From a bacterium (GTDB taxonomy: Bacteria > Bacillota_I > Bacilli_A > RF39 > UBA660), in the NCBI GenBank assembly GCA_963588075.1, contig CAVAGO010000001.1, forward strand, positions 15,753 to 79,752: DNA of 64,000 nt, read 5' to 3'. The notes under the pieces were generated by a model. The model did no database searches. It had not been told where the DNA came from and saw only the letters and a list, made by a program, of their open reading frames with translations. Made by a program: the position numbers and the translations under genes. Shown piece after piece: positions 1 through 64,000 of the stretch. Every line of letters starts with the position of its first letter. The first letter of the stretch is position 1.

Positions 1-522
1 GATATTAGATATATTAATTATGTTATTGATAAATCTACAATGACTGATGCAATTGAATCTTATATTAAAGATTTAGATTGTACTACTATTTATCCTGATG
101 GTTCTCGTCCTAGACAAACTATTAATTATGGTTATCGTATTACTCTTTCTAGTATTGAATATATTCTTGATAAACTTTATCTTGTTCTAGAACATCATCC
201 AGAAAAAGCTCAAAGTTATATTGATTATCGTAATAGTATTATTAAAAGAATTATTGATATACATGAAAAAAATCTTGATTTCGAGAGAAGAAACCCAGTA
301 CGATATTATAGTAAAGAACCAAGGAAACGCACTAGAAGTGCTAGCAGAGTTAATCAATCAAAAGATGTCTTTACAGGTAAACCCATTGATGTTAGCACCG
401 GTATTGCAAAGGCTATTAAGCCTAAAAAGGAAACGATTGCTCAGCGTAAAGCTAAACTTCTAGGTGGTAAAGCTGTTAGTTTTGCATTTAATGGTTTAAA
501 AATAAGTGAACATAATGAATAA
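1..522 (+). CDS. hypothetical protein with basic C-terminal tail; possibly 5'-truncated at the window edge (first ATG at 40)
   Basis: 160-aa ORF 40..522. The same frame has no stop between nt 1 and 40. Its stop overlaps the start region of the next gene. Confidence 0.55.
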   Translation, partial: DIRYINYVIDKSTMTDAIESYIKDLDCTTIYPDGSRPRQTINYGYRITLSSIEYILDKLYLVLEHHPEKAQSYIDYRNSIIKRIIDIHEKNLDFERRNPVRYYSKEPRKRTRSASRVNQSKDVFTGKPIDVSTGIAKAIKPKKETIAQRKAKLLGGKAVSFAFNGLKISEHNE

Positions 523-1732
523 ACTTTATCGTAGAAATAACAATGGTGTGCCCACTGTTTGGTGGGCTGAACTTGACAGTGGTACTAATAGTATCACTGT
601 TTTTTATGGTCTTGTTCAAGGTAATATTCGTAAAGAAGTTTATGCTGTGACTCAAAAAGATGGTCAAAAAGAACTTGAAAGTAGATATAATGATAAGATT
701 AAACAAGGATATACATATCTTAATGAACTTTGTGATATGCAGGGTTTACCCCCCGTGGAGGATGGAGATAATGATACTCTATTTAATTTTCTAAATACTT
801 ATCTACCTAAAGACCTTAGTAATGGAAACAGTAATCTTTTACTTCCAATGCTTGCTAAAACGTATAGTGGTAATGTTTGGAAAAAAGTCAGTTGTATGTA
901 TGGTCAGTATAAGATTAATGGTCTACGTTGTATTATTACTGCTTATACTCAAAATGATATATTTAAACCTGTTAGGCTTCGTTTTCAAAGTCGTGAAGGT
1001 CTTACTTGGCATACTCTTAGCTATCTTGAAGATTATTTGCTTGCTACTATCAATACAAATATTATCGACGATATGATTAATGGATTTGCAGCACTTGATG
1101 GTGAAGTTTATCTTCCAGGTTATACTGTTAATCAAATTAATCATTTTGTTAAAGATGCTAATTGTGTTGAAAATAAACTTCTTCAGTTTTGGTGTTATGA
1201 TATTATGATGGAAGGTAATCAAACTCATAGAAATACATATCGTTATCATATTAAAATGCCTACTCGCTTTAATAATATTAAAGAACATTATAATAATAAA
1301 GAACGATTGATTATTCTTCCTAGCGGATATATTACTAATGATAATGAAGCTATTGACGCTAGAAATCATTTTATTAATTTAGGATTTGAAGGTCTTATAC
1401 TTCGTAATACCGAAACTGATTATCAATATGGTAGACGTAGAGCTAATTATATGGAGAAGTTTAAAGATGCTGCTGAGGGAGATTTTATAATTCTTAATAT
1501 TTATAAAGAAAAGAAACGTGATTTACCTATTCTTCTTTGTAAAAATGATATTAATAATGAAAAGTTTGAAACTCGTTTAAGCACTAGTCATATTGTTCAA
1601 CAGGAAGTTTTATTCGATTCTCAATCTTATATTGGTAGAACTGTTCATATAGAATATGGTGAACGGAGTGGTGTTAGTAGAGTTCCATTTCATATTAAAA
1701 CTGTTGTTATAAATGGAGATACTAGATTATAA
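515..1732 (+). CDS. ATP-dependent DNA ligase
   Basis: Nucleotidyltransferase motifs are present in order: motif I YKINGLR (KxDG-like adenylation lysine), motif III AALDGEVY, motif IV FEGLILRN, motif V YMEKFK. The ATG at 515 is preferred over the GTG at 506. A GC-motif copy sits in frame at 749-767. Confidence 0.8.
   Translation: MNKLYRRNNNGVPTVWWAELDSGTNSITVFYGLVQGNIRKEVYAVTQKDGQKELESRYNDKIKQGYTYLNELCDMQGLPPVEDGDNDTLFNFLNTYLPKDLSNGNSNLLLPMLAKTYSGNVWKKVSCMYGQYKINGLRCIITAYTQNDIFKPVRLRFQSREGLTWHTLSYLEDYLLATINTNIIDDMINGFAALDGEVYLPGYTVNQINHFVKDANCVENKLLQFWCYDIMMEGNQTHRNTYRYHIKMPTRFNNIKEHYNNKERLIILPSGYITNDNEAIDARNHFINLGFEGLILRNTETDYQYGRRRANYMEKFKDAAEGDFIILNIYKEKKRDLPILLCKNDINNEKFETRLSTSHIVQQEVLFDSQSYIGRTVHIEYGERSGVSRVPFHIKTVVINGDTRL
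749..767 (+). repeat. GC-motif copy, G-type with C-run on + strand
   Basis: ccccccgtggaggatggag inside the DNA ligase CDS, read as GLPPVEDGD. Confidence 0.9.
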
Positions 1733-2096
1733 TGTAATTAAGAATAATAATTTTGATAGAACTAAATCTTATTTTAGTTGTTATTATAAATCTATTATTA
1801 TATTTACTGATTATGATGCTAAAAGTTATAATTTTGCTGTTAGATATAATGATACAACTAAAAGTAATGAACTTTATGTGATTTTGTATAATGATAATAG
1901 AATTAATAATAGTGTTCCTATTATTCGAGATGCTAATACTGGATTTAAGTTATATATTCCTAATATAGTTATTAGACTTCTCGATACAAGATTGCGTAAT
2001 GCTTTTGTTATGTCTAAAGATGATTTTAATATTAATGTTAAGTTTGTAGAAGAACGTAATAGTTTTTGTATTATTTATCATATAGATATTGATTAA
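1713..2096 (+). CDS. hypothetical protein
   Basis: 127-aa ORF that overlaps the ligase stop and is followed by a hairpin plus T-run terminator. Confidence 0.5.
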   Translation: MEILDYNVIKNNNFDRTKSYFSCYYKSIIIFTDYDAKSYNFAVRYNDTTKSNELYVILYNDNRINNSVPIIRDANTGFKLYIPNIVIRLLDTRLRNAFVMSKDDFNINVKFVEERNSFCIIYHIDID

Positions 2097-2099
2097 GGT

Positions 2100-2140
2100 G
2101 AAGCCTAGTACATAAGATATTGTGCTAGGCTTTTCTGTTT
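2100..2140 (+). terminator. rho-independent terminator
   Basis: gaagcctagtac / gtgctaggcttt stem (one G:U pair), 10-nt loop, then ttttctgtttt. It lies immediately after the stop at 2094-2096. Confidence 0.7.
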
Positions 2141-2160
2141 TACATTGATGTAAAATTGTA

Positions 2161-2283
2161 TATGACACGCTCGTAGACATGATTCTTTTTGCCTGTATTC
2201 AATTTTATATATCAGAATGATTAATCTATCACGATAAGATTTGCGTGTCATAATGAGCCTTAAAATGCGTCATTCTCACTATG
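2161..2283 (+). promoter_or_regulatory. conserved intergenic module, copy A (candidate promoter, operator or leader)
   Basis: Shares ordered blocks with copies B and C: CGTAGAcATGATTCTTTTTGC, TGATTAATCTATCACGATA (19/19 identical to B), GCCTTAAAAT, TTCTCACTAT. A 10-bp inverted repeat tatgacacgc/gcgtgtcata (2161-2170 and 2244-2253) encloses it. Confidence 0.6.
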
Positions 2284-2370
2284 ATATTTAACATTAAATT
2301 CAGCATCATTATTACTAGTAAATTCCTATTATATTTTTATATTTGTCTTGATAAACAAAAACAAATTATT

Positions 2371-3099
2371 ATGAGTATTAATAAAGTTACTATTGTTGGT
2401 ATTAAAGGATTTAAAGGAAGCGGTAAAGATACAGTTGCTTCTATGATTAGTTATATCCTTCATGATGGTATTATGAAAGCTACTTATGATACTTGGCTTC
2501 TTTATCATAAAAATGGGTTTGTTAAAAATGATGAAATAATTATTCATTTTGCTGATAAACTTAAAGATGATATATCTGAATTTTGTGGTATTGACCGTAA
2601 GCTTCTAGATAGACAAGAAATTAAAGAAAATTATTATTATAATTTTAAGACTGGTATTGTTTCTACTAATATTAAAGATATAGACTGTGTTATTAATACT
2701 GTATTAGAATATGATAATTTATCTACACTTCTTCTTTTAAATAATAATGTTTCTATTAAAATTAGAACTCTTCTTCAATATTATGGAACTAATGTTATTA
2801 GAAATCATTTTTGGCATGAAGCTTTTATTCGTTACACTATGAATAAAGCATTTGATATAAAAAACAGTAAAGGACAATGTATTATAGCTGATGCTAGATT
2901 TGATAACGAATGTGAAGCTATTAAGCAATGTGGAGGAATGATAATTAAAATAGATAGAAAATCTAGTAATGATAATCATGACAGTCACGAAAGTGAACAA
3001 ATAACAATTAATGAAGATGATTATGTTATTGATAATACTGGTACTTTTGTCGGTCTTTTCTATAAAGTTCTTAAATTTGTAACTGATTATATGATATGA
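2371..3099 (+). CDS. deoxynucleoside monophosphate (dNMP) kinase-like P-loop protein
   Basis: P-loop GIKGFKGSGKDT, and CIIADARFDNECEAIKQCGGMIIKIDR, which matches the DVRFxNE...GG pattern of phage dNMP kinases as I remember it. The internal ATG at 2371 is preferred over 2281 because the first 30 codons are I/F/L-rich and overlap module A. Confidence 0.65.
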   Translation: MSINKVTIVGIKGFKGSGKDTVASMISYILHDGIMKATYDTWLLYHKNGFVKNDEIIIHFADKLKDDISEFCGIDRKLLDRQEIKENYYYNFKTGIVSTNIKDIDCVINTVLEYDNLSTLLLLNNNVSIKIRTLLQYYGTNVIRNHFWHEAFIRYTMNKAFDIKNSKGQCIIADARFDNECEAIKQCGGMIIKIDRKSSNDNHDSHESEQITINEDDYVIDNTGTFVGLFYKVLKFVTDYMI

Positions 3100-3485
3100 A
3101 ATTACATCCTATTTTTGGTATAAATGCTCTTGCTAGAGTTTGTATATGTTGTGGTAAGATTATAGGTTATACTCCTATTGGAGATAATATTGATGAAGAC
3201 TTTTCTAATAGTAAACAAATTGCTGATGCTACTGTATGTAAAGAATGCATAGATAAATTAGATAATGAAACTTGTTTTGTGGCTTGTGATGTTAATAAAG
3301 AAGGTTATGTAATTTCTACTTATGATACTTTATGGATTAAAAATAATGGTCTTAAAGAGTTTTTTAAAGAACTTGATTTAATACAACCTATTAATATTAT
3401 GCCTAAAGAACATTTCTATACTGTATTTGGTAATGTAATTAAAGATTTTTATAGTAATAAAGAAGATGAAAATAATAGAACCTAA
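3096..3485 (+). CDS. Cys-rich (putative zinc-ribbon) hypothetical protein
   Basis: 129-aa ORF with CICCGK ... CKEC cysteine pairs. The ATGA start/stop overlap with the upstream gene suggests translational coupling. Confidence 0.55.
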   Translation: MKLHPIFGINALARVCICCGKIIGYTPIGDNIDEDFSNSKQIADATVCKECIDKLDNETCFVACDVNKEGYVISTYDTLWIKNNGLKEFFKELDLIQPINIMPKEHFYTVFGNVIKDFYSNKEDENNRT

Positions 3486-4350
3486 AGTTGAACTTTGGCG
3501 TCAAGAAGATGCTAAAGCTCATGTTGCTAGATGTGCTAGAGTTTGTTATGGAAAAGAAACAGGTAATGATGAAGCTACTGTTAAAAGATTAATTAATAGT
3601 AAACATTGGAGTATGTTTCGTCATGAAACTGTATATGCTATGATTCCTATTGAATTATGGTATGGAAATTTTGGAGAAATTCTTAAGGGCTATAAAGCTT
3701 CTCCTTATATTTCATGGGTTACTGTTAGAGATTATATATATGTTTCTACTAATGGTAATTTTATGTTAGATATAGAAAAATATGAACCTGTTTTATATAA
3801 TGAAATTAATAATTATAGAGTTAGTGAAGAAGAATTTAATTCTTGTGAAACTGCTTATAATCTTTTTGCTCGTTGGACATTTTGTGTAGATACTCAAATT
3901 AGTACTTCTCGTGAATTAAATAGAGTTAGTCCTAATAATATTGCTGAAAAATCTACTCGTTATGTTTACGAAGATGGTACTATTTGTAGACCTCATTGGA
4001 TGAGTAATGATATAGCTAATCATTTTAATAATGAACCTATATTTGACGAATGGATTGTTAAAAATGAAGAACATAAAAAAGTTTATTTATATTATAATGC
4101 TTGTGAAAGTAGTTTTAATAAATATCACATTCTTATTGATGAATATAATATGAATCGTCAAGATGCTCGTGGTATTCTTCCTATTGATACTGCTACTCGA
4201 TGTGTTTATACATATTCCACAAAAGAATGGTTTGATATAATTAAGAAACGTGTGTATCATACCACAGGTAAAGCGCATCCTAATGCTACTATTATATGTA
4301 AACTTATAGAACAAGAATTAAATAAACTTGGATATGAAATTAAAATTTAA
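3466..4350 (+). CDS. thyX: flavin-dependent thymidylate synthase (ThyX-like)
   Basis: SRELNRVSPNNIAEKSTRYV resembles the ThyX signature SRQLVRHR..S....SQRYV. QDARGILPIDTATR resembles the downstream AR.vLP motif. A ThyX fits the crAss-like replication module. Confidence 0.65.
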   Translation: MKIIEPKVELWRQEDAKAHVARCARVCYGKETGNDEATVKRLINSKHWSMFRHETVYAMIPIELWYGNFGEILKGYKASPYISWVTVRDYIYVSTNGNFMLDIEKYEPVLYNEINNYRVSEEEFNSCETAYNLFARWTFCVDTQISTSRELNRVSPNNIAEKSTRYVYEDGTICRPHWMSNDIANHFNNEPIFDEWIVKNEEHKKVYLYYNACESSFNKYHILIDEYNMNRQDARGILPIDTATRCVYTYSTKEWFDIIKKRVYHTTGKAHPNATIICKLIEQELNKLGYEIKI

Positions 4351-4981
4351 TTTTAATAAAAGAAATAAATATAAAAATATTTGTTCTATTGAAGGATGTA
4401 ACAATAGTGCTTGTGGTAAATATTGTAATAAACATTATCATCAAATTAAAAGATATGGACATATTAAAACTCGTACACGTTTTGATAAAAATGAAATTAT
4501 TATAAATGATAATGTTGCTAAAATATTATTATATGATAATAATTGTAATGTTATAGATTATACTATTATTGATGCTGAAGATATTAATAAAATTTCCAAA
4601 TATAAAATATCTAAATGTGGAAATTATGCTTATGCTAATATTAATAATAAAAACGTTGCTTTACATAGAATTATAACAAATACTATTAATGAATTAGATA
4701 AAATTCATAATCCTATTGACCATATAAATGGTAATTGTCTTGATAATAGAAAATCTAATCTTAGAATTTGTACTATGTCTGATAATATGTATAATACATA
4801 TAGACAAAGAAATAATTCCACTGGTGTTAGAAAACATATTCAAAAAGGTAAATATATTTCTTATCAAGCGTATATTTCTATTAATAATAAACAAATAAAT
4901 CTTGGTTATTTCGATACTAAAGAAAAAGCTATTATTGCAAGAAAATTTGCAGAAAGAAAATATAATATAAATAGTTTTTAA
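4328..4981 (+). CDS. HNH homing endonuclease with C-terminal AP2 DNA-binding domain
   Basis: HNH core PIDHINGNCLDNRKSNLRICTMSDNMYN, followed by the AP2-like segment GVRKHIQKGKYISYQAYISINNKQINLGYFDTKEKAIIARKFAERKY. The N-terminus is Cys/His-rich (CSIEGCNNSACGKYCNKHYH). Confidence 0.85.
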   Translation: MDMKLKFNFNKRNKYKNICSIEGCNNSACGKYCNKHYHQIKRYGHIKTRTRFDKNEIIINDNVAKILLYDNNCNVIDYTIIDAEDINKISKYKISKCGNYAYANINNKNVALHRIITNTINELDKIHNPIDHINGNCLDNRKSNLRICTMSDNMYNTYRQRNNSTGVRKHIQKGKYISYQAYISINNKQINLGYFDTKEKAIIARKFAERKYNINSF

Positions 4982-5010
4982 TATTAATAATAATCTAATA
5001 GAACTTGGAT

Positions 5011-5286
5011 ATGACTTCAGAGATTGATAAACTTAAACACTTTCATGTTGAAAATTATAGTGGTACTAATTTCACTGATGATTTAAATGATGGTGAAGAA
5101 TTTCTTTATACTACAATTAGAATTAAAGATGACAAAGAAGTAACATTTCTATGTAAATATGTTAAAAATAAACATATTGAAGTTTGTCCTAATTGTATAT
5201 TTAACAACTATCTTTGTTATGGTCTTTTATGTAATATTGTTGTTCTTAAAGTAGTTAAAGATGAAGAACTTAGAAATAATAAATAA
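5011..5286 (+). CDS. hypothetical protein
   Basis: ORF 5005..5286 with its first ATG at 5011. Cys-rich C-terminal half. Confidence 0.45.
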   Translation: MTSEIDKLKHFHVENYSGTNFTDDLNDGEEFLYTTIRIKDDKEVTFLCKYVKNKHIEVCPNCIFNNYLCYGLLCNIVVLKVVKDEELRNNK

Positions 5287-5313
5287 ATTATTAACTATTT
5301 AAATATTAAAGTT

Positions 5314-5565
5314 ATGAGAAGAAGATTTTATGGCTTTAATAACCGTTTTAGAACTACTAAAAATACAGAAGCTGTTGTATTTGAAAATGGTGGATTTGTT
5401 GGTAATCTTGGTTTAAGTAAAAAACTATGGAAAAAGTATATTGAGACTAGTTATAAATATAAAACTAATACTGATAAAATGACTGCTAGTGATTATACTC
5501 ATTTATTTGGTTATTTAAATCCTTATTATCGTTCTGCTTATAATATACCTAAACGTAGAAAATAA
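5314..5565 (+). CDS. hypothetical small basic protein
   Basis: 83-aa ORF whose stop overlaps the next start (TAATG). Confidence 0.45.
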   Translation: MRRRFYGFNNRFRTTKNTEAVVFENGGFVGNLGLSKKLWKKYIETSYKYKTNTDKMTASDYTHLFGYLNPYYRSAYNIPKRRK

Positions 5566-6344
5566 TGGCAAGTATTTATAATATTACTACTGAACTTGAG
5601 GATATATTTCTTGAGTTAGAAGAAAATGGAGGTGAATTAACTCCTGAATTTGAAGAACGCCTTGCTATTACACAAGATAATCTTAAATCTAAACTTGATG
5701 GTTATCGTAAAGCATATACTGTACTTAATCTTGAAGCTGAATCTTGTAAAAAGGAAGAGCAACGATTAGCTGTTCTTCGTAAAACTAAAGAAAACAATGC
5801 TGAAAGACTTAAAAGTGTTATGCTTGATGCTGTTATAACTTATGGAGATTTAGGTAAGTCTGGTAATAAAGTTATTAATTTAGTTGATAGTAAACTATAT
5901 ACTAAGAACAGTAAATGTGTTGAGATTGATGAAAATCTTAATCAAATATTTATTGATTTAGTTCTTGAACATTTACAATCTCTTTGGGATAATGATATGA
6001 TTGATAGTAATTTCTCATTTAGTAGAGATGTTCTTCTTGAACAAATTAATGATAAATTTACTGAAAGATATCCTGAACAATCTGCTAGACTTAGAGAAGA
6101 AACTGGAGGTTATTTTACTCTTGATGATTTAGATTGTATTAAAGTTAAATTTGAAATTGAAAAACCTATTGGTGATTTAGCTAATAAAATTAATTTTGAT
6201 TTACTTAATACTTTCTTTAATCATCAACATGAAATGACTAGAAGCAGCAGTGTTAATAAAACTACTATGAAGAATATTCTTAATGATGGTAGAGATATTA
6301 GTATAGCTAAACTTGTTGAGAATACTAGTCTTATTATTAAATAA
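5565..6344 (+). CDS. hypothetical coiled-coil protein (N-terminus resembles the Siphovirus Gp157 family; tentative)
   Basis: 259-aa ORF. The acidic helical N-terminus MASIYNITTELEDIFLELEENGGELTPEFEERL...EEQRLAVLRK is typical of Gp157-like proteins found in phage recombination and replication modules. Confidence 0.5.
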   Translation: MASIYNITTELEDIFLELEENGGELTPEFEERLAITQDNLKSKLDGYRKAYTVLNLEAESCKKEEQRLAVLRKTKENNAERLKSVMLDAVITYGDLGKSGNKVINLVDSKLYTKNSKCVEIDENLNQIFIDLVLEHLQSLWDNDMIDSNFSFSRDVLLEQINDKFTERYPEQSARLREETGGYFTLDDLDCIKVKFEIEKPIGDLANKINFDLLNTFFNHQHEMTRSSSVNKTTMKNILNDGRDISIAKLVENTSLIIK

Positions 6345-6350
6345 CTTGGT

Positions 6351-6397
6351 TATACTCCCCGTAGAGGACAGAATTAAGTTCATCCTCCACGGGGAGT
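6351..6397. repeat. intergenic hairpin built from one A-type and one G-type GC-motif unit
   Basis: tatACTCCCCGTAGAGGAc-agaattaagttc-aTCCTCCACGGGGAGT gives a 15-bp stem with a single A:C mismatch on + (G:T wobble on -). It starts 7 nt after the stop at 6344 and has no T-run. Confidence 0.9.
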
Positions 6398-6420
6398 CAA
6401 CACTACTAATCTTGCTAATT

Positions 6421-6540
6421 ATGGAACTAGAAGAAAAAGTAAAAGAATTAATAAAATGGTATATGGATACTTATGGTGTTAATAAAGACCAAGCTGTTAG
6501 AGATATTGAAAGTGTTATGTTACGTATAAGTCATAAATAA
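6421..6540 (+). CDS. small hypothetical protein (39 aa)
   Basis: First ATG of ORF 6313..6540 downstream of the hairpin. MELEEKVKELIKWYMDTYGVNKDQAVRDIESVMLRISHK. Confidence 0.3.
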   Translation: MELEEKVKELIKWYMDTYGVNKDQAVRDIESVMLRISHK

Positions 6541-6541
6541 T

Positions 6542-7603
6542 ATGTATAAAGTAAAAGGTAAACCTTGGGCTTATTCTGGTGCTATTGATGTATCAGATTG
6601 TGCTACTGCTAAAGAAGTTATGCTTAAAGCTGGACTTAATTTTAATGTAGCTAAATGTGAACTAGTTGGTAAAATGCCTATTAAACTTACTGGTACAGAT
6701 GAAGAACTTGACAGAATTATTAAAGAACAGAAAAATGGCACTCACGTATTTGGTACTGACATTTATCGTAAGTGTGATAACGCCTTTGCTACCTATCGTA
6801 CTGATTGCAATATTCCTCTAGGAACAGTTAGAAATAAATATACAATTGTTCAAAACAATGAAGCTTTTAATTTCTTTGATGATGCAATTGGTAAAAATTC
6901 TGCTATTTGGCAAACTGCTGGTTTTTGGGGTAATGGAGAAAGAATATTTGTAAGTGCTAAACTTCCTAATAATATTCTTGTTAAAGGTGACCCTGTTGAA
7001 AATTATCTAGTATTTACTAATACTCATGATGGTAGTGGTGGAGTTAAGATTTTATTTACTCCTATTAGAGTTATTTGTCAAAATACTCTTAACGCTGCTA
7101 TTCATTCTAGTAGTAATTATGTTAGTTTTAGACATACATCTAGTGTTCATAACAAAATTAGTATTGCACAAGAAATATTAGGTATTAGTAAAATTAAATC
7201 TGAAGAATTTGGTCAATATTGTAATTTACTTGCTAATATTAAAGTTACTGATGAAGATGTAATTCAATTTATTGGAGAAAATCTTTTTACTAGTGATGAA
7301 ATTCAACGTCTAAAAGATACAGGACATACTATTAAAGATATTGCTTATCGTAGTGGTTTAGCTTTAACTGATAGTAAAATAAGTAGTAGAAAAATGAATG
7401 TTATTTCTGATACTTATAATTATTATTTTGATGGTCCAGGTCAAAGAGATATTCTTGGTACAGCTTGGGGTGCAGTTAATGCTATTAGTGGATATTATTC
7501 TAATATAGATAATATTGAAGGTACTAAGCGATTTGATAGTATTTGTTATGGTGATAAATCAAGAAAAATAGAAAATGCTTTTGCACTTGCAGAAGCTCTT
7601 TAA
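6542..7603 (+). CDS. DUF932-family (phage/plasmid-like) protein
   Basis: 353-aa ORF. VKILFTPIRVICQNTLNAA matches the characteristic RVVCxNTL core of DUF932 proteins as I remember it. Confidence 0.6.
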   Translation: MYKVKGKPWAYSGAIDVSDCATAKEVMLKAGLNFNVAKCELVGKMPIKLTGTDEELDRIIKEQKNGTHVFGTDIYRKCDNAFATYRTDCNIPLGTVRNKYTIVQNNEAFNFFDDAIGKNSAIWQTAGFWGNGERIFVSAKLPNNILVKGDPVENYLVFTNTHDGSGGVKILFTPIRVICQNTLNAAIHSSSNYVSFRHTSSVHNKISIAQEILGISKIKSEEFGQYCNLLANIKVTDEDVIQFIGENLFTSDEIQRLKDTGHTIKDIAYRSGLALTDSKISSRKMNVISDTYNYYFDGPGQRDILGTAWGAVNAISGYYSNIDNIEGTKRFDSICYGDKSRKIENAFALAEAL

Positions 7604-7622
7604 TTTAATAATTTAATTATAT

Positions 7623-8291
7623 ATGGAAGTAAAAGTATTTAAACTAAAAGAGATTAAACTTATTAGTGGAGATGTTGTAGATGTAGAACAGTATTGTAAT
7701 GTTCAACCTATTCTACCTGCTTATGGTAAAGAAGGTGATGCTTGTATGGATGTTTATCCTATTCTTTGTGAATATGATGTAGATAAAGATAGATTTATTT
7801 ATCATACAGGTTTAGCATTTAATATTGGAGATGATGCTAATGGTGAACCTAATGAAATGTCTTTGCGTCCTAGAAGTAATCTTACTAAATCTGACTTTTA
7901 TATGCCTAATGCTCCTGGTACTCTTGATTGGGGTTATCGTGGAGAACTTCTTATTATTTTTAAGAATCGTACTTCTAGGGATTTAGTTCATGCTGTATCT
8001 ACTCTTGTTGAAGTAGTTGATAAACTTAGAGAACATATGCATTTACCTGATAGTATGGTTGGCAATTCTAGACTTAAACTTAATAATGTTAGAACTACAA
8101 TGACTAACATACTTGCTAAAGTTTCTACTCCACCATATAATTGTGATGGTAAAGATAGATGTTGTCAATTAATTATTAATAGTGCTGAAAGAATTAGTTG
8201 GAAAGAAGTTGAATCTATTGAAGAATTAGGAGAAAGTGAACGTGGAAACAAAGGATTTGGAGAAGGAACAGGAGGAGCAGCTAAAGCTTAA
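7623..8291 (+). CDS. dut: dUTP diphosphatase (dUTPase) with internal insertion
   Basis: Motif I GDACMDVY, motif II RPRSNL, motif III LDWGYRGELLIIF, motif V ERGNKGFGEGTG. Confidence 0.8.
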   Translation: MEVKVFKLKEIKLISGDVVDVEQYCNVQPILPAYGKEGDACMDVYPILCEYDVDKDRFIYHTGLAFNIGDDANGEPNEMSLRPRSNLTKSDFYMPNAPGTLDWGYRGELLIIFKNRTSRDLVHAVSTLVEVVDKLREHMHLPDSMVGNSRLKLNNVRTTMTNILAKVSTPPYNCDGKDRCCQLIINSAERISWKEVESIEELGESERGNKGFGEGTGGAAKA

Positions 8292-8499
8292 AGTTGGTGC
8301 TCGTTATATTCATAATAAAACATCTAATGAATATATAATTATTAGTATTACTAAAATGAAACATCCAGATACAGGTGAATGGATTCCTGCTGTTATTTAT
8401 AAAGTTAATGGACTTGAACCTTTATGGTGTAGAAGTGTTGAAAGTTTTAAAAGTCAGTTTAGTGATGCTAAAGTTGAAGGTAATGAAGTTTATCTATGA
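8236..8499 (+). CDS. DUF1653-like small protein
   Basis: KVGARYIHNKTSNEYIII...HPDTGEWIPAVIYK...LWCRSVESF follows the DUF1653 pattern (YrH.kg..Y...E....VvY..lw.Rp...F). The start is uncertain because the ORF overlaps the dUTPase 3' end by 56 nt. Confidence 0.45.
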   Translation: MNVETKDLEKEQEEQLKLKVGARYIHNKTSNEYIIISITKMKHPDTGEWIPAVIYKVNGLEPLWCRSVESFKSQFSDAKVEGNEVYL

Positions 8500-8765
8500 A
8501 AAAGTTAATCTTGTTTTATTTACCTGATTGTAATGTTAGTAAACTTTTTGAAGAAAGGCTTCATAAAGCTCTTGCTCTATCTGAGTTTGCCGGTAGGTTT
8601 AATCTTATTAGGTATAATCTATATACTGATACTGGTAGACAAGAAGCGCGTAGTGCTGGTATTGGTGATGCTCCTACTGCTTATTGTAATGGTGATATTC
8701 TACGTGGTGTGCAAAGCGATTACACTATTAGGAAATATCTTCGCAAGCTGTTAGGACAGTCATAG
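8496..8765 (+). CDS. thioredoxin/glutaredoxin-fold protein (no CxxC)
   Basis: 89-aa ORF. KLILFYLPDCNVSK ... GDAPTAYCNGDILRG has a beta-alpha-beta plus cis-Pro-like layout. ATGA overlap with the upstream gene. Confidence 0.45.
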   Translation: MKKLILFYLPDCNVSKLFEERLHKALALSEFAGRFNLIRYNLYTDTGRQEARSAGIGDAPTAYCNGDILRGVQSDYTIRKYLRKLLGQS

Positions 8766-8894
8766 ATATGATTCTTTTGCCCTACATTGAATTTTAATTA
8801 TCATTGTGATTAATCTATCACGATATGAATATCATTCAATGTAGGGCTTTAAAATAGCTAATTTTATAAATTCTCATTATATTATACGAATACT
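8761..8894 (+). promoter_or_regulatory. conserved intergenic module, copy B
   Basis: GTCATAGAtATGATTCTTTTGC, 11-bp inverted repeat cctacattgaa/ttcaatgtagg (8781-8791 and 8836-8846), TGATTAATCTATCACGATA, GCTTTAAAAT, TTCTCATTATATTATA, then the ATG at 8895. Confidence 0.65.
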
Positions 8895-9488
8895 ATGGTT
8901 AAAATTGAATTTTATTATAAAAGTGCTGATAAAGATAAAACAGAAGCTATGCGAGAAGCTATTGATATAGCTTTATTTGGTACTAATGTTCAATGTAATT
9001 TTAAGAATCTTCCTGACCATCTTATTCTTGAAGATATGATACTTGAAAAGGCTGTTGCTGGTAAGAATATTACTGAATATCCTACTTGTATTATATATCG
9101 AGATGATACAGAATATAAACGATATAGTAATTCTGTTACTTGGGAAGAACTTCGTAATGATATTAATTATCTTACTGGAGATGAACCTACAAGACAAACA
9201 AATAATATATTTATTGAAGCATTTATTGATGAACATGATTGTATAACTCGTGCTAAATGTGCTGATGCTATTGCTTGGATGTGGAAATATCAAAATACTA
9301 AAGTAGAATATATTCAAACTAATGTTGATAATCCGAATAAGTTTGCTGTTGTAATTAAAGATAGTTGGAGAACTTATGCTACTTATGTGTATTCTGATAG
9401 TCTTACTACTGAAATGATTAAGAATACTCTTCTTAGAGTTCCTAATACTATTAAAGAAGCTGTTAAAAATAATGCTATTGTGTTATGA
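8895..9488 (+). CDS. hypothetical protein, probable duplicated thioredoxin-like fold
   Basis: 197-aa ORF. TEYPTCIIYRDD parallels KKFPTTIIYKET of the next gene. Confidence 0.55.
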   Translation: MVKIEFYYKSADKDKTEAMREAIDIALFGTNVQCNFKNLPDHLILEDMILEKAVAGKNITEYPTCIIYRDDTEYKRYSNSVTWEELRNDINYLTGDEPTRQTNNIFIEAFIDEHDCITRAKCADAIAWMWKYQNTKVEYIQTNVDNPNKFAVVIKDSWRTYATYVYSDSLTTEMIKNTLLRVPNTIKEAVKNNAIVL

Positions 9489-9754
9489 TACGTATTGATT
9501 GTTTTGTTAAAAGTGAATGTGATGCTTGTAAAATTGCAGTTAAAAGTATAACTAATGCTGTTAATGAAGCCAGTTGTGATATTACTTTAAATATTAGAAA
9601 AATAAGTGAAGTTGCTACTAGTATTAAAAAGTTTCCTACTACTATTATATATAAAGAAACTTTATCGCATGAACTTAAAGAACTAGCTAGATTGGAAGGT
9701 AGTTTTCCTAGTGAATATATTGAAGATATTATTGATAAACTTGAAAAAGAATAA
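9485..9754 (+). CDS. thioredoxin/glutaredoxin-like protein with CxxC
   Basis: 89-aa ORF with SECDACK (CxxC) near the N-terminus and a FPTTIIY cis-Pro motif. ATGA overlap with the upstream gene. Confidence 0.55.
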   Translation: MIRIDCFVKSECDACKIAVKSITNAVNEASCDITLNIRKISEVATSIKKFPTTIIYKETLSHELKELARLEGSFPSEYIEDIIDKLEKE

Positions 9755-9757
9755 ACT

Positions 9758-9907
9758 ATGACAGTTAAAGAACTTATAGAAATACTTAAGACTTGTGATG
9801 AAAAGTCTGAAGTAAAAGTTGAACATTGGAATAGTACAGTATCTTCTATTGAAGAAGTTATTGATTATAGTAAAGAACTTAGTGAAGTTATTATAACTAT
9901 TGAATAG
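9758..9907 (+). CDS. small hypothetical protein (49 aa)
   Basis: The ATG lies 4 nt after the previous stop. MTVKELIEILKTCDEKSEVKVEHWNSTVSSIEEVIDYSKELSEVIITIE. Not in the supplied ORF track because it is under 60 aa. Followed by the hairpin terminator at 9943. Confidence 0.3.
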   Translation: MTVKELIEILKTCDEKSEVKVEHWNSTVSSIEEVIDYSKELSEVIITIE

Positions 9908-9942
9908 TTAATACTGATGCTAATGGTTTATATGTTATATGT

Positions 9943-9975
9943 AAAGCTGGCTCTAATAGAGCTGGCTTTATTAAA
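9943..9975 (+). terminator. hairpin terminator candidate
   Basis: aaagctggctct-aat-agagctggcttt gives a 12-bp stem with two central G:U pairs, followed by the T-rich attaaattt. Confidence 0.45.
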
Positions 9976-9990
9976 TTTAATGATTAGCTT

Positions 9991-10161
9991 GGAACCGCTA
10001 CGAGTGCTACGCACTCTTCGCTATACTCCCCGTAGAGGATGGAATGGTAGTTGCGCTAGTAATATTAGTATAGTTATTAATGATAATGATTATATTGATT
10101 GAATGAATACTAGTCTATTCCATCCTCCACGGGGAGTTGAGCGTAGCGAAGCGGAGCGTTC
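9991..10161. mobile_element. 171-bp element with ~45-55 nt imperfect terminal inverted repeats built on long-form GC-motif units (MITE-like or structured RNA locus)
   Basis: Left arm ggaaccgctacgagtgctacgcactcttcgcTATACTCCCCGTAGAGGATGGAAT (9991-10045). Right arm ATTCCATCCTCCACGGGGAGTtgagcgtagcgaagcggagcgttc (10117-10161). A 71-nt AT-rich spacer separates them. The inner 21 nt pair with one mismatch. The arms carry CGCTN/AGCGN pentamer tracts. Confidence 0.6.
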
Positions 10162-10197
10162 TACTAATCCTTAAACTTATAGTCGTTGGCATGACTG

Positions 10198-10241
10198 AAA
10201 CCTCGGTAGATAAGCTAGTCTTACTACTGAGGTTTATTTTT
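10198..10241 (+). terminator. rho-independent terminator
   Basis: aaacctcggtag / ctactgaggttt 12-bp stem (one G:U pair), 14-nt loop, followed by atttttat. Confidence 0.7.
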
Positions 10242-10273
10242 ATCTTATTGTTAAACTTAAATATATTATAATT

Positions 10274-10456
10274 ATGGTTGCATTTATTGTTCTTCTTGGA
10301 ATTATATTTGGTGGTGTTAAACTATTAGCTGTTGCTAATAATATTAGTGATAGTGAAGCTATGGATAAGTATAGTGGAAAATTATTTGTTGTTGGTATTA
10401 TAGTTTTTGTTATTCTTATGTGTGTTATTGGTAATAATGATGATGGTTTTAATTAA
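10274..10456 (+). CDS. small membrane protein (two predicted TM helices)
   Basis: 60-aa ORF. MVAFIVLLGIIFGGVKLLAV ... LFVVGIIVFVILMCVIG. Confidence 0.4.
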   Translation: MVAFIVLLGIIFGGVKLLAVANNISDSEAMDKYSGKLFVVGIIVFVILMCVIGNNDDGFN

Positions 10457-10465
10457 GATAATATT

Positions 10466-11005
10466 ATGGAATTTAATACTAAACTTAGTAAACTTATAGC
10501 TCGTAGAAAAGTTATAGAAACTAGAAAAAGACTTAATAAAATTGTTCAATCTCCTTTTGAAATAAATAATACTTTAAAAACTGTTTATCAAAATAATGTT
10601 GTAGATAATAATAAAAAATATATTATTACTAGACAAGATTATTGTAGAAATTTTGTTACTATTAATATTGATTTTATTAGTAATATGAAATATTTTGATA
10701 AAGGTGCTAATACTATATTTATACATATATGTAAAAATATAGATTTTAATTCTAATGTAATTAAATTTACCGAAAAAGATATTATTGATGAATATAGTAT
10801 TAGTGTAGAAACTTTTTATAACGGTCTTAATATATTATATAATTTTGATGTTATTAAAGCTACTACTCGTAAATCTGTTTACATAATTAATCATAATATT
10901 ATTTTTAAAGGTAGCATTGGAGATTTTATTAAAGAATATAATAAATATTATGAAAATGTTGATGTTATTATTAATGATAAAGGTAAAGTTATATTAAATA
11001 TATAA
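10466..11005 (+). CDS. RepL-like / winged-helix DNA-binding protein (tentative)
   Basis: 179-aa ORF. ...ANTIFIHICKNIDFNSNVIKFTEKDIIDEYSISVETFYNGLNILYNFDVIKAT...VYIINHNIIFKG resembles the wHTH core and the y.iNP.i.fKG tail of RepL plasmid replication proteins reported in crAssphage (from memory). Confidence 0.4.
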   Translation: MEFNTKLSKLIARRKVIETRKRLNKIVQSPFEINNTLKTVYQNNVVDNNKKYIITRQDYCRNFVTINIDFISNMKYFDKGANTIFIHICKNIDFNSNVIKFTEKDIIDEYSISVETFYNGLNILYNFDVIKATTRKSVYIINHNIIFKGSIGDFIKEYNKYYENVDVIINDKGKVILNI

Positions 11006-11013
11006 TTATAAAT

Positions 11014-11355
11014 ATGGTTAGTTTTAAATCTTATAATATCAATAAGTATAGAAATAAACTTATTGATAAACAAAGAAATAGAAAATATATTAATGTATAT
11101 CTTGATTCTTTAAGAGAATTTTATAATCTTACTAATAATGAAAAGAATGTTTTACTTTATATTAATAGTATATATGATAAAACTGAAACTTACTTTGTTA
11201 TTAATACTATATTTTATAATGATTGTGAAGATAAAACTAAAGTTCCAATATCTTCTATAAAATCTGTTTTATATAGTCTTAAAAAGAAAGGATTTATTAG
11301 TAATTATAAAGATAAACATAATAATATTATTAAAGGTTGTTATGTTATTAAATAA
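11014..11355 (+). CDS. small winged-helix-like protein (tentative paralog of the preceding gene)
   Basis: 113-aa ORF. LTNNEKNVLLYI ... ISSIKSVLYSLKKKGFISN. Confidence 0.4.
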   Translation: MVSFKSYNINKYRNKLIDKQRNRKYINVYLDSLREFYNLTNNEKNVLLYINSIYDKTETYFVINTIFYNDCEDKTKVPISSIKSVLYSLKKKGFISNYKDKHNNIIKGCYVIK

Positions 11356-11358
11356 AAT

Positions 11359-11403
11359 AGGGCTTGTCTAGGTAGTGATACCATAGGCAAGCCCTTATTT
11401 TTT
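11359..11403. terminator. bidirectional rho-independent terminator at the convergence of the + and - gene blocks
   Basis: agggcttgtctagg / cataggcaagccct stem, flanked by aaataaaat upstream and tatttttt downstream. It sits between the stop at 11355 (+) and the stop at 11422 (-). Confidence 0.8.
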
Positions 11404-11421
11404 ACTAGGTTCAAGTCCAGC

Positions 11422-14400
11422 TTATTCAAATATATCTTTAGCTATATCTTTATAAGGTATAATACTAAGTATATTTTCATCAAGTTTATAATAACTATTA
11501 TTATTAGGTAAATCAAGAACACGATTAATACTACGAACAACAGGTATATTACGAACAGCCATAACTTCAAACTTATTCATACCTTTATATCTACCAGTAG
11601 TATATTCCTCAGTAAAATCTTCTTCAATAAGGAATCTAGCAGCCATAGCAGTAGTACCAATTAAGTCATTAATAGTTTGTCCAATAGCAACAGGACTAGA
11701 CCATAATTTTTTACCTTCAGCATAAGCTCCAAATGGAGTAAATGAAGCAGCTTCAGAAGCAAGACGGTCAGCATGATAAAGCATAAGATTATATATAATA
11801 CTTTCATCATCATCTCCACCCATACCAGTTATAGCAATTGCTCCAATAATGGCAGCTCCTACATAAAGTAAATCACCTAAATTACGTCTAATATTTGCTT
11901 TTTCATGTTCAGGAAGAAGTTCATAGTTAAGTTTGAAATTAACAGCAAATGAAAGTAAATTCTTACCATAAACTTGAAATGCTTTAAGAACATCACTTAC
12001 ATTATTAATTTCTCCTGCATTACTTTCTTTAAATGGAATAGTCAAATAATCATAAAGACTAGTATAACTACCTTTTTCAACAGTACCTAGAGTTTCATTA
12101 TAATAACCATTCCAACGATAACGTTTCTTAAAACCGGGATAAAGATGTTTATGATATTGCATAACCATACCACCCCACCAATGTTGTTCAATATTAGCAG
12201 AACCAAGTTTATCATAAACACCATGAACTTTCTTATTTACTTCACGAACTTTATCAATAAATTTAGCATATTCTTTAAGAGTAAGTTTACTATCAGATTT
12301 TATTTGAGCAATTCCATCTTTAAGTTCAAACTGATTATAAATATCTGGAAGTTTAGCAAACTTTTTATCAATATTCTTAATAAGTTCTTTACGTTTAGCT
12401 ATATATTCTCTTTGTTGTTCTTCATTAAGATAAGTTTTAACAAAATCGAATATAGGATTAGCTTTAAATAGATTATATTTAGCTCGTTTTTTATTATCAG
12501 CTTTAGCATCATCCATGAACTTATTGAATTGTTCAAGTAGAGCTTGGTTCTCTCCTCCACGGGGAGTATTTATTACAGACATAAGAGCATCTTGTTCAGC
12601 TTTACGATGATACATTTCTTTACTCATTATATCATAACCACCTCTACCATTATCAACAAGTCTATGAGATTTAAGCATAGCAAATAGCATAACATTTTGC
12701 ATATAATGTTCACCAACAGATTGAGGACTAAATAGTAATCCACGAACTCTACGAATATTTTCTCTAAGACCTTCAGCAGTACTAACTTCAGTTACTCTAT
12801 CAAAGTCAACTACATGACTAAGTTTAATAATAGCATCTTGAAGTGTACTACTATTTTCACTATACATATTAGCCATATAACTAACAGTTCCTTTAATCCA
12901 TTCAGATTTACCAGCTTCCCAATCTTTAAGATTAATATATTCACCAGCAGCTCGTTCCATAAATATATTACTAGAACCAGTAAGAACGTTAGCAATACCA
13001 CCAGTTATATTCATCATCATATATTTACTGCCAGCAATATTTTGAGCAAGAGAACCAAGTTTAACTAGATTAGGAGTTTTATTATCCTTATATTGTTCAA
13101 ATACAAGACGACGAATAAAACTTCTAAGATGTTCACTAGTTCTAGTTTGTTTTTCTTGTTTATATTCAATTTCACCACCAGCACTAGCTTCTCTATTCTC
13201 AGTTATACTACCTTTATAATTTATATCATAAGCAGTATTACTAGTAATAATTTGGTCAGCAGTATAAAGAAGATTTTTAACTGTTTTAATAGCATTATAT
13301 CTATTACTTTCAATTAAGAAACTATTAAATACTTCTTCCCAATTACGATTAAGAATATCATTATGAATTTTATTATTCTTTTCAATAATCTCATCTCTAG
13401 CTTTAATAGCAGCAGCTTTACGTTTACTAAATTCTTCATCACTTTCATTAAGTTCTTTAAATTTAGGTATAGTAGGCAACTGTTGAGTATCTTTATTAAC
13501 TAATTGAATTAATCTAGGATTAGGAATATCATAATCTTTATCAAAAGTTAAATCTTCATTATTTCTCCAACTAGTATTATTAGGAACATTGGCTGTCCAA
13601 CCAAGAAAACTAAGAGCTTGTTCAAAGTAATCTTTAACAGTCATATCTTTAGATTTAGGCAAAGCTGGAAGATAACCCATATCAACATATCGCTTATTAC
13701 TATTAGTAAAACAATACTTTTTCATAAGTTCATTTACTTTATTCATAAGTTCAAGTTGATATTCATTAAGATTAGTATAATTAGGATTATCATATCCTGT
13801 TCCTACTTTGTACTTATTAACAAAACTACTATATTCTGGATTAACAAGTTCTTCTTTAGGAGTAATATGCATTTGATTAATACGTGGTTCATAATTACCA
13901 ACAACAGCTGAACCATCATCTTTAATCATTTGCATAGTGGTCCAAATACGAATAGGTTTAATAGTACGAGTATATGGGTCAAAATAATGATTATCTCTAT
14001 ACCATTGTTTATATTCAACACTATCAATACCATATTTGTCAAGAACTTCTCTTTCTTTTATATAGTAATATTGAGTAGTAGTTTCTCTAGTTCTCTTTTG
14101 AAGAATATTAATTGCAGCAGTTCTATCAATATCAGTCCATTTATCTAAATCTTTAGGTTTAATAATACCGTAAATAGTTCGATTAGGTCTTTCTGCAATA
14201 GTTCCATTTTCTTCAACTTGTTCACTAAACACTTCTAACCATTTATCATAATACTTTTTACCTTTAGCAAAAGCTCTATTTTTATCAAGTTCATATTGTT
14301 TCCAATTATAAGTAACATCACATTCACTTTCAATAAATTCAGCAACACGTTTTGCTTTAGCTTTATCAGTACTCTTTTCACCTCTAGTAATTTCATTAAA

Positions 14401-17400
14401 TACTTCAAAACCAGTCTTGAGTTGTTCTAAATCTTCTTGACTAATATCAGCAGTATTAAGAGTTCTAGTAGCATTATCAAAATATTTTTCAAGTATTTTA
14501 TTAATAGCTTCTCCTACATTAATTTCTTCTTCGCTCTTAGATTTATTACCTGTAAGATAATTATAGAAATCAGCACGATAAATTCTTAATTCATCTTCAG
14601 CAGAACGAATAATACCAACATAAGGCATACCATTACCTTTAGTATATTTATATTTTCTAACTGTTTCAGCTTTTATAAGAGCTGCACGTTCTTCAGGTAT
14701 CTTACGTCCATCAACTACATTAAATTCATCTTTAGCTTGAAATTCCTTGATAGCAAGATTAAGAACACTATTACCTTTATTAGCGTCTTTAAGTTCTTCA
14801 AACGCCCAATTTAAATCTTCTATATCTTTAATATCAAGAATATATCTAGTATTCTTACGAATCCATTCTTTAGCTTCACGATATTCAGGAACTTTCATAA
14901 GTTCTTCCATACTAATAAGAAGATTACCATTAGCATCACGTTGACTTTCATATTTACTAATAATAGAAAGTTGTTCTTTAAGTTTAGAATCAAATCCTTC
15001 TTTAGCTTGCTTATCATAGAACATTTCTTTAATTTTACGAATATTAGTTTGATAAGCACGAAGTCTTTCAGCTACATTTAAATCATGACCAATTTTTTTA
15101 TTACCATCTTCATCATAAAGACTAGTAAGACTATCCATTTGAGCGTATATACGTCCAAGTTCTTCATCTTGACTTTGCGTAGTAACATTATCAGTAGCTT
15201 GACTTAGAATATCTCGTATTCTACCATTAAGTCTTTTATATTCAGCAAATTCTTTAGGAATACCATCATCTCCTTTTTTAAGTCCTAATAAACTTCTTTC
15301 AAGATTTATAATATAAGTAGAATATTCAATAGTAACATTATTACCATCTTCATCTTGAACTGTAATTGGTTTAAGCTGATGAATAGTAGTCATATCAATA
15401 AATTTAGCTTTATTAGATAAAGCAATAAGATGTTCAATACTATTTATACCAAATTTTTGTTCAGCTTCAATAGCAGCATCTCTATATTTCTTTATCTTTT
15501 CTTCCCAAATAGGATTATTAGGTTGAATTAATCTACCATCATCATCAATAATACTATCGAGACTAACAGATTTACCATCTTTAGCAGCTCTAGATTTAAG
15601 TTCTTTAAGATAATTTCTAAAGTCATTAGCTTCTTTAATACCATTAAGACGACCTTCTTCAACAGTACCCATTACATCTTTAAGTATATTCTGCAATACA
15701 AAGTTACGATTAGCACGAATATCTTGTATCCAATAATCCATAAATCCAGTATCACCATAAGCATCAAATTCTTTCATAAGACCACTTATATAATTAGGAT
15801 TAGTAGTGCGTAATTGAATCCATCTTTCAAACCAATCTTTTCTAGCAGAATGTACAGTAGTATTAGAATCAACTTGATTAACTAATTTTTGAATCTTTCT
15901 AATATTCTCTTTAGTTTTATCATCAAGATTTGTACTATCAATATCAATTTCGCTAATAAGTTTATATTTATTCTTAAATGTATTAGCACTAAGAATAACA
16001 TCTAAGAAACGATTTTGAAGTTGTTCATCTTTAAGAACTTTACCAATAACATCTTTATCGTTAATAGGTTTATCAATACCGTCAATTTTAATAAAACGAT
16101 TAATATCATTAAGAATATTATTAGCTTCAACATCTATATAATTAGCAATGACTGATAATGAAAATTCAGAATTATCAGAAAGACTACTACTATCAAGATA
16201 ATTAATTTCAGCATTATTAAGAGCGTTTAATACATTTTGAGCAGCAGGTTGACCATGACGAACAGCTCTTGAAATAATTAAACTTGCATTTTTAGCAAAT
16301 CTACCAATAGGAGTTTGGTCATCAACACTACTATATCTATCAGTATTACTTGTAACTCTATCTATTTCATTTTCATTAATTTCAATAAATAATCCAAGTT
16401 TACTATCTTCAATATTAGGATATTTAGCTTTATATTGCTGTAAATCATCGCTTAAATTAATAGCAGTAGTTCCATTAATGTTAAGATAAAATTTATCATT
16501 AATAGTATATATAGTATTATTCTCAAAAGGAGTATTCATAAAAGGTTGGAAATACTCATCAGATATATATTTACCATATAGTTCAGGAACTTCTTTATAA
16601 CCTTTATTTACAGCTTCATTAATATTATCTTTAATACCATCAATAAATTTATCTTGTTTTTCTTGTTGAGTAAGACCTTTATAAAGAAGAACAGCTAATG
16701 GTTTATGAATATTATTATTAGCTATAATACTTGGTTCAATACTATTATAAGTTTCAAATGATTCAAGTCTATCAATAGGATAATAAGCTAAAGTTCCATC
16801 ATAAGTTCCTTTAATATATAAATTTCTATTAATTCTAATAACATTAATAGCATCTCCATTTCTTATTATTCCTACATTATCAAGATTTTCTTGACCATTA
16901 AAAGTAATAATACCACTTCTTTTTAGACTATAATTAATTTTATTATTAGTAAGTCTTTTAAATGTATAACTAGGACAATTAAAACTATTATAATTCTTAC
17001 GAATAAAACCAATTATATCTTCAACATTATCTTTATCAACAAAACCATAACTATTAATACCTTTCATAGCTATATCTCCAATAGCTATTCCGCCCTCACT
17101 CAATCCTCTAAGGGGAGTATTACTTATAAGTCTACTAATATTTCTAGTTCTAAACTTATGACTTTCAACAATAAAAGCATATTTAACTAAATCAAGAGCT
17201 GTAAGTTTAATAAGAGGATTAGGATGATTCCAAGCTCTATCAAACAATCTATGGGCTTCATCATTAGTAATATCACCTTGTATGTAATTAATATATTGAA
17301 TATTTACATTACGACGATTATTTCTTTCATCATTAGCAACTATTTCAATATGTTCAAATACACTACCATCTTGACTAAAATTACGTTTAATCCAATCAAC

Positions 17401-20400
17401 TTTCTGAGCAGGAGTAAGTCTAGCAAATACATCAATTTCAGTTTGTGTAGGCTCAAATATATTTTTAACTACAACATCATCAGTTTTAATATTAACTAAT
17501 GTACCACTAACTCTACCAACTTCTAAAGCTCTAGATTGTCCAGTACCATATTCTTTAATATATTTAGGATGAACAAAATCTCCATTAACAACAGTAACAG
17601 GTAAATTAAGATAAGAACTACCATTATTACCTACTTCTAGTTTATTAATAAGATAATCTTTATAGTCATTATATAACTTTTCAGTCATTATTCCACCTTT
17701 AGTCCATTCAGCTATTCTATATACATAATCAATAAATACAGGATTAGCAGTTTCAAATACTTGTTGAGTAGCTTTAACACTAAGAGCAGTACTCATTTGT
17801 AAAAATGCAGCTAAACTAGGATAACTACTTTTAGATATATCTGATTTAATAAACGCATCTATACCACCACTAATATCAGGAAATACACTCTCTAACAGCA
17901 AGGTTTGACCCCCCGTAGAGGATGGAGCATAAATATTACTATTTTCAATAACAGTTCTAGCATCTCTAAATACTTTATCACTAGCATAAAAACTTTGTTT
18001 AGCACCATATTTATCAGCACTAAGAATATTAAGATTATTACTTATATCCTGTCCGATTGAGTTTAACCGATTGAATTGTGCTAGAACATAAAGGTCAAAT
18101 AAAGCCTGCTGAACGCCATTCATTTCCCCTCTAAGACGAGATTTATATGCGTCTGATGAAAATATAAGGTCAGGTGATGAAAATGCGTCAGAAACGCTTA
18201 AATTGAATAATTTCTTGAAAGTTTCACCATAACTTTTATCAATAGTTTCAATTAGCTTTTTACGTCCAGCAAAATTAACTTTTTCACCAAAACCAAGATT
18301 ATGAGCAACTTCTCTAATAGCTTCAGTAAGCGGATTTTTAGTACCTTCCGCAAGAACACTATTGGTTTCTTTCCATTTACGAACTAGTATATCAATAGCA
18401 GGTTGCCACATAAATCCAATAGCAGTATCATAATTACTTCCAAAGTCAACAATAGTTTTAAAAGCATTAAACGTATAAGTATTTTCATTATGTATAGCTC
18501 CCTCTTTCATAACATCAAGAATATGAGCAGTAGTCTGAGAACTATAAGGATTAATCAAATAACCATCAACATTCTTATCATCTCCAGACCAACCAAAATT
18601 CTTATGAGTAATACGAATATGTTTATTACCAATAGTTTCAACATTTTCTTTACCATATCTATTAACAGCTTCTTGCTCACTAATCACATCAGTAGTGTAC
18701 ATAACTTTAATACCTTCGCTATGGTTAGCTTTAGTAACATTTCCAATACTCATAAAAGTATCTCGATTAACACTGATACCTTTAAGTTTAATACCAGAAG
18801 TAGCAGCATCAAACCAATCAAGTTGAGTAAAGAAATCACTAGGAGCAACAGTTGTTTTATTAGCACCAACTATTTCTGCATAAGTTTCATTAGCTTCTTT
18901 GACATTTTCAAAGTTAGAAGTAGTAGTATTTTCTTCAAATGCAGCAGGATTATTAAATATATCAATAAATGATTGAATAATAGCATTAGTTCTAGCAGCT
19001 TGACTACTTGTATCCTCCACGGGGAGTTTCAAGTATGATTCGTAAGACTTAAGTCCACCATCATTAGCAATTTTTTCAACAACTTTAAGATTACCATTAT
19101 AACCTTCAAGAGTAGCATTAATAGCATCTTCGCTATTTTTTAAAGAAGCTCTAATATTACCTTGTTTATTATAAGTCTTACCAAGAATTTTACGACTAGC
19201 TTTATCTACATTATCTTTAACATAATTAATATATCCTACTTCATCTTTAGTATATCTAGCATGAGTAATTTCAGTTGGAACACCTTTAACAAGATTAAAT
19301 GTTTTAGACATACCATAAACACTATCAACGTCAAAGTCAGAACCAGTTTGAGTAACCCATTCATCAGGAACAACAACAGTACTACCATAAGCATCTGGAA
19401 GAAACTCTTTAACATACATAATACATATAGATTGTTTACCTTCAGTAGGAATACGATAACCAATCATAGTACGTAAGCTATCAGGAACTTGTTCAATATT
19501 TAATCCTTTAAGTTTACTACTCCATCTAGGAAGTTTAATTTCAGTATAATAAACAGGAGTGCCATCAACTTCTCCAATCTTTTTATATTGAAGTTTACTA
19601 TCTGTTTGAGTTTGTTTATCAACTTTAAAACCAAAATCAGATAACTGAGCAGCATGCCAACCACTAATAAGTTGCCTAGTAATATTAGTATTAAAATAAC
19701 TATTAGCAATACTTTCAAGTTTACTATTAATATTAGACAAAAATAAAGGAAGATTATTAAATCCAGCACTATCTAAATCGAAAAACTCAAGAAGAGCTTT
19801 TTCAACTCCTTGTTGTTGAGCATTTTCTTTAAATCTATCAAAAAATACAAAACGATTAAGATTTTTAATAGTACCATTAGAATTTAAATCAATATGACCA
19901 TTACTATCTAATCCAATACCAAGTTCAGCACAAGTTTTTTCAAAACTATTTCTAATATTAGCTACATAGTTATTAAATACTTTATTTTTAAGTTCATTAA
20001 GTTCAGTTCGATTAGGAAGATTATCAAGCATTTTCTTCATAATCTGAATAGCAGCTTTATTACTAGCATCAACCATATGTTGAGGAACTTCTTGCTGACG
20101 ATAAAGATAATTATAACTAAATAGTTCAGAATTATCAAATACATTATTATCAAATTCTTTAAGTGCTTCATCAGTTAAAACACCATCGTTATTCCAAAGT
20201 GTCATTCTATTATGTTGCGTAACTTTAACAGTTTCAACAGTATTAATTTGATGAACACCTCTATTAGTCATTATATTATAAACTTTTTCAAGTTCTGTTC
20301 CTTTAATAAGTTTAGGAATAAGAACAAACTCAGCGTTCTTTACTTGTCTAGGAACTTCAATACCAACAGTAGTATCATAATATAAATCATAATAGAAATT

Positions 20401-23400
20401 CTTTTGAATTTGAACTTTATTAGCAAATTTAGTCCAATCAATTTTATCTATTGGAGTATCATCTGTAAGACTTTGAATAAGTCCAGCATATTTATCTAAT
20501 TCACCAGCAGCAGTAATACGACGAATCCATTCTTCAAGAGTAATATAAGATTGAGCATCATTAACATTAACTCCACCTTTAAATGGTTCTAGTATTCGTT
20601 CTCTATCTTTTTTATCAAGTCCAGCTTTTTTAAGTTGATTATCAAGTCTATCAATAACAACTTTATCAGAAGCTTTAAAAGTATTATAAATAGTAACACC
20701 TCTAAATTTATCTTGAAGAACTACTTTTTTACGTTTAGTAACTCCATTAACAGTATAAGGAACAGTAACAGCATTATCTTTAATAGTTATATCATATAAA
20801 TCAGTAGCTATATCTAAATCATTTTTAGTAAAATCAGTATTACCAAAAGGATTACCACTAGCTTGTACTTCTTTAATACGTTTTAGAATAGTTTGACCAT
20901 TCTTATAAAAACTTTGGTCACCACCATACATATCGTACATACTATCTCTAACAAGATAATCATTAACTAGAAATTCAGCTAAAGATTCATTATTAATCTT
21001 ATCATCAATAAATGTACCATATTTATTTTTAAGTTCTTTATAACCATTAGTTATATATTCATTTAACCAATCAGCAACAGTATCTTCAAGAGCAATACGT
21101 TGTTCTCCATTAAGAACTACTTGATTATTAACATAGCTAAGTCCACGTGTAGACCCCCCGTAGAGGATGTCAATAGTCTTACTATACCCAATTAGTTCAT
21201 TAAATGCTCCATTACTATTAGGAGTAATTTTACTAACTAAACGTTTAAAACTAAATACTCTACCAGCTAAAACTTTGTGTCCATCTTTAGTAGTAAATAC
21301 ATTACCTTTTCCATCTTTATGGTATTGATTATAAAAATGTTCAGGTTTATTATTATAAGTATCACTAAATTCAAAATCTCCATTAGTTAAAATAGGATTA
21401 CCATTAGCATTAGTTTTAAACATTACATTAACAGCTTGAGCCATATTAGTAAGTTCTTGAATAGCTATATTATAATATTGTTTAAATAATGGATGTTCTC
21501 TATTTATAATTTTAGTTCCATCTTCTAGTTGACTACGTAATCCAGCAAGACTATATCTAGGAGCAGTAATAGTAAAGTTTTTAGGAGCATCACTAGGTAT
21601 GGGAAGTAAATAATTAGCAGTAGGAGTTTCAGAATTATTAATATCAGTCATAAATAATCCCATAGCAGTAATTAAATAATCACCATCACTCATACTACGA
21701 TATAAGTCATTATTGTTATTATCTAATTCGCTAATACCATTAAGAAGAGAAGTCTTAAACATACTACGAGCATATTCAGTAAGTTTAGGAGTTCCATTTC
21801 CAACTCTTCTAAATAATCCATAATTAATTATATTACCATTACTATCTCTATGTTCAAGAAGTAAATTACTATAATCATATTGATGACTAGCAAACTTTTG
21901 TCTAGCATAAGCTTCAACCATAGCGTTTTGCTCTTCGACAGTAGATTTATCATCATTAATAATTTTAGCAATATTAGTAATAAAACTTCTATTAATAACA
22001 TCAGAACTTAAATTACCTTCAGGATTACGAGAATTAAGTTCAACAGGAATATAAATAATATCTTTAAAAACATCAGCCATTTGATATATAATAGAAGTAT
22101 CACCTCTATTAATAAAACTATCAGGCATTTTAGTTCCTTTATCCTTTTTAAGCGCTTCTACATATTTATTATAATTTTCAACTGTACGATTAATAACATT
22201 AGCAAAATTAATAAGATTATTAGCCATAGCTACACGACCAATCTTAGCAATAGCTAAATTAAAACTAGCTTGATTAATATCTGGAAATATTTCTTTAAAA
22301 GCATCATATAAATAAAGATTAGCATGAGGAGTATTTTTATATCTATCATATATACGAAACTTTTCACGAGCAGTAGGAACACGATTAGTAATAATATTAT
22401 TCTTAACATTATTATAAAAAGTATTCTGTAAAATAGTACGAGAATCAGTATTAGGATTAGTTACACGAGCACGAACATAACTATTACCATTAGAATCAGT
22501 TTGAATATAAGTTTCAATTTTAGATATAATAGGTTTATTAAACACCATCATATACTTATTAGCAAATACTTTATTTTTGCTAAGTAAATCATGTAATTGA
22601 ATTAAACATTCACAATTTGGAATAGTTTCAGATATACGTTTAAGACTAGCTATAAAATTATCTACATTACTAGTATCAGCACTAGCATATAATATTTTAG
22701 ATAAATAATTAGCATCAGAAAAAGTAACAACTCCTAATTCATTATTAGTATCAAAAGGATAACTTCCATTATTAAGTTGAGAAGCAGCAGTAAGTTTAGG
22801 TAAACTTGCAAGATGATATTTAATAATTTCTTCTACGTGTTTATTAAAATCTTTAACTTCACCAATACTTAAATTCCAAAGTTGAGTCATTAAATCAATA
22901 CCATCATCTATACTATTTTCATCACCTTCAGTAGAAGTTTCATCAAGATAACCGCCTAATTCTTCATAATCAGTAGTTTGATATAACTCATCTCGTTTAA
23001 TAAGTTTAGCTACATTTTTATTATTAAAAAGAGCTTCATTAAATTCAGTATTAGTTAAAGAACGAAGTAATGCTCCATAATTAAAATCTTTAGCATCACC
23101 ATATTTACGAAGAAATGCTCCAAGACCATTAATTTTAATAGCAGGACTTGGATTATTAATAAAACTATTAAGTTCATTATTTTTAACTTCATCACTTCCG
23201 GCTAATTTCTTAGCACGTTTAAGTCCAGCATTAATAACAGTTTCATTAGTACGTTTTTTAATTTCATTAAAATTTAATGGAGCACCATTATATAGAAAAT
23301 TAAAACTAAGTTTGTTCATAATATCAGCCATATAAGTAATAGCTGTATCTCTAGCTTTAATTGTACTAAACAAACCACGTTCTTCTTTTTCAGCAACAGA

Positions 23401-23634
23401 AGCTATATCATCCATATTACGGAGTTTAATAGCTCTAGCTTCAAGAAGAGCATTATAAGCTTGTCTTCCAGAAGTTTTAACATTAATACCTCTATCAGCT
23501 ATAATCTTTTTAAAGATTGGGTCTTCAACCATAGCTATAAGACTATAATAATCAGCATTATTAGAACCATGTTCTTTAATAATAATGTTATTAAGATTAT
23601 TATATCCTACAAGTTTAATATTTCCACAACTCAT
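11422..23634 (-). CDS. giant virion-packaged RNA polymerase-like protein (crAss gp66-type vRNAP fused to large extra regions), 4070 aa
   Basis: Uninterrupted 12.2-kb ORF. TQTGSDFDVDSVYG carries a DxDxD metal-binding motif (DFDVD at 19324-19338, about residue 1433), like the DFDID-type catalytic loop of the phi14:2 gp66 double-psi-beta-barrel vRNAP (from memory). Its position at the distal end of the structural operon is typical for crAss-like phages. Confidence 0.8.
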   Translation of the reverse strand: MSCGNIKLVGYNNLNNIIIKEHGSNNADYYSLIAMVEDPIFKKIIADRGINVKTSGRQAYNALLEARAIKLRNMDDIASVAEKEERGLFSTIKARDTAITYMADIMNKLSFNFLYNGAPLNFNEIKKRTNETVINAGLKRAKKLAGSDEVKNNELNSFINNPSPAIKINGLGAFLRKYGDAKDFNYGALLRSLTNTEFNEALFNNKNVAKLIKRDELYQTTDYEELGGYLDETSTEGDENSIDDGIDLMTQLWNLSIGEVKDFNKHVEEIIKYHLASLPKLTAASQLNNGSYPFDTNNELGVVTFSDANYLSKILYASADTSNVDNFIASLKRISETIPNCECLIQLHDLLSKNKVFANKYMMVFNKPIISKIETYIQTDSNGNSYVRARVTNPNTDSRTILQNTFYNNVKNNIITNRVPTAREKFRIYDRYKNTPHANLYLYDAFKEIFPDINQASFNLAIAKIGRVAMANNLINFANVINRTVENYNKYVEALKKDKGTKMPDSFINRGDTSIIYQMADVFKDIIYIPVELNSRNPEGNLSSDVINRSFITNIAKIINDDKSTVEEQNAMVEAYARQKFASHQYDYSNLLLEHRDSNGNIINYGLFRRVGNGTPKLTEYARSMFKTSLLNGISELDNNNNDLYRSMSDGDYLITAMGLFMTDINNSETPTANYLLPIPSDAPKNFTITAPRYSLAGLRSQLEDGTKIINREHPLFKQYYNIAIQELTNMAQAVNVMFKTNANGNPILTNGDFEFSDTYNNKPEHFYNQYHKDGKGNVFTTKDGHKVLAGRVFSFKRLVSKITPNSNGAFNELIGYSKTIDILYGGSTRGLSYVNNQVVLNGEQRIALEDTVADWLNEYITNGYKELKNKYGTFIDDKINNESLAEFLVNDYLVRDSMYDMYGGDQSFYKNGQTILKRIKEVQASGNPFGNTDFTKNDLDIATDLYDITIKDNAVTVPYTVNGVTKRKKVVLQDKFRGVTIYNTFKASDKVVIDRLDNQLKKAGLDKKDRERILEPFKGGVNVNDAQSYITLEEWIRRITAAGELDKYAGLIQSLTDDTPIDKIDWTKFANKVQIQKNFYYDLYYDTTVGIEVPRQVKNAEFVLIPKLIKGTELEKVYNIMTNRGVHQINTVETVKVTQHNRMTLWNNDGVLTDEALKEFDNNVFDNSELFSYNYLYRQQEVPQHMVDASNKAAIQIMKKMLDNLPNRTELNELKNKVFNNYVANIRNSFEKTCAELGIGLDSNGHIDLNSNGTIKNLNRFVFFDRFKENAQQQGVEKALLEFFDLDSAGFNNLPLFLSNINSKLESIANSYFNTNITRQLISGWHAAQLSDFGFKVDKQTQTDSKLQYKKIGEVDGTPVYYTEIKLPRWSSKLKGLNIEQVPDSLRTMIGYRIPTEGKQSICIMYVKEFLPDAYGSTVVVPDEWVTQTGSDFDVDSVYGMSKTFNLVKGVPTEITHARYTKDEVGYINYVKDNVDKASRKILGKTYNKQGNIRASLKNSEDAINATLEGYNGNLKVVEKIANDGGLKSYESYLKLPVEDTSSQAARTNAIIQSFIDIFNNPAAFEENTTTSNFENVKEANETYAEIVGANKTTVAPSDFFTQLDWFDAATSGIKLKGISVNRDTFMSIGNVTKANHSEGIKVMYTTDVISEQEAVNRYGKENVETIGNKHIRITHKNFGWSGDDKNVDGYLINPYSSQTTAHILDVMKEGAIHNENTYTFNAFKTIVDFGSNYDTAIGFMWQPAIDILVRKWKETNSVLAEGTKNPLTEAIREVAHNLGFGEKVNFAGRKKLIETIDKSYGETFKKLFNLSVSDAFSSPDLIFSSDAYKSRLRGEMNGVQQALFDLYVLAQFNRLNSIGQDISNNLNILSADKYGAKQSFYASDKVFRDARTVIENSNIYAPSSTGGQTLLLESVFPDISGGIDAFIKSDISKSSYPSLAAFLQMSTALSVKATQQVFETANPVFIDYVYRIAEWTKGGIMTEKLYNDYKDYLINKLEVGNNGSSYLNLPVTVVNGDFVHPKYIKEYGTGQSRALEVGRVSGTLVNIKTDDVVVKNIFEPTQTEIDVFARLTPAQKVDWIKRNFSQDGSVFEHIEIVANDERNNRRNVNIQYINYIQGDITNDEAHRLFDRAWNHPNPLIKLTALDLVKYAFIVESHKFRTRNISRLISNTPLRGLSEGGIAIGDIAMKGINSYGFVDKDNVEDIIGFIRKNYNSFNCPSYTFKRLTNNKINYSLKRSGIITFNGQENLDNVGIIRNGDAINVIRINRNLYIKGTYDGTLAYYPIDRLESFETYNSIEPSIIANNNIHKPLAVLLYKGLTQQEKQDKFIDGIKDNINEAVNKGYKEVPELYGKYISDEYFQPFMNTPFENNTIYTINDKFYLNINGTTAINLSDDLQQYKAKYPNIEDSKLGLFIEINENEIDRVTSNTDRYSSVDDQTPIGRFAKNASLIISRAVRHGQPAAQNVLNALNNAEINYLDSSSLSDNSEFSLSVIANYIDVEANNILNDINRFIKIDGIDKPINDKDVIGKVLKDEQLQNRFLDVILSANTFKNKYKLISEIDIDSTNLDDKTKENIRKIQKLVNQVDSNTTVHSARKDWFERWIQLRTTNPNYISGLMKEFDAYGDTGFMDYWIQDIRANRNFVLQNILKDVMGTVEEGRLNGIKEANDFRNYLKELKSRAAKDGKSVSLDSIIDDDGRLIQPNNPIWEEKIKKYRDAAIEAEQKFGINSIEHLIALSNKAKFIDMTTIHQLKPITVQDEDGNNVTIEYSTYIINLERSLLGLKKGDDGIPKEFAEYKRLNGRIRDILSQATDNVTTQSQDEELGRIYAQMDSLTSLYDEDGNKKIGHDLNVAERLRAYQTNIRKIKEMFYDKQAKEGFDSKLKEQLSIISKYESQRDANGNLLISMEELMKVPEYREAKEWIRKNTRYILDIKDIEDLNWAFEELKDANKGNSVLNLAIKEFQAKDEFNVVDGRKIPEERAALIKAETVRKYKYTKGNGMPYVGIIRSAEDELRIYRADFYNYLTGNKSKSEEEINVGEAINKILEKYFDNATRTLNTADISQEDLEQLKTGFEVFNEITRGEKSTDKAKAKRVAEFIESECDVTYNWKQYELDKNRAFAKGKKYYDKWLEVFSEQVEENGTIAERPNRTIYGIIKPKDLDKWTDIDRTAAINILQKRTRETTTQYYYIKEREVLDKYGIDSVEYKQWYRDNHYFDPYTRTIKPIRIWTTMQMIKDDGSAVVGNYEPRINQMHITPKEELVNPEYSSFVNKYKVGTGYDNPNYTNLNEYQLELMNKVNELMKKYCFTNSNKRYVDMGYLPALPKSKDMTVKDYFEQALSFLGWTANVPNNTSWRNNEDLTFDKDYDIPNPRLIQLVNKDTQQLPTIPKFKELNESDEEFSKRKAAAIKARDEIIEKNNKIHNDILNRNWEEVFNSFLIESNRYNAIKTVKNLLYTADQIITSNTAYDINYKGSITENREASAGGEIEYKQEKQTRTSEHLRSFIRRLVFEQYKDNKTPNLVKLGSLAQNIAGSKYMMMNITGGIANVLTGSSNIFMERAAGEYINLKDWEAGKSEWIKGTVSYMANMYSENSSTLQDAIIKLSHVVDFDRVTEVSTAEGLRENIRRVRGLLFSPQSVGEHYMQNVMLFAMLKSHRLVDNGRGGYDIMSKEMYHRKAEQDALMSVINTPRGGENQALLEQFNKFMDDAKADNKKRAKYNLFKANPIFDFVKTYLNEEQQREYIAKRKELIKNIDKKFAKLPDIYNQFELKDGIAQIKSDSKLTLKEYAKFIDKVREVNKKVHGVYDKLGSANIEQHWWGGMVMQYHKHLYPGFKKRYRWNGYYNETLGTVEKGSYTSLYDYLTIPFKESNAGEINNVSDVLKAFQVYGKNLLSFAVNFKLNYELLPEHEKANIRRNLGDLLYVGAAIIGAIAITGMGGDDDESIIYNLMLYHADRLASEAASFTPFGAYAEGKKLWSSPVAIGQTINDLIGTTAMAARFLIEEDFTEEYTTGRYKGMNKFEVMAVRNIPVVRSINRVLDLPNNNSYYKLDENILSIIPYKDIAKDIFE
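12550..12570 (-). repeat. GC-motif copy, G-type (C-run on - strand)
   Basis: ctctcctccacggggagtatt, inside the vRNAP CDS, read as NTPRGGE. Confidence 0.9.
17102..17121 (-). repeat. GC-motif copy, degenerate
   Basis: aatcctctaaggggagtatt has 2 mismatches to ATCCTCCACGGGGAGTAT. A GC-rich flank ttccgccctcactc precedes it. Inside the vRNAP CDS, read as NTPLRGLSEGG. Confidence 0.6.
17904..17929 (+). repeat. GC-motif copy, A-type (C-run on + strand)
   Basis: tttgaccccccgtagaggatggagca, inside the vRNAP CDS, read as APSSTGGQ. Confidence 0.9.
19010..19030 (-). repeat. GC-motif copy, G-type
   Basis: gtatcctccacggggagtttc, inside the vRNAP CDS, read as KLPVEDT. Confidence 0.9.
21149..21169 (+). repeat. 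GC-motif copy, A-type
   Basis: gtagaccccccgtagaggatg, inside the vRNAP CDS, read as DILYGGSTR. Confidence 0.9.
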
Positions 23635-23670
23635 AAGTTTATATTTAAGTTTAAATTCATTAATAGTAAT

Positions 23671-23719
23671 ACCTCTATGACTAATGTAAAGTAAAATTTA
23701 ATTACATCGTCATAGAGGT
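23671..23719. other. 11-bp perfect inverted repeat (hairpin) between the two giant genes
   Basis: acctctatgac (23671-23681) and gtcatagaggt (23709-23719) with a 27-nt AT loop that has its own atgtaa/ttacat pairing. A T-rich run follows on the + strand only. Confidence 0.7.
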
Positions 23720-23764
23720 GGTTTTCTTTCGTTCTAAGCGACTTTTGTCTTCGCTCGATTAATT

Positions 23765-26700
23765 CTACATACAGCTAAAACTGATACGTCCTGTGTCAAG
23801 CAAAGTGGCAAATTCGGGCTGTTGTGCTATTGGCAAACGGCTAGTCAATTCAGCCATATTCACCACTATATCATCATCAACACTACTAAACATATCAAGT
23901 CCATCATTAAGATTATCATTATTATAATTATAATCTTGACTATTATCTTCATTAGGATTTTCAGTTTGTTCTGTACTAACAGTTTCTTCTTCAAATTGAA
24001 AAGTTTCTTGAATAGCTTCTTGATTACTTTCTTTAGGCATTTTTTTAATAGCTTTATAAGCATCTCTAGCAGCAGCTAATAAACTATCTTCATTAATCTT
24101 AATACCTAACATATCAGCAATAACTTCAAGAAGTTTACTAAATAAAGTCTTACGTTTATTAACTTTTCTATTATCATATTTAATTTCATTAAGTGCAGTC
24201 ATAAGAGCATTACTAGTAATACTTTCAACTAGAAATTCTTCAAGAGCTTCACTTGTATTAAAGTTCTCAAATAGATAAGGTTTAAGTCTTTCTTTAGTAG
24301 CATCATCTTGAGTATCAAGCCAAGCTTTAAATTTATCATATATAGGTTTAACTAAAGCAAGAGCTTGTTCAGTATTATATTTAGTATAAAGTTGTCTATG
24401 TAAACTTTCATGAAGTATAATATTAACAACTCGATAAACTCTTTGATCAGCAATAGCAGAACGATTAAGCTCAATAGTATCTGTATCACGATGATAAACA
24501 GCATTAACTTGATTACCATTATTATCAGTAATACTATTTACAACTTGAATATTTTTAGGTAAAATATCAATCTTTTGAAGAGAATCAATATAATCAAGAG
24601 CAGTTTGATCATTAGCAAAATACTTTTTAAGTCCACGAGTTAAATTCTTAGCAGTTATAGCAGATTCAAAAGAATTAAAATTAATAGCATTAAGAGTATC
24701 ATCTAACATGAACTCTGATAGCTGTTCAGGTATTGCTCCATCCTCCACGGGGGGTCTACCCTCAAGTTCATAAGTAATATCGAGTTTAGAATGAATATCT
24801 ATTTGCCAATTACCAGCAGTTTCATTAGTATTAGTATTAGCTAATTTAGTTCGAACTAAACCATTACTAATAATAAAATCTTGATAACTATTATAACTAT
24901 AAGTTTTACCATCAATATTTATAATAGTTTTACCATTTTCACGATAAATATATTTATTAGTTTTATCATTAGTTTTTGTACTATCATTAATAAAATCTTT
25001 ACTAATAGCAAATTGAGCATAGTTAAACATTTCATCAATAACAGGACGAAGAGCATTATCTAATTCGTCAATAGTATTAGCATTAATGCCATAACTTTTA
25101 CCTATTTTAAAAGCACTATTAACAACATAAGGAGAATTAATAATAATATTACGTTTATAATTACCAGCATCAGAATTAATAGTAAAAGCATAATCTTTAC
25201 CATTAAAATGTGCACCTTTAACATAAAAGCCTATATTAGTAGGATTAATACTAATTTGAAGTCCAGTATTTCTATCTCCGTTAATAAGTTTATTATTTCC
25301 AAATATATCTCCAAGACTTTGTTTAAGTTCACCAAAACTTATTTTACCACTAATATAATCTTTACAAAGATTATTAACTTCATTCTTAATAGAATTAATA
25401 ATACGTCGAGCATCACCTTTAAGTAGATTACTATTTAATGGAACTTGTTTACAAAAAGCATATAGAGAAGTACCATCACTACTTGGAATACTAATAACAG
25501 GCATACCATTAGTAGTAAGATTTTCAATAATAGTAGGTTTACTTTCTCCATTAAGATATAATTGACCTTGTACAACTACACCAAGTTTATTAATATCTTC
25601 GTTATAATTAACTACTGTTTCTTGTACATCATTCCATTCACCATTAGTATCATCAATAGTATTAAGAACTCCATATTTAACGTTAACAGCTTTAACTTTA
25701 CCTTTAAAATCACCTTTAACTATTGTAATAGCTTGATCATAACTATTAAGAAGATTATTAAACCAACGATTAATACTAGCTTCATGACTATTTTCATAAG
25801 GTTGATTAAATATATATTTAGTAAGATTAACAAGATGTCCAGCTAAATCAAAACTTGCAACAGGAGTAGTAAAATCTCTAACTATATCAGGATATTTAGT
25901 TTCAAATTCTTTAAATAGATTAACAAGTTCTTCTTGTGTAACTTCTTCTTTAACAGCAAGTTCATATAAATGACCAATAAATTCTTCGTCAAATCTATCG
26001 CCATCAAGAATACTAATTAAAGCATCTTTAAGCGGAGAAACAACTTGACCATTTTCAGCATGAATATTATATTTCCAACCTTGATTAATCATATCATAGT
26101 TACCAAACTTATCAATATTTGGAACTCCTATATAACCAATAATTGTATCATTAGCAAATATATCAATACGTTTAAGTTTAACATTATATATAGCTTCTAA
26201 ATAATCACCTTGTTTAATACTAGTAAATGCTTTAACATTTTCATTCTCTACTATATACTTAAGATTAACATTATTAGTATGTTCAACTTGAAGTCTTTCA
26301 AGACGTTCTTTAGCAATACCATCAACATATTGAACAAATTGTCTAGCATTAAGTTTTTTAATAGTTGATTCGTCAGTAGCACGATATTTACCTTGATTAT
26401 TAGTGCTGGCGTAAAGATAGTTTTTTATTTGATTAAACAAGTAATTTTTAATAATTTTATTACCTGTAATACTATCTATATATTCAACTAATTGACCAAT
26501 ACTAAGATATACTTTACCATTAACAATTTTACCTCTAGTATTACCTTCACTATCAACACTATTAGCAAAATCATTCATAACAGCTTCTATATTACGTTCA
26601 TTACCTGTAACAGTAGCATAAGTAGCATTAAGTAATAAACGTCTAGTACTATCATCTTGAACAGAACTATATAAACTACCACCTGTAAGACCATCAATAA

Positions 26701-29635
26701 TATTATTAACTATATCGCTAGCTTCTGTTTGTTCAAATCCAGCTTGACTAAGTTTATCAATAAAAGACTGTCTAGCATTAAGTAAATCACTACTAGTAGA
26801 TTCATGCCCAAGAGAATCTTCTAAATCAGCAATACTTTCATAAACTAAATCAGTACCTATTTGACCACGTTCGAAATCATCATCTGGAAGAGTATTATTA
26901 ACTTCAGGTTTAGGAGTGCTAATAGGTTCTTGAGAAACTGGTTGTTCAGTTTGAGATTGAGGTTGTTCAGTATTAGTAGGCTCACTAGGAACCGCTTCGC
27001 TTCGCTCCGCTATACTCCCCGTGGAGGATGGAGATGAGTTAGTATCATCTACATCAGTTTCATTAACTTCATTAACATCAGGATTAACAGGAGCAACTTC
27101 TTCTTTAGGAGTATTATTAACATCATTTTCAATTTCTGCAATTTCAGCTAATTGTTCTAATGTAGTTTTAAGATGTTCATTACCTTTAGAACTTAAATCA
27201 AGTGCAGCATAAGCATTTCTAATAACTTTATCTATATTAGGTTTATTACCATTATTAGCATCTTTAATAACAGAATTAACATAATCTTTTCCATATTGTT
27301 TATAAGCATTACGTAAATCGTCCATAGCTTTATTAACAATCTTTTTACGACTATTATCAAAGAAGTTATTAAGATAAGTTATACGAGATTTAATATTATC
27401 ATCAGATAAATTAAGTTGATTTTTATTAACCTCAACATTAATCTCAGCATTAACAACTTCTGCTAAATCTTTAAATACTTCATTATATTGTTTTTGAAGT
27501 TGAATAGCTGATTGAATATCATTTTTATTTTCAATATCAATAGGAGTATAAAGTTTATTAATAGCATCTAGACGTTCATTTAATTGAGCAATACGTTCTT
27601 GCTTAACAGAATCATTAATTGCTGCATTATCTTGAATAGTTTTAATATCTCTTTGAATACTATTAATAATATGTTGATAAATACCATTCTTAGCAGAATT
27701 AATATCAACATCTTCAATATGATTATTTGTAATATCTTGATTTAAAACATCATTAGCCCAATTAAGAAGATTATTATAATTTTCTTGGCGATTACGAGCA
27801 TGAACCATTTGGGTAGCTATAATACGACCAACTTCAAATCCACCACCAAGTCTATTAACTTTATTTAAAGTAGTATTATATTCATTTTTAAGATTATTAA
27901 TTTCAGTTTTAAATCTATTAATAAGTTCATTACTATCTTGTTGTTGTAATCCAAGTTTATTAGTAATACTATCATTAAATTCTTTACTATTAATAGAACT
28001 TTCAAGAAGTCCTAAATTACCAGCGTTCATAGAATTAATAATAATATTATCCATATATTCTTTTTCAGCTATACTACGAAGTTCTTCTTCAGTACCAGTA
28101 ATAATATCTGGATTAACCTGTTGACCATTTTCATCAGTAATAGTTATAAATGGATTTTTACCATTAGCAATACTATTAAGTCTTTCTTGATATGCTTGAA
28201 AAGTAGCAGTACGACCAAGAATTTCATTTTCTCTTTGTTTTTCAGCAGAAGTCCAATCTTTATCAAGACGTTTATTAATAAACTCTCCAGCTTTATTCAT
28301 AACACTACTAAAAGTAACACCACCAAGAGCACCCCAAAATGCTTGTTCCCACAACATTGGGTCTTGAAGATAATCTTTAATAGTTTGTTGAGGAATATCT
28401 TTATCAAATACTTTTTTACCATTATATAAACCATCTTGACTAGCTATATAATTAATAGCTTCTTCAACTCCTTCTGTCCATTCGGCTCTAACACCATGAA
28501 GAATATCATCACCTACATCTTTTAATGTGCTAGTAATAGCTTGTTTAGTAGTTTTATTACTTAAAGCATTAGTAATTGCAGCGGCATCATCAATATTACT
28601 ATTAAATGCAGTATTTAAATTTCTAAGTCTAGAACTAGTTATATTACCACTTAAAGCATTTTTCCATAAGTTCTTTAAACTATAAACTTGCCATACGTCA
28701 AAAAGAACATTAGCCCAATCTTCAGCAAAAGTAATATCAGCACTATTTTTAGCAATATCTTTAGCTACTTCTTCATCAGACATATCTTTATATTTAGGAT
28801 TATTATTATAAAACTCTTCTCTTTGTTTATCATTCATATTAGCAAGTTGAGTTTTAGAATAATCTTCAATATCATTATAAGTTTGTCTAGCTTCTTGATA
28901 ATTTTCAAGATAACGAGAAGGAACTCCAATAGCAGTAGCTTCTGCTATTCTACTAGTAATTGCTCTACTCTTTTGCGTCATATTAATAACATTAGCCATT
29001 TTATTAGCTAATTTATTAAACTTTATACCTTTACCTAATAAAGAAACACCTTTAGCAAGACCAGTACTAGGAATCATAAGAGTTAAAGAACTAGCTATAC
29101 TAGGAGCATTGCTAGCCCACCAAGCAAAATCTCCAATATCAAAAGCAGCATTAGGATTTTCTCTATATATAGCTAAACGTTCATTAATAGATTCTTTTAA
29201 AGATTCAAGTTCAGAACTTATTTCAGATTGATAATCATTAGGACTATTACTAACCATATTATAAAAAGCATCAGCTAAATCAGCAAAACCAATAGCTGTT
29301 CCAACAGTAATCTCATTACCAATTTGCCCAATCATTCTTAATCCTTGTTCCCAATTACTTTGATTAACAGCACGTTCTTTATCAAGTTTTTCTGGGTCAT
29401 CAACAGGATTAACATAAACATCATAAGGAGCATATTTATCTATATCATATTGATTAAGATTATATGATTGTCCAGCAATACGACCAAATAAACGACCACG
29501 ACCCTGGTCACTAATAGAAGTGCCAGGGTTGTAATCAACTAAAGTAGGAGGCTGTATAGCCCCCTTTTTAGTTTTAGGATTATATTTAGGATTAGGTGTT
29601 TTATTACCACCTTGTAGAAACTTTAATACATCCAT
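23765..29635 (-). CDS. large virion/ejection protein with C-terminal HExxH (zincin-like) motif, 1956 aa
   Basis: Uninterrupted 5.9-kb ORF with NIILHESLHRQLY (HESLH at 24398-24412, about residue 1742). A central acidic, Pro/Gln-rich linker carries a long-form GC-motif copy. Confidence 0.75.
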   Translation of the reverse strand: MDVLKFLQGGNKTPNPKYNPKTKKGAIQPPTLVDYNPGTSISDQGRGRLFGRIAGQSYNLNQYDIDKYAPYDVYVNPVDDPEKLDKERAVNQSNWEQGLRMIGQIGNEITVGTAIGFADLADAFYNMVSNSPNDYQSEISSELESLKESINERLAIYRENPNAAFDIGDFAWWASNAPSIASSLTLMIPSTGLAKGVSLLGKGIKFNKLANKMANVINMTQKSRAITSRIAEATAIGVPSRYLENYQEARQTYNDIEDYSKTQLANMNDKQREEFYNNNPKYKDMSDEEVAKDIAKNSADITFAEDWANVLFDVWQVYSLKNLWKNALSGNITSSRLRNLNTAFNSNIDDAAAITNALSNKTTKQAITSTLKDVGDDILHGVRAEWTEGVEEAINYIASQDGLYNGKKVFDKDIPQQTIKDYLQDPMLWEQAFWGALGGVTFSSVMNKAGEFINKRLDKDWTSAEKQRENEILGRTATFQAYQERLNSIANGKNPFITITDENGQQVNPDIITGTEEELRSIAEKEYMDNIIINSMNAGNLGLLESSINSKEFNDSITNKLGLQQQDSNELINRFKTEINNLKNEYNTTLNKVNRLGGGFEVGRIIATQMVHARNRQENYNNLLNWANDVLNQDITNNHIEDVDINSAKNGIYQHIINSIQRDIKTIQDNAAINDSVKQERIAQLNERLDAINKLYTPIDIENKNDIQSAIQLQKQYNEVFKDLAEVVNAEINVEVNKNQLNLSDDNIKSRITYLNNFFDNSRKKIVNKAMDDLRNAYKQYGKDYVNSVIKDANNGNKPNIDKVIRNAYAALDLSSKGNEHLKTTLEQLAEIAEIENDVNNTPKEEVAPVNPDVNEVNETDVDDTNSSPSSTGSIAERSEAVPSEPTNTEQPQSQTEQPVSQEPISTPKPEVNNTLPDDDFERGQIGTDLVYESIADLEDSLGHESTSSDLLNARQSFIDKLSQAGFEQTEASDIVNNIIDGLTGGSLYSSVQDDSTRRLLLNATYATVTGNERNIEAVMNDFANSVDSEGNTRGKIVNGKVYLSIGQLVEYIDSITGNKIIKNYLFNQIKNYLYASTNNQGKYRATDESTIKKLNARQFVQYVDGIAKERLERLQVEHTNNVNLKYIVENENVKAFTSIKQGDYLEAIYNVKLKRIDIFANDTIIGYIGVPNIDKFGNYDMINQGWKYNIHAENGQVVSPLKDALISILDGDRFDEEFIGHLYELAVKEEVTQEELVNLFKEFETKYPDIVRDFTTPVASFDLAGHLVNLTKYIFNQPYENSHEASINRWFNNLLNSYDQAITIVKGDFKGKVKAVNVKYGVLNTIDDTNGEWNDVQETVVNYNEDINKLGVVVQGQLYLNGESKPTIIENLTTNGMPVISIPSSDGTSLYAFCKQVPLNSNLLKGDARRIINSIKNEVNNLCKDYISGKISFGELKQSLGDIFGNNKLINGDRNTGLQISINPTNIGFYVKGAHFNGKDYAFTINSDAGNYKRNIIINSPYVVNSAFKIGKSYGINANTIDELDNALRPVIDEMFNYAQFAISKDFINDSTKTNDKTNKYIYRENGKTIINIDGKTYSYNSYQDFIISNGLVRTKLANTNTNETAGNWQIDIHSKLDITYELEGRPPVEDGAIPEQLSEFMLDDTLNAINFNSFESAITAKNLTRGLKKYFANDQTALDYIDSLQKIDILPKNIQVVNSITDNNGNQVNAVYHRDTDTIELNRSAIADQRVYRVVNIILHESLHRQLYTKYNTEQALALVKPIYDKFKAWLDTQDDATKERLKPYLFENFNTSEALEEFLVESITSNALMTALNEIKYDNRKVNKRKTLFSKLLEVIADMLGIKINEDSLLAAARDAYKAIKKMPKESNQEAIQETFQFEEETVSTEQTENPNEDNSQDYNYNNDNLNDGLDMFSSVDDDIVVNMAELTSRLPIAQQPEFATLLDTGRISFSCM
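24735..24760 (-). repeat. GC-motif copy, G-type
   Basis: gctccatcctccacggggggtctacc, read as GRPPVEDGA in the 1956-aa CDS. Confidence 0.9.
26988..27034 (+). repeat. GC-motif copy, long form, G-type
   Basis: ggaac cgctt cgctt cgctc cgcta tACTCCCCGTGGAGGATGGAGat. About 80% identical to the reverse complement of the right arm of the 9991-10161 element. Read as SSPSSTGSIAERSEAVP. Confidence 0.9.
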
Positions 29636-29636
29636 A

Positions 29637-32210
29637 TTAATATAGATTATTAGTTAATTCATCATAGTAATATTGAATAACATAAGGGTCTGAACTGCCA
29701 CTAAGTTGAGCAAGTTTAGTAGCAACATTTTGTTGAATAGCTTTAACAGCATTTTCATCTACTGTCATTCCAGCTTTAACAGCAGTTACAGTTTGTTCCC
29801 ATTGAGATAAATTATCTACAATATCAACAGCATTTTCTTTACTTACTAAACCAATAGTTTGATTATTAGTAGAATTAATTAAATTAAAACCTTCACCATT
29901 TGGTACTAATTTAAATTTATCAATTCCAGTAAATGCAGCATTATTAGTAAGAGAAATAGGTCTATTAGCATTATAATAATTTTCTACTTTACCGGCAGCT
30001 CTCCAACTAGTATCTTGATTCCAAGATTGAATAATAGAACTATCAATAGCACCACTACCTACAAGTAAAGTAATAGGTTCTCTTTTAAGTTTACCTTCTG
30101 TATCATAGTAACCTGCAATATTAATTTGAACTCCAACATCTCCTGTTTTTGGGTCACGAACAATAGTAGGAGTAATTTCGTTTTCTTTAGCACTTCTAAG
30201 ATAAGCTGTATAAGCTTTTCTATCTTCAGAAGACATAGGCTCAAATATTCCATTTTCACTAGTAATATAAGCTTCACCTTGAGTTAAATCAATACCACTA
30301 CGAATAGCCATCATAGCTTGTTCTTCTTTATTCTTTTTATAAGCTGAAAGTTTACTAGCTTCTTCAGGATTAGCGTTCATCATAAAATTAATTTCAGCTA
30401 ATTCTGGAGTTAAAGCACTAATACCAATAGTAGAAGAAGTTATTTGACCACCATCAAGAACAGCATCATTTTTAGATTTAAGAGAATCAACATAATCAAT
30501 TAAACCAATATAAGGTTCTTTATTACCTGTTGGTAATCCAGCATGATGTTCTTCACCATTAGAATCAACTCGAACAAATTTATCACCATAACCAAAAAAT
30601 CTAGTCTTAGCAGAATTAAGAAAAGCATTTAAAGGATTCCTAGTATCTTCAGCTTCTTTAACAGCTTTGCCAAAACTATAAATAGATTTATGATAATCTT
30701 TAGGTAATTCAGCATATCTATAACCATTACCATCAGAACCAAATCTTATTCCAAGACTAGCAGCTTTTTTCTCTCCACCAAGAGCATTAATAAACGAATT
30801 ATAAACATCATCGTTATTAAAATATTGTCTAATAGAACTACTATCTCCAAATATCTGATTAACATATTTACTATATGTATCAGAATATTTATTAGAAGGT
30901 AAATCACTTAAACTAATAATAGAATTATATGTATCAAATCCATCAATACTATCTTGAGATTTACCAACTTTAAGATTATTAATATATTCTTGATTATCAA
31001 TAATATCATTAAGATAACTTAAAGCATAAGCTCTATCAGATGGATTAGTAATATTAGTCATGATGCTAGTTCTAATATCATCTGGATTAGCAGTACCTAA
31101 ATCAATATTAATATCAGGATTATATTTATTAAGTAATCCAGCTATTGATTGTCTATTACTAGTAATTTCAGCTTGAGCCTGAGCAGGCATAAAATTATCA
31201 ATACGAACAGGAGTACCTTTATAAGTTAGATTATCAATAGCTTGTTTTCTTTGAGTTGCACTTCCTAGTCCAGCTTGTTTAGCTAAAGCTAATTGAGCTT
31301 TCCATGCTTCACCATAAGTAGTATTACTACTTTGATTATAAAAAGTTGCAGCATTATAGAAAGGGTCAATACGTTTAGCAAGATATTGTTCAGGAGTAAG
31401 AAGAATACCATTTTTATCTGTTATATCAGGATTACTACCATTTTGGTCATATTTCCATTTAGCAATCTTATAATCTTGTTCAAGACTAGCTTTAGCACCA
31501 GGAGTATTTTCAATAACAGCTTTAACAGCTTCAGCAAGTTTAGCTTTACTTAATCTTTGCCATTGACCTTTACTATGAGAATAAATTTCTCCTGTAACTG
31601 ATTTAGTAATATCATCAGTAACTTTACCACTAGCATCAAGCCATCTAGTTTGACTACCACCACCTTGTTCTTTAGCAGCCCATTGTAATGCTTGATTGAG
31701 TATTTGATTCATAGGAACTTCAGAAACTTCTCTATCTGTAGGAGTCCATTTAGTTCCACCAACAACATTACCATTCTTATCAGTTATATCTTGATAGTTA
31801 TATTTATTAACAGCACGATAATAATTTTTATAATCTTCTGATAAATCAGTACGTTTATCAAGATTATTCATATATGCCTTATAATCTTGTTGAGCACGTA
31901 AACGACCAATCATTCCAGGACTTGAAGTTATATCTCCATAAGTTCCAACTATATCATCAAGACTAGAATACGCATTACCATATTGCATATTTTCAGTAAG
32001 AGCATTACGAACTTTATTAAGTTGTTCTTGGCGCCAAGCATATTCAGCTTCATTTAAATCTAATTGAGCAAGTTGAGCATCAATTTGAGATTTAGTTTGA
32101 ATAGCTTGTTGATGCCCTTGTTCAAGAGTATTATAAGTTCTAGCTAAGACATTTAAGTCAATAGGATTAACTTGTTGTCTAAAAGTAGGAGTATAAAAAT
32201 TTATCGGCAT
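29637..32210 (-). CDS. large virion structural/ejection protein, 857 aa (function unknown)
   Basis: Uninterrupted ORF whose start overlaps the stop of the upstream gene and which ends 2 nt before the next start. Confidence 0.75.
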   Translation of the reverse strand: MPINFYTPTFRQQVNPIDLNVLARTYNTLEQGHQQAIQTKSQIDAQLAQLDLNEAEYAWRQEQLNKVRNALTENMQYGNAYSSLDDIVGTYGDITSSPGMIGRLRAQQDYKAYMNNLDKRTDLSEDYKNYYRAVNKYNYQDITDKNGNVVGGTKWTPTDREVSEVPMNQILNQALQWAAKEQGGGSQTRWLDASGKVTDDITKSVTGEIYSHSKGQWQRLSKAKLAEAVKAVIENTPGAKASLEQDYKIAKWKYDQNGSNPDITDKNGILLTPEQYLAKRIDPFYNAATFYNQSSNTTYGEAWKAQLALAKQAGLGSATQRKQAIDNLTYKGTPVRIDNFMPAQAQAEITSNRQSIAGLLNKYNPDINIDLGTANPDDIRTSIMTNITNPSDRAYALSYLNDIIDNQEYINNLKVGKSQDSIDGFDTYNSIISLSDLPSNKYSDTYSKYVNQIFGDSSSIRQYFNNDDVYNSFINALGGEKKAASLGIRFGSDGNGYRYAELPKDYHKSIYSFGKAVKEAEDTRNPLNAFLNSAKTRFFGYGDKFVRVDSNGEEHHAGLPTGNKEPYIGLIDYVDSLKSKNDAVLDGGQITSSTIGISALTPELAEINFMMNANPEEASKLSAYKKNKEEQAMMAIRSGIDLTQGEAYITSENGIFEPMSSEDRKAYTAYLRSAKENEITPTIVRDPKTGDVGVQINIAGYYDTEGKLKREPITLLVGSGAIDSSIIQSWNQDTSWRAAGKVENYYNANRPISLTNNAAFTGIDKFKLVPNGEGFNLINSTNNQTIGLVSKENAVDIVDNLSQWEQTVTAVKAGMTVDENAVKAIQQNVATKLAQLSGSSDPYVIQYYYDELTNNLY

Positions 32211-34786
32211 GATTGTTTTCCTCCAAGTTTTCTACGTTTACGAATAATAAATTCATCATAATCAACTCCAGCATCCCGCATAATTCTATCATCTACATTA
32301 GGAGCAGATGCTATCATAGCACCAATAGTATTATTTAAAGCTTTACGATTTTCATATCTACTAATCATATCTTGAATACCAGCATTAATTCCACTAAATA
32401 AATTATTAATATTAGTTACTTTAGCTTCTCTAATACCATTATCAAATGCTGCTTTTCTATCTATATATTGATTGTATTGTTGAGCATTAAATTGACGTAC
32501 ACTCTGTTGATTACGTCTATCTTGATTAATAAGATTAGTTTCGATATTTTCTTTTTCACCATAAAGTTGATTAACAGCTTGACCAGCAGCATTGCGAACT
32601 CTTTGTTTACGAGCTAAACCTACACGACTACTAGCAGTATTAGAGTCAATATCTCGATAAGCTTCAAATTTATCTTCTCTAATTCTATCAAGTTGAGGAT
32701 TAATATTATATTTAGTTTTAAGTTTACTAGCACTAATAAGAGTAGGCTGTCCCGGACCTCTCATTTTATTAATAGCTCTTTTACTAGCAAAATAACTAGC
32801 TAAACTACCAGCTACATTACTACCTAGTCCAATCCAATCAGCAATAGTAAGATTTTTAAATTTACCTTGACCTTTACCATCGGAAGATGTAGTTCCTTTA
32901 GCAGGTGTACTAGTAGAAACAGGTAAAGTAGTTGGAATATTAGCTTCTACTTTAGGTAGATTGCGATTATAAACAGCAATTGGAGGTGTTTTAGTAGGAA
33001 CAGATTGAGTTGATTGACTTGACTTACTTCGTCCTCCACGGGGGGTCTTCCCACTAGATTTAGTTTTAGATAAACTTGGAATATTAGTATTATTTGTACC
33101 AATACCTCTATTATTTCCATGACTCCAACCGGCTCTAACTAAACCACTAGTAATTCCAGCACCATCTTCAAATAAAGGAAGTCTACGTTCTGCATAATAT
33201 TGAGGACGACGATTACCATTATCAATATTAGATTTATTAGTATTAGTATTTACATTATTATTTGTAATACTATTTTTAGACCATCTTCCATTTCTAAAAG
33301 TATAATCACTACCAACAATAGTTTCTCCTCTAGCAGATTTATTAATAGGATAAGCAGAAGTTCTATTAATAGTTCTATTAGTTATAGGAACATAAGCTCC
33401 AATTTTTTCATCATATTCCCAAGTTCTTCCATGGCGATTAATACGTTTTCCGCCAACAGCAAATTTATCGCGTAGACCCCCCGTAGAGGATGAAGAATGA
33501 ATTAATCCATTCTTAACATTACCATTAATACTAATAACTAATCCAGTATTACCTTTTTTTCTAAGTTCTGGATATTTATTATAAACTTTAGCTTTAACAT
33601 CATTTCTACCATGTAATCCAGCTAATCTTAAAGCGTCAACAGCATCAGCTTTAGTAGGAATAGGATAACTTCTATGTCCACCAGCAAAATCTTTTTTAGC
33701 TACACTAGGATAAGGTTTCTTTTTAGAACCATAATCTTTATCTCTACTTAATCCACCCATAGCTTTTTTATTTTTATTTATATTATTTTTATTTATATAA
33801 TCAATAGTTCTAGAAAGATTACTACCATGTTTACCGATAGTTGTTCTATAAACTTCTTTAATACCTTGATTAATCCAAGTATTATCAATTTTATTAGCTA
33901 AATCATAAATCTTTTGTCTACCTAAATTAATAAAATTAGTAGCAGTTCTACCTATTCTAGAAACTTTAGTTAAACCTTTAATAAATTTATAATTTCTATT
34001 ACCAGCTATTGTAGGATAACCACCAATAATTATCGAACCACTTTCAGCGATTTGTCTTTTATATTCATCAGGTGCTTGATAAATTTTGCCACCTTCTTTA
34101 TATTTAGTTCCATCATCATTAATTCTATTTCTATCTTTAAAATCTTCTTGAGCTTTAAATACTTTATTAGGATTAGCTCCACCCATAACTAATTGAGCAG
34201 GACTAGCACCGTTAAGAATAGGTTGTGCAGAATAAACTTTAAGTTCATTTCCATTAGTTTCAACTACTTCACCATCTTCTACTTCAATACCAGTTTTATC
34301 ACTAGGACCAATATCAATACCACCTTGACTATGTTTTCTTCCATTCATATAAAAGAAATTATTACCAAGAGGTTGAGCAATACCACCAGCAACTACATTT
34401 GGTATTTTACCACCAACAGCATATTGTTTTTGAGGAAGATTTTTTCCATTACTTCTAGGAGTTTGAATAATATTAAATGGAAATGTTGGTCCAAGTTCAT
34501 CATCACTAGGAAAAGATTCTTTATTAAAATCTTTAACATAATTAATAAGTCTACCAGCAGTATTATTCATTAATTTTTCTCTATTATCTTTAGATACTAA
34601 ATTGTTTATACCATTATAGAGAAATTCATTACCGAGTCTTATTAAACCAGTAGATTTAGCAACTTTATCATAAGCTCCACCAAGTGGAGGAATACCATTT
34701 TGAATAAATCTTCCATTACTAGTAACATTACCTCTAAACGTACTAGGTAAATTACTTATATGAATAACTTTATCTTTTCTAGGCAT
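32201..34786 (-). CDS. large virion structural/ejection protein, 861 aa, Gly/Asn/Lys-rich (function unknown)
   Basis: Uninterrupted ORF preceded by conserved module copy C. It contains an inverted pair of GC-motif copies. Confidence 0.75.
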   Translation of the reverse strand: MPRKDKVIHISNLPSTFRGNVTSNGRFIQNGIPPLGGAYDKVAKSTGLIRLGNEFLYNGINNLVSKDNREKLMNNTAGRLINYVKDFNKESFPSDDELGPTFPFNIIQTPRSNGKNLPQKQYAVGGKIPNVVAGGIAQPLGNNFFYMNGRKHSQGGIDIGPSDKTGIEVEDGEVVETNGNELKVYSAQPILNGASPAQLVMGGANPNKVFKAQEDFKDRNRINDDGTKYKEGGKIYQAPDEYKRQIAESGSIIIGGYPTIAGNRNYKFIKGLTKVSRIGRTATNFINLGRQKIYDLANKIDNTWINQGIKEVYRTTIGKHGSNLSRTIDYINKNNINKNKKAMGGLSRDKDYGSKKKPYPSVAKKDFAGGHRSYPIPTKADAVDALRLAGLHGRNDVKAKVYNKYPELRKKGNTGLVISINGNVKNGLIHSSSSTGGLRDKFAVGGKRINRHGRTWEYDEKIGAYVPITNRTINRTSAYPINKSARGETIVGSDYTFRNGRWSKNSITNNNVNTNTNKSNIDNGNRRPQYYAERRLPLFEDGAGITSGLVRAGWSHGNNRGIGTNNTNIPSLSKTKSSGKTPRGGRSKSSQSTQSVPTKTPPIAVYNRNLPKVEANIPTTLPVSTSTPAKGTTSSDGKGQGKFKNLTIADWIGLGSNVAGSLASYFASKRAINKMRGPGQPTLISASKLKTKYNINPQLDRIREDKFEAYRDIDSNTASSRVGLARKQRVRNAAGQAVNQLYGEKENIETNLINQDRRNQQSVRQFNAQQYNQYIDRKAAFDNGIREAKVTNINNLFSGINAGIQDMISRYENRKALNNTIGAMIASAPNVDDRIMRDAGVDYDEFIIRKRRKLGGKQSCR
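33030..33051 (-). repeat. GC-motif copy, G-type
   Basis: cgtcctccacggggggtcttcc, read as GKTPRGGRS. Confidence 0.9.
33472..33494 (+). repeat. GC-motif copy, A-type
   Basis: gtagaccccccgtagaggatgaa, read as SSSSTGGLR. Confidence 0.9.
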
Positions 34787-34920
34787 TTTATATAATATAA
34801 TGAGAAATTGTAATTTGATTGATTTTAAGGCTCTCTGCTGAACGATAGCCTATCAGTCGATTAATAGTTCATACCTATATATAATAATTCAACAGAGAGC
34901 AAAAGACTAGCGTCTATGAC
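34787..34920 (-). promoter_or_regulatory. conserved intergenic module, copy C (reverse orientation, matching its - strand genes)
   Basis: The reverse complement reads GTCATAGAcgcTAGTCTTTTGC, a 13-bp inverted repeat gctctctgttgaa/ttcagcagagagc, ATTAATCGA, GCCTTAAAAT, TTCTCATTATATTATAtaaa, then the ATG at 34786. Confidence 0.65.
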
Positions 34921-35701
34921 CGCCACAGCGATATACATTTAGCCTATCTCGATATACTGATTGAGGCATAACAGGTTGTTGAACAGTACCATTAGTAATC
35001 CATTCAGGACGTTCAAGACCAGTTTTAGGAGCACTATAACTAGCTTGGTCAGCTTGTTTAACTTGAATTGGTTGTTGTCCTTTACTTCCAAACATACCAC
35101 CAATTAAACTTCCAGCAGCACCAATAGCAGCACCAATCCACGCTTTTCTACGTCCACCACATTTATATTTATTAATAAAACTAGAACGTTGATACATAGT
35201 CATCGGATTAGTCATTTTATCAGAAGTAATATTAAGTTGCTGTTGACCAGCTTGAAGTTGTTTACGCTGTTCAGCTTCTTGAGCAATACGTTTATTTTCA
35301 TTAATTTGTTGATTAGCAGAAATACCTTGACCTATTGCAGTACCTAATTCACTAAGTCCTTGAACTCCTGTAATAGAACTAGCAAGATTACCTAAACCGG
35401 GAAGAGCATCAGCAAATTCAGTACCGAAACCAGCTTTACGTCGAACTCTACCACCACATTTAAGAGTAAGCTTATCATTATATTGACCAACATAATCTTG
35501 ATTAGCATAAGCACTAGTTAAAGCTTGAGCATTTTGTAAAGCATCTTTATGGTCTTGCGCAGCTTGAGCTTCAGCTTGAGCTTTTTCTTGAGCTTTCTTT
35601 TGTTTATTGCCTTTAATTATACCACCAGCAATACTAGCAGCTGCACCAATAATAGCACCAATAAAAGCTTTTTGTCTTTGTCTATCTCTATACTGTATCA
35701 T
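34907..35701 (-). CDS. Gly/Ala/Gln-rich small virion protein with three CGG(R/H)RR repeats
   Basis: 264-aa ORF, visibly GC-richer than its neighbours. It has repeats LKCGGRVRRKAGFG, YKCGGRRKAWIGAAIGAAGSLIGG and YRCGGHRR-stop, and a glycine-zipper-like FIGAIIGAAASIAGG. Confidence 0.65.
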   Translation of the reverse strand: MIQYRDRQRQKAFIGAIIGAAASIAGGIIKGNKQKKAQEKAQAEAQAAQDHKDALQNAQALTSAYANQDYVGQYNDKLTLKCGGRVRRKAGFGTEFADALPGLGNLASSITGVQGLSELGTAIGQGISANQQINENKRIAQEAEQRKQLQAGQQQLNITSDKMTNPMTMYQRSSFINKYKCGGRRKAWIGAAIGAAGSLIGGMFGSKGQQPIQVKQADQASYSAPKTGLERPEWITNGTVQQPVMPQSVYRDRLNVYRCGGHRR

Positions 35702-38700
35702 AATTTTCTAAATTGAGTTTGAGCACATTCAAGACTTTCAAATTCAATGCGCTTATTATCTGAATTATTAAATATGAAACGAACTACAAAATAATTACCA
35801 TATACTCTACGAAGTTTATCACTTATAGCAGTAGGATGTTCTTTAATATTATTACGAAAATAATTAAAGTTATATTGAGTTAGTTCATACCAAGGTTTTT
35901 TATACTTATTAAATTCATTAAGTTTATCAATATTAATATCTATATCATCAGTATCATTATCTTCATTAAATATACGAAGTATATCACCAGCATAAGGATG
36001 TTCTCTTAAATCAACAGGATTATTAATATTATCACTATAAATAGGAATATATATCTTACGCACTTTATATTTAATAAATTCAAGAAATTTAATAAGTTCA
36101 TAAGATTCATTAACCATAATATCAATATAACTATTATGAACTAATATAGGCTCATCACCAACTTCTTGTTTAGATACTAAATATAGACTTCTACTATCAT
36201 CACCCATGTGAGTATTAAATCTACCATAATTATATTCATTAGTAAATACATGAAGAGGACAATTAAGTCTATCATCATTATGTTCAGTTTGAAAATAACA
36301 TTTAGTTTTAGTTGACCAAGCATTATTAAAATAATAATCATGTAAACTAATAAAGCTACCAACTTTATAATTAAAACTTATTACTTCATTATGAGCTTCT
36401 TCAATAATAGTTTTACTAACAGGATTTATATTATCATATGTATAATCAAACTTAATTAAAATACGATTATTATATTTATCATGAGCAAATCTAACATTAT
36501 TAGGACGATACTTATCTAACCATAACTTTATATCTTCATACATTAATTTAAGTTGTCCATCATCAAATTGATAAAGAGTATGAAAATCGTCATTATAGAA
36601 TATATAACCAAATTCTCCAACTATATATGCTAAATCATCTTGCAATCCACCATATCCTTTATCACTAGTAAAAACTTCTTTATAATCAACTTCAAAAGCA
36701 TCGGGTTGATAAAGTTGTACATTTTCATCTCTAGTTTTAAGTGCAGCACTGATATCAAACATAAACATACTATGTTGAGTATGTACTAATAGATAATATC
36801 CAATACCAACAAGATTAGTAATTATTCCTTTATTTTCAGTAATATTTTTATAACCTTCAATAGGAAATACTCTCCAAGCATTAACTTCACTTTCATCTTG
36901 AATAATATTACTACGTCTTATAGTTTTATCAAAACGAGTAATATTAATAATATCATTACGATATTGAGTTAATAACTTAGGAACAAATTGGTCAACATTA
37001 CCAATAGGGTCTTTAAATAAATCAACACTATTTTTAGGTTCTACAAACGTACCAAATGCAACACTTTTTGTATCAGTTTCTTCTTTAATACTAAATGCTA
37101 TTTTACTAGGTTCATTATTAAAACATTTACTTTCAAAGAACTTATCGCTATAAAGAGGAAATTGAATATATTCAACAAAAGGTTTATCAAACCAACAAGG
37201 ATGTGTACCATCAATATAATAATAAGGAGTATTATCAGGTGAATATAATCTATAATCTCCTTCATTCATAATAACTCTATTATCATTATATACTAATACT
37301 CCATCATATGTCATTCTACCATTATATCCATGTTCAATAGAATATGTTCCACTAGAATAACGAACATCATTAAGTCTTATAAGTTCTTTTTCTTTATTAA
37401 TATAAATGTTTCTAGTACAATTAAGAACAGTAGCAAGAAACATAGTTTCAGCATCTAAAGAAAGTTCTTTATAATCATCCATTTCTAATGCTGTACCCTT
37501 TCCAGCTCTATCATCTGCGATACTATCAGCTACTACTAATTTATAATTATTAATAGGTTTATATACATTTCTACTTATTACTCCTATAACAGGCATATTA
37601 TAACTATATGGATAAGTAGTATTAACAACCATATCAACAACATCAGATTTTTCTCTAAATGGTTCAAATGTACATTTACCATCAATACGAATTATATTAA
37701 AATCATATTTAATAGTATCATCAATGTCAAATCTACCACTATATAGATAACATTTATCACTAGTATAATTATTAGAAACAAAACCTGGCTTAGCAGCATA
37801 ATTAGATTCTTGCCATGTAACATTACTAGCTATATTAGCAAAATCTTTTCTAGTTAATAATCCTGTATATCTAGTAATAGGTTCTACTTTTTCATAACTA
37901 ACAAACCAACCAACATAACCTAATTCTTTTATTTTATTCCAAAGATTATTATCAATATTAACATTAATATAGAACTTATTAAAGGTATCATTCATATTAT
38001 ATACAAAACCTCTAGTATGTTCTCCACCAATAGATTCAGACTTAAATATTAAATCTGGTATTCTAAATAGTTCATCACCATTAATATTTTCATAATAACC
38101 AAATTTAGCTTCATTATCATAATTGCCATAAATAATTTGATTACTAGTTGGAGTATAGCTACCACTATTTATAACTTGATAAACATATAAATCATTATAT
38201 TTATCTTTATCTTGATAGTCTATAAAATAATTAGAAATAAGAGTATATAAATCATCTCTATTAGTTGCTTCTAATTCGCCAGCACTATTAAGTAAAATAT
38301 TAGTTAAAGGATTATTAATAGGTTCAGCAGTATAAACTACAATTTTACTATCAGCAATATATTGTTTAACATTAGAACTAATACTAGATATTGGAATAGT
38401 TCCACTAATTACAACCCAATAAGGAATAGTACCAGCAGTACCATTAATCCAATCAACAGTTATTATAGTACAATGAGAATTATCATTTATAACATCATTT
38501 ATATATTTATCTTTATTAGATAATTTATATCCTCTACTAGCATCACCATACTTATCAACAAAATGAATAAAGAAATTATATACTTCTCCAGGAATAAGAG
38601 TATCATTCTTTTTACGTTCATTAAAATCATAAGAAGGATCAATTACACTATGAGTAATTCTCATTTTACAATTATCAATATCAAATTGAGCAGTTCCAAA

Positions 38701-40209
38701 TATTATAACTCCGCTAGTAAATACAGCATCTTCTGTAAATCCAACACCATTATAAGTATAACAAACAATTTTAACTTCACTAGGTAAACTATAACTAGAT
38801 ATATTATTTTCATACTTATAACTAGTAGGAATAATAAAACAATTACATGCTAAATATTCTTTAATATTAGCTCCGCCTTTAGAACCTACTTTTATTACAG
38901 TATTATAATTAACTTTTAAATATTCATGAGCAGCAATACCTTGAATAACAGTTTCATTAAGAAGAGTTTTAAAAGTACGAAAAGGATATTGATTATTATT
39001 AAATAGTTTAGTATAATCAGCTATTTCATAATCTACAGTTCCAGTAAATCCAAGACTAGCCATTTTAAAATAAGGTCCTTTTTCACTAACTGCATGTACA
39101 ACATTATAACTGTTATAATAAGCATTAACAGATTTATTTCTAAGTTTAATAACAATATCATTAACAGATTCTTCTAATGTTTTACCATCACTCAAAGTTC
39201 TATTATCATTATCACTTTTTTCATCATAATTAGCAATATATATTCTATTTTTATAATTAATAATGTTACCAACATTATAATAATTATAATAATCAGTAGT
39301 TAAATCTGCTATATTATATTCCACAAGTATATCTCTACTAAACTTAAAAATATTACTATTTAAATCATCAGTTCTAAAAGCTTGCGTACTATCTTTTTTA
39401 CATATAATAAGTCCTAATTGATAAAGTCCTGAACGACCACCAGTAATACTTACTTCAAAAGTTTGATTACATATATCTTTAGAATCACTAAAAGAATCAC
39501 TATTTCCATAGCAATATCCATTAGGGTCATCTTTAGGATCATAAACAAACTCTTTACGAAAACAAACTTTATTAATAACTTGTGGAATTATAACATCATT
39601 AAAAATAGGAAATCCAATACTATACCATTTAGTATAATTAGTCTTATCTATTTTATATCTAATAAACATAAAATAAAATCCTTTATAAGCAGCTCCACTA
39701 ACATAATTTAAATTACTAACTGTGGGTAAAGTTACTTGAGGAATAATAGACATTTCAGTATCAGGACTTCCAGAATCTAAATCAATATTAATAGTTTTAA
39801 GAGGAACATCAATAGAGGCATCGCTTTCAGCAACAGCAATTATAAGATGATTTTTAACATTATATGTATATGTTCCTTTAATCTTACCGCCGTTATATTT
39901 CCAATTACTATTTACTCTATAACAACTAGAAGATTCTTCATTATATCTATAAATATAAGATTCATTATTATCTACATTAATAACAAATAAAATAAGTTCA
40001 GTGCTAGTAGGAATAACACCAACTATTTTAAAATTATTAATACCATCTTCATGAATACTATTAGCAATTATACTACAATCTTCAAGCCCTTCTTCATTAA
40101 CAATCATCCTATCGTCATTACTTACTTTAACGTTCTTAGCAGCAACTAATGAATAAGGTACACAATCACCCGGATGTTTATTAAGACTAAGTTTCTTTTG
40201 TATATTCAT
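35698..40209 (-). CDS. large tail/baseplate-like structural protein, 1503 aa (function unknown)
   Basis: Uninterrupted 4.5-kb ORF with ATGA overlap to the downstream gene. Its Tyr/Asn-rich composition suggests a beta-rich protein. Confidence 0.75.
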   Translation of the reverse strand: MNIQKKLSLNKHPGDCVPYSLVAAKNVKVSNDDRMIVNEEGLEDCSIIANSIHEDGINNFKIVGVIPTSTELILFVINVDNNESYIYRYNEESSSCYRVNSNWKYNGGKIKGTYTYNVKNHLIIAVAESDASIDVPLKTINIDLDSGSPDTEMSIIPQVTLPTVSNLNYVSGAAYKGFYFMFIRYKIDKTNYTKWYSIGFPIFNDVIIPQVINKVCFRKEFVYDPKDDPNGYCYGNSDSFSDSKDICNQTFEVSITGGRSGLYQLGLIICKKDSTQAFRTDDLNSNIFKFSRDILVEYNIADLTTDYYNYYNVGNIINYKNRIYIANYDEKSDNDNRTLSDGKTLEESVNDIVIKLRNKSVNAYYNSYNVVHAVSEKGPYFKMASLGFTGTVDYEIADYTKLFNNNQYPFRTFKTLLNETVIQGIAAHEYLKVNYNTVIKVGSKGGANIKEYLACNCFIIPTSYKYENNISSYSLPSEVKIVCYTYNGVGFTEDAVFTSGVIIFGTAQFDIDNCKMRITHSVIDPSYDFNERKKNDTLIPGEVYNFFIHFVDKYGDASRGYKLSNKDKYINDVINDNSHCTIITVDWINGTAGTIPYWVVISGTIPISSISSNVKQYIADSKIVVYTAEPINNPLTNILLNSAGELEATNRDDLYTLISNYFIDYQDKDKYNDLYVYQVINSGSYTPTSNQIIYGNYDNEAKFGYYENINGDELFRIPDLIFKSESIGGEHTRGFVYNMNDTFNKFYINVNIDNNLWNKIKELGYVGWFVSYEKVEPITRYTGLLTRKDFANIASNVTWQESNYAAKPGFVSNNYTSDKCYLYSGRFDIDDTIKYDFNIIRIDGKCTFEPFREKSDVVDMVVNTTYPYSYNMPVIGVISRNVYKPINNYKLVVADSIADDRAGKGTALEMDDYKELSLDAETMFLATVLNCTRNIYINKEKELIRLNDVRYSSGTYSIEHGYNGRMTYDGVLVYNDNRVIMNEGDYRLYSPDNTPYYYIDGTHPCWFDKPFVEYIQFPLYSDKFFESKCFNNEPSKIAFSIKEETDTKSVAFGTFVEPKNSVDLFKDPIGNVDQFVPKLLTQYRNDIINITRFDKTIRRSNIIQDESEVNAWRVFPIEGYKNITENKGIITNLVGIGYYLLVHTQHSMFMFDISAALKTRDENVQLYQPDAFEVDYKEVFTSDKGYGGLQDDLAYIVGEFGYIFYNDDFHTLYQFDDGQLKLMYEDIKLWLDKYRPNNVRFAHDKYNNRILIKFDYTYDNINPVSKTIIEEAHNEVISFNYKVGSFISLHDYYFNNAWSTKTKCYFQTEHNDDRLNCPLHVFTNEYNYGRFNTHMGDDSRSLYLVSKQEVGDEPILVHNSYIDIMVNESYELIKFLEFIKYKVRKIYIPIYSDNINNPVDLREHPYAGDILRIFNEDNDTDDIDINIDKLNEFNKYKKPWYELTQYNFNYFRNNIKEHPTAISDKLRRVYGNYFVVRFIFNNSDNKRIEFESLECAQTQFRKL

Positions 40210-40211
40210 AA

Positions 40212-41108
40212 TTATTTAGGAAAAGTAAAGTTATAAAAGAACTCATTCCAACCACTATCATCATCACTTTGTTCATCTAATAAAATACTAGTCTTAATAT
40301 CTTTCTTCATACTCTCCCATAGATAGAAAGGATTAGTTCCATATTGACTAGCAGAAAGATTAAACACAGGATGTTTATATCCTCTCATAAGCATACGAGC
40401 CATACAATAATAAGTAAGACCTTGAATTAATTTACCATTAGCAGGTATAACAGGAATTTCACAATGATAATTATCACTATATTGAGTTTCAACATCTTTA
40501 TAAACAACTGTTATACAAGTATCATTAAAATTAAGTTCAATAGTATTACCTCCAATAAGAATATAATTATGATTTGACTTATCATATCCTCCACGAGGGG
40601 TCTGACAATGAGAATGAACTTCATGCTGACATCTTAGACATTCAGTATTATTATGAACTGTATAAACAACAGGATTACATCCTACTTTACCAGTATCAAT
40701 AACTTCTCTAGTTCTAGAACCATTAGGACAACAATCATCGGGCATACCAAGATAGTCTTTATTAGTAGCACGCTCCGGACTTTCGTCCTCCGCTTGACCC
40801 CCCGTAGAGGATGGAGCAGATTCAGTATCACCACATCTATATTTACTAGTATCAGCTCTAGGTACTTCACAACCATTACTATCATATACTTTAAGACCGT
40901 CATCAATAAGACAACATTTACTTTTAGCTATCTTATTAATGACGGTTAGTTTCATTTTCTTATCAACTTTACGAAGAACTTTAAGTTCATTCATAGCATC
41001 AACACACCAAGCAGGAACTCTAGGAATCCAATCACTTCCATCAGGATTGAAATCATTATCAAGTTTACCAATTATATGTTCTATCGTAATCGTTTTATTA
41101 TTTGCCAT
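40212..41108 (-). CDS. structural-module protein with Cys/His-rich insert, 298 aa
   Basis: ATG at 41106-41108 (MANNKTITIEH) is chosen because the upstream 40 codons overlap the preceding gene. A Cys/His-rich segment (7 Cys) is bounded by two GC-motif copies. Confidence 0.65.
   Translation of the reverse strand: MANNKTITIEHIIGKLDNDFNPDGSDWIPRVPAWCVDAMNELKVLRKVDKKMKLTVINKIAKSKCCLIDDGLKVYDSNGCEVPRADTSKYRCGDTESAPSSTGGQAEDESPERATNKDYLGMPDDCCPNGSRTREVIDTGKVGCNPVVYTVHNNTECLRCQHEVHSHCQTPRGGYDKSNHNYILIGGNTIELNFNDTCITVVYKDVETQYSDNYHCEIPVIPANGKLIQGLTYYCMARMLMRGYKHPVFNLSASQYGTNPFYLWESMKKDIKTSILLDEQSDDDSGWNEFFYNFTFPK
40585..40606 (-). repeat. GC-motif copy, G-type with 1 mismatch
   Basis: tatcctccacgaggggtctgac, read as QTPRGGYD. 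Confidence 0.8.
40768..40818 (+). repeat. GC-motif copy, long form, A-type
   Basis: gcACGCTCCGgactttcgtcctccgcttgaCCCCCCGTAGAGGATGGAGCA. It starts with the same ACGCTCCG as the reverse complement of the 10117-10161 arm. Read as SAPSSTGGQAEDESPERA. Confidence 0.85.
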
Positions 41109-41112
41109 AATA

Positions 41113-42075
41113 TTAGTTTTTATATCTAGTTTTATTACCATTATTATGTGCTCCACGTTCATACTTTTGTTGATTAACATTTCTAATATATTTAAATGGA
41201 GCATTAGGTTCTCGTTCAAGATAAACAAGAAGTTTACTTCTTAATCCTAATTTAAGATTAAAAATATCATCAACAGTTTTACATTCAGAATTAAGTTGTT
41301 TAGCATCTTTACCTCTAAGTTCTCTATTAATATAATTAGCATACTTAAATTTAATAGCACTATAACTATGAGTTCCATTATTAATAAGTTGTATTTCATA
41401 AAACTCTTTATTAGTTTTATAAACTACATAAGGAATACCATCATACTTAAGTCCACGAATTTTATATATTTCTGCTTCTTCTTTATCATAAGGTTTAAGA
41501 CCAGCATCAATAATTTCTTGTTTTTTAAGTCTAGTAGCGTTCCAATCAACATAAGTATCTCTAGGTTTATCTCTATATCTCCAGAAATTAATAACTAAAT
41601 CACCAATTTCATATTTAAAATGATAAGCGTAGCCTTCAAGAACACATTTATGAACACCATAACTATAATACCTATGAATGTACTTTTTATAATCAGAAAG
41701 ACTTAATTCAGAACGTCTTGTAGCAAGTTTAAGAGCAATAATATAATCGTTTGCTTTTTTAGCTAAATTACAATAACGCAAAAGTTGGAGAAGAACAATA
41801 CGTCTTTCTCCAACTGTATAACTAAGTTGATTATTAATTAATTGCTCTAACTTATTAATTAATTCAACATTATCATTAAGAAATTGAAACCCATATTCAT
41901 TAAGATTAATTTTTAAATCATCTTTAATAACTTGATTTTTACTTTTAATATAAGCACGACAATCAGCTTTCATCTTATTTATAAGTTCAAGTTCTTTATT
42001 ATATTTTGCCATATCGTCATTAGAAGTTTCAATAAACTTTTTATAATAATGACTAATATCTATATCTTTAATCAT
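41113..42075 (-). CDS. hypothetical structural-module protein, 320 aa
   Basis: Uninterrupted ORF, tightly packed with its neighbours. Confidence 0.7.
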   Translation of the reverse strand: MIKDIDISHYYKKFIETSNDDMAKYNKELELINKMKADCRAYIKSKNQVIKDDLKINLNEYGFQFLNDNVELINKLEQLINNQLSYTVGERRIVLLQLLRYCNLAKKANDYIIALKLATRRSELSLSDYKKYIHRYYSYGVHKCVLEGYAYHFKYEIGDLVINFWRYRDKPRDTYVDWNATRLKKQEIIDAGLKPYDKEEAEIYKIRGLKYDGIPYVVYKTNKEFYEIQLINNGTHSYSAIKFKYANYINRELRGKDAKQLNSECKTVDDIFNLKLGLRSKLLVYLEREPNAPFKYIRNVNQQKYERGAHNNGNKTRYKN

Positions 42076-42078
42076 AAT

Positions 42079-42801
42079 TTATCTAGTTACAAAATTATCA
42101 ATAGGAGTTTCATTTGTTTGACGAGGAACTTCAATAAGATTACGTTTAAATACAATCTCTTTAAGAGCTCCAATCATATCTTCAGGAATAAGAAATTCAT
42201 CATCATCGTATTTAGCTTCATCATCAATAGGGTCATAATTTACATCTTTAGCTTTTTCAACAGTTTCGGTAGGAACAAGATAAGGAATTTCAAATGGAGA
42301 TTCAATAATAATAGAACCTATATTTTGAAACCAATCTTTATTATTACTAAAGAAATAAATGTAACCATTAATATAATCATAAACAGGAAGATTACACATA
42401 CCTGCAAGATAATGATAAAACTTAGCACTAGCTTCTTTTGCAAATGGTATTTCTATCCCAGTATGTCCGGTAGTTCTAATTGATTGGAAAGGTAAGTTAT
42501 TAATAAGTCTAACTGGCTTTGGAACTTCTTGTTTAGTACGTTTAATTGCAGGAAGCCCAAGAGTTTGACTATTATATAAGTCACCATCAGGAACATTAAT
42601 AATAGAAACACGAATACGTTGCTGAATACCTTTATCAACATATTTATGATTTTCATAACTTTTACGAATTAGTTCATTACGACCATGAAGAATAGCATAT
42701 CGAAGATTACGTCTAAGAGGAATACTATTAGGATTGCCAACAGCATGAGCAAATTCACTAACTAATTGATTAAGACTAGCCATATTAAGATTGACTTGCA
42801 T
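42079..42801 (-). CDS. hypothetical structural-module protein, 240 aa
   Basis: Uninterrupted ORF whose start overlaps the upstream gene's end. Confidence 0.7.
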   Translation of the reverse strand: MQVNLNMASLNQLVSEFAHAVGNPNSIPLRRNLRYAILHGRNELIRKSYENHKYVDKGIQQRIRVSIINVPDGDLYNSQTLGLPAIKRTKQEVPKPVRLINNLPFQSIRTTGHTGIEIPFAKEASAKFYHYLAGMCNLPVYDYINGYIYFFSNNKDWFQNIGSIIIESPFEIPYLVPTETVEKAKDVNYDPIDDEAKYDDDEFLIPEDMIGALKEIVFKRNLIEVPRQTNETPIDNFVTR

Positions 42802-43066
42802 TTTCTAATTGATGAACTCTTTGTTCAAGTTCATTAATCTTATTAGAATATGTTTCAACTTTAGTTTTAAGTTCATTAACTGTTTCAGCTAATTCGTTAT
42901 GTTTTTGTGTTATAACTTTAACATCTTGTTCAAGTTCAGTATTATTAGTATAATCAACAATAGACTTTAATAATTCAATTAATAAGTTTCTATCTTTATT
43001 AGATATATCACTATTTAAACAGCATATAGTTCTAATAATATCATCTTTAAGTTTATCTTTAGTCAT
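42785..43066 (-). CDS. small coiled-coil protein, 93 aa
   Basis: Heptad-like sequence ELEQDVKVITQKHNELAETVNELKTKVETYSNKINELEQRVHQLE. Confidence 0.55.
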   Translation of the reverse strand: MTKDKLKDDIIRTICCLNSDISNKDRNLLIELLKSIVDYTNNTELEQDVKVITQKHNELAETVNELKTKVETYSNKINELEQRVHQLENASQS

Positions 43067-43198
43067 AATATATTATGTTTTAAGTTTATTATATTTAATA
43101 TTATAATAAACTGTTGCAGGAGTAGTATCAAGAAATACAAAAACAGAAAACAAATTAATTAACCAACTACTCCTAACAACAGTTCCACGTGGACTTAT

Positions 43199-44659
43199 TT
43201 AATCAAGTTTAACTGTGGTAAAGAAGCCGACATTAGCAGAAGAATCCGACCGAATACAATGAGAATAATAGTCACCAGAGCCAGCCTTAGAACCGTAATC
43301 AGCGCAACCGCCAAGCAGAAGCACACAAACAGCTTTATCTGTATCTTGTCCATCATTACCTCTTTTCAAATTATAGTCAGCTTTTTTATTAGTTCCAACT
43401 TTATTAGGAACAAAATAAGGACCAAATCTAAAATCAAATTCAGTAATAAAATTATTAGTATTAGCTTGGTCACCTATAAAATAACATTTATCTTGAATAT
43501 TATCTATTGTAATATCAGAATGATTAACACCTTTTTTTAAGAAGATAAACACTATTATAATTTGTATCTTTATTAATAATAGCTACATCTCTAACAAATG
43601 TCCATATATCACCAAAGAAATTTAGAATACCACGATAAACAGCAGGATAAGTATTTAAATTACTTCCATCTGCATTATAATTTCCTAATTCATAATGGTC
43701 ACCATTTGTACTACCATTACCAATATTATGTTCAGCAGTCCAATAAGTTTGTACAATAGGATTATTACCATTAAAAGCTGTCCATCTTTCCCAATTTAAA
43801 TTAGTAACACCAGCACCAAGACCACCTTGTTTAAATCCTTCACTAGTTAAATTAGTATTTAATGCAGCTTGATTATCAAAATTAGCATACTCAATATAAC
43901 AAAGAGCCTGTAAAGCACAATATTCAAGATAATCAATCATTGTAATCCAATCGCCACGATTAGCACAAAACTCATTAGCTTTATCATAACTAATTTCAGT
44001 TCTAGGTCTACCTTGCAATTTAGTAGCAGCAATAGAAGAACTTTTATTTCCTCCTAAATATCTAGTATCGTCATGTTTAATACAAGCACTAAACACTTCT
44101 TCTTTACCATCTTCTCTAGTTCTAGTCATAGTTTTAGTATGACTTATAATAAAAGGATGAACTCTAGTAAATGTTCCATCAATATTAAAATCACTTATCC
44201 AAAGTTGATATTTAGTACCAGTATCTTTAACACACATATAAAATTCAGGAACTCTTACCCCAACATCGCCATCACTTCCATCAAGAGGGGAATAAAACCA
44301 TTTTCAAGAGGTTTAGCCCAACCCGTAGGATTAAGGAAATAACTGATTTTATTTTCATTATAGACACAACCTTTAAGTCTATTTTGAATAGGAAGTTCTC
44401 TATGAAATTTAGCATTACCAATTCTAATTATATCATTATTATCTTTAGTCCATTCAATACCATAAGCAGCATTTTCAAAAGTAGGAATAAATGCAGCAGA
44501 ACCCCAAGCCGGATTACCTTGTTCATTAATAATTAAACTGTCTCCTTTAGATACTCCATCTAAATTAGGAAGATGTTTAAGTCCTTCTGCAAGTTCATTT
44601 AGTATATGCTTGTTAAATCTTAACAAACCATTATACATTTCTACTAAATTAAAATTCAT
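43199..44659 (-). pseudogene. tail-fibre/receptor-binding-like gene with C-type-lectin/FGE-like fold (tentative), split into three ORFs by two single-nt frameshifts
   Basis: ORFs 44255..44659, 43524..44237 and 43199..43552 run consecutively on the same strand. The frame upstream of the 44237 ATG stays open to 44303 and reads KWFYSPLDGSDGDVGVRVPEFY-MCVKDTG. The second junction falls in a T7 run (43532-43538). ISYDKANEFCANRGDW...EYCALQAL and the C-terminal GGCADYG...ANVGFFTTV resemble FGE/CLec-fold proteins. Confidence 0.5.
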
Positions 44660-44660
44660 A

Positions 44661-45187
44661 TCAAGCTTGTTCTAGAGCATCAACTCTACCATCAAGAGAA
44701 TTAATATTATTAGTATTTTGATTAACTTTAGTTACAAGTTCTTGAAGAGCTTTTTGAAGAGCAGTAATTATAGCATTATTTTTAGTATCATTACTAGCTT
44801 TCATAGCATTAATCGCAGCAACTATATCTGTATTTGCTTTATTAATAGTAGAATTACAGTATCAAGTTTATTACCAATAGTAGTTTTCATACTATCAACA
44901 GCAGCTTTAATACTATCTAATTTAGCATCAATTTTATCAAAACGATTATTAAGAAGAGTTTGAGTTTCATCTGATTCACTTTTATGTTGATTTTCAAACT
45001 CATCAAATTCAGCTTTAACCATTTCATGTAATTCAGTAATCTTTTGACTAATTTCATCAAGATTAACTATAACATTATTTTCTCCAAGCTCATCATGTTC
45101 TTTATTACCAGAAATACTAAGTTTAAGATTATTAATAAGTTTATTAATAGCATCTAACTTATAATTAACTCTTTTATCATCTTCCAT
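44661..45187 (-). pseudogene. coiled-coil fibre-like gene split by one frameshift
   Basis: ORF 44822..45187 ends ...IGNKLDTVILLLIKQIQI-stop. The -1 frame is open over 44664-44861 and reads NSTINKANTDIVAAINAMKASNDTKNNAIITALQKALQELVTKVNQNTNNINSLDGRVDALEQA, continuing the same heptad-type sequence. Confidence 0.45.
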
Positions 45188-45268
45188 ATCTTTAGAATTT
45201 AGTTTGTTACAAATATAAATTATATTATTAATAACAAGTAGTTTAACAATATTATTAACATTTTTTAA

Positions 45269-45610
45269 TTAAGCAGTTTTAGAACTATTAATACCTAGAT
45301 ATTTAGTCCAAGTATAATGTTTACGTTCACTAATATAATTAAGATTATCATCATTAATATGAGCTTCTTCTTCAAAACTTACATCTTTATAAGCATCATG
45401 TTGTTTAATATGAAATAGTCTTATAATAAGATATTCAACACCATACCATATATAGAAAAAGATATATAACATCTCTTTCATTTGTTCTGTATGAATAGCT
45501 TCATGATTAAGTTCTTTATTACTTAATTCTCCTTTAGTAAATATAATACCAAAAAGATTAATAGCTTTATAACCATTAAAAGGAAAATGTTTAGTCTTAA
45601 TAACTCTCAT
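45269..45610 (-). CDS. small HExxH-motif (zincin-like) membrane-associated protein
   Basis: NHEAIHTEQMKEM followed by the hydrophobic stretch LYIFFYIWYGVEYLII. The ATG at 45608-45610 (MRVIKTK) is preferred over the GTG at 45667. Confidence 0.5.
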   Translation of the reverse strand: MRVIKTKHFPFNGYKAINLFGIIFTKGELSNKELNHEAIHTEQMKEMLYIFFYIWYGVEYLIIRLFHIKQHDAYKDVSFEEEAHINDDNLNYISERKHYTWTKYLGINSSKTA

Positions 45611-45685
45611 AACTTTACTATTTTGAAATTTAATATTGTAAATATTTATGTACGTCCATAGAGCCACTTTTTAGGCTTATAGTAA

Positions 45686-45815
45686 GACTTTTATTAAATC
45701 GTGTATAACTAATCAGCTAGGCTTAAAACTAGCCAAATTCGGCAAGCTATACTCCCCGTAGAGGATGGAGCAGGTTTGAATCAGTCAATCAAACCTAGCT
45801 AATCAATCTCATACA
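45686..45815 (+). promoter_or_regulatory. possible diverged fourth copy of the conserved intergenic module, interrupted by a GC-motif copy
   Basis: AGACTTTTat..., ACTAATCAGCTAGGC (compare ATTAATCGACTGATAGGC in copy C), CTTAAAAc, then the motif plus a hairpin, then AATCTCATACAATCTTA (compare TTCTCATTATATTATA). Its orientation is opposite to the flanking - strand genes. The similarity is weak. Confidence 0.3.
45746..45772 (+). repeat. GC-motif copy, A-type, intergenic
   Basis: gctatactccccgtagaggatggagca, immediately followed by an 8-bp hairpin aggtttga-atcagtcaa-tcaaacct (45773-45797). Confidence 0.9.
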
Positions 45816-45818
45816 ATC

Positions 45819-46148
45819 TTAACCAATAGTATTATCAATATCTTTATAACCAACTCCAAGTTTCTTTAGAATAGGACTAACAACCCAACTCCAAAACACA
45901 GGAGCAAGAACAGCACTATTAACAAGCATAATAGCATTATCATATCCAGCAGCAATATAAATACCAGCCATAGCAGCAATACTTATAACTAATACACATC
46001 GTTTTTGCCAAGTAGGAACTTTATTATCGCCATTAAAGTAATCAATAACTTTAATAATAATATAAGTTAGAACATTAACAATAAACATAAATCCAAAATC
46101 AAAATTACTAAGGATTCCATCTACAATTACATCAATAAATTTGTCCAT
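45819..46148 (-). CDS. small membrane protein with three predicted TM segments (holin candidate)
   Basis: 109-aa ORF. FGFMFIVNVLTYIIIKVI, VLVISIAAMAGIYIAAG, LVNSAVLAPVFWSWVVSPI, and a charged C-terminus. Confidence 0.45.
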   Translation of the reverse strand: MDKFIDVIVDGILSNFDFGFMFIVNVLTYIIIKVIDYFNGDNKVPTWQKRCVLVISIAAMAGIYIAAGYDNAIMLVNSAVLAPVFWSWVVSPILKKLGVGYKDIDNTIG

Positions 46149-46160
46149 ACTAAAATTTAG

Positions 46161-46197
46161 ATAAATAAAAAAGGGAACTATCCGAAGATAATTCCCT
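46161..46197 (-). terminator. rho-independent terminator (- strand) with UUCG tetraloop
   Basis: The - strand reads aagggaattatc-ttcg-gatagttccctt followed by ttttttatttat. It lies 22 nt downstream of the stop at 46219. Confidence 0.7.
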
Positions 46198-46218
46198 TTT
46201 ACAGTTTTACAATAATGA

Positions 46219-46794
46219 TTAGTTATTCATGTGGAAATATTCCCATACTTTATCACCATCAAAATCTACATCTTTAAACCAAAATGTAATAGCACTTTCA
46301 AACACTTTATTATCTATATTACCACCAAACCATTCTTCAAACAATTTAGCATAATCATGATATTGAGCATTAATTGCAACATAAACATCACAAGGTTCAA
46401 CATCATTAGGTAATACTTCTTTATAGCGTTCACAAATCTCATGAGCTTTATTCATATCATATTTTTCACCAATATATTTCTTATTGTCTTTAACATGATA
46501 CATTTGTTCTACAACTTCTTTAGCTTCATACTCATTAAAATGATAGCCATCGTCATTATATCCACCGCTCATAAGCATAGTTAAAATCTTTTCTTCTCGG
46601 TCATTTTTATTAGTAGAGCGACCATAAGTATCGTAAGTATCATAACCAATACGATTTCTCATGCCACCTCTACCACCACGACCGCCTCGTCCTCCACGTG
46701 CATCAAGAAATTCACGAAATTCATCAAGAATATTTTGATTACCACCACGACGATTACCAACATGGTAAGGTTGAATGTAAGGCATTTCTCTCAT
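46219..46794 (-). CDS. hypothetical protein with N-terminal RGG repeats
   Basis: 191-aa ORF with DARGGRGGRGGRGGMRN near the N-terminus. Confidence 0.65.
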   Translation of the reverse strand: MREMPYIQPYHVGNRRGGNQNILDEFREFLDARGGRGGRGGRGGMRNRIGYDTYDTYGRSTNKNDREEKILTMLMSGGYNDDGYHFNEYEAKEVVEQMYHVKDNKKYIGEKYDMNKAHEICERYKEVLPNDVEPCDVYVAINAQYHDYAKLFEEWFGGNIDNKVFESAITFWFKDVDFDGDKVWEYFHMNN

Positions 46795-46798
46795 AATA

Positions 46799-47185
46799 TT
46801 ACTTTGTTTTTAAACTGATTAATGATTCTTTTAAAACTTCTAAATCAGTTTGATTAAGAGCAACAATTTTATTCACATAAGGAACTTCAAGAGATATAAT
46901 ACCTTTAGAAATATTACCGCCACCAATAAAAGGTATATCAAAATCAAAATTATCAATATTATTAATAACTTCCATTTCTTCATCAAATATACCTTCAATA
47001 TCAATCATGCCATCTTTATCTGCAATAGGTTTTAAAAACTTATCAAAACTATCAATATTATTAGTAATTGCTCTTTTAGCTAAAGGAATTAAAAGTCTTA
47101 TAGCTGGAGAACTTTCACCCATAGATACTAATTGTTTAATAATATAATCTTTAATAACCTCTTTAACATTACCAATTTCAACCAT
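46799..47185 (-). CDS. hypothetical protein, 128 aa
   Basis: Uninterrupted ORF with 4-nt spacing to each neighbour. Confidence 0.6.
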   Translation of the reverse strand: MVEIGNVKEVIKDYIIKQLVSMGESSPAIRLLIPLAKRAITNNIDSFDKFLKPIADKDGMIDIEGIFDEEMEVINNIDNFDFDIPFIGGGNISKGIISLEVPYVNKIVALNQTDLEVLKESLISLKTK

Positions 47186-47189
47186 AATA

Positions 47190-47705
47190 TTACTTCTTTA
47201 AAAATTCTTCATAAGTTAAATTAGGATTAGTTTTACTAGCTTCTTTAAAAGCTTTAAACAATTCCATTTCTTTGTTAGTAACTTCAACAATTTTACTTTT
47301 AAGTAACTTAACAAGTTTAAGTTGTTCTTCAAGTAAATGTTTACCATCTTCACTAGCTTCGATTTTTCCTCTAACTAAATTAAGAACTTCTGCTTGAACC
47401 ATACTTTGTAAAGCATTATAGTTATTTACATAATCTTGGTTACTAAGAAGCATATTTTGTTGTTCTTGTGTAAGTGGTGCAATTTCAGCATCAATAGCAT
47501 CCCAAATTCCTTGAGTTGGAACTTGCTGATTTTGAGTTGTACCATTATTTGCATTAGGAATAGCATTACGACGATAAGCTTCATTAATTGCTTGTTTTTG
47601 ACTTTGAAGAAAAGCAATTTGTTCATCAATGCTATTAGTCATTTTTTCACTAGGATATAGCAAAGGGTCACTACTACCTAGTATGAATTGATTAACAGGT
47701 ATCAT
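47190..47705 (-). CDS. hypothetical helical protein, 171 aa
   Basis: Uninterrupted ORF, Gln/Glu/Leu-rich. Confidence 0.6.
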   Translation of the reverse strand: MIPVNQFILGSSDPLLYPSEKMTNSIDEQIAFLQSQKQAINEAYRRNAIPNANNGTTQNQQVPTQGIWDAIDAEIAPLTQEQQNMLLSNQDYVNNYNALQSMVQAEVLNLVRGKIEASEDGKHLLEEQLKLVKLLKSKIVEVTNKEMELFKAFKEASKTNPNLTYEEFLKK

Positions 47706-47745
47706 ATCTCTTTCAATTTAATGTTCTTAATCAAACTTAGTAATA

Positions 47746-48507
47746 TTACTGAGCAGGAGTTCCACTAGCAGGTTGAGTAAAACCACATGGCAAACATCCA
47801 TAAGCATTACGTCCAACTAGACCTGTAACAGTAGGTTCATTCGGAAGAGTAACTACACCATAAATAACATTGCAAGTCTTTTGATTAGTATAGTTGATAC
47901 CAGCCGTAAACATTCTTTCCATTTCGCATTGGATAAGTTTATCCTGATAAGGACGAATAGCTTTAGTAACAGCCAATTCAGCTTTCAAATCAGATATTTC
48001 TTTACGGATATCATCATCAGCGTCACGAGTGTACTTGTAAAGATTAAAATGGTCAGTGTTATTTTTCTCAATAAGAGCATCAGTACGATTACGTCCATCA
48101 ATATAAACACCAAACAGTTCACTATTAAGACGTTCTCTATCTTCAAAACGTTGATTCTGTTGAGTCAAAGCCCATTGATAAAGACCACCTTGAAGAGCTA
48201 AAGTATCTTCACAAGATTTTTCCCATGCTTGAAAAGCAGTAGGAGCACCGCTTCCACTACCAGCAGTAGCACCAAGTACGTTAATATTAGTAGAACCATC
48301 TCCTAACATTCCACCACCAGCGCCACCTAATACACTAGAACGACGATTACCAAACAAAGCCCAAGCACCAAGTGCAGTACCGATAATACCAAGAGTTAAA
48401 CCTGCATTAGCCTTACCGTTTACATCACGACGATTACCACCGTCATAATTCATTCCAGCACCATTATAGCCCTCTGGAACAACTTTCACTTTTTCAATTA
48501 CTTGCAT
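47746..48507 (-). CDS. hypothetical structural protein with Gly-rich N-terminal half, 253 aa
   Basis: Uninterrupted ORF with GC-richer codon usage. LGGAGGGMLGDGS...GATAGSGSGAP. Confidence 0.65.
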   Translation of the reverse strand: MQVIEKVKVVPEGYNGAGMNYDGGNRRDVNGKANAGLTLGIIGTALGAWALFGNRRSSVLGGAGGGMLGDGSTNINVLGATAGSGSGAPTAFQAWEKSCEDTLALQGGLYQWALTQQNQRFEDRERLNSELFGVYIDGRNRTDALIEKNNTDHFNLYKYTRDADDDIRKEISDLKAELAVTKAIRPYQDKLIQCEMERMFTAGINYTNQKTCNVIYGVVTLPNEPTVTGLVGRNAYGCLPCGFTQPASGTPAQ

Positions 48508-48611
48508 AATAAATTAAGGTTTAAGTTAAAAAAATAGATTAATACTTGTAGTTTGAACTACATAATCTATAACACTTAAACCGTTATCTTTGTTTGGTCA
48601 TTAACATTAAT

Positions 48612-49718
48612 TTAACTTTCAATAGGACTATATATTGTCAATTCACCAATTTTGTTAAGTTTAGTATATTTTATTTCACCTATTGAAGTCTTACCATCAT
48701 CAGCTTTACCACCTTGTGTACCAACATAACATTGAATAGTTTGTTGTCCTCTAAATTCAGAATTACCTGCAACAAAACCAAATCTAAACTCATAGTTATC
48801 AGTATAATTATCGCTATAAATAGTGTTATCTTCATTAAGTAAAACTGTATGATATTCATACGTATAATTATCATCACTATTTATATTAAGACTTGGTTTA
48901 TTAAGAGCTATAGGATTATTATTTGTATTGGCTTGATTATTCCAAACTTTATATTTATCATTAGGTTTATTTTCATACCAACAATAACCATCGCCATGAA
49001 TAAATCCACCTCCACTACGAATTACTTTAATATTATCTAAGCCAATAACTTTATCATCAATTGGATTAATTCTAAAATATTTTACTTCATTATTAGACTT
49101 AGTTATTCTTTTAACAACTTCTCCATACCAACATTCTTTATATCCTATATTATTATCATTAGGCATATTAATTTTACCATCAGCTAAAGGAAAAATATAA
49201 TCTCCTCTAGTATTTACATCATTTTCATTATTACGTAGTTGCCAAGCTTTAACAATAACACCGCCTTTATAAGCAGTACATTCAACAGTAACATGACCTC
49301 TGCTCAAGCTTCCATACCAATTAGCACAAAGATTCATCTTCATTATATCAGGCATTTTATCTTTAAGCTCAATCATAGATTCAATATTAAACATAACACA
49401 TTCAGCACCAGATTGAGTATTATCTCCACCCCAATATAAATATGGTATTTTATTACTATACCAAGACCAACCAACAGCTACATAATTTAAACTATTAATA
49501 GGAGAATTAACATAATATGATTTAGTATCCAAATCTCGACCATCATCACTACCCCAAATATATCTAAGTTGGACACTAGTAAAATCACTAAAATGAATAA
49601 CAGAAGTAGGACAAATATGATTAGAACCATCATAAACATGAGCAATATTAGTTTGACCTACTGTTCGTTTCTTAAGAGGTTTAGCAATTCCTCCTTGACG
49701 TCCAAGAGTTAAACTCAT
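48612..49718 (-). CDS. hypothetical tail-associated protein, 368 aa
   Basis: Uninterrupted ORF whose start overlaps the stop of the upstream fibre gene. Confidence 0.7.
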   Translation of the reverse strand: MSLTLGRQGGIAKPLKKRTVGQTNIAHVYDGSNHICPTSVIHFSDFTSVQLRYIWGSDDGRDLDTKSYYVNSPINSLNYVAVGWSWYSNKIPYLYWGGDNTQSGAECVMFNIESMIELKDKMPDIMKMNLCANWYGSLSRGHVTVECTAYKGGVIVKAWQLRNNENDVNTRGDYIFPLADGKINMPNDNNIGYKECWYGEVVKRITKSNNEVKYFRINPIDDKVIGLDNIKVIRSGGGFIHGDGYCWYENKPNDKYKVWNNQANTNNNPIALNKPSLNINSDDNYTYEYHTVLLNEDNTIYSDNYTDNYEFRFGFVAGNSEFRGQQTIQCYVGTQGGKADDGKTSIGEIKYTKLNKIGELTIYSPIES

Positions 49719-51403
49719 TATTCATCAATAATATTATAAGTCATTCCAGCAACCGGGGTAATAGTTGCATATTGGGTAGCAGTTCCTGTCCAAATTGGAA
49801 GACTAAGTTTATTATTATTTGCACTAGGCATAGTCATATTAACTCCACATCCATCATTAATAGCTTTTTGAATTTTATCAAGATTAACACTATTAGTAAT
49901 AGTTTGATTTATTTCTTCTTTAAAGTTATTAAATGTATCATTAGTAACATACCCATTAAGTAAATTATTAACTTCTTCTTTATTATAAGTTTCAGATTTA
50001 GTATAATAATTTTTAAGTAAGTTATTAATTTCTTGTTTAGTATAACTATCAAATGAAGAAGTATCCCCCATTACTCTCCATTCATTACCATTCCAATAAC
50101 AAATCTTTCCATTACGATATTCAATCTGACCTTTAGCCCAATTACTACAAGTTACATTAGGAAGATATTCAGACTCTTGACCTATCATACCAGCAAGTTT
50201 ACAACCGTTTAAATCAATAGTACCATTTTCAATAATACCACCTTCAAATACAAGTTCACAACCAACAGGCATTGTAATAGTTTTACCACTTAAATCAAAA
50301 GCATAACGAATAATATAACGAGTATTTTCTTCGTTAAGCATATCTTGAGTAAGAACAGCTTTATAATTAAGATAAATATTATTCTTAACTTGAACTAAAG
50401 TTTCTTCATTAAAATAATATTTAATATTATCTACTGAATTAACATATATAATACCAAGTCTTGGACGTTCATCAGAAAGACAAGTATTATAAATATTATA
50501 ATCTTCACTATTTCCATAAACAGGAGTGTTGACCCCCCGTAGAGGATGAACTCTATCAGTAGGTTCTACAATAGTCCATCTAGTATAATAATTATAAAAA
50601 CCAACTCCATCATGAATAGTCTTAACTCTAAGAACAAATAATTTATGATAAGTATCATAATAAATACCAGCAGTATTACCTAAATCTGTTCTAATAACTT
50701 CATATTTATCAGTATTAAGAATTATTTGACCATATTGTTCACAATAAGTATCATCAAGAAAACCATCAAATAAAAGCTGTTCTGCATTACTTGCATCATC
50801 CTCCACGGGGAGTAAGACCTTGCGAACTATTTTATATCCTTTACCACTTTTATATTCAGGCTCATAAGGTCTATCTTTAAGACTAAGACGATTAACATTA
50901 CAACAACCAGGACTTAATCTAAGAGTAATATCTTCTTCGTCAGGATAATTAATAATATTAACTTTACCATTTCCTGCAATCATTTGTTTAAGAGCTTCAT
51001 TAAGCATATTCCAATCAATAGTTCCATCAGCAATTGGAATCTTAGCACCATTCTCTTCAAGATACTTCTCACTAAGAATTTTAGTCCAATTATCATCAGA
51101 AACCCAACTAGTTTCAACTCCAGCTTGAAGATTACTACCTATATAACTTTCAGTTATAGATAGATTATGTTCAGCATCATAATAACTAATAGTAAGACTA
51201 TTACGTCTAAATATAGCAGGTACAGCTTTACGAGTGTTAACTCTAGTTCCTTGATATGGAATCCATAAATGATTAAACCTAGATAGAACAACAGTTAAAT
51301 TATTGTTTGTATCTTTATCAAGAATATTTTGAAGATAAGTAATAGGAAATACTTTATCATAATTATTCTGACTTAGTTTTTCATATAATTGTTTATCATT
51401 CAT
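49718..51403 (-). CDS. tail fibre/spike-like protein
   Basis: The C-terminus LPIWTGTATQYATITPVAGMTYNIIDE shares a W.GTATQYA.I...TY.I tail with the 54741..55517 product. Heptad-like YTKQEINNLLKNYYTKSETYNKEEVNNLL. The ATG at 51401-51403 (MNDKQLYEKL) is preferred over 51499. Confidence 0.65.
   Translation of the reverse strand: MNDKQLYEKLSQNNYDKVFPITYLQNILDKDTNNNLTVVLSRFNHLWIPYQGTRVNTRKAVPAIFRRNSLTISYYDAEHNLSITESYIGSNLQAGVETSWVSDDNWTKILSEKYLEENGAKIPIADGTIDWNMLNEALKQMIAGNGKVNIINYPDEEDITLRLSPGCCNVNRLSLKDRPYEPEYKSGKGYKIVRKVLLPVEDDASNAEQLLFDGFLDDTYCEQYGQIILNTDKYEVIRTDLGNTAGIYYDTYHKLFVLRVKTIHDGVGFYNYYTRWTIVEPTDRVHPLRGVNTPVYGNSEDYNIYNTCLSDERPRLGIIYVNSVDNIKYYFNEETLVQVKNNIYLNYKAVLTQDMLNEENTRYIIRYAFDLSGKTITMPVGCELVFEGGIIENGTIDLNGCKLAGMIGQESEYLPNVTCSNWAKGQIEYRNGKICYWNGNEWRVMGDTSSFDSYTKQEINNLLKNYYTKSETYNKEEVNNLLNGYVTNDTFNNFKEEINQTITNSVNLDKIQKAINDGCGVNMTMPSANNNKLSLPIWTGTATQYATITPVAGMTYNIIDE
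50528..50551 (+). repeat. GC-motif copy, A-type
   Basis: gttgaccccccgtagaggatgaac, read as VHPLRGVNT. Confidence 0.9.
50794..50816 (-). repeat. GC-motif copy, G-type
   Basis: catcatcctccacggggagtaag, read as LLPVEDDA. Confidence 0.9.
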
Positions 51404-51485
51404 AGCTATATAATTAATTTGAATAATTTTAATAAGTAAATAAACAATATAGTTATCACTAACATTGTTATATTGAATAATATTT

Positions 51486-54400
51486 TCATCGTGCTTCAAC
51501 TAGAACTCTTATATTAAATACTATATTATTAGAAGTCATAGTAAATTGACATAGTATAGTAAAACCGGAAACAGTAGTATTAGAATTAACACCAATAATA
51601 GTGCCGTTATTACTTATACTAATACCACTAACTGTACTATAATTACTTAAACTACAGTTATATTTATCACCGCTACCATCTTCATGTTCAAACCAAAATT
51701 GTAATTTACCAGAATAAAATGTACTAACATTAGTAGGAATATATACATAAACACTAACAGGACTACTAATAATATTATTATAAGTTGTTTCTCCATCATA
51801 TATAGTATCTACATTCATACTATTTATATAAATAGGTAATGCAACATTAATAGTAGTAAACTTATTATTTTGTATGCAAAAACGACCAACTACAGGACTA
51901 CCTTGTTGAGTACCTCTAGTAGTATTATTTTGTGAACCTAGCCATCTCCATTCAACATACCATGTTCTACTACTAGTAGAAGAATTAGATAAAACTTGTA
52001 TTCCAAAAGCTATCATATTATCACCTACTGTACTGTCATTACCAACTAGTACATCACAATTAACTTTACTAATAGTTACAATATCACTGGCAGTATAATA
52101 TTTATAAGTAGTACCACCACTTCCTTCTACTCCATTCCAAGTATATTTTTGAGTAGTATATATCTTATAATATACATATATTAATTCTCCATCTGAAGAT
52201 ATATCTTTATCAACTTCACATATATTAGGATAAGTAGTACTATCAATACCGATATCTGGACCAGTTCCATAATATGTAGTATGATATATTACATTTTGAT
52301 AAACTAAACTACCAGCAGATTGAGTAATAGTAATATCTTTAGTAGCACTATCTATAGTAGCTCTAAATACCGAACTACGAGAATTAGTAGAAGTATTATT
52401 ACCATAATTAACAGTTTTACTATTTAATGTTGCAGCTCCACTAACTTTACTTAATGTAGGAGTACCACTATCTTGTTCTGTATAAGTTGTTCCTGTACCA
52501 TTCCATTGCCAAGTTCTACTTCTAGTAGCAGATGTAGATAATGTAGAATTACCGCCAGCAGCAGCTATAGTTGTAGGATTAGCAGTTAAAGTAATATTCC
52601 ATGCTCCCCAATTACTATAAGTTTTACTACCAGCAGATTGAGTAACATCACAATAATTAGAAGAACCACCATAAGAAGCAGTAACTCTAGTAGTCCTAGA
52701 ACTAGTAGAAGTATTATTACCATAACTTAATGTAGTTCCACTTAAAGAACCACTACCACTAGCACTTAATGTAGGAGTGCCACTTTCGCTTTCTGTTCCA
52801 CCTGAACCACTAACTCCATTCCATGTCCAACTTCTACTTCTAGAAGCACCACTATAAATAGTAACAGAACCACCAGATGCAGAAACTGTAAAACTACTAG
52901 CATTACAATATACACTCCATATTGACCAACTTCCATATACTTTACTACCAGCAGATTGAGTAAAAGTAGTATCAACATATTCAGTATCCATAGTAGCACG
53001 AACAACTGTAGATTTACTACTAGTTGTTGTATTATTACCATAACTAACAGTAGCTGTTGTACCACTTACACTAAAACTACCATCACCGCTCTGTTTAGTC
53101 AAAGTTGGAGTACCAGTTCCTTGTTCAGTATAACTTGTTCCTGTTCCATTCCAAGTATATGACCTAGTACGTATAGCAGTAGGAGCACTAACAGTACCAC
53201 TACCACCAGATGCAGCAATAGTAGTTCCACTTGAACTTTTATTAATAGTCCATTTAGACCAACTACCATAAACTTTACTTCCAGCACTCTGACTAATTGT
53301 AATAGACTTAGTAACACCTGAATGGGTAGCAGTAATATTTATACTTCTACTGTTTGTTGATTCATTATTACTAGCAGTAACAGTAGTACCGCTTAAAGTA
53401 AAACCTGTAGCTGTTCCACTAAGCGTTGGTGTAGCAGTTTCTGTATCAGTATGTGTAGTACCAACTCCATTCCAAGTCCAAGTTCTAGAACGACTAGCAC
53501 TAGTAGTTATTGTTGATGTTCCCCCACTTGCGCCTATCGTTTGCGTGCTTGCCGAGATAGAAACAGTCCAAGCAGACCACGCTGAATACACTTTTGCGCC
53601 TGCCTGCTGCGTTATCGTAACCGTTTTGGACAATCCTACATAACTAGCAGTAACTGTCGCTGAACGGGCTGAAATGCTCTCATTTGATGTAAATTTTATT
53701 TGATTTCCACTAAGACTAGCACTACCACTAATACTAAGAGTAGGAGTAGCAGTTTCACTATAAACAGTACCAGTGTTATTCCATTTATAAGTTCTACGAG
53801 CAATATTAGCTGTAATAGTTCTAGTACCGCCTTTAGCTTCAACACTAGTTCCATCAGTTTGTAAATCTAGTACCCAATCAGTATAAACTTTAGCACCAGC
53901 AGCTTGATTTAAAGCAGCACTAACTTCTTTAGTTTGTTTATTTTCTAAAGTAAATATAACAGTTAAAGTTCCACTTTTAGTATTAGTAGATTCATTATTA
54001 GGTATAGTTAATACATTATTACTTATACTACCTAAAGTAGTAGAACTAGTAAAACTAGCAGTAAGGTTAACAACAGTTTCAATCCAAGTTCCAGCATAAG
54101 TAGAACCCTTGGTTATACTCCCCGTGGAGGATGCATAGTCAGTTCGTGTATAAGCAGTCTTAACAGAACTAGTAGAAAGTTTTAAATCATAACTACCACC
54201 AGTTGCGGCTATACTACTATCTACTACTTTTAATCCACTAGTATTATATGTACTTGCTTTACTACCACTAAATGTAACTGTATAACTATCTTTAGCTACT
54301 GCATCATCTATTTGAACAACTAATTTACCATTAGTTATAACTCCTTTTTCTACTCCATCAAATAAAACTTTAACTCCATCTGTAGGAAAAGTAACAGTAT

Positions 54401-54737
54401 AAGATACATATTCTGTATTCCATACTAGTTCTACATTATGAGTTATAGGTAAATAACCACTATTACCTGTAACAGTTTGTGACTGATAATGGTCAGCTTC
54501 AATAATAGCAGTATAATCAGTCTTAACAGGAATAGTAAATACAAATTTAGTATTATTTTTACTTATAACAGGAGTATAACCATCAATAGTAACAGTTCCG
54601 GAAACATTTAAATTAAAAGTAATAGTAACATTAGTATTTTCAGGATAAACAAGTTTAGTACCTTGATATATTTCAAATACATTTATATTACCAACTTTAA
54701 TATCATGTATTCCAATATCTCCTTGATATATAGCCAT
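51486..54737 (-). CDS. tail-associated protein with 5-6 tandem BACON-like (Ig-like) ~105-aa repeats, 1083 aa
   Basis: The repeat unit is AG(A/S)KVY..WS.W.....S..T..ASGG..T......RSR.W.WNG.G....E..TPTLS...G..LSG....YGNN.ST.SRS..V.A......ITQS (about 52330-53910). This matches the BACON-domain pattern reported for prototypical crAssphage (from memory). Confidence 0.75.
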   Translation of the reverse strand: MAIYQGDIGIHDIKVGNINVFEIYQGTKLVYPENTNVTITFNLNVSGTVTIDGYTPVISKNNTKFVFTIPVKTDYTAIIEADHYQSQTVTGNSGYLPITHNVELVWNTEYVSYTVTFPTDGVKVLFDGVEKGVITNGKLVVQIDDAVAKDSYTVTFSGSKASTYNTSGLKVVDSSIAATGGSYDLKLSTSSVKTAYTRTDYASSTGSITKGSTYAGTWIETVVNLTASFTSSTTLGSISNNVLTIPNNESTNTKSGTLTVIFTLENKQTKEVSAALNQAAGAKVYTDWVLDLQTDGTSVEAKGGTRTITANIARRTYKWNNTGTVYSETATPTLSISGSASLSGNQIKFTSNESISARSATVTASYVGLSKTVTITQQAGAKVYSAWSAWTVSISASTQTIGASGGTSTITTSASRSRTWTWNGVGTTHTDTETATPTLSGTATGFTLSGTTVTASNNESTNSRSINITATHSGVTKSITISQSAGSKVYGSWSKWTINKSSSGTTIAASGGSGTVSAPTAIRTRSYTWNGTGTSYTEQGTGTPTLTKQSGDGSFSVSGTTATVSYGNNTTTSSKSTVVRATMDTEYVDTTFTQSAGSKVYGSWSIWSVYCNASSFTVSASGGSVTIYSGASRSRSWTWNGVSGSGGTESESGTPTLSASGSGSLSGTTLSYGNNTSTSSRTTRVTASYGGSSNYCDVTQSAGSKTYSNWGAWNITLTANPTTIAAAGGNSTLSTSATRSRTWQWNGTGTTYTEQDSGTPTLSKVSGAATLNSKTVNYGNNTSTNSRSSVFRATIDSATKDITITQSAGSLVYQNVIYHTTYYGTGPDIGIDSTTYPNICEVDKDISSDGELIYVYYKIYTTQKYTWNGVEGSGGTTYKYYTASDIVTISKVNCDVLVGNDSTVGDNMIAFGIQVLSNSSTSSRTWYVEWRWLGSQNNTTRGTQQGSPVVGRFCIQNNKFTTINVALPIYINSMNVDTIYDGETTYNNIISSPVSVYVYIPTNVSTFYSGKLQFWFEHEDGSGDKYNCSLSNYSTVSGISISNNGTIIGVNSNTTVSGFTILCQFTMTSNNIVFNIRVLVEAR
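54113..54134 (+). repeat. GC-motif copy, G-type with C-run on + strand
   Basis: ttatactccccgtggaggatgc, read as ASSTGSIT. Confidence 0.9.
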
Positions 54738-54740
54738 AAC

Positions 54741-55517
54741 TTAAGCATCTGATTTAACTATATAAGTAGTATTGGCATCTTTTTCTGCAATAGCAGCATA
54801 CTGAGTAGCAGTTCCTACCCATATTTTAGGATTAACAATAGGTTCAACAGTAAGAGCAGACAATCTATAAAGAGTTTGGTCAATTACTTGAATAGTATTA
54901 TAAGTATAAGCTCCTGTATTATCAATAGTAACATGCCCTATATACGTATCTGCATCCCATACTATTACAACTACACTACCACTAATTCTAACACTATATT
55001 TTCCGTTATCATCATAAAATATAGAATTAGGTTTATTAATAGCAGAAGTAAATCCATCAAAATTAATAAATATAGAATTTATAGCAGTTAATACTTCTCC
55101 ATTAGTAGCACTATTAAGTATTTTAGTAATTATAGTTCCAATATTATAACTTTTAATAAACGAAAGTTTACTTATAAATGTATTAGTATTAATAGTTTTA
55201 GTTCCTGCATTTTTATCCCATGATAAAATAATTTTTTCAATATTATTATTATAATAATAAGTAACATCACACCTGATATATTCTCTATTTACAATAATCT
55301 CATAAAAATTAATTCTACTATTATAACTATCAATAGCAATAATACCTCCACCTTTTAATAATATTTCTCTTACTTCATCAAAAGTTTTATCACAAGTAAA
55401 TTCTTTTTCTCCATAAGTATATATATCATCAGAAACAGTAACAACTGCACTGTAAACAGGAATAAATTCTTTAGGAGTATCTTTTCTTTCATATAATTGT
55501 TGATTAATATCTTGCAT
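54741..55517 (-). CDS. tail fibre-associated protein, 258 aa
   Basis: The C-terminus KIWVGTATQYAAIAEKDANTTYIVKSDA is shared with the 49718..51403 product. Confidence 0.65.
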   Translation of the reverse strand: MQDINQQLYERKDTPKEFIPVYSAVVTVSDDIYTYGEKEFTCDKTFDEVREILLKGGGIIAIDSYNSRINFYEIIVNREYIRCDVTYYYNNNIEKIILSWDKNAGTKTINTNTFISKLSFIKSYNIGTIITKILNSATNGEVLTAINSIFINFDGFTSAINKPNSIFYDDNGKYSVRISGSVVVIVWDADTYIGHVTIDNTGAYTYNTIQVIDQTLYRLSALTVEPIVNPKIWVGTATQYAAIAEKDANTTYIVKSDA

Positions 55518-55569
55518 AATTTTATAAACTTTAAATGGTGATGCTTATTCAGCACCACCATAATTAATA

Positions 55570-57660
55570 TTAAGTTGTTTTCTTTTTGATAACAAATTCA
55601 TAACCAGCAGGAATTAAAGCTTTAATAGCATCAGCAATAGCTTTATCAACTTCTGCTTTAGTATAAGTATTTTCTACTGTTGGTACATTATCAAACTTAT
55701 TATTAATTTCTTCTTTAGTATAAACATTATTACTAAGTTCAGTAATTCGATTAGGTAAAGTTTCATCAAGTTTAACTTTATCAGCAGAAGACATACTACC
55801 ATTAGCAGTTTTACTAGCATTATTTAAAACAAGGGCAACAGTACTTGGAGTATTATATAAATTTGTATCATTATTTTTAATAGATTTACTATATACAATT
55901 TTAAGTCCTTCTACTGTTTGTTCAACTCTATCTAGTCTACTAACAAGTTCATTAGATAAACTATTAACAGTATTAGTAGTTTTCTTACCTTTACCACCAT
56001 CATAAGCAGTACCTGTAACTTCACCTAAAGCTAAAGTTTCAGATATAACTGAATATTTAGTGCCAGACCAACGATAAGTCTTACCGCTATGTTCAGTATC
56101 TTCACTTATATCAACATAAATTTTACCTTTTTCAGGAGTATAATATACAGGAGCATCTTCTATATACTTTTCAGCAAAATGAGTTTCGTCAACATAATAT
56201 CCTTCAAGAACATCATCAACATAACTAGGTAATTGACTTGATGGAACTTTACCATCTCCATCAAGACTAGCAATACCATTAGCTACTCCTCTTTTAGCTT
56301 CAATAGCTTCATTACAGAATTGAATAATCTTTTCTTTAATAAGAGGATAATTATCTATATTAGTAAGAATCTTCTCAACTGTCGCTTCAACCTTATTCTC
56401 AATAACAACTTTAAGGTTAGGATGATTATCAATATTATCAAAGATATTTTCTATATTACCTTTAATAACATTAAGTAGTTCAGTAAAATTATTAATATGT
56501 TCAAATATATAAGTAACTCTAGCTTCTACTTTAGTTTCAATAAGATTCTTAAGAATAGGAAATCTATCAATATTATTAAATATATATTCAGTTCTACTGT
56601 TTACAGCATTATTAATACATGTAACAAGAGAAGGATAATTATTAATATTAGCAAATATATTCTGAACACAATTACAAACTAAATCAGAAAGGATACCAAT
56701 AAGTTCAGGATAATTATTAATATTATTAAATATATAATCTACTCGTTCATTAACATTATTCTGAATAGTTTCTTGTAATTCTGGATATTGACCTATATTC
56801 TTAAATATATCAACTACTTTGTTAATAGTATTATTAATAATAAGATTCTTAATATTAGGATAACTATCAATATTATCAAATATATTATTAATAGTAGTTT
56901 CTACATGAGAATTAATAGCATTAGTAATAAATTGACTAAGAGCAGGATAAGAAGAAATATTATTAAAGATGGTTTCAGTCCATTGTTTAACATATTCATT
57001 AAATATATTCTTAAGTTCAGGATAATCATTAATATTATTGAATATGTCTTTAACAATAATAGGTAAACTTTCAACTGTACTATTCTTAATAATATTAACT
57101 AGTTCAGGATAATTATTAAGATTGTTAAATACATTTATAACAAACTCGTTAATAAAACTAGTAATAACATCAAGAAAATCTTTATAATCACCTATATTAG
57201 TAAATATTTCTTCAAGAGCTTCAGACAAATCTTTAATAACAGTATCAAAAGACCATCCTTCCCAATTGTCAGGATTAGTCCAAGCTTCATCACTAATATC
57301 ATCACTATTATATCGTTGAGTCCAATTAACATTAGTTTCATCACGATATGTTATAATATATCCTTTACGACGATAAATTTTATCAAGTTTATTAACAGTA
57401 TCGGCAAAAGTACCTTCCCAAGTTAAATAAATACTATTACAAGCGGCAAGTATTCTATCTAATCTTGTTCCAGTTACACCATCAAAAATAGCTTGAATAA
57501 CAGTCAAAGGATAAATATTATATCTAGTATCAGTTTCTTCACAATACTTATCTAGTATATGAATCGGCATATTGCCTTCTTTATCACATTGAACTTTACT
57601 AGGATCAAAAGATTGGCAATTAGTACCAACAAAAACATTCTCTTTTAACATATTTACCAA
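55570..57660 (-). CDS. tail fibre protein with ~13 tandem ~24-aa repeats, 696 aa
   Basis: The repeat is IF.NI(N/D).YPEL...I...V...V... (about 56290-57210). The C-terminal part has GVANGIASLDGDGKVPSSQLPSYV, typical of phage fibres. Confidence 0.75.
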   Translation of the reverse strand: MVNMLKENVFVGTNCQSFDPSKVQCDKEGNMPIHILDKYCEETDTRYNIYPLTVIQAIFDGVTGTRLDRILAACNSIYLTWEGTFADTVNKLDKIYRRKGYIITYRDETNVNWTQRYNSDDISDEAWTNPDNWEGWSFDTVIKDLSEALEEIFTNIGDYKDFLDVITSFINEFVINVFNNLNNYPELVNIIKNSTVESLPIIVKDIFNNINDYPELKNIFNEYVKQWTETIFNNISSYPALSQFITNAINSHVETTINNIFDNIDSYPNIKNLIINNTINKVVDIFKNIGQYPELQETIQNNVNERVDYIFNNINNYPELIGILSDLVCNCVQNIFANINNYPSLVTCINNAVNSRTEYIFNNIDRFPILKNLIETKVEARVTYIFEHINNFTELLNVIKGNIENIFDNIDNHPNLKVVIENKVEATVEKILTNIDNYPLIKEKIIQFCNEAIEAKRGVANGIASLDGDGKVPSSQLPSYVDDVLEGYYVDETHFAEKYIEDAPVYYTPEKGKIYVDISEDTEHSGKTYRWSGTKYSVISETLALGEVTGTAYDGGKGKKTTNTVNSLSNELVSRLDRVEQTVEGLKIVYSKSIKNNDTNLYNTPSTVALVLNNASKTANGSMSSADKVKLDETLPNRITELSNNVYTKEEINNKFDNVPTVENTYTKAEVDKAIADAIKALIPAGYEFVIKKKTT

Positions 57661-60269
57661 GGATTAGAAACACGTTTAATATAATGTAAAGCAATAGTAG
57701 GTAATAGTTTATTAATGGCAAGATAATTTCCTGTCCAATTATCTGTACTAATTTGTTGCCACACCATTTCACCATTTCTACTAATATTAGGTCCAGTCAT
57801 ATACCAATTGGTATTTTTATTAATATTTAAATCCCAATAATTAGTTTTAGTAGTACCATAAGGATAAGTATTTCTACAATCTTGATCCAAAGATCTACCA
57901 TGATCATTTGCTCGCCAGTTACTAGGAACTACAACATGATGATTACCATCACCACATTTACCAGAACTAGCGGCAATTGCATGTTGATGTAATGGTAAAT
58001 CAGTACCACCAATATAAAAACCGTAAGCTCCAATATTTAAACCAGGAGTAGCAGGGTCATAAGTATCACCTACATTTTTAAGAACAGTACTCAAATCAAG
58101 AGTATTTTGTTTAGGATTATTATAAATATTAATACCACCACTTATATGACCCATAACAAATCGTCCTTGAGCAGCAGTATATATTTCCCAACCTGTTGGA
58201 GGTGTAGTAGTATCCCAAAGCATAATAGAACCAATAGGCATAACAGCAGCAATCCAAGTTTGTACTTGAGTAGCAGTTACTCCACCTGTTGTTCCTCCTC
58301 CACTACCACCTGAGCCAAATCCATCATTTACTAATTTATTTTTAATATCTGTATAAAGAGTATTAAAATCAACATCAAGTCTACTAGGTTTAGTTTCACT
58401 ATCAGCAAACTTACTCATAGTAAGATATTTACCTGTTCTAGCTTCACCGAGTTGAGTAGTAGACATAACATTATGAGTGCCATCTCCACCACTTCCTCCA
58501 CCGCCTTCAATACCAGCAATAATATCATTAATTTCAGACTTAGTATAATAATTATTAAGCATAGAATTAACAATATCTCTTACTTCTTGTTCGGTTAATC
58601 CACCGCCGCCAGAACCACCACCTGTAGCATTAATAGTAATAGTACCATCAGAGTTTTCAACAAAAGTAATATTAGTACCAGCTTTAATCATGTTCTTAAA
58701 CATAGAAACATAATTATCTTCAAAATATTGTTTATACTCATTACTTATGTTACCACCACTTTGGTCTATCTTATTAAGAATCTCTTCAATCTTATTATTA
58801 ATATATTGTTCTAGATTATTAATACTACCTTCTACACTACTATTTAAATCTCCAATCTTATTATAAATATCAGTAAATTTAGCGTTATATTCAGTAATAA
58901 GATTATCTATTCTAGTATTAATATTAGAAACTTCTTGTTGGAGATTACTTATCTGTTGGTCATGAAGTTCAAGATGTTCATTAATTTTTCTAAGTTCTTC
59001 AAGAAGCCAAGTATAGAACTTTTCCATTTCTTCTCTTAACTTCTCTAAGAAAGCTTCAAATTCAGCACGAGTAAGATAAACAGATAAATCAAAACCCATA
59101 CTTACCCATTTTTCTCCATCCCAAAACCAATAAAAATCATTAGTATAAGAACCACCCCAACCTGTAATTTCAACTTGTTTATTATCTTCGCCTAAATCAA
59201 GAGGATGATAAAGTATTTGACCTTTAGCCCAATCACCATCTAAAGATATAGTTTCTTTATCAAACATATCTTCTTGACGATAATTACTAAGAAGTCTACA
59301 TTTATTTAGTTTAACAGCTCCATCATATAATCTACCACCTCTCCAAAGAATTATACTATCATCTGGAAGTTCAATAGTTTGTCCAGCTAAACAATAATCA
59401 TATTGAAGTATATAAATAGTATTAGGCTCGTTAATCATATCTTGAGTAAGAGTATTAACACCACTAATCATATTCTTACGAAGATATTTACGAGCCTTTC
59501 CACTATAATCATTTGTATTATAGTCTTTATCTGCAAATTTAAGAAGATTATCAACAACAGTTAAATCTTCTTCATCAGCTGCATTAGTAATCTGTGAAGC
59601 AGTAAACATTTGTTTAACAGATTCACTAAGCATTTCAGGAGTAATCTGACCTTCAAGTATTTGAACAGCATTATCTTCAAAATACTGTTTAAGCACTTGT
59701 GCCATATAATTAACTACAACATTACGACGAAGATAATTATCTTGAATATTAATACCAAATTCATCAGCAACAGCACGTTCTGCAATTGCTCTTGGAAACA
59801 TACCACTAAAAGATTCTACAAATTTAGAACCAATTTCAGAATCAGCCTCAAGATGCCATTTCTTAGCATTATTAACAGGAGTTATTTCATCAAGAATATA
59901 ACTCTTTTTAGTTTCAATAACATAAACTTCACAACCTACTCCAATCTGTTCCCAAGTAAGAGCATCTCTGTCTTCCATTGTAGATACTACAATTCTAGCA
60001 GCTTTAAGACCTCTTTGAACAACAGCAATAAGTTCTAGTATTTCTTTCTTGAAAGTTTCATAATCAATAACTAAATCTTCTCGAAGTTTAGCAATAGGTT
60101 GCCAATACTCTTCATTAGATAAAGGAATACCAGCAGGAACAGCTTTACGAGATATATAGCTAGCATAGAAACCGTCATGAACTATACATAGTCTTTCATA
60201 AGGTCTATCATTCCATTGACCATTACAAGTAAGACTAACTTTACCAAGTTCTTCTTCTATTGTTTTCAT
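57654..60269 (-). CDS. tail fibre protein with coiled coil, Gly-rich linkers and C-terminal phage tail-collar domain, 871 aa
   Basis: PIGSIMLWDTTTPPTGWEIYTAAQGRFVMGH ... GGTDLPLHQHAI matches the Collar-domain pattern (G.I......P.GW..cdG). GGGSGGGG and GSGGSGGG linkers are present. Confidence 0.75.
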   Translation of the reverse strand: MKTIEEELGKVSLTCNGQWNDRPYERLCIVHDGFYASYISRKAVPAGIPLSNEEYWQPIAKLREDLVIDYETFKKEILELIAVVQRGLKAARIVVSTMEDRDALTWEQIGVGCEVYVIETKKSYILDEITPVNNAKKWHLEADSEIGSKFVESFSGMFPRAIAERAVADEFGINIQDNYLRRNVVVNYMAQVLKQYFEDNAVQILEGQITPEMLSESVKQMFTASQITNAADEEDLTVVDNLLKFADKDYNTNDYSGKARKYLRKNMISGVNTLTQDMINEPNTIYILQYDYCLAGQTIELPDDSIILWRGGRLYDGAVKLNKCRLLSNYRQEDMFDKETISLDGDWAKGQILYHPLDLGEDNKQVEITGWGGSYTNDFYWFWDGEKWVSMGFDLSVYLTRAEFEAFLEKLREEMEKFYTWLLEELRKINEHLELHDQQISNLQQEVSNINTRIDNLITEYNAKFTDIYNKIGDLNSSVEGSINNLEQYINNKIEEILNKIDQSGGNISNEYKQYFEDNYVSMFKNMIKAGTNITFVENSDGTITINATGGGSGGGGLTEQEVRDIVNSMLNNYYTKSEINDIIAGIEGGGGSGGDGTHNVMSTTQLGEARTGKYLTMSKFADSETKPSRLDVDFNTLYTDIKNKLVNDGFGSGGSGGGTTGGVTATQVQTWIAAVMPIGSIMLWDTTTPPTGWEIYTAAQGRFVMGHISGGINIYNNPKQNTLDLSTVLKNVGDTYDPATPGLNIGAYGFYIGGTDLPLHQHAIAASSGKCGDGNHHVVVPSNWRANDHGRSLDQDCRNTYPYGTTKTNYWDLNINKNTNWYMTGPNISRNGEMVWQQISTDNWTGNYLAINKLLPTIALHYIKRVSNPW

Positions 60270-60296
60270 ACATTCTCTAGGTTTACTAAATTCATA

Positions 60297-60323
60297 GTGT
60301 AGACCCCCCGTAGAGGATGGAAC
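60297..60323 (+). repeat. GC-motif copy, A-type, intergenic
   Basis: gtgtagaccccccgtagaggatggaac, within the 63-nt spacer between the stop at 60333 and the start at 60269. Confidence 0.9.
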
Positions 60324-60332
60324 ACATTCACA

Positions 60333-60860
60333 TTATTCATTATCATAATCAACATCACTAAGACTATAAGTTTCATTATATTCTTTGCCTTCTTCTTTCT
60401 TCTCCCAAAGTTTACCAGTTTCAGGGTCAACATAAAATTTAGGAGCATCTCCACAACTAACTATTGCATGAATTTTACCCTCTTCATCAACAGGAAGTGT
60501 AATAGAACCACTATACTGAACTTGTTCACTACCTTCATAAATAATATTAAGTTGACCTTTAATATATTTAAGAAGAGTTTCAGCAAGTTTATCTTGACCA
60601 AGTTGATATGCTGCCATAGCAGATTGAAACATATTCCAACAAGTAACAATATTTTTATTATTACCTTTACAAGTAGCAGAACAATCATTAAGCATATCAA
60701 GTCCATATTGTGCCATAAGAACTAATAGTTTATGATAAACACAAACATATTTGCTAGGAACAGTCATATAAACATATTGAGGACTAATCTCAACTTGTTC
60801 AGTTCCATTAGCTTTTACATAGACACCATTAACATAATTATCATCTATTTGTTCACTCAT
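60333..60860 (-). CDS. hypothetical protein, 175 aa
   Basis: Uninterrupted ORF with ATGA overlap to the upstream gene. Confidence 0.6.
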   Translation of the reverse strand: MSEQIDDNYVNGVYVKANGTEQVEISPQYVYMTVPSKYVCVYHKLLVLMAQYGLDMLNDCSATCKGNNKNIVTCWNMFQSAMAAYQLGQDKLAETLLKYIKGQLNIIYEGSEQVQYSGSITLPVDEEGKIHAIVSCGDAPKFYVDPETGKLWEKKEEGKEYNETYSLSDVDYDNE

Positions 60861-61096
60861 TCTATCATCAAGTTATTGTATGAATTAATAATTGATTTTT
60901 GTTCTTCGTCAGAAAGCAATTCTAAGGCTTCTAGTGCTTGAATTAAAATTTGTCCTTGTGTTAGTTTGCACCAATTTTTTTCGTTCAATGGGAAGCCTAA
61001 TTCTGCTATTCTCACCTGTTTTTCAGCCATGCTTGCAATGCGTAATTGCATCTCTTTCGATAGCTGTTTTGGATTACTAATATAACCTCTTATCAT
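60857..61096 (-). CDS. hypothetical small helical protein, 79 aa
   Basis: ORF with somewhat GC-richer codons than its neighbours. Confidence 0.5.
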   Translation of the reverse strand: MIRGYISNPKQLSKEMQLRIASMAEKQVRIAELGFPLNEKNWCKLTQGQILIQALEALELLSDEEQKSIINSYNNLMIE

Positions 61097-61105
61097 AATA
61101 TCATC

Positions 61106-61639
61106 TTATTTAAATGCTTTATTAATAATATAAGCAGTATAATCATTAACTCTAATATCAATACGCTTATTAAACGCAAGAATACGTTGATTAGAATCAA
61201 GATTTTTATTATAGACAATATTTATAATATCACCATAAATATCTTCTTTCCATTCTTCTTTCATATAATGACTAAGATAATCTTCATCACCACGATACAT
61301 ATTAAGTTTAGAATAAGTATCGTAATAAACACTATTAACTAAGTGTCTAGCATTATATTCTATTTGGTCACGATTACTATCGACATTATTAGTAATAATA
61401 GTTGAAGCAACAAATTTTGTACATTCTGATGCCGCATTATTTATAGCAATAGAAACAACAGATTTAGATTTTTCTCTATCTTTTTCAATAATATCTCTAG
61501 TAACTATGTTAAGAAGTTTGGCAATATCATCTAAAGGATTTCTTTTGTTATTATCAATTATCTTATTAATTATAAGATAAATAACAATAACAATACCGGG
61601 AATAAGACCTTGTTCAAAGGCATTTTGAATTAATTCCAT
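61106..61639 (-). CDS. hypothetical protein with N-terminal TM helix
   Basis: The ATG at 61637-61639 (MELIQNAFEQGLIPGIVIVIYLII) is preferred over the TTG at 61693. Confidence 0.55.
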   Translation of the reverse strand: MELIQNAFEQGLIPGIVIVIYLIINKIIDNNKRNPLDDIAKLLNIVTRDIIEKDREKSKSVVSIAINNAASECTKFVASTIITNNVDSNRDQIEYNARHLVNSVYYDTYSKLNMYRGDEDYLSHYMKEEWKEDIYGDIINIVYNKNLDSNQRILAFNKRIDIRVNDYTAYIINKAFK

Positions 61640-61750
61640 TTTTATAGATACAAGAATAGGGACTATCAGTATTAACAGTAATGCCAATACCAATAGCCCC
61701 TATTTGATTAATATTACCTAAATATTTACCTAATCAAGTCGGGTAACAGG

Positions 61751-62614
61751 TTATGCTTTTTCTTCAGTGGCAATAGCTTTAAGGATAGTTTCAACAGTTG
61801 CAATAGCAGCAGCTCCAGTTGGGAATGCTATTTGTACAATCTGATGAACAACTTCATCTCTAGTTTTCATTTCACGTGGAACAGCAAAACGAAGAGTAAA
61901 GATAGTATATCCAGCATCTGCACTATCAGGTTGTTTCAAAGGATTAAGCGGATATGTAGGATACAGTTCAGTATAAGTATCTCGATAAGTATATTCGATA
62001 CCAGCATCGGCAGCAGCTTTATTAGCCAAATCAGTAATATAAACCGCATCTCCATATGCAGGAAAACCAGTAGCTGTAACTGTAACACTAATACCAACTA
62101 ATTCATCAGCTCCAAGAATTTCATAATCAATACCTTTAGACTCAGCAGTTAAAGTAATTTTAGCATCAGCAACTGTTGCTTTAATACCATGACCAATAGT
62201 ATTGTTATTAATCTGATTAGCTAATTTCTGCGCTACATCATTTGCAGTCGGATTAAGACCTGTATGAATAGTAGCTGTCCAGCGATTACGTTCATTGAAC
62301 TTTAATCCTTTCTTCACAATCATTATAGAATAATCAGAATAAGCATTTACATCTCCGATAGTAAGATTAGCAGAGAAAGTAGTAGCAGCTTGATAAACAC
62401 CTTTAACAAAAGTAAGATGTTTCTTATAAGCTGGAAGAACTACTGGACCATTTGCTTCACGACCAAGATTAATGTAAAACTTATCGGTAATCTTAGTACC
62501 GTCAGCGTCAATCGTTTCTTTGCCATTAGCAAGATAAGTAAAAGCAACCGCTCCAGCAGCAAGAGGTAAACTCGCTCCATAAGCGACATTGCCCGCTAAC
62601 AAAAACTGTCTCAT
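61751..62614 (-). CDS. abundant structural protein, candidate major capsid protein (HK97-fold; tentative)
   Basis: 287-aa ORF with clearly GC-richer, biased codon usage, which suggests high expression. It lies upstream of the tail module. Ala/Thr/Gly-rich, with the helix ANDVAQKLANQINNN. No search was run. Confidence 0.45.
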   Translation of the reverse strand: MRQFLLAGNVAYGASLPLAAGAVAFTYLANGKETIDADGTKITDKFYINLGREANGPVVLPAYKKHLTFVKGVYQAATTFSANLTIGDVNAYSDYSIMIVKKGLKFNERNRWTATIHTGLNPTANDVAQKLANQINNNTIGHGIKATVADAKITLTAESKGIDYEILGADELVGISVTVTATGFPAYGDAVYITDLANKAAADAGIEYTYRDTYTELYPTYPLNPLKQPDSADAGYTIFTLRFAVPREMKTRDEVVHQIVQIAFPTGAAAIATVETILKAIATEEKA

Positions 62615-62633
62615 TTTTAATTTAATTTAGAGT

Positions 62634-63338
62634 TTAACTTTGTTTATCAGCTCCATTAGAAGTAGCACCAATACTAGCAAGATAAATCTGTACTGCACGC
62701 ATAACTATTTCCATATGTAAATAAGGAGGTAAATCACAATTAACCCAATCTTCTTCTCTATCTTCATCAAACTTAACTTTAGCAGGTTCTTTTATATAAA
62801 GATATTTAACTAATTGAGGTTTAACTGTATTATTACGTCCAGTATATATATCAACATTGATACCAGATTCATCTCCAAATATAGTAACTATCGGAGCATC
62901 TTTCGCAGCACGATTACAGAAATCTCTTAGCGTTTGACCTAAATCTTCAGCTTCAATAATTCTACAATCATAAATTGTCTTGCCATTATAACTAACTTGA
63001 AAGCCTGTATATAGCATTATTCCGTCGCTATCAATATTAATTTTATAAGGGTCAACTTCTGTTCCATTACCTGTAATATCTCCGCCGTTAACAGTACCCG
63101 CTGTGTATAAAGTTCTAAGAGCATTAACAGGACTAATAGAAGCATTTTGTCGAGCAACCTTATCATTATAAGGAACAGGTCCGACGTTTTCTACTATTAC
63201 ATTTCTAGCTTTTTCAATTATAGCAGCATTAAGACAAATATCTATATCTTCCATGAGAATAGCACGAACGGTCTGCATACCCATCTGTTGTGCCAGTTCT
63301 CTGAACGTCACGTGCATCTCCCCAATGTTCATAATCAA
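62634..63338 (-). CDS. head-module hypothetical protein, 234 aa
   Basis: Uninterrupted ORF with GC-richer codons and ATGA overlap to the upstream gene. Confidence 0.65.
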   Translation of the reverse strand: MIMNIGEMHVTFRELAQQMGMQTVRAILMEDIDICLNAAIIEKARNVIVENVGPVPYNDKVARQNASISPVNALRTLYTAGTVNGGDITGNGTEVDPYKINIDSDGIMLYTGFQVSYNGKTIYDCRIIEAEDLGQTLRDFCNRAAKDAPIVTIFGDESGINVDIYTGRNNTVKPQLVKYLYIKEPAKVKFDEDREEDWVNCDLPPYLHMEIVMRAVQIYLASIGATSNGADKQS

Positions 63339-63985
63339 ATGTTTTTAAGTTTATTTTTATAAGCACTAACAAGAGCACTATTGGTAGGATTCTTAAACCA
63401 TGTAACAGCTTCCTTAACATTAGCACCAATGAACTCACCATCAGGAGTGGTAATATTCTGATTATGAATTGCTCTGATAAATTCTCCACGAGAAATAAGA
63501 ACCTCAATTAAAGATTTAATAGTAATATCTTTATCATTGCAAAGTTTATTAAACTTAGCAGGTTCATTTGTACTAAATTTATCAAGATGAGTTTGTTTAT
63601 CGACAGTATCCATAGCCATACCATTAGGAATATTAATATTATTGGCAACACAGTATTGAATAAATACAGCATCAAACAAATCACTATTCGTGAGAAGTTT
63701 AACATAATTGCCTTTAGCAGAATTAATTTCCTGACGATGTTTAGCAAGACGCTCAGCTTCTCTTTGGTCATCTTTAAAATAAAATCTAATAGATGGGTCA
63801 GAATTAATAAGAGCAATATCTTTAGCTACATCTTTATATAATAAACAATGACGATAAATTAGATAATCATCAAGAACAATAGGATAACCATATTTATACT
63901 TTTCACTTTCAAGAAGATTTAACTTAGTAATCTTAGCTTCAAGAGCTTCTCTAAGTTCTTTAACTCCTTTACGGTCACTATTCAT
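63335..63985 (-). CDS. head-module hypothetical protein, 216 aa
   Basis: Uninterrupted ORF. The sequence upstream (63986-64000) continues coding-like to the window edge. Confidence 0.65.
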   Translation of the reverse strand: MNSDRKGVKELREALEAKITKLNLLESEKYKYGYPIVLDDYLIYRHCLLYKDVAKDIALINSDPSIRFYFKDDQREAERLAKHRQEINSAKGNYVKLLTNSDLFDAVFIQYCVANNINIPNGMAMDTVDKQTHLDKFSTNEPAKFNKLCNDKDITIKSLIEVLISRGEFIRAIHNQNITTPDGEFIGANVKEAVTWFKNPTNSALVSAYKNKLKNI

Positions 63986-64000
63986 ATAAGCAGTTTCAAT

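Follow-up and report, generated by a model that had tools for sequence, protein, structure and literature searches.

The gp45 locus and its 47-nt unit

The window, the stretch of 64,000 nucleotides analyzed here, is prototype crAssphage (Carjivirus communis), whose phage contig (C1) is 97 kb long. The genome has a GC content of 29%, against which the 47-nt unit under study is a GC-rich island. The ORF of 1956 amino acids that bears the unit is KP06_gp45 of Carjivirus communis, a virion-protein gene in which a zincin protease is predicted by annotation and for which we found no family match in Pfam or PHROG(s). From gp44 through gp45 the coding sequence runs on without a break for about 18 kb, and the phage also encodes RecT and a Gam-like inhibitor. 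The features referred to below are as follows (positions within the window).

10005-10045, plus strand: left arm of the intergenic inverted pair; long form, hairpin GAGTGC-TAC-GCACTC
10117-10161, minus strand: right arm of the intergenic inverted pair; closest relative of the 47-nt unit, GC-TTC-GC variant
21154-21171, plus strand: preceding plus-strand box, in gp44, 5861 nt upstream of the unit's core
23765-29635, minus strand: gp45 ORF, 1956 aa, annotated 'RNAP-associated protein fused to zincin protease'
24737-24754, minus strand: second gp45 box, sense orientation, read as PPVEDG (aa 1628)
26988-27034, plus strand (motif strand), antisense to gp45: 47-nt long-form unit, reading GGAACCGCTTCGCTTCGCTCCGCTATACTCCCCGTGGAGGATGGAGA
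26993-27011, plus strand: CGCT-box extension with CGCT at 26993, 26998, 27003, and 27008; the gene strand encodes (I)AERSEA
27014-27032, plus strand: core box A-CTCCCCGTGGAGGATGGA; the gene strand TCC TCC ACG GGG AGT encodes Ser-Ser-Thr-Gly-Ser
33477-33494, plus strand: next plus-strand box, in gp47, 6462 nt downstream of the unit's core
40768-40818, plus strand: long form in the gp50 (tail tubular/adaptor) gene, antisense, hairpin GGAC-TTTC-GTCC

The original prediction had placed the unit within the 1956-aa protein, where it is indeed found (the string given then covers 46 of its 47 bases), and its antisense translation is gp45 aa 867-883, SSPSSTGSIAERSEAVP. The hosting linker (approximately aa 835-925) is acidic and Pro-rich, as had been described; aa 781-960 contain 21% D+E, 7% P, and 18% S+T compared with 14%, 2-3%, and 11-12%, respectively, in the remainder of gp45. 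A translational bypass element such as those of T4 gene 60 or the mitochondrial byps can be excluded, since the unit is in frame, the ORF stays open across it (table 11), and no strain shows a break in the peptide.

The core of the unit has no mismatches to the family box A-CYCCCCGTRGAGGA, for which up to two are allowed in a member, and two CGCT boxes surround a GC-TTC-GC stem-loop, which is the arrangement that defines a long form. The extension had been read as a (CGCTN)4 pentamer tract; the four CGCTs are present, but a better description is a minimal GC-TTC-GC hairpin (26999-27005) with a CGCT box on each side. As DNA, the unit folds at -5.4 and -6.2 kcal/mol, which is no better than shuffled sequences (z = 0.11 and -0.27), and neither a promoter nor a terminator was predicted at its site above shuffle expectation. 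A search for known RNA families in Rfam, at gathering thresholds, gave no match in the window.

A dispersed family of boxes

The 47-nt unit is one of the long forms of a box, A-CYCCCCGTRGAGGA(TGGAG). We counted 19 matches to the 18-nt core in the window, compared with none in 100 shuffles, and 30 in the 97-kb phage contig, where none would be expected. A host-derived repeat was rejected, as the box is absent from the bin's 162 remaining contigs and a 17-mer scan of 185,579 species genomes returned multiple copies only on mis-binned crAssphage contigs. Two thirds of the copies (20/30) lie within CDSs, in both orientations and in five reading frames. In all 10 Intestiviridae genomes examined, the top GC-rich k-mers were variants of the box word; each genome has about 25-30 copies, and 165 of the 240 boxes are in CDSs. 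Among these, 60 of 95 antisense boxes are in the SSTG frame and 60 of 70 sense boxes are in the PPVED frame, while the frame containing TAG is used by none. The words over-represented in other families are different, namely CGCCCTTGTGGCCA in Crevaviridae and CTCCAGAAG in Steigviridae.

In the long forms, the two CGCT boxes and the stem-loop precede the core by 3-11 nt (5' side, motif strand). Six further copies of Carjivirus have this layout, as do copies of Jahgtovirus and Fohxhuevirus; the other long forms carry, at the position of the hairpin, a stem of 4-7 bp whose sequence is different each time. This architecture is not due to chance, given that six of the nine closely spaced CGCT..CGCT pairs in the phage are within long forms, five of them directly abutting the core. 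Inverted long-form pairs were found upstream of both RepL genes (10005-10161 before the gene at 10466-11005 in the window, and 93618-93740 before 94004 in C1), and the remaining copies, about 26 including the 47-nt unit, are dispersed.

The unit had been predicted to be about 80% identical to the reverse complement of the right intergenic arm; the identity is in fact higher, at 91% (40 of 44 aligned positions), or at 90% when 40 nt are aligned without gaps. Not one of 5000 shuffled sequences (mono- or dinucleotide) scored as high, which rules out chance low-complexity similarity. The extension by itself (21/25 identity) exceeded dinucleotide shuffles (P ~2e-4) but not random (CGCTN)4 tracts (P = 0.68), so that what the extensions have in common is their CGCT-box architecture and its constant distance to the core, and not the N positions, which add no similarity. 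The same nucleotide module is thus present both as non-coding DNA (the 10117-10161 arm) and as translated sequence (the gp45 linker), as was originally claimed, and the second long form at 40768-40818 does have ACGCTCCG in common with the 10161 arm.

Conservation within the species and between genera

The original prediction implied an inserted element of 45-48 nt that might be absent from orthologous linkers, which is contrary to what we observed. The unit is present in every C. communis strain examined (21/21 linker segments and 9/9 genomes), and 273 of the 276 covered box instances are retained in 10 C. communis strains of 90-96% identity. Within the species, core diversity, computed without two dimorphic positions, is 0.036, compared with a genome mean of 0.068 and 0.09-0.15 in the adjacent flanks (P = 0.0015). 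At the gp45 locus, diversity at third codon positions is 0.034 in the unit and 0.106 in the flanks, although 36% of the 47-nt windows in the 1.2-kb segment match the conservation of the unit.

The gp45 linkers of Carjivirus, Delmidovirus (aa 870), Jahgtovirus (aa 944), and Whopevirus have the box at one and the same site, orientation, and frame, in a protein that is only about 30% identical. The Jahgtovirus linker keeps a CGCT-type extension and that of Delmidovirus a decayed one. The same CGCTTCGCTCC block as in the extension of the unit adjoins the core at the corresponding linker site of crAss002 and cr107; the aa 944 box of Jahgtovirus has CGCTTCGCTCC beside it. Where genera share the position of a box, the identity of the core is 93%, compared with 37-42% in the flanks, and across subfamilies the values are 77-93% and 21-42%. 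At the primase and gp50 sites, the box is retained while the reading frame differs between two genera. Nevertheless, approximately 60% of the alignable CDS copies have no positional counterpart between genera, indicating that turnover of boxes does occur. The comparisons of strains and of genera exclude a recent insertion of the 47-nt unit; judged from these sequences, the gp45 copy is old, predating the split of Crudevirinae and Churivirinae.

Spacing and orientation of the boxes

Boxes on the plus strand of C1 are evenly spaced (CV 0.33), and none of 3000 random placements was equally even. Most genomes have a similarly low per-strand CV for one strand or both, the CV of merged loci is 0.45 compared with 0.83 for random placement, and the alternation of box orientation is above expectation in 10/10 genomes; even spacing and positional conservation are correlated among related genomes, and the per-genome P values are therefore not independent. 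We found no bias between sense and antisense copies (80 vs 103), and the polarity of the long forms (6 vs 12) was not significant. Inversion of the DNA between inverted boxes was seen in none of 9 strains at 8 pairs.

Alternative explanations

One could argue that what is conserved is the peptide SSTG...ERSEA, for instance as a protease-cleavage or modification site of gp45, and that the nucleotide similarity is secondary. SSTG(S/G/E) is retained at the linker site in several genera, with RSEA next to it in Carjivirus and Jahgtovirus, and gp45 is the protein annotated with a predicted zincin protease. However, in other proteins these nucleotides are read as PPVED, TPRGG, ILYGG, and HPLRG, and intergenic DNA contains them as well. 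Moreover, ACG makes up 2.5% of Thr codons and GGG 2.1% of Gly codons, and ACGGGG encodes just 7 of the 109 Thr-Gly dipeptides of the phage, yet the Thr-Gly of the linker is ACG-GGG in five genera, with codons used at 1.3-4.1% and a joint probability of ~3e-4 to 1.4e-3 per genome. The retention of so rare a codon pair across five genera argues for selection on the DNA and not on the peptide; the peptide-motif reading is strongly disfavoured, and we consider it highly improbable. A second possibility at the RNA level, namely a structured element of the gp45 mRNA or a pairing target for a phage small RNA from an intergenic copy, appears improbable too, if less extremely so. The strand complementary to the motif can form a CCUCY-ACG(G)-GGRG hairpin in all four Y/R variants by means of G-U pairs, the stems of the long forms covary (GAGTGC/GCACTC, GGCAC/GTGCC, GGAC/GTCC, GAGC/GCTC, and AGCC/GGCT), and all four unpaired long forms of C1 are antisense to local transcription. 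Against this, sense and antisense copies are about equal over the whole set, all Delmidovirus copies are of the A variant, which is incapable of forming the hairpin in sense transcripts, and neither the folding energies nor the Rfam search gave support.

Another reading is that the unit is a selfish miniature mobile element of the kind of GC clusters, MITEs, or RPEs, whose in-frame insertion in the gp45 linker is translated only because it is harmless. Such an element would agree with a GC-rich island in a 29% GC genome, with copies in both orientations and in tolerant frames, with inverted pairs that look like terminal inverted repeats, with some lineage-specific copies that coincide with insertions of 3-13 aa relative to the ortholog (e.g., gp73 and gp44 aa 3691), and with every lineage having its own variant common to all its copies. 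Yet there is no presence/absence polymorphism, be it among the box instances of the strains or at the gp45 locus, and boxes are kept at the same site, orientation, and frame across subfamilies, for longer than neutral DNA could last. Regular spacing per strand is likewise unexpected of a mobile element. No target-site duplication was found on comparing the site and the strain segments, and the unit has no terminal inverted repeats, being a single arm with its nearest inverted partner at a distance of 2.3 kb within gp45. There is no transposase or RAYT on the phage contig; RAYT/IS200 (Y1 transposase, PF01797) matches were found on a bacterial contig (C39) only. We therefore regard mobility as unlikely, and we consider it slightly less likely still that the boxes are islands of identity which serve as crossover points between co-infecting diverged phages, as module linkers that persist through the recombinants. 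In strain G008/L022, the switch in ancestry, from the divergent type to the common one, falls inside the element, at offsets between +18 and +47; four-gamete incompatibility was seen in 7 of 28 box-containing intervals compared with 4.0-4.7 expected; the boxes are in hypervariable surroundings and the phage encodes its own RecT. The four-gamete excess, however, is not significant (P = 0.09-0.18), recurrent mutation at the R and Y positions inflates it, inferred breakpoints are drawn to conserved stretches anyway, and second-order selection of this kind is weak; neither the per-strand spacing nor the alternation of orientation would be explained.

A probable strand-specific DNA signal

The mobile-element, RNA-level, and protein-motif readings fit the observations worse than a DNA signal, which is the best reading we can offer. 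The 47-nt unit belongs to the box family, is old, is constrained at the nucleotide level, is part of a series regularly spaced per strand, and has no polarity relative to transcription; it is probably a long-form copy of a strand-specific cis-acting DNA signal that is present in all ten Intestiviridae genomes examined. We infer a putative sequence-specific factor that would read the box on DNA in a strand-specific manner. The box would have to recur every few kb on both strands, and because gp44 and gp45 leave no break in their coding sequence, it would have been placed inside a tolerant linker: the disordered acidic linker of gp45, in the frame that yields a harmless SSTG(S/G/E). Selection would act on the nucleotides and the protein would merely tolerate them, and the CGCT-bracketed mini-hairpin beside the core may be an optional accessory module of the same signal. 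IHF-like proteins were rejected as readers, since the candidates previously annotated as such are tail ring proteins (gp52 matches Pfam CrAss_Ring_2). Candidate roles are a nick or priming site, a site of packaging or genome organisation, or a Chi-like site of nuclease attenuation or recombination; the last would suit a circularly permuted genome, as predicted for crAss002 (PMC10136315).

More tentatively, and with somewhat less than even confidence, the boxes could constitute a hitherto undescribed 'punctuation' of Intestiviridae genomes: two interleaved strand-specific series of a box of ~15 nt with an optional CGCT-bracketed hairpin, recurring every 5-8 kb per strand, kept against codon usage in essential genes for the whole existence of the family, and recognised by a dedicated putative reader for programmed nicking/priming or for attenuation of nucleases that enter from ends. 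Other families of Crassvirales may follow the same logic with different words. In the crAssphage literature searched, which included a 2020 preprint on vRNAP and a 2023 review of the Crassvirales, we found no description of the motif.

Of the known viruses of the human gut, crAssphage is the most abundant, and little is understood of its host or of how it replicates and is packaged; a signal that overrides codon usage in virion and replication genes would mark an essential step of its life cycle. The box can serve as a lineage-diagnostic word for Intestiviridae, and it accounts for the islands of rare codons and the 'SSTGG/PPVED' peptides in their proteins. Caution should be exercised not to annotate such islands as insertions or mobile cassettes. 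The box also offers an experimental handle, through pull-downs with box oligonucleotides and synonymous recoding in cultured relatives.

Comparison with known systems

Several known systems share part of these properties. Nick motifs of phages T5, phiKMV-like phages, and tf are long, strand-specific, GC-containing words that occur a few to tens of times per genome, also inside genes; the nicks of T5 and phiKMV are few and on one strand only, and their positions are not known to be conserved across subfamilies. For the boxes of crAss-like phages, nicking is a candidate role. Chi sites of RecBCD/AddAB are strand-specific as well and are needed in both orientations against entry from either end, and the long-form extension contains AGCGG and GAAGCGG, the Chi words of B. 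subtilis and S. aureus. Chi, however, has 5-8 nt, is determined by the enzyme of the host, and is enriched in the genome of the host, whereas the box is ~15 nt, varies between phage genera, and is multi-copy in no bacterial genome scanned (17-mer); a further difference is the Gam-like inhibitor that the phage encodes. Iterons are direct repeats clustered at an origin beside the initiator gene; among the boxes, two inverted long-form pairs lie upstream of RepL genes and the others are dispersed.

Uptake sequences (DUS of Neisseriaceae and USS of Pasteurellaceae) and cyanobacterial HIP1 are, like the box, short words far over-represented genome-wide in both orientations, with a preference for the least harmful coding frames, inverted pairs often downstream of genes, and lineage 'dialects'. 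DUS and USS, however, number hundreds to thousands in the genomes of cells and serve uptake through a known receptor, whereas the box has ~30 copies in a virus, regular spacing per strand, and conserved positions in orthologous proteins. REP/BIME elements resemble the boxes in being GC-rich and dispersed, in the GTAG tetranucleotide, in frequent inverted pairs just downstream of genes, and in their hairpin modules. REPs are extragenic palindromes mobilised or maintained by RAYTs, whereas two thirds of the boxes are within genes, the short form is non-palindromic, the 47-nt unit folds no better than shuffled sequences, and the phage carries no Y1 transposase. Rickettsia palindromic elements and the GC clusters of yeast and fungal mitochondria resemble the unit as GC-rich sequences in AT-rich genomes that are in frame and translated; they are mobile, polymorphic insertions of ~30-150 nt, whereas the 47-nt unit is fixed, positionally conserved, and constrained at the level of its nucleotides.

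The phage contig and its annotation

The window (C1:15753-79752) belongs to a contig of 97,134 bp, C1, which is the complete genome of the prototype crAssphage, Carjivirus communis (~97% identity to BK010471.1); the remaining 162 contigs of the bin are from an unrelated low-GC bacterium. The grouping of C1 with this 2.2-Mb, 28% GC bacterial MAG (bin G000) is probably due to similar composition. CrAssphage contigs (multi-hit contigs) also turn up in several public assemblies labelled 'Clostridia', 'Mycoplasma', and 'Chitinophaga', and their presence in bacterial bins or assemblies should not be taken as host assignment. The sequence under study lies in gp45, which has no match in Pfam or PHROG and forms with gp44 an 18.2 kb continuous ORF.

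23765-29635, minus strand: gp45 (KP06_gp45), 1956-aa ORF, annotated 'RNAP-associated protein fused to zincin protease'
26988-27034, plus strand: the 47-nt unit, GGAACCGCTTCGCTTCGCTCCGCTATACTCCCCGTGGAGGATGGAGA

Elsewhere in the window, gp51/gp52 (42079-42801 and 41113-42075, both minus) are named 'IHF subunit histone-like proteins' in BK010471, which is probably wrong; the 240-aa product has a Pfam match to CrAss_Ring_2, tail ring protein 2 (E = 1e-56). After the ThyX gene this strain has a 217-aa ORF (4328-4981, plus) bearing an HNH_3 endonuclease domain; the reference annotation shows only two small hypothetical ORFs at that place and an intron-borne HNH in the dUTPase gene instead, a difference that points to strain-specific homing-endonuclease content. 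In-frame tandem repeats were seen in two tail genes, in a 696-aa tail-fibre ORF (56320-57166; 75-nt period, at least nine copies) and in a 1083-aa BACON-domain ORF (52299-53384; four of ~318 nt).

A repeated DNA word and its long form

The 47-nt unit contains a short GC-rich core, CYCCCCGTRGAGGATGGA, preceded by A in every copy (the box). The core occurs 19 times in the window, as against 0 in 100 shuffles, and 30 times in the whole phage, with no copy in the 162 bacterial contigs. As originally predicted, the same nucleotide module is both coding and non-coding: 20 of the 30 copies are inside genes, in both orientations and five of six frames, and the others are intergenic, usually starting 11-18 nt past a stop codon. 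Since the peptides encoded by the genic copies differ (PPVEDG, TPRGG, (A/S)PSSTGG, SILYGGS or VHPLRGV) across both orientations and five frames, the repeated entity is DNA, not a peptide. The genic frames are overwhelmingly those yielding SSTG or PPVED, and the TAG-containing frame is used by none.

Seven Carjivirus copies are long forms, in which the core is joined to a hairpin module laid out as CGCT-(N)C, stem-loop, T(N)CGCT, 3-6 nt, core. No two kinds of stem have the same sequence (GAGTGC/GCACTC, GGCAC/GTGCC, GGAC/GTCC, GAGC/GCTC, minimal GC/GC), the minimal stem being found in the 47-nt unit and in the right arm of an intergenic inverted pair (10117-10161, minus). Nine closely spaced CGCT..CGCT pairs occur in the phage, five directly abutting a core and a sixth (C1 93763-93776) within the extension of the long form at 93728; this architecture beside the core is non-random.

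On the gp45 gene strand the 47-nt unit encodes SSPSSTGSIAERSEAVP (aa 867-883), in a linker richer in D/E, P, S, and T than the remainder of the protein. The original prediction, that the unit is about 80% identical to 10117-10161 in reverse complement, was right as to the similarity and too low in its figure: 40 of 44 positions (91%) agree, and no composition- or dinucleotide-matched shuffle comes near the score, which places it beyond low-complexity chance. The long form inside gp50 (40768-40818) and the 10117-10161 arm both carry ACGCTCCG, as had been claimed. For the extension alone, identity is 21/25, a score that random (CGCTN)4 tracts reach as well (P = 0.68); what the extensions have in common is therefore the architecture, with CGCT boxes set at a constant distance from the core, not the variable positions. 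The (CGCTN)4 periodicity is a by-product of the shortest form of the hairpin module.

Conservation among strains and genera

The idea that orthologous linkers might lack these 45-48 nt did not hold, the unit being present in all C. communis linkers examined, namely all 20 IMG/VR linker segments (85-99% aa identity) and 9 further genomes. It is not a recent insertion. Variation within it falls almost only at the Y and R positions of the box family and at a single A/G site of the CGCT tract. Its nucleotide diversity is 0.043 (0.09-0.11 in 60 nt either side), or 0.034 at third codon positions (0.106 in flanks), and 36% of 47-nt windows across the whole 1.2-kb segment are as conserved.

Over 30 boxes in 10 strains, the 15-nt core is retained at ≤2 mismatches in 273 of 276 covered instances, the strain sample, like that of genera, being small and phylogenetically correlated. 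With the two dimorphic positions left out, core diversity is 0.036, as compared with a genome mean of 0.068 and 0.09-0.15 in adjacent flanks (P = 0.0015). The R position (GTA vs GTG; core position 9, e.g., 27023) is hypervariable, its pi of 0.20 being threefold the genome mean. Within C. communis it toggles between strains at one and the same locus, and in other genera it is fixed for A; read on the plus strand, A predominates in plus copies and G in minus copies. The sole non-fixed locus (C1 66285-66302; window 50533-50550), in tail protein gp63, has its box replaced or absent in three strains with a divergent surrounding allele (G001, G003, and G007).

The top GC-rich k-mer of every Intestiviridae genome examined is a variant of the same word, with ~25-30 copies in most genomes and 11-17 in Whopevirus, Wotdevirus, and Hacihdavirus. 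Delmidovirus cr110_1 and cr11_1, whose orthologs share only 31% identity with gp45, have 26 exact copies of CCCCGTAGAGGA each.

Box variants by genus
Rudgehvirus: CCCCTGTAGAGG
Jahgtovirus: TCCCCCGTAAAGG and TCCCCCATAGAGG
Whopevirus: CTGGCCCGTAAAGGG
Wotdevirus and Hacihdavirus: CTCCCCCGTAGAAGG
Fohxhuevirus: GCCGCCCCGTAAA

The word is absent from Steigviridae, Suoliviridae, and Crevaviridae, which have other over-represented words instead. Among these are CGCCCTTGTGGCCA-type 12-mers in cr127_1 (Crevaviridae; 9-10 occurrences) and CTCCAGAAG-type words in crAss001 (Steigviridae; 12-13).

Many copies occupy the same residue and orientation in orthologs (polB aa 405/405, SNF2 aa 163/164, LPVED of gp44, both gp50 boxes, a primase-like protein, and a 140-aa protein adjoining the terminase). 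A strict automatic count gave 6 shared sites each for Carjivirus-cr110_1 and Carjivirus-crAss002, against a chance expectation that we roughly estimate, uncomputed, at ~0.1. Core identity at shared sites is 93% (flanks 37-42%) for cr110_1 and 77% (flanks 21-33%) for crAss002, and the primase and gp50 boxes are read in different frames by the two genera.

In gp45, this linker holds an antisense, SSTG-frame box in Carjivirus (aa 870), in both species of Delmidovirus (also aa 870), in crAss002 and cr107_1 (aa 944), and in Whopevirus (aa 969); the boxes are 7-23 alignment columns apart between the same conserved blocks. In Jahgtovirus, CCTCGTCGCTTCGCTCCTCG adjoins the core, and the 11-mer CGCTTCGCTCC and an RSEA peptide are shared with Carjivirus. 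Delmidovirus cr11_1 carries CGCT-TCATTAAT-CGCT at a distance of 11 nt from the core, and we read this as a putative decayed long form; by our rough estimate the chance of such a pair there is ~0.02. The linker Thr-Gly is ACG-GGG in five genera, where ACG makes up 1.5-4.1% of Thr codons and GGG 1.3-3.5% of Gly codons (ACGGGG encodes 7 of 109 Thr-Gly dipeptides in C. communis); the retention of this rare pair excludes a peptide-level explanation of the gp45 copy.

Spacing and orientation

Box loci on C1 are more even than chance (CV 0.45, with 0.83 expected at random; P = 0.001), and most genomes show the same trend. Regularity per strand exceeds that of merged loci: the 18 plus-strand copies have a CV of 0.33, matched in 0 of 3000 random placements, the minus strand has a CV of 0.54 (P = 0.025), and in 7 of 10 genomes one strand or both reach P ≤0.01. 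Orientation alternates above expectation in 10/10 genomes (individual P 0.007-0.43); these tests are not independent because the ten genomes share ancestry. No bias relative to transcription was found (sense 80, antisense 103; long forms 6 and 12). None of nine strains showed an inversion between inverted boxes. The plus-strand neighbours of the box in the 47-nt unit are 5861 nt away on the upstream side and 6462 nt on the downstream side. A signal needed every few kb per strand must lie inside the proteins of the 18.2 kb gp44-gp45 ORF.

Possible function

The box is a selected, strand-aware signal at the nucleotide level, without transcription polarity. A selfish mobile element is an unlikely source of the 47-nt unit and the boxes: composition and in-frame tolerance would fit, but the fixation, age, and spacing of the boxes speak against it, as does the absence of a transposase. 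That boxes serve as recombination linkers is rather improbable; one clean breakpoint lies inside the 47-nt unit, where strain G008 (L022) passes from a divergent to the common gp45-linker allele (last divergent-type site +18, first common-type site +47), but the genome-wide excess is non-significant (7/28 vs 4-4.7). Action at the RNA level is very doubtful, given that both orientations are equally used and that Delmidovirus sense copies are unable to form the hairpin.

We infer that a sequence-specific factor reads the box on DNA. Candidate strand-specific roles that would call for sites at intervals on both strands include nicking at programmed positions, signals from which a DnaG-type primase would prime single-stranded templates, and Chi-like attenuation of nucleases that enter a circularly permuted genome from random ends; the crAss002 genome is predicted to be permuted in this way (PMC10136315). 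The covarying hairpin of the long forms argues for structure-specific recognition of single-stranded or extruded DNA; folding energies alone are unremarkable.

No description of the motif was found in full-text literature searches, in the vRNAP preprint, or in the 2023 Crassvirales review. Those defining features of REP and MITE elements that were tested here do not fit the box, which in its behaviour is nearer to genomic words of the DUS/USS/HIP1 type and to phage nick motifs.
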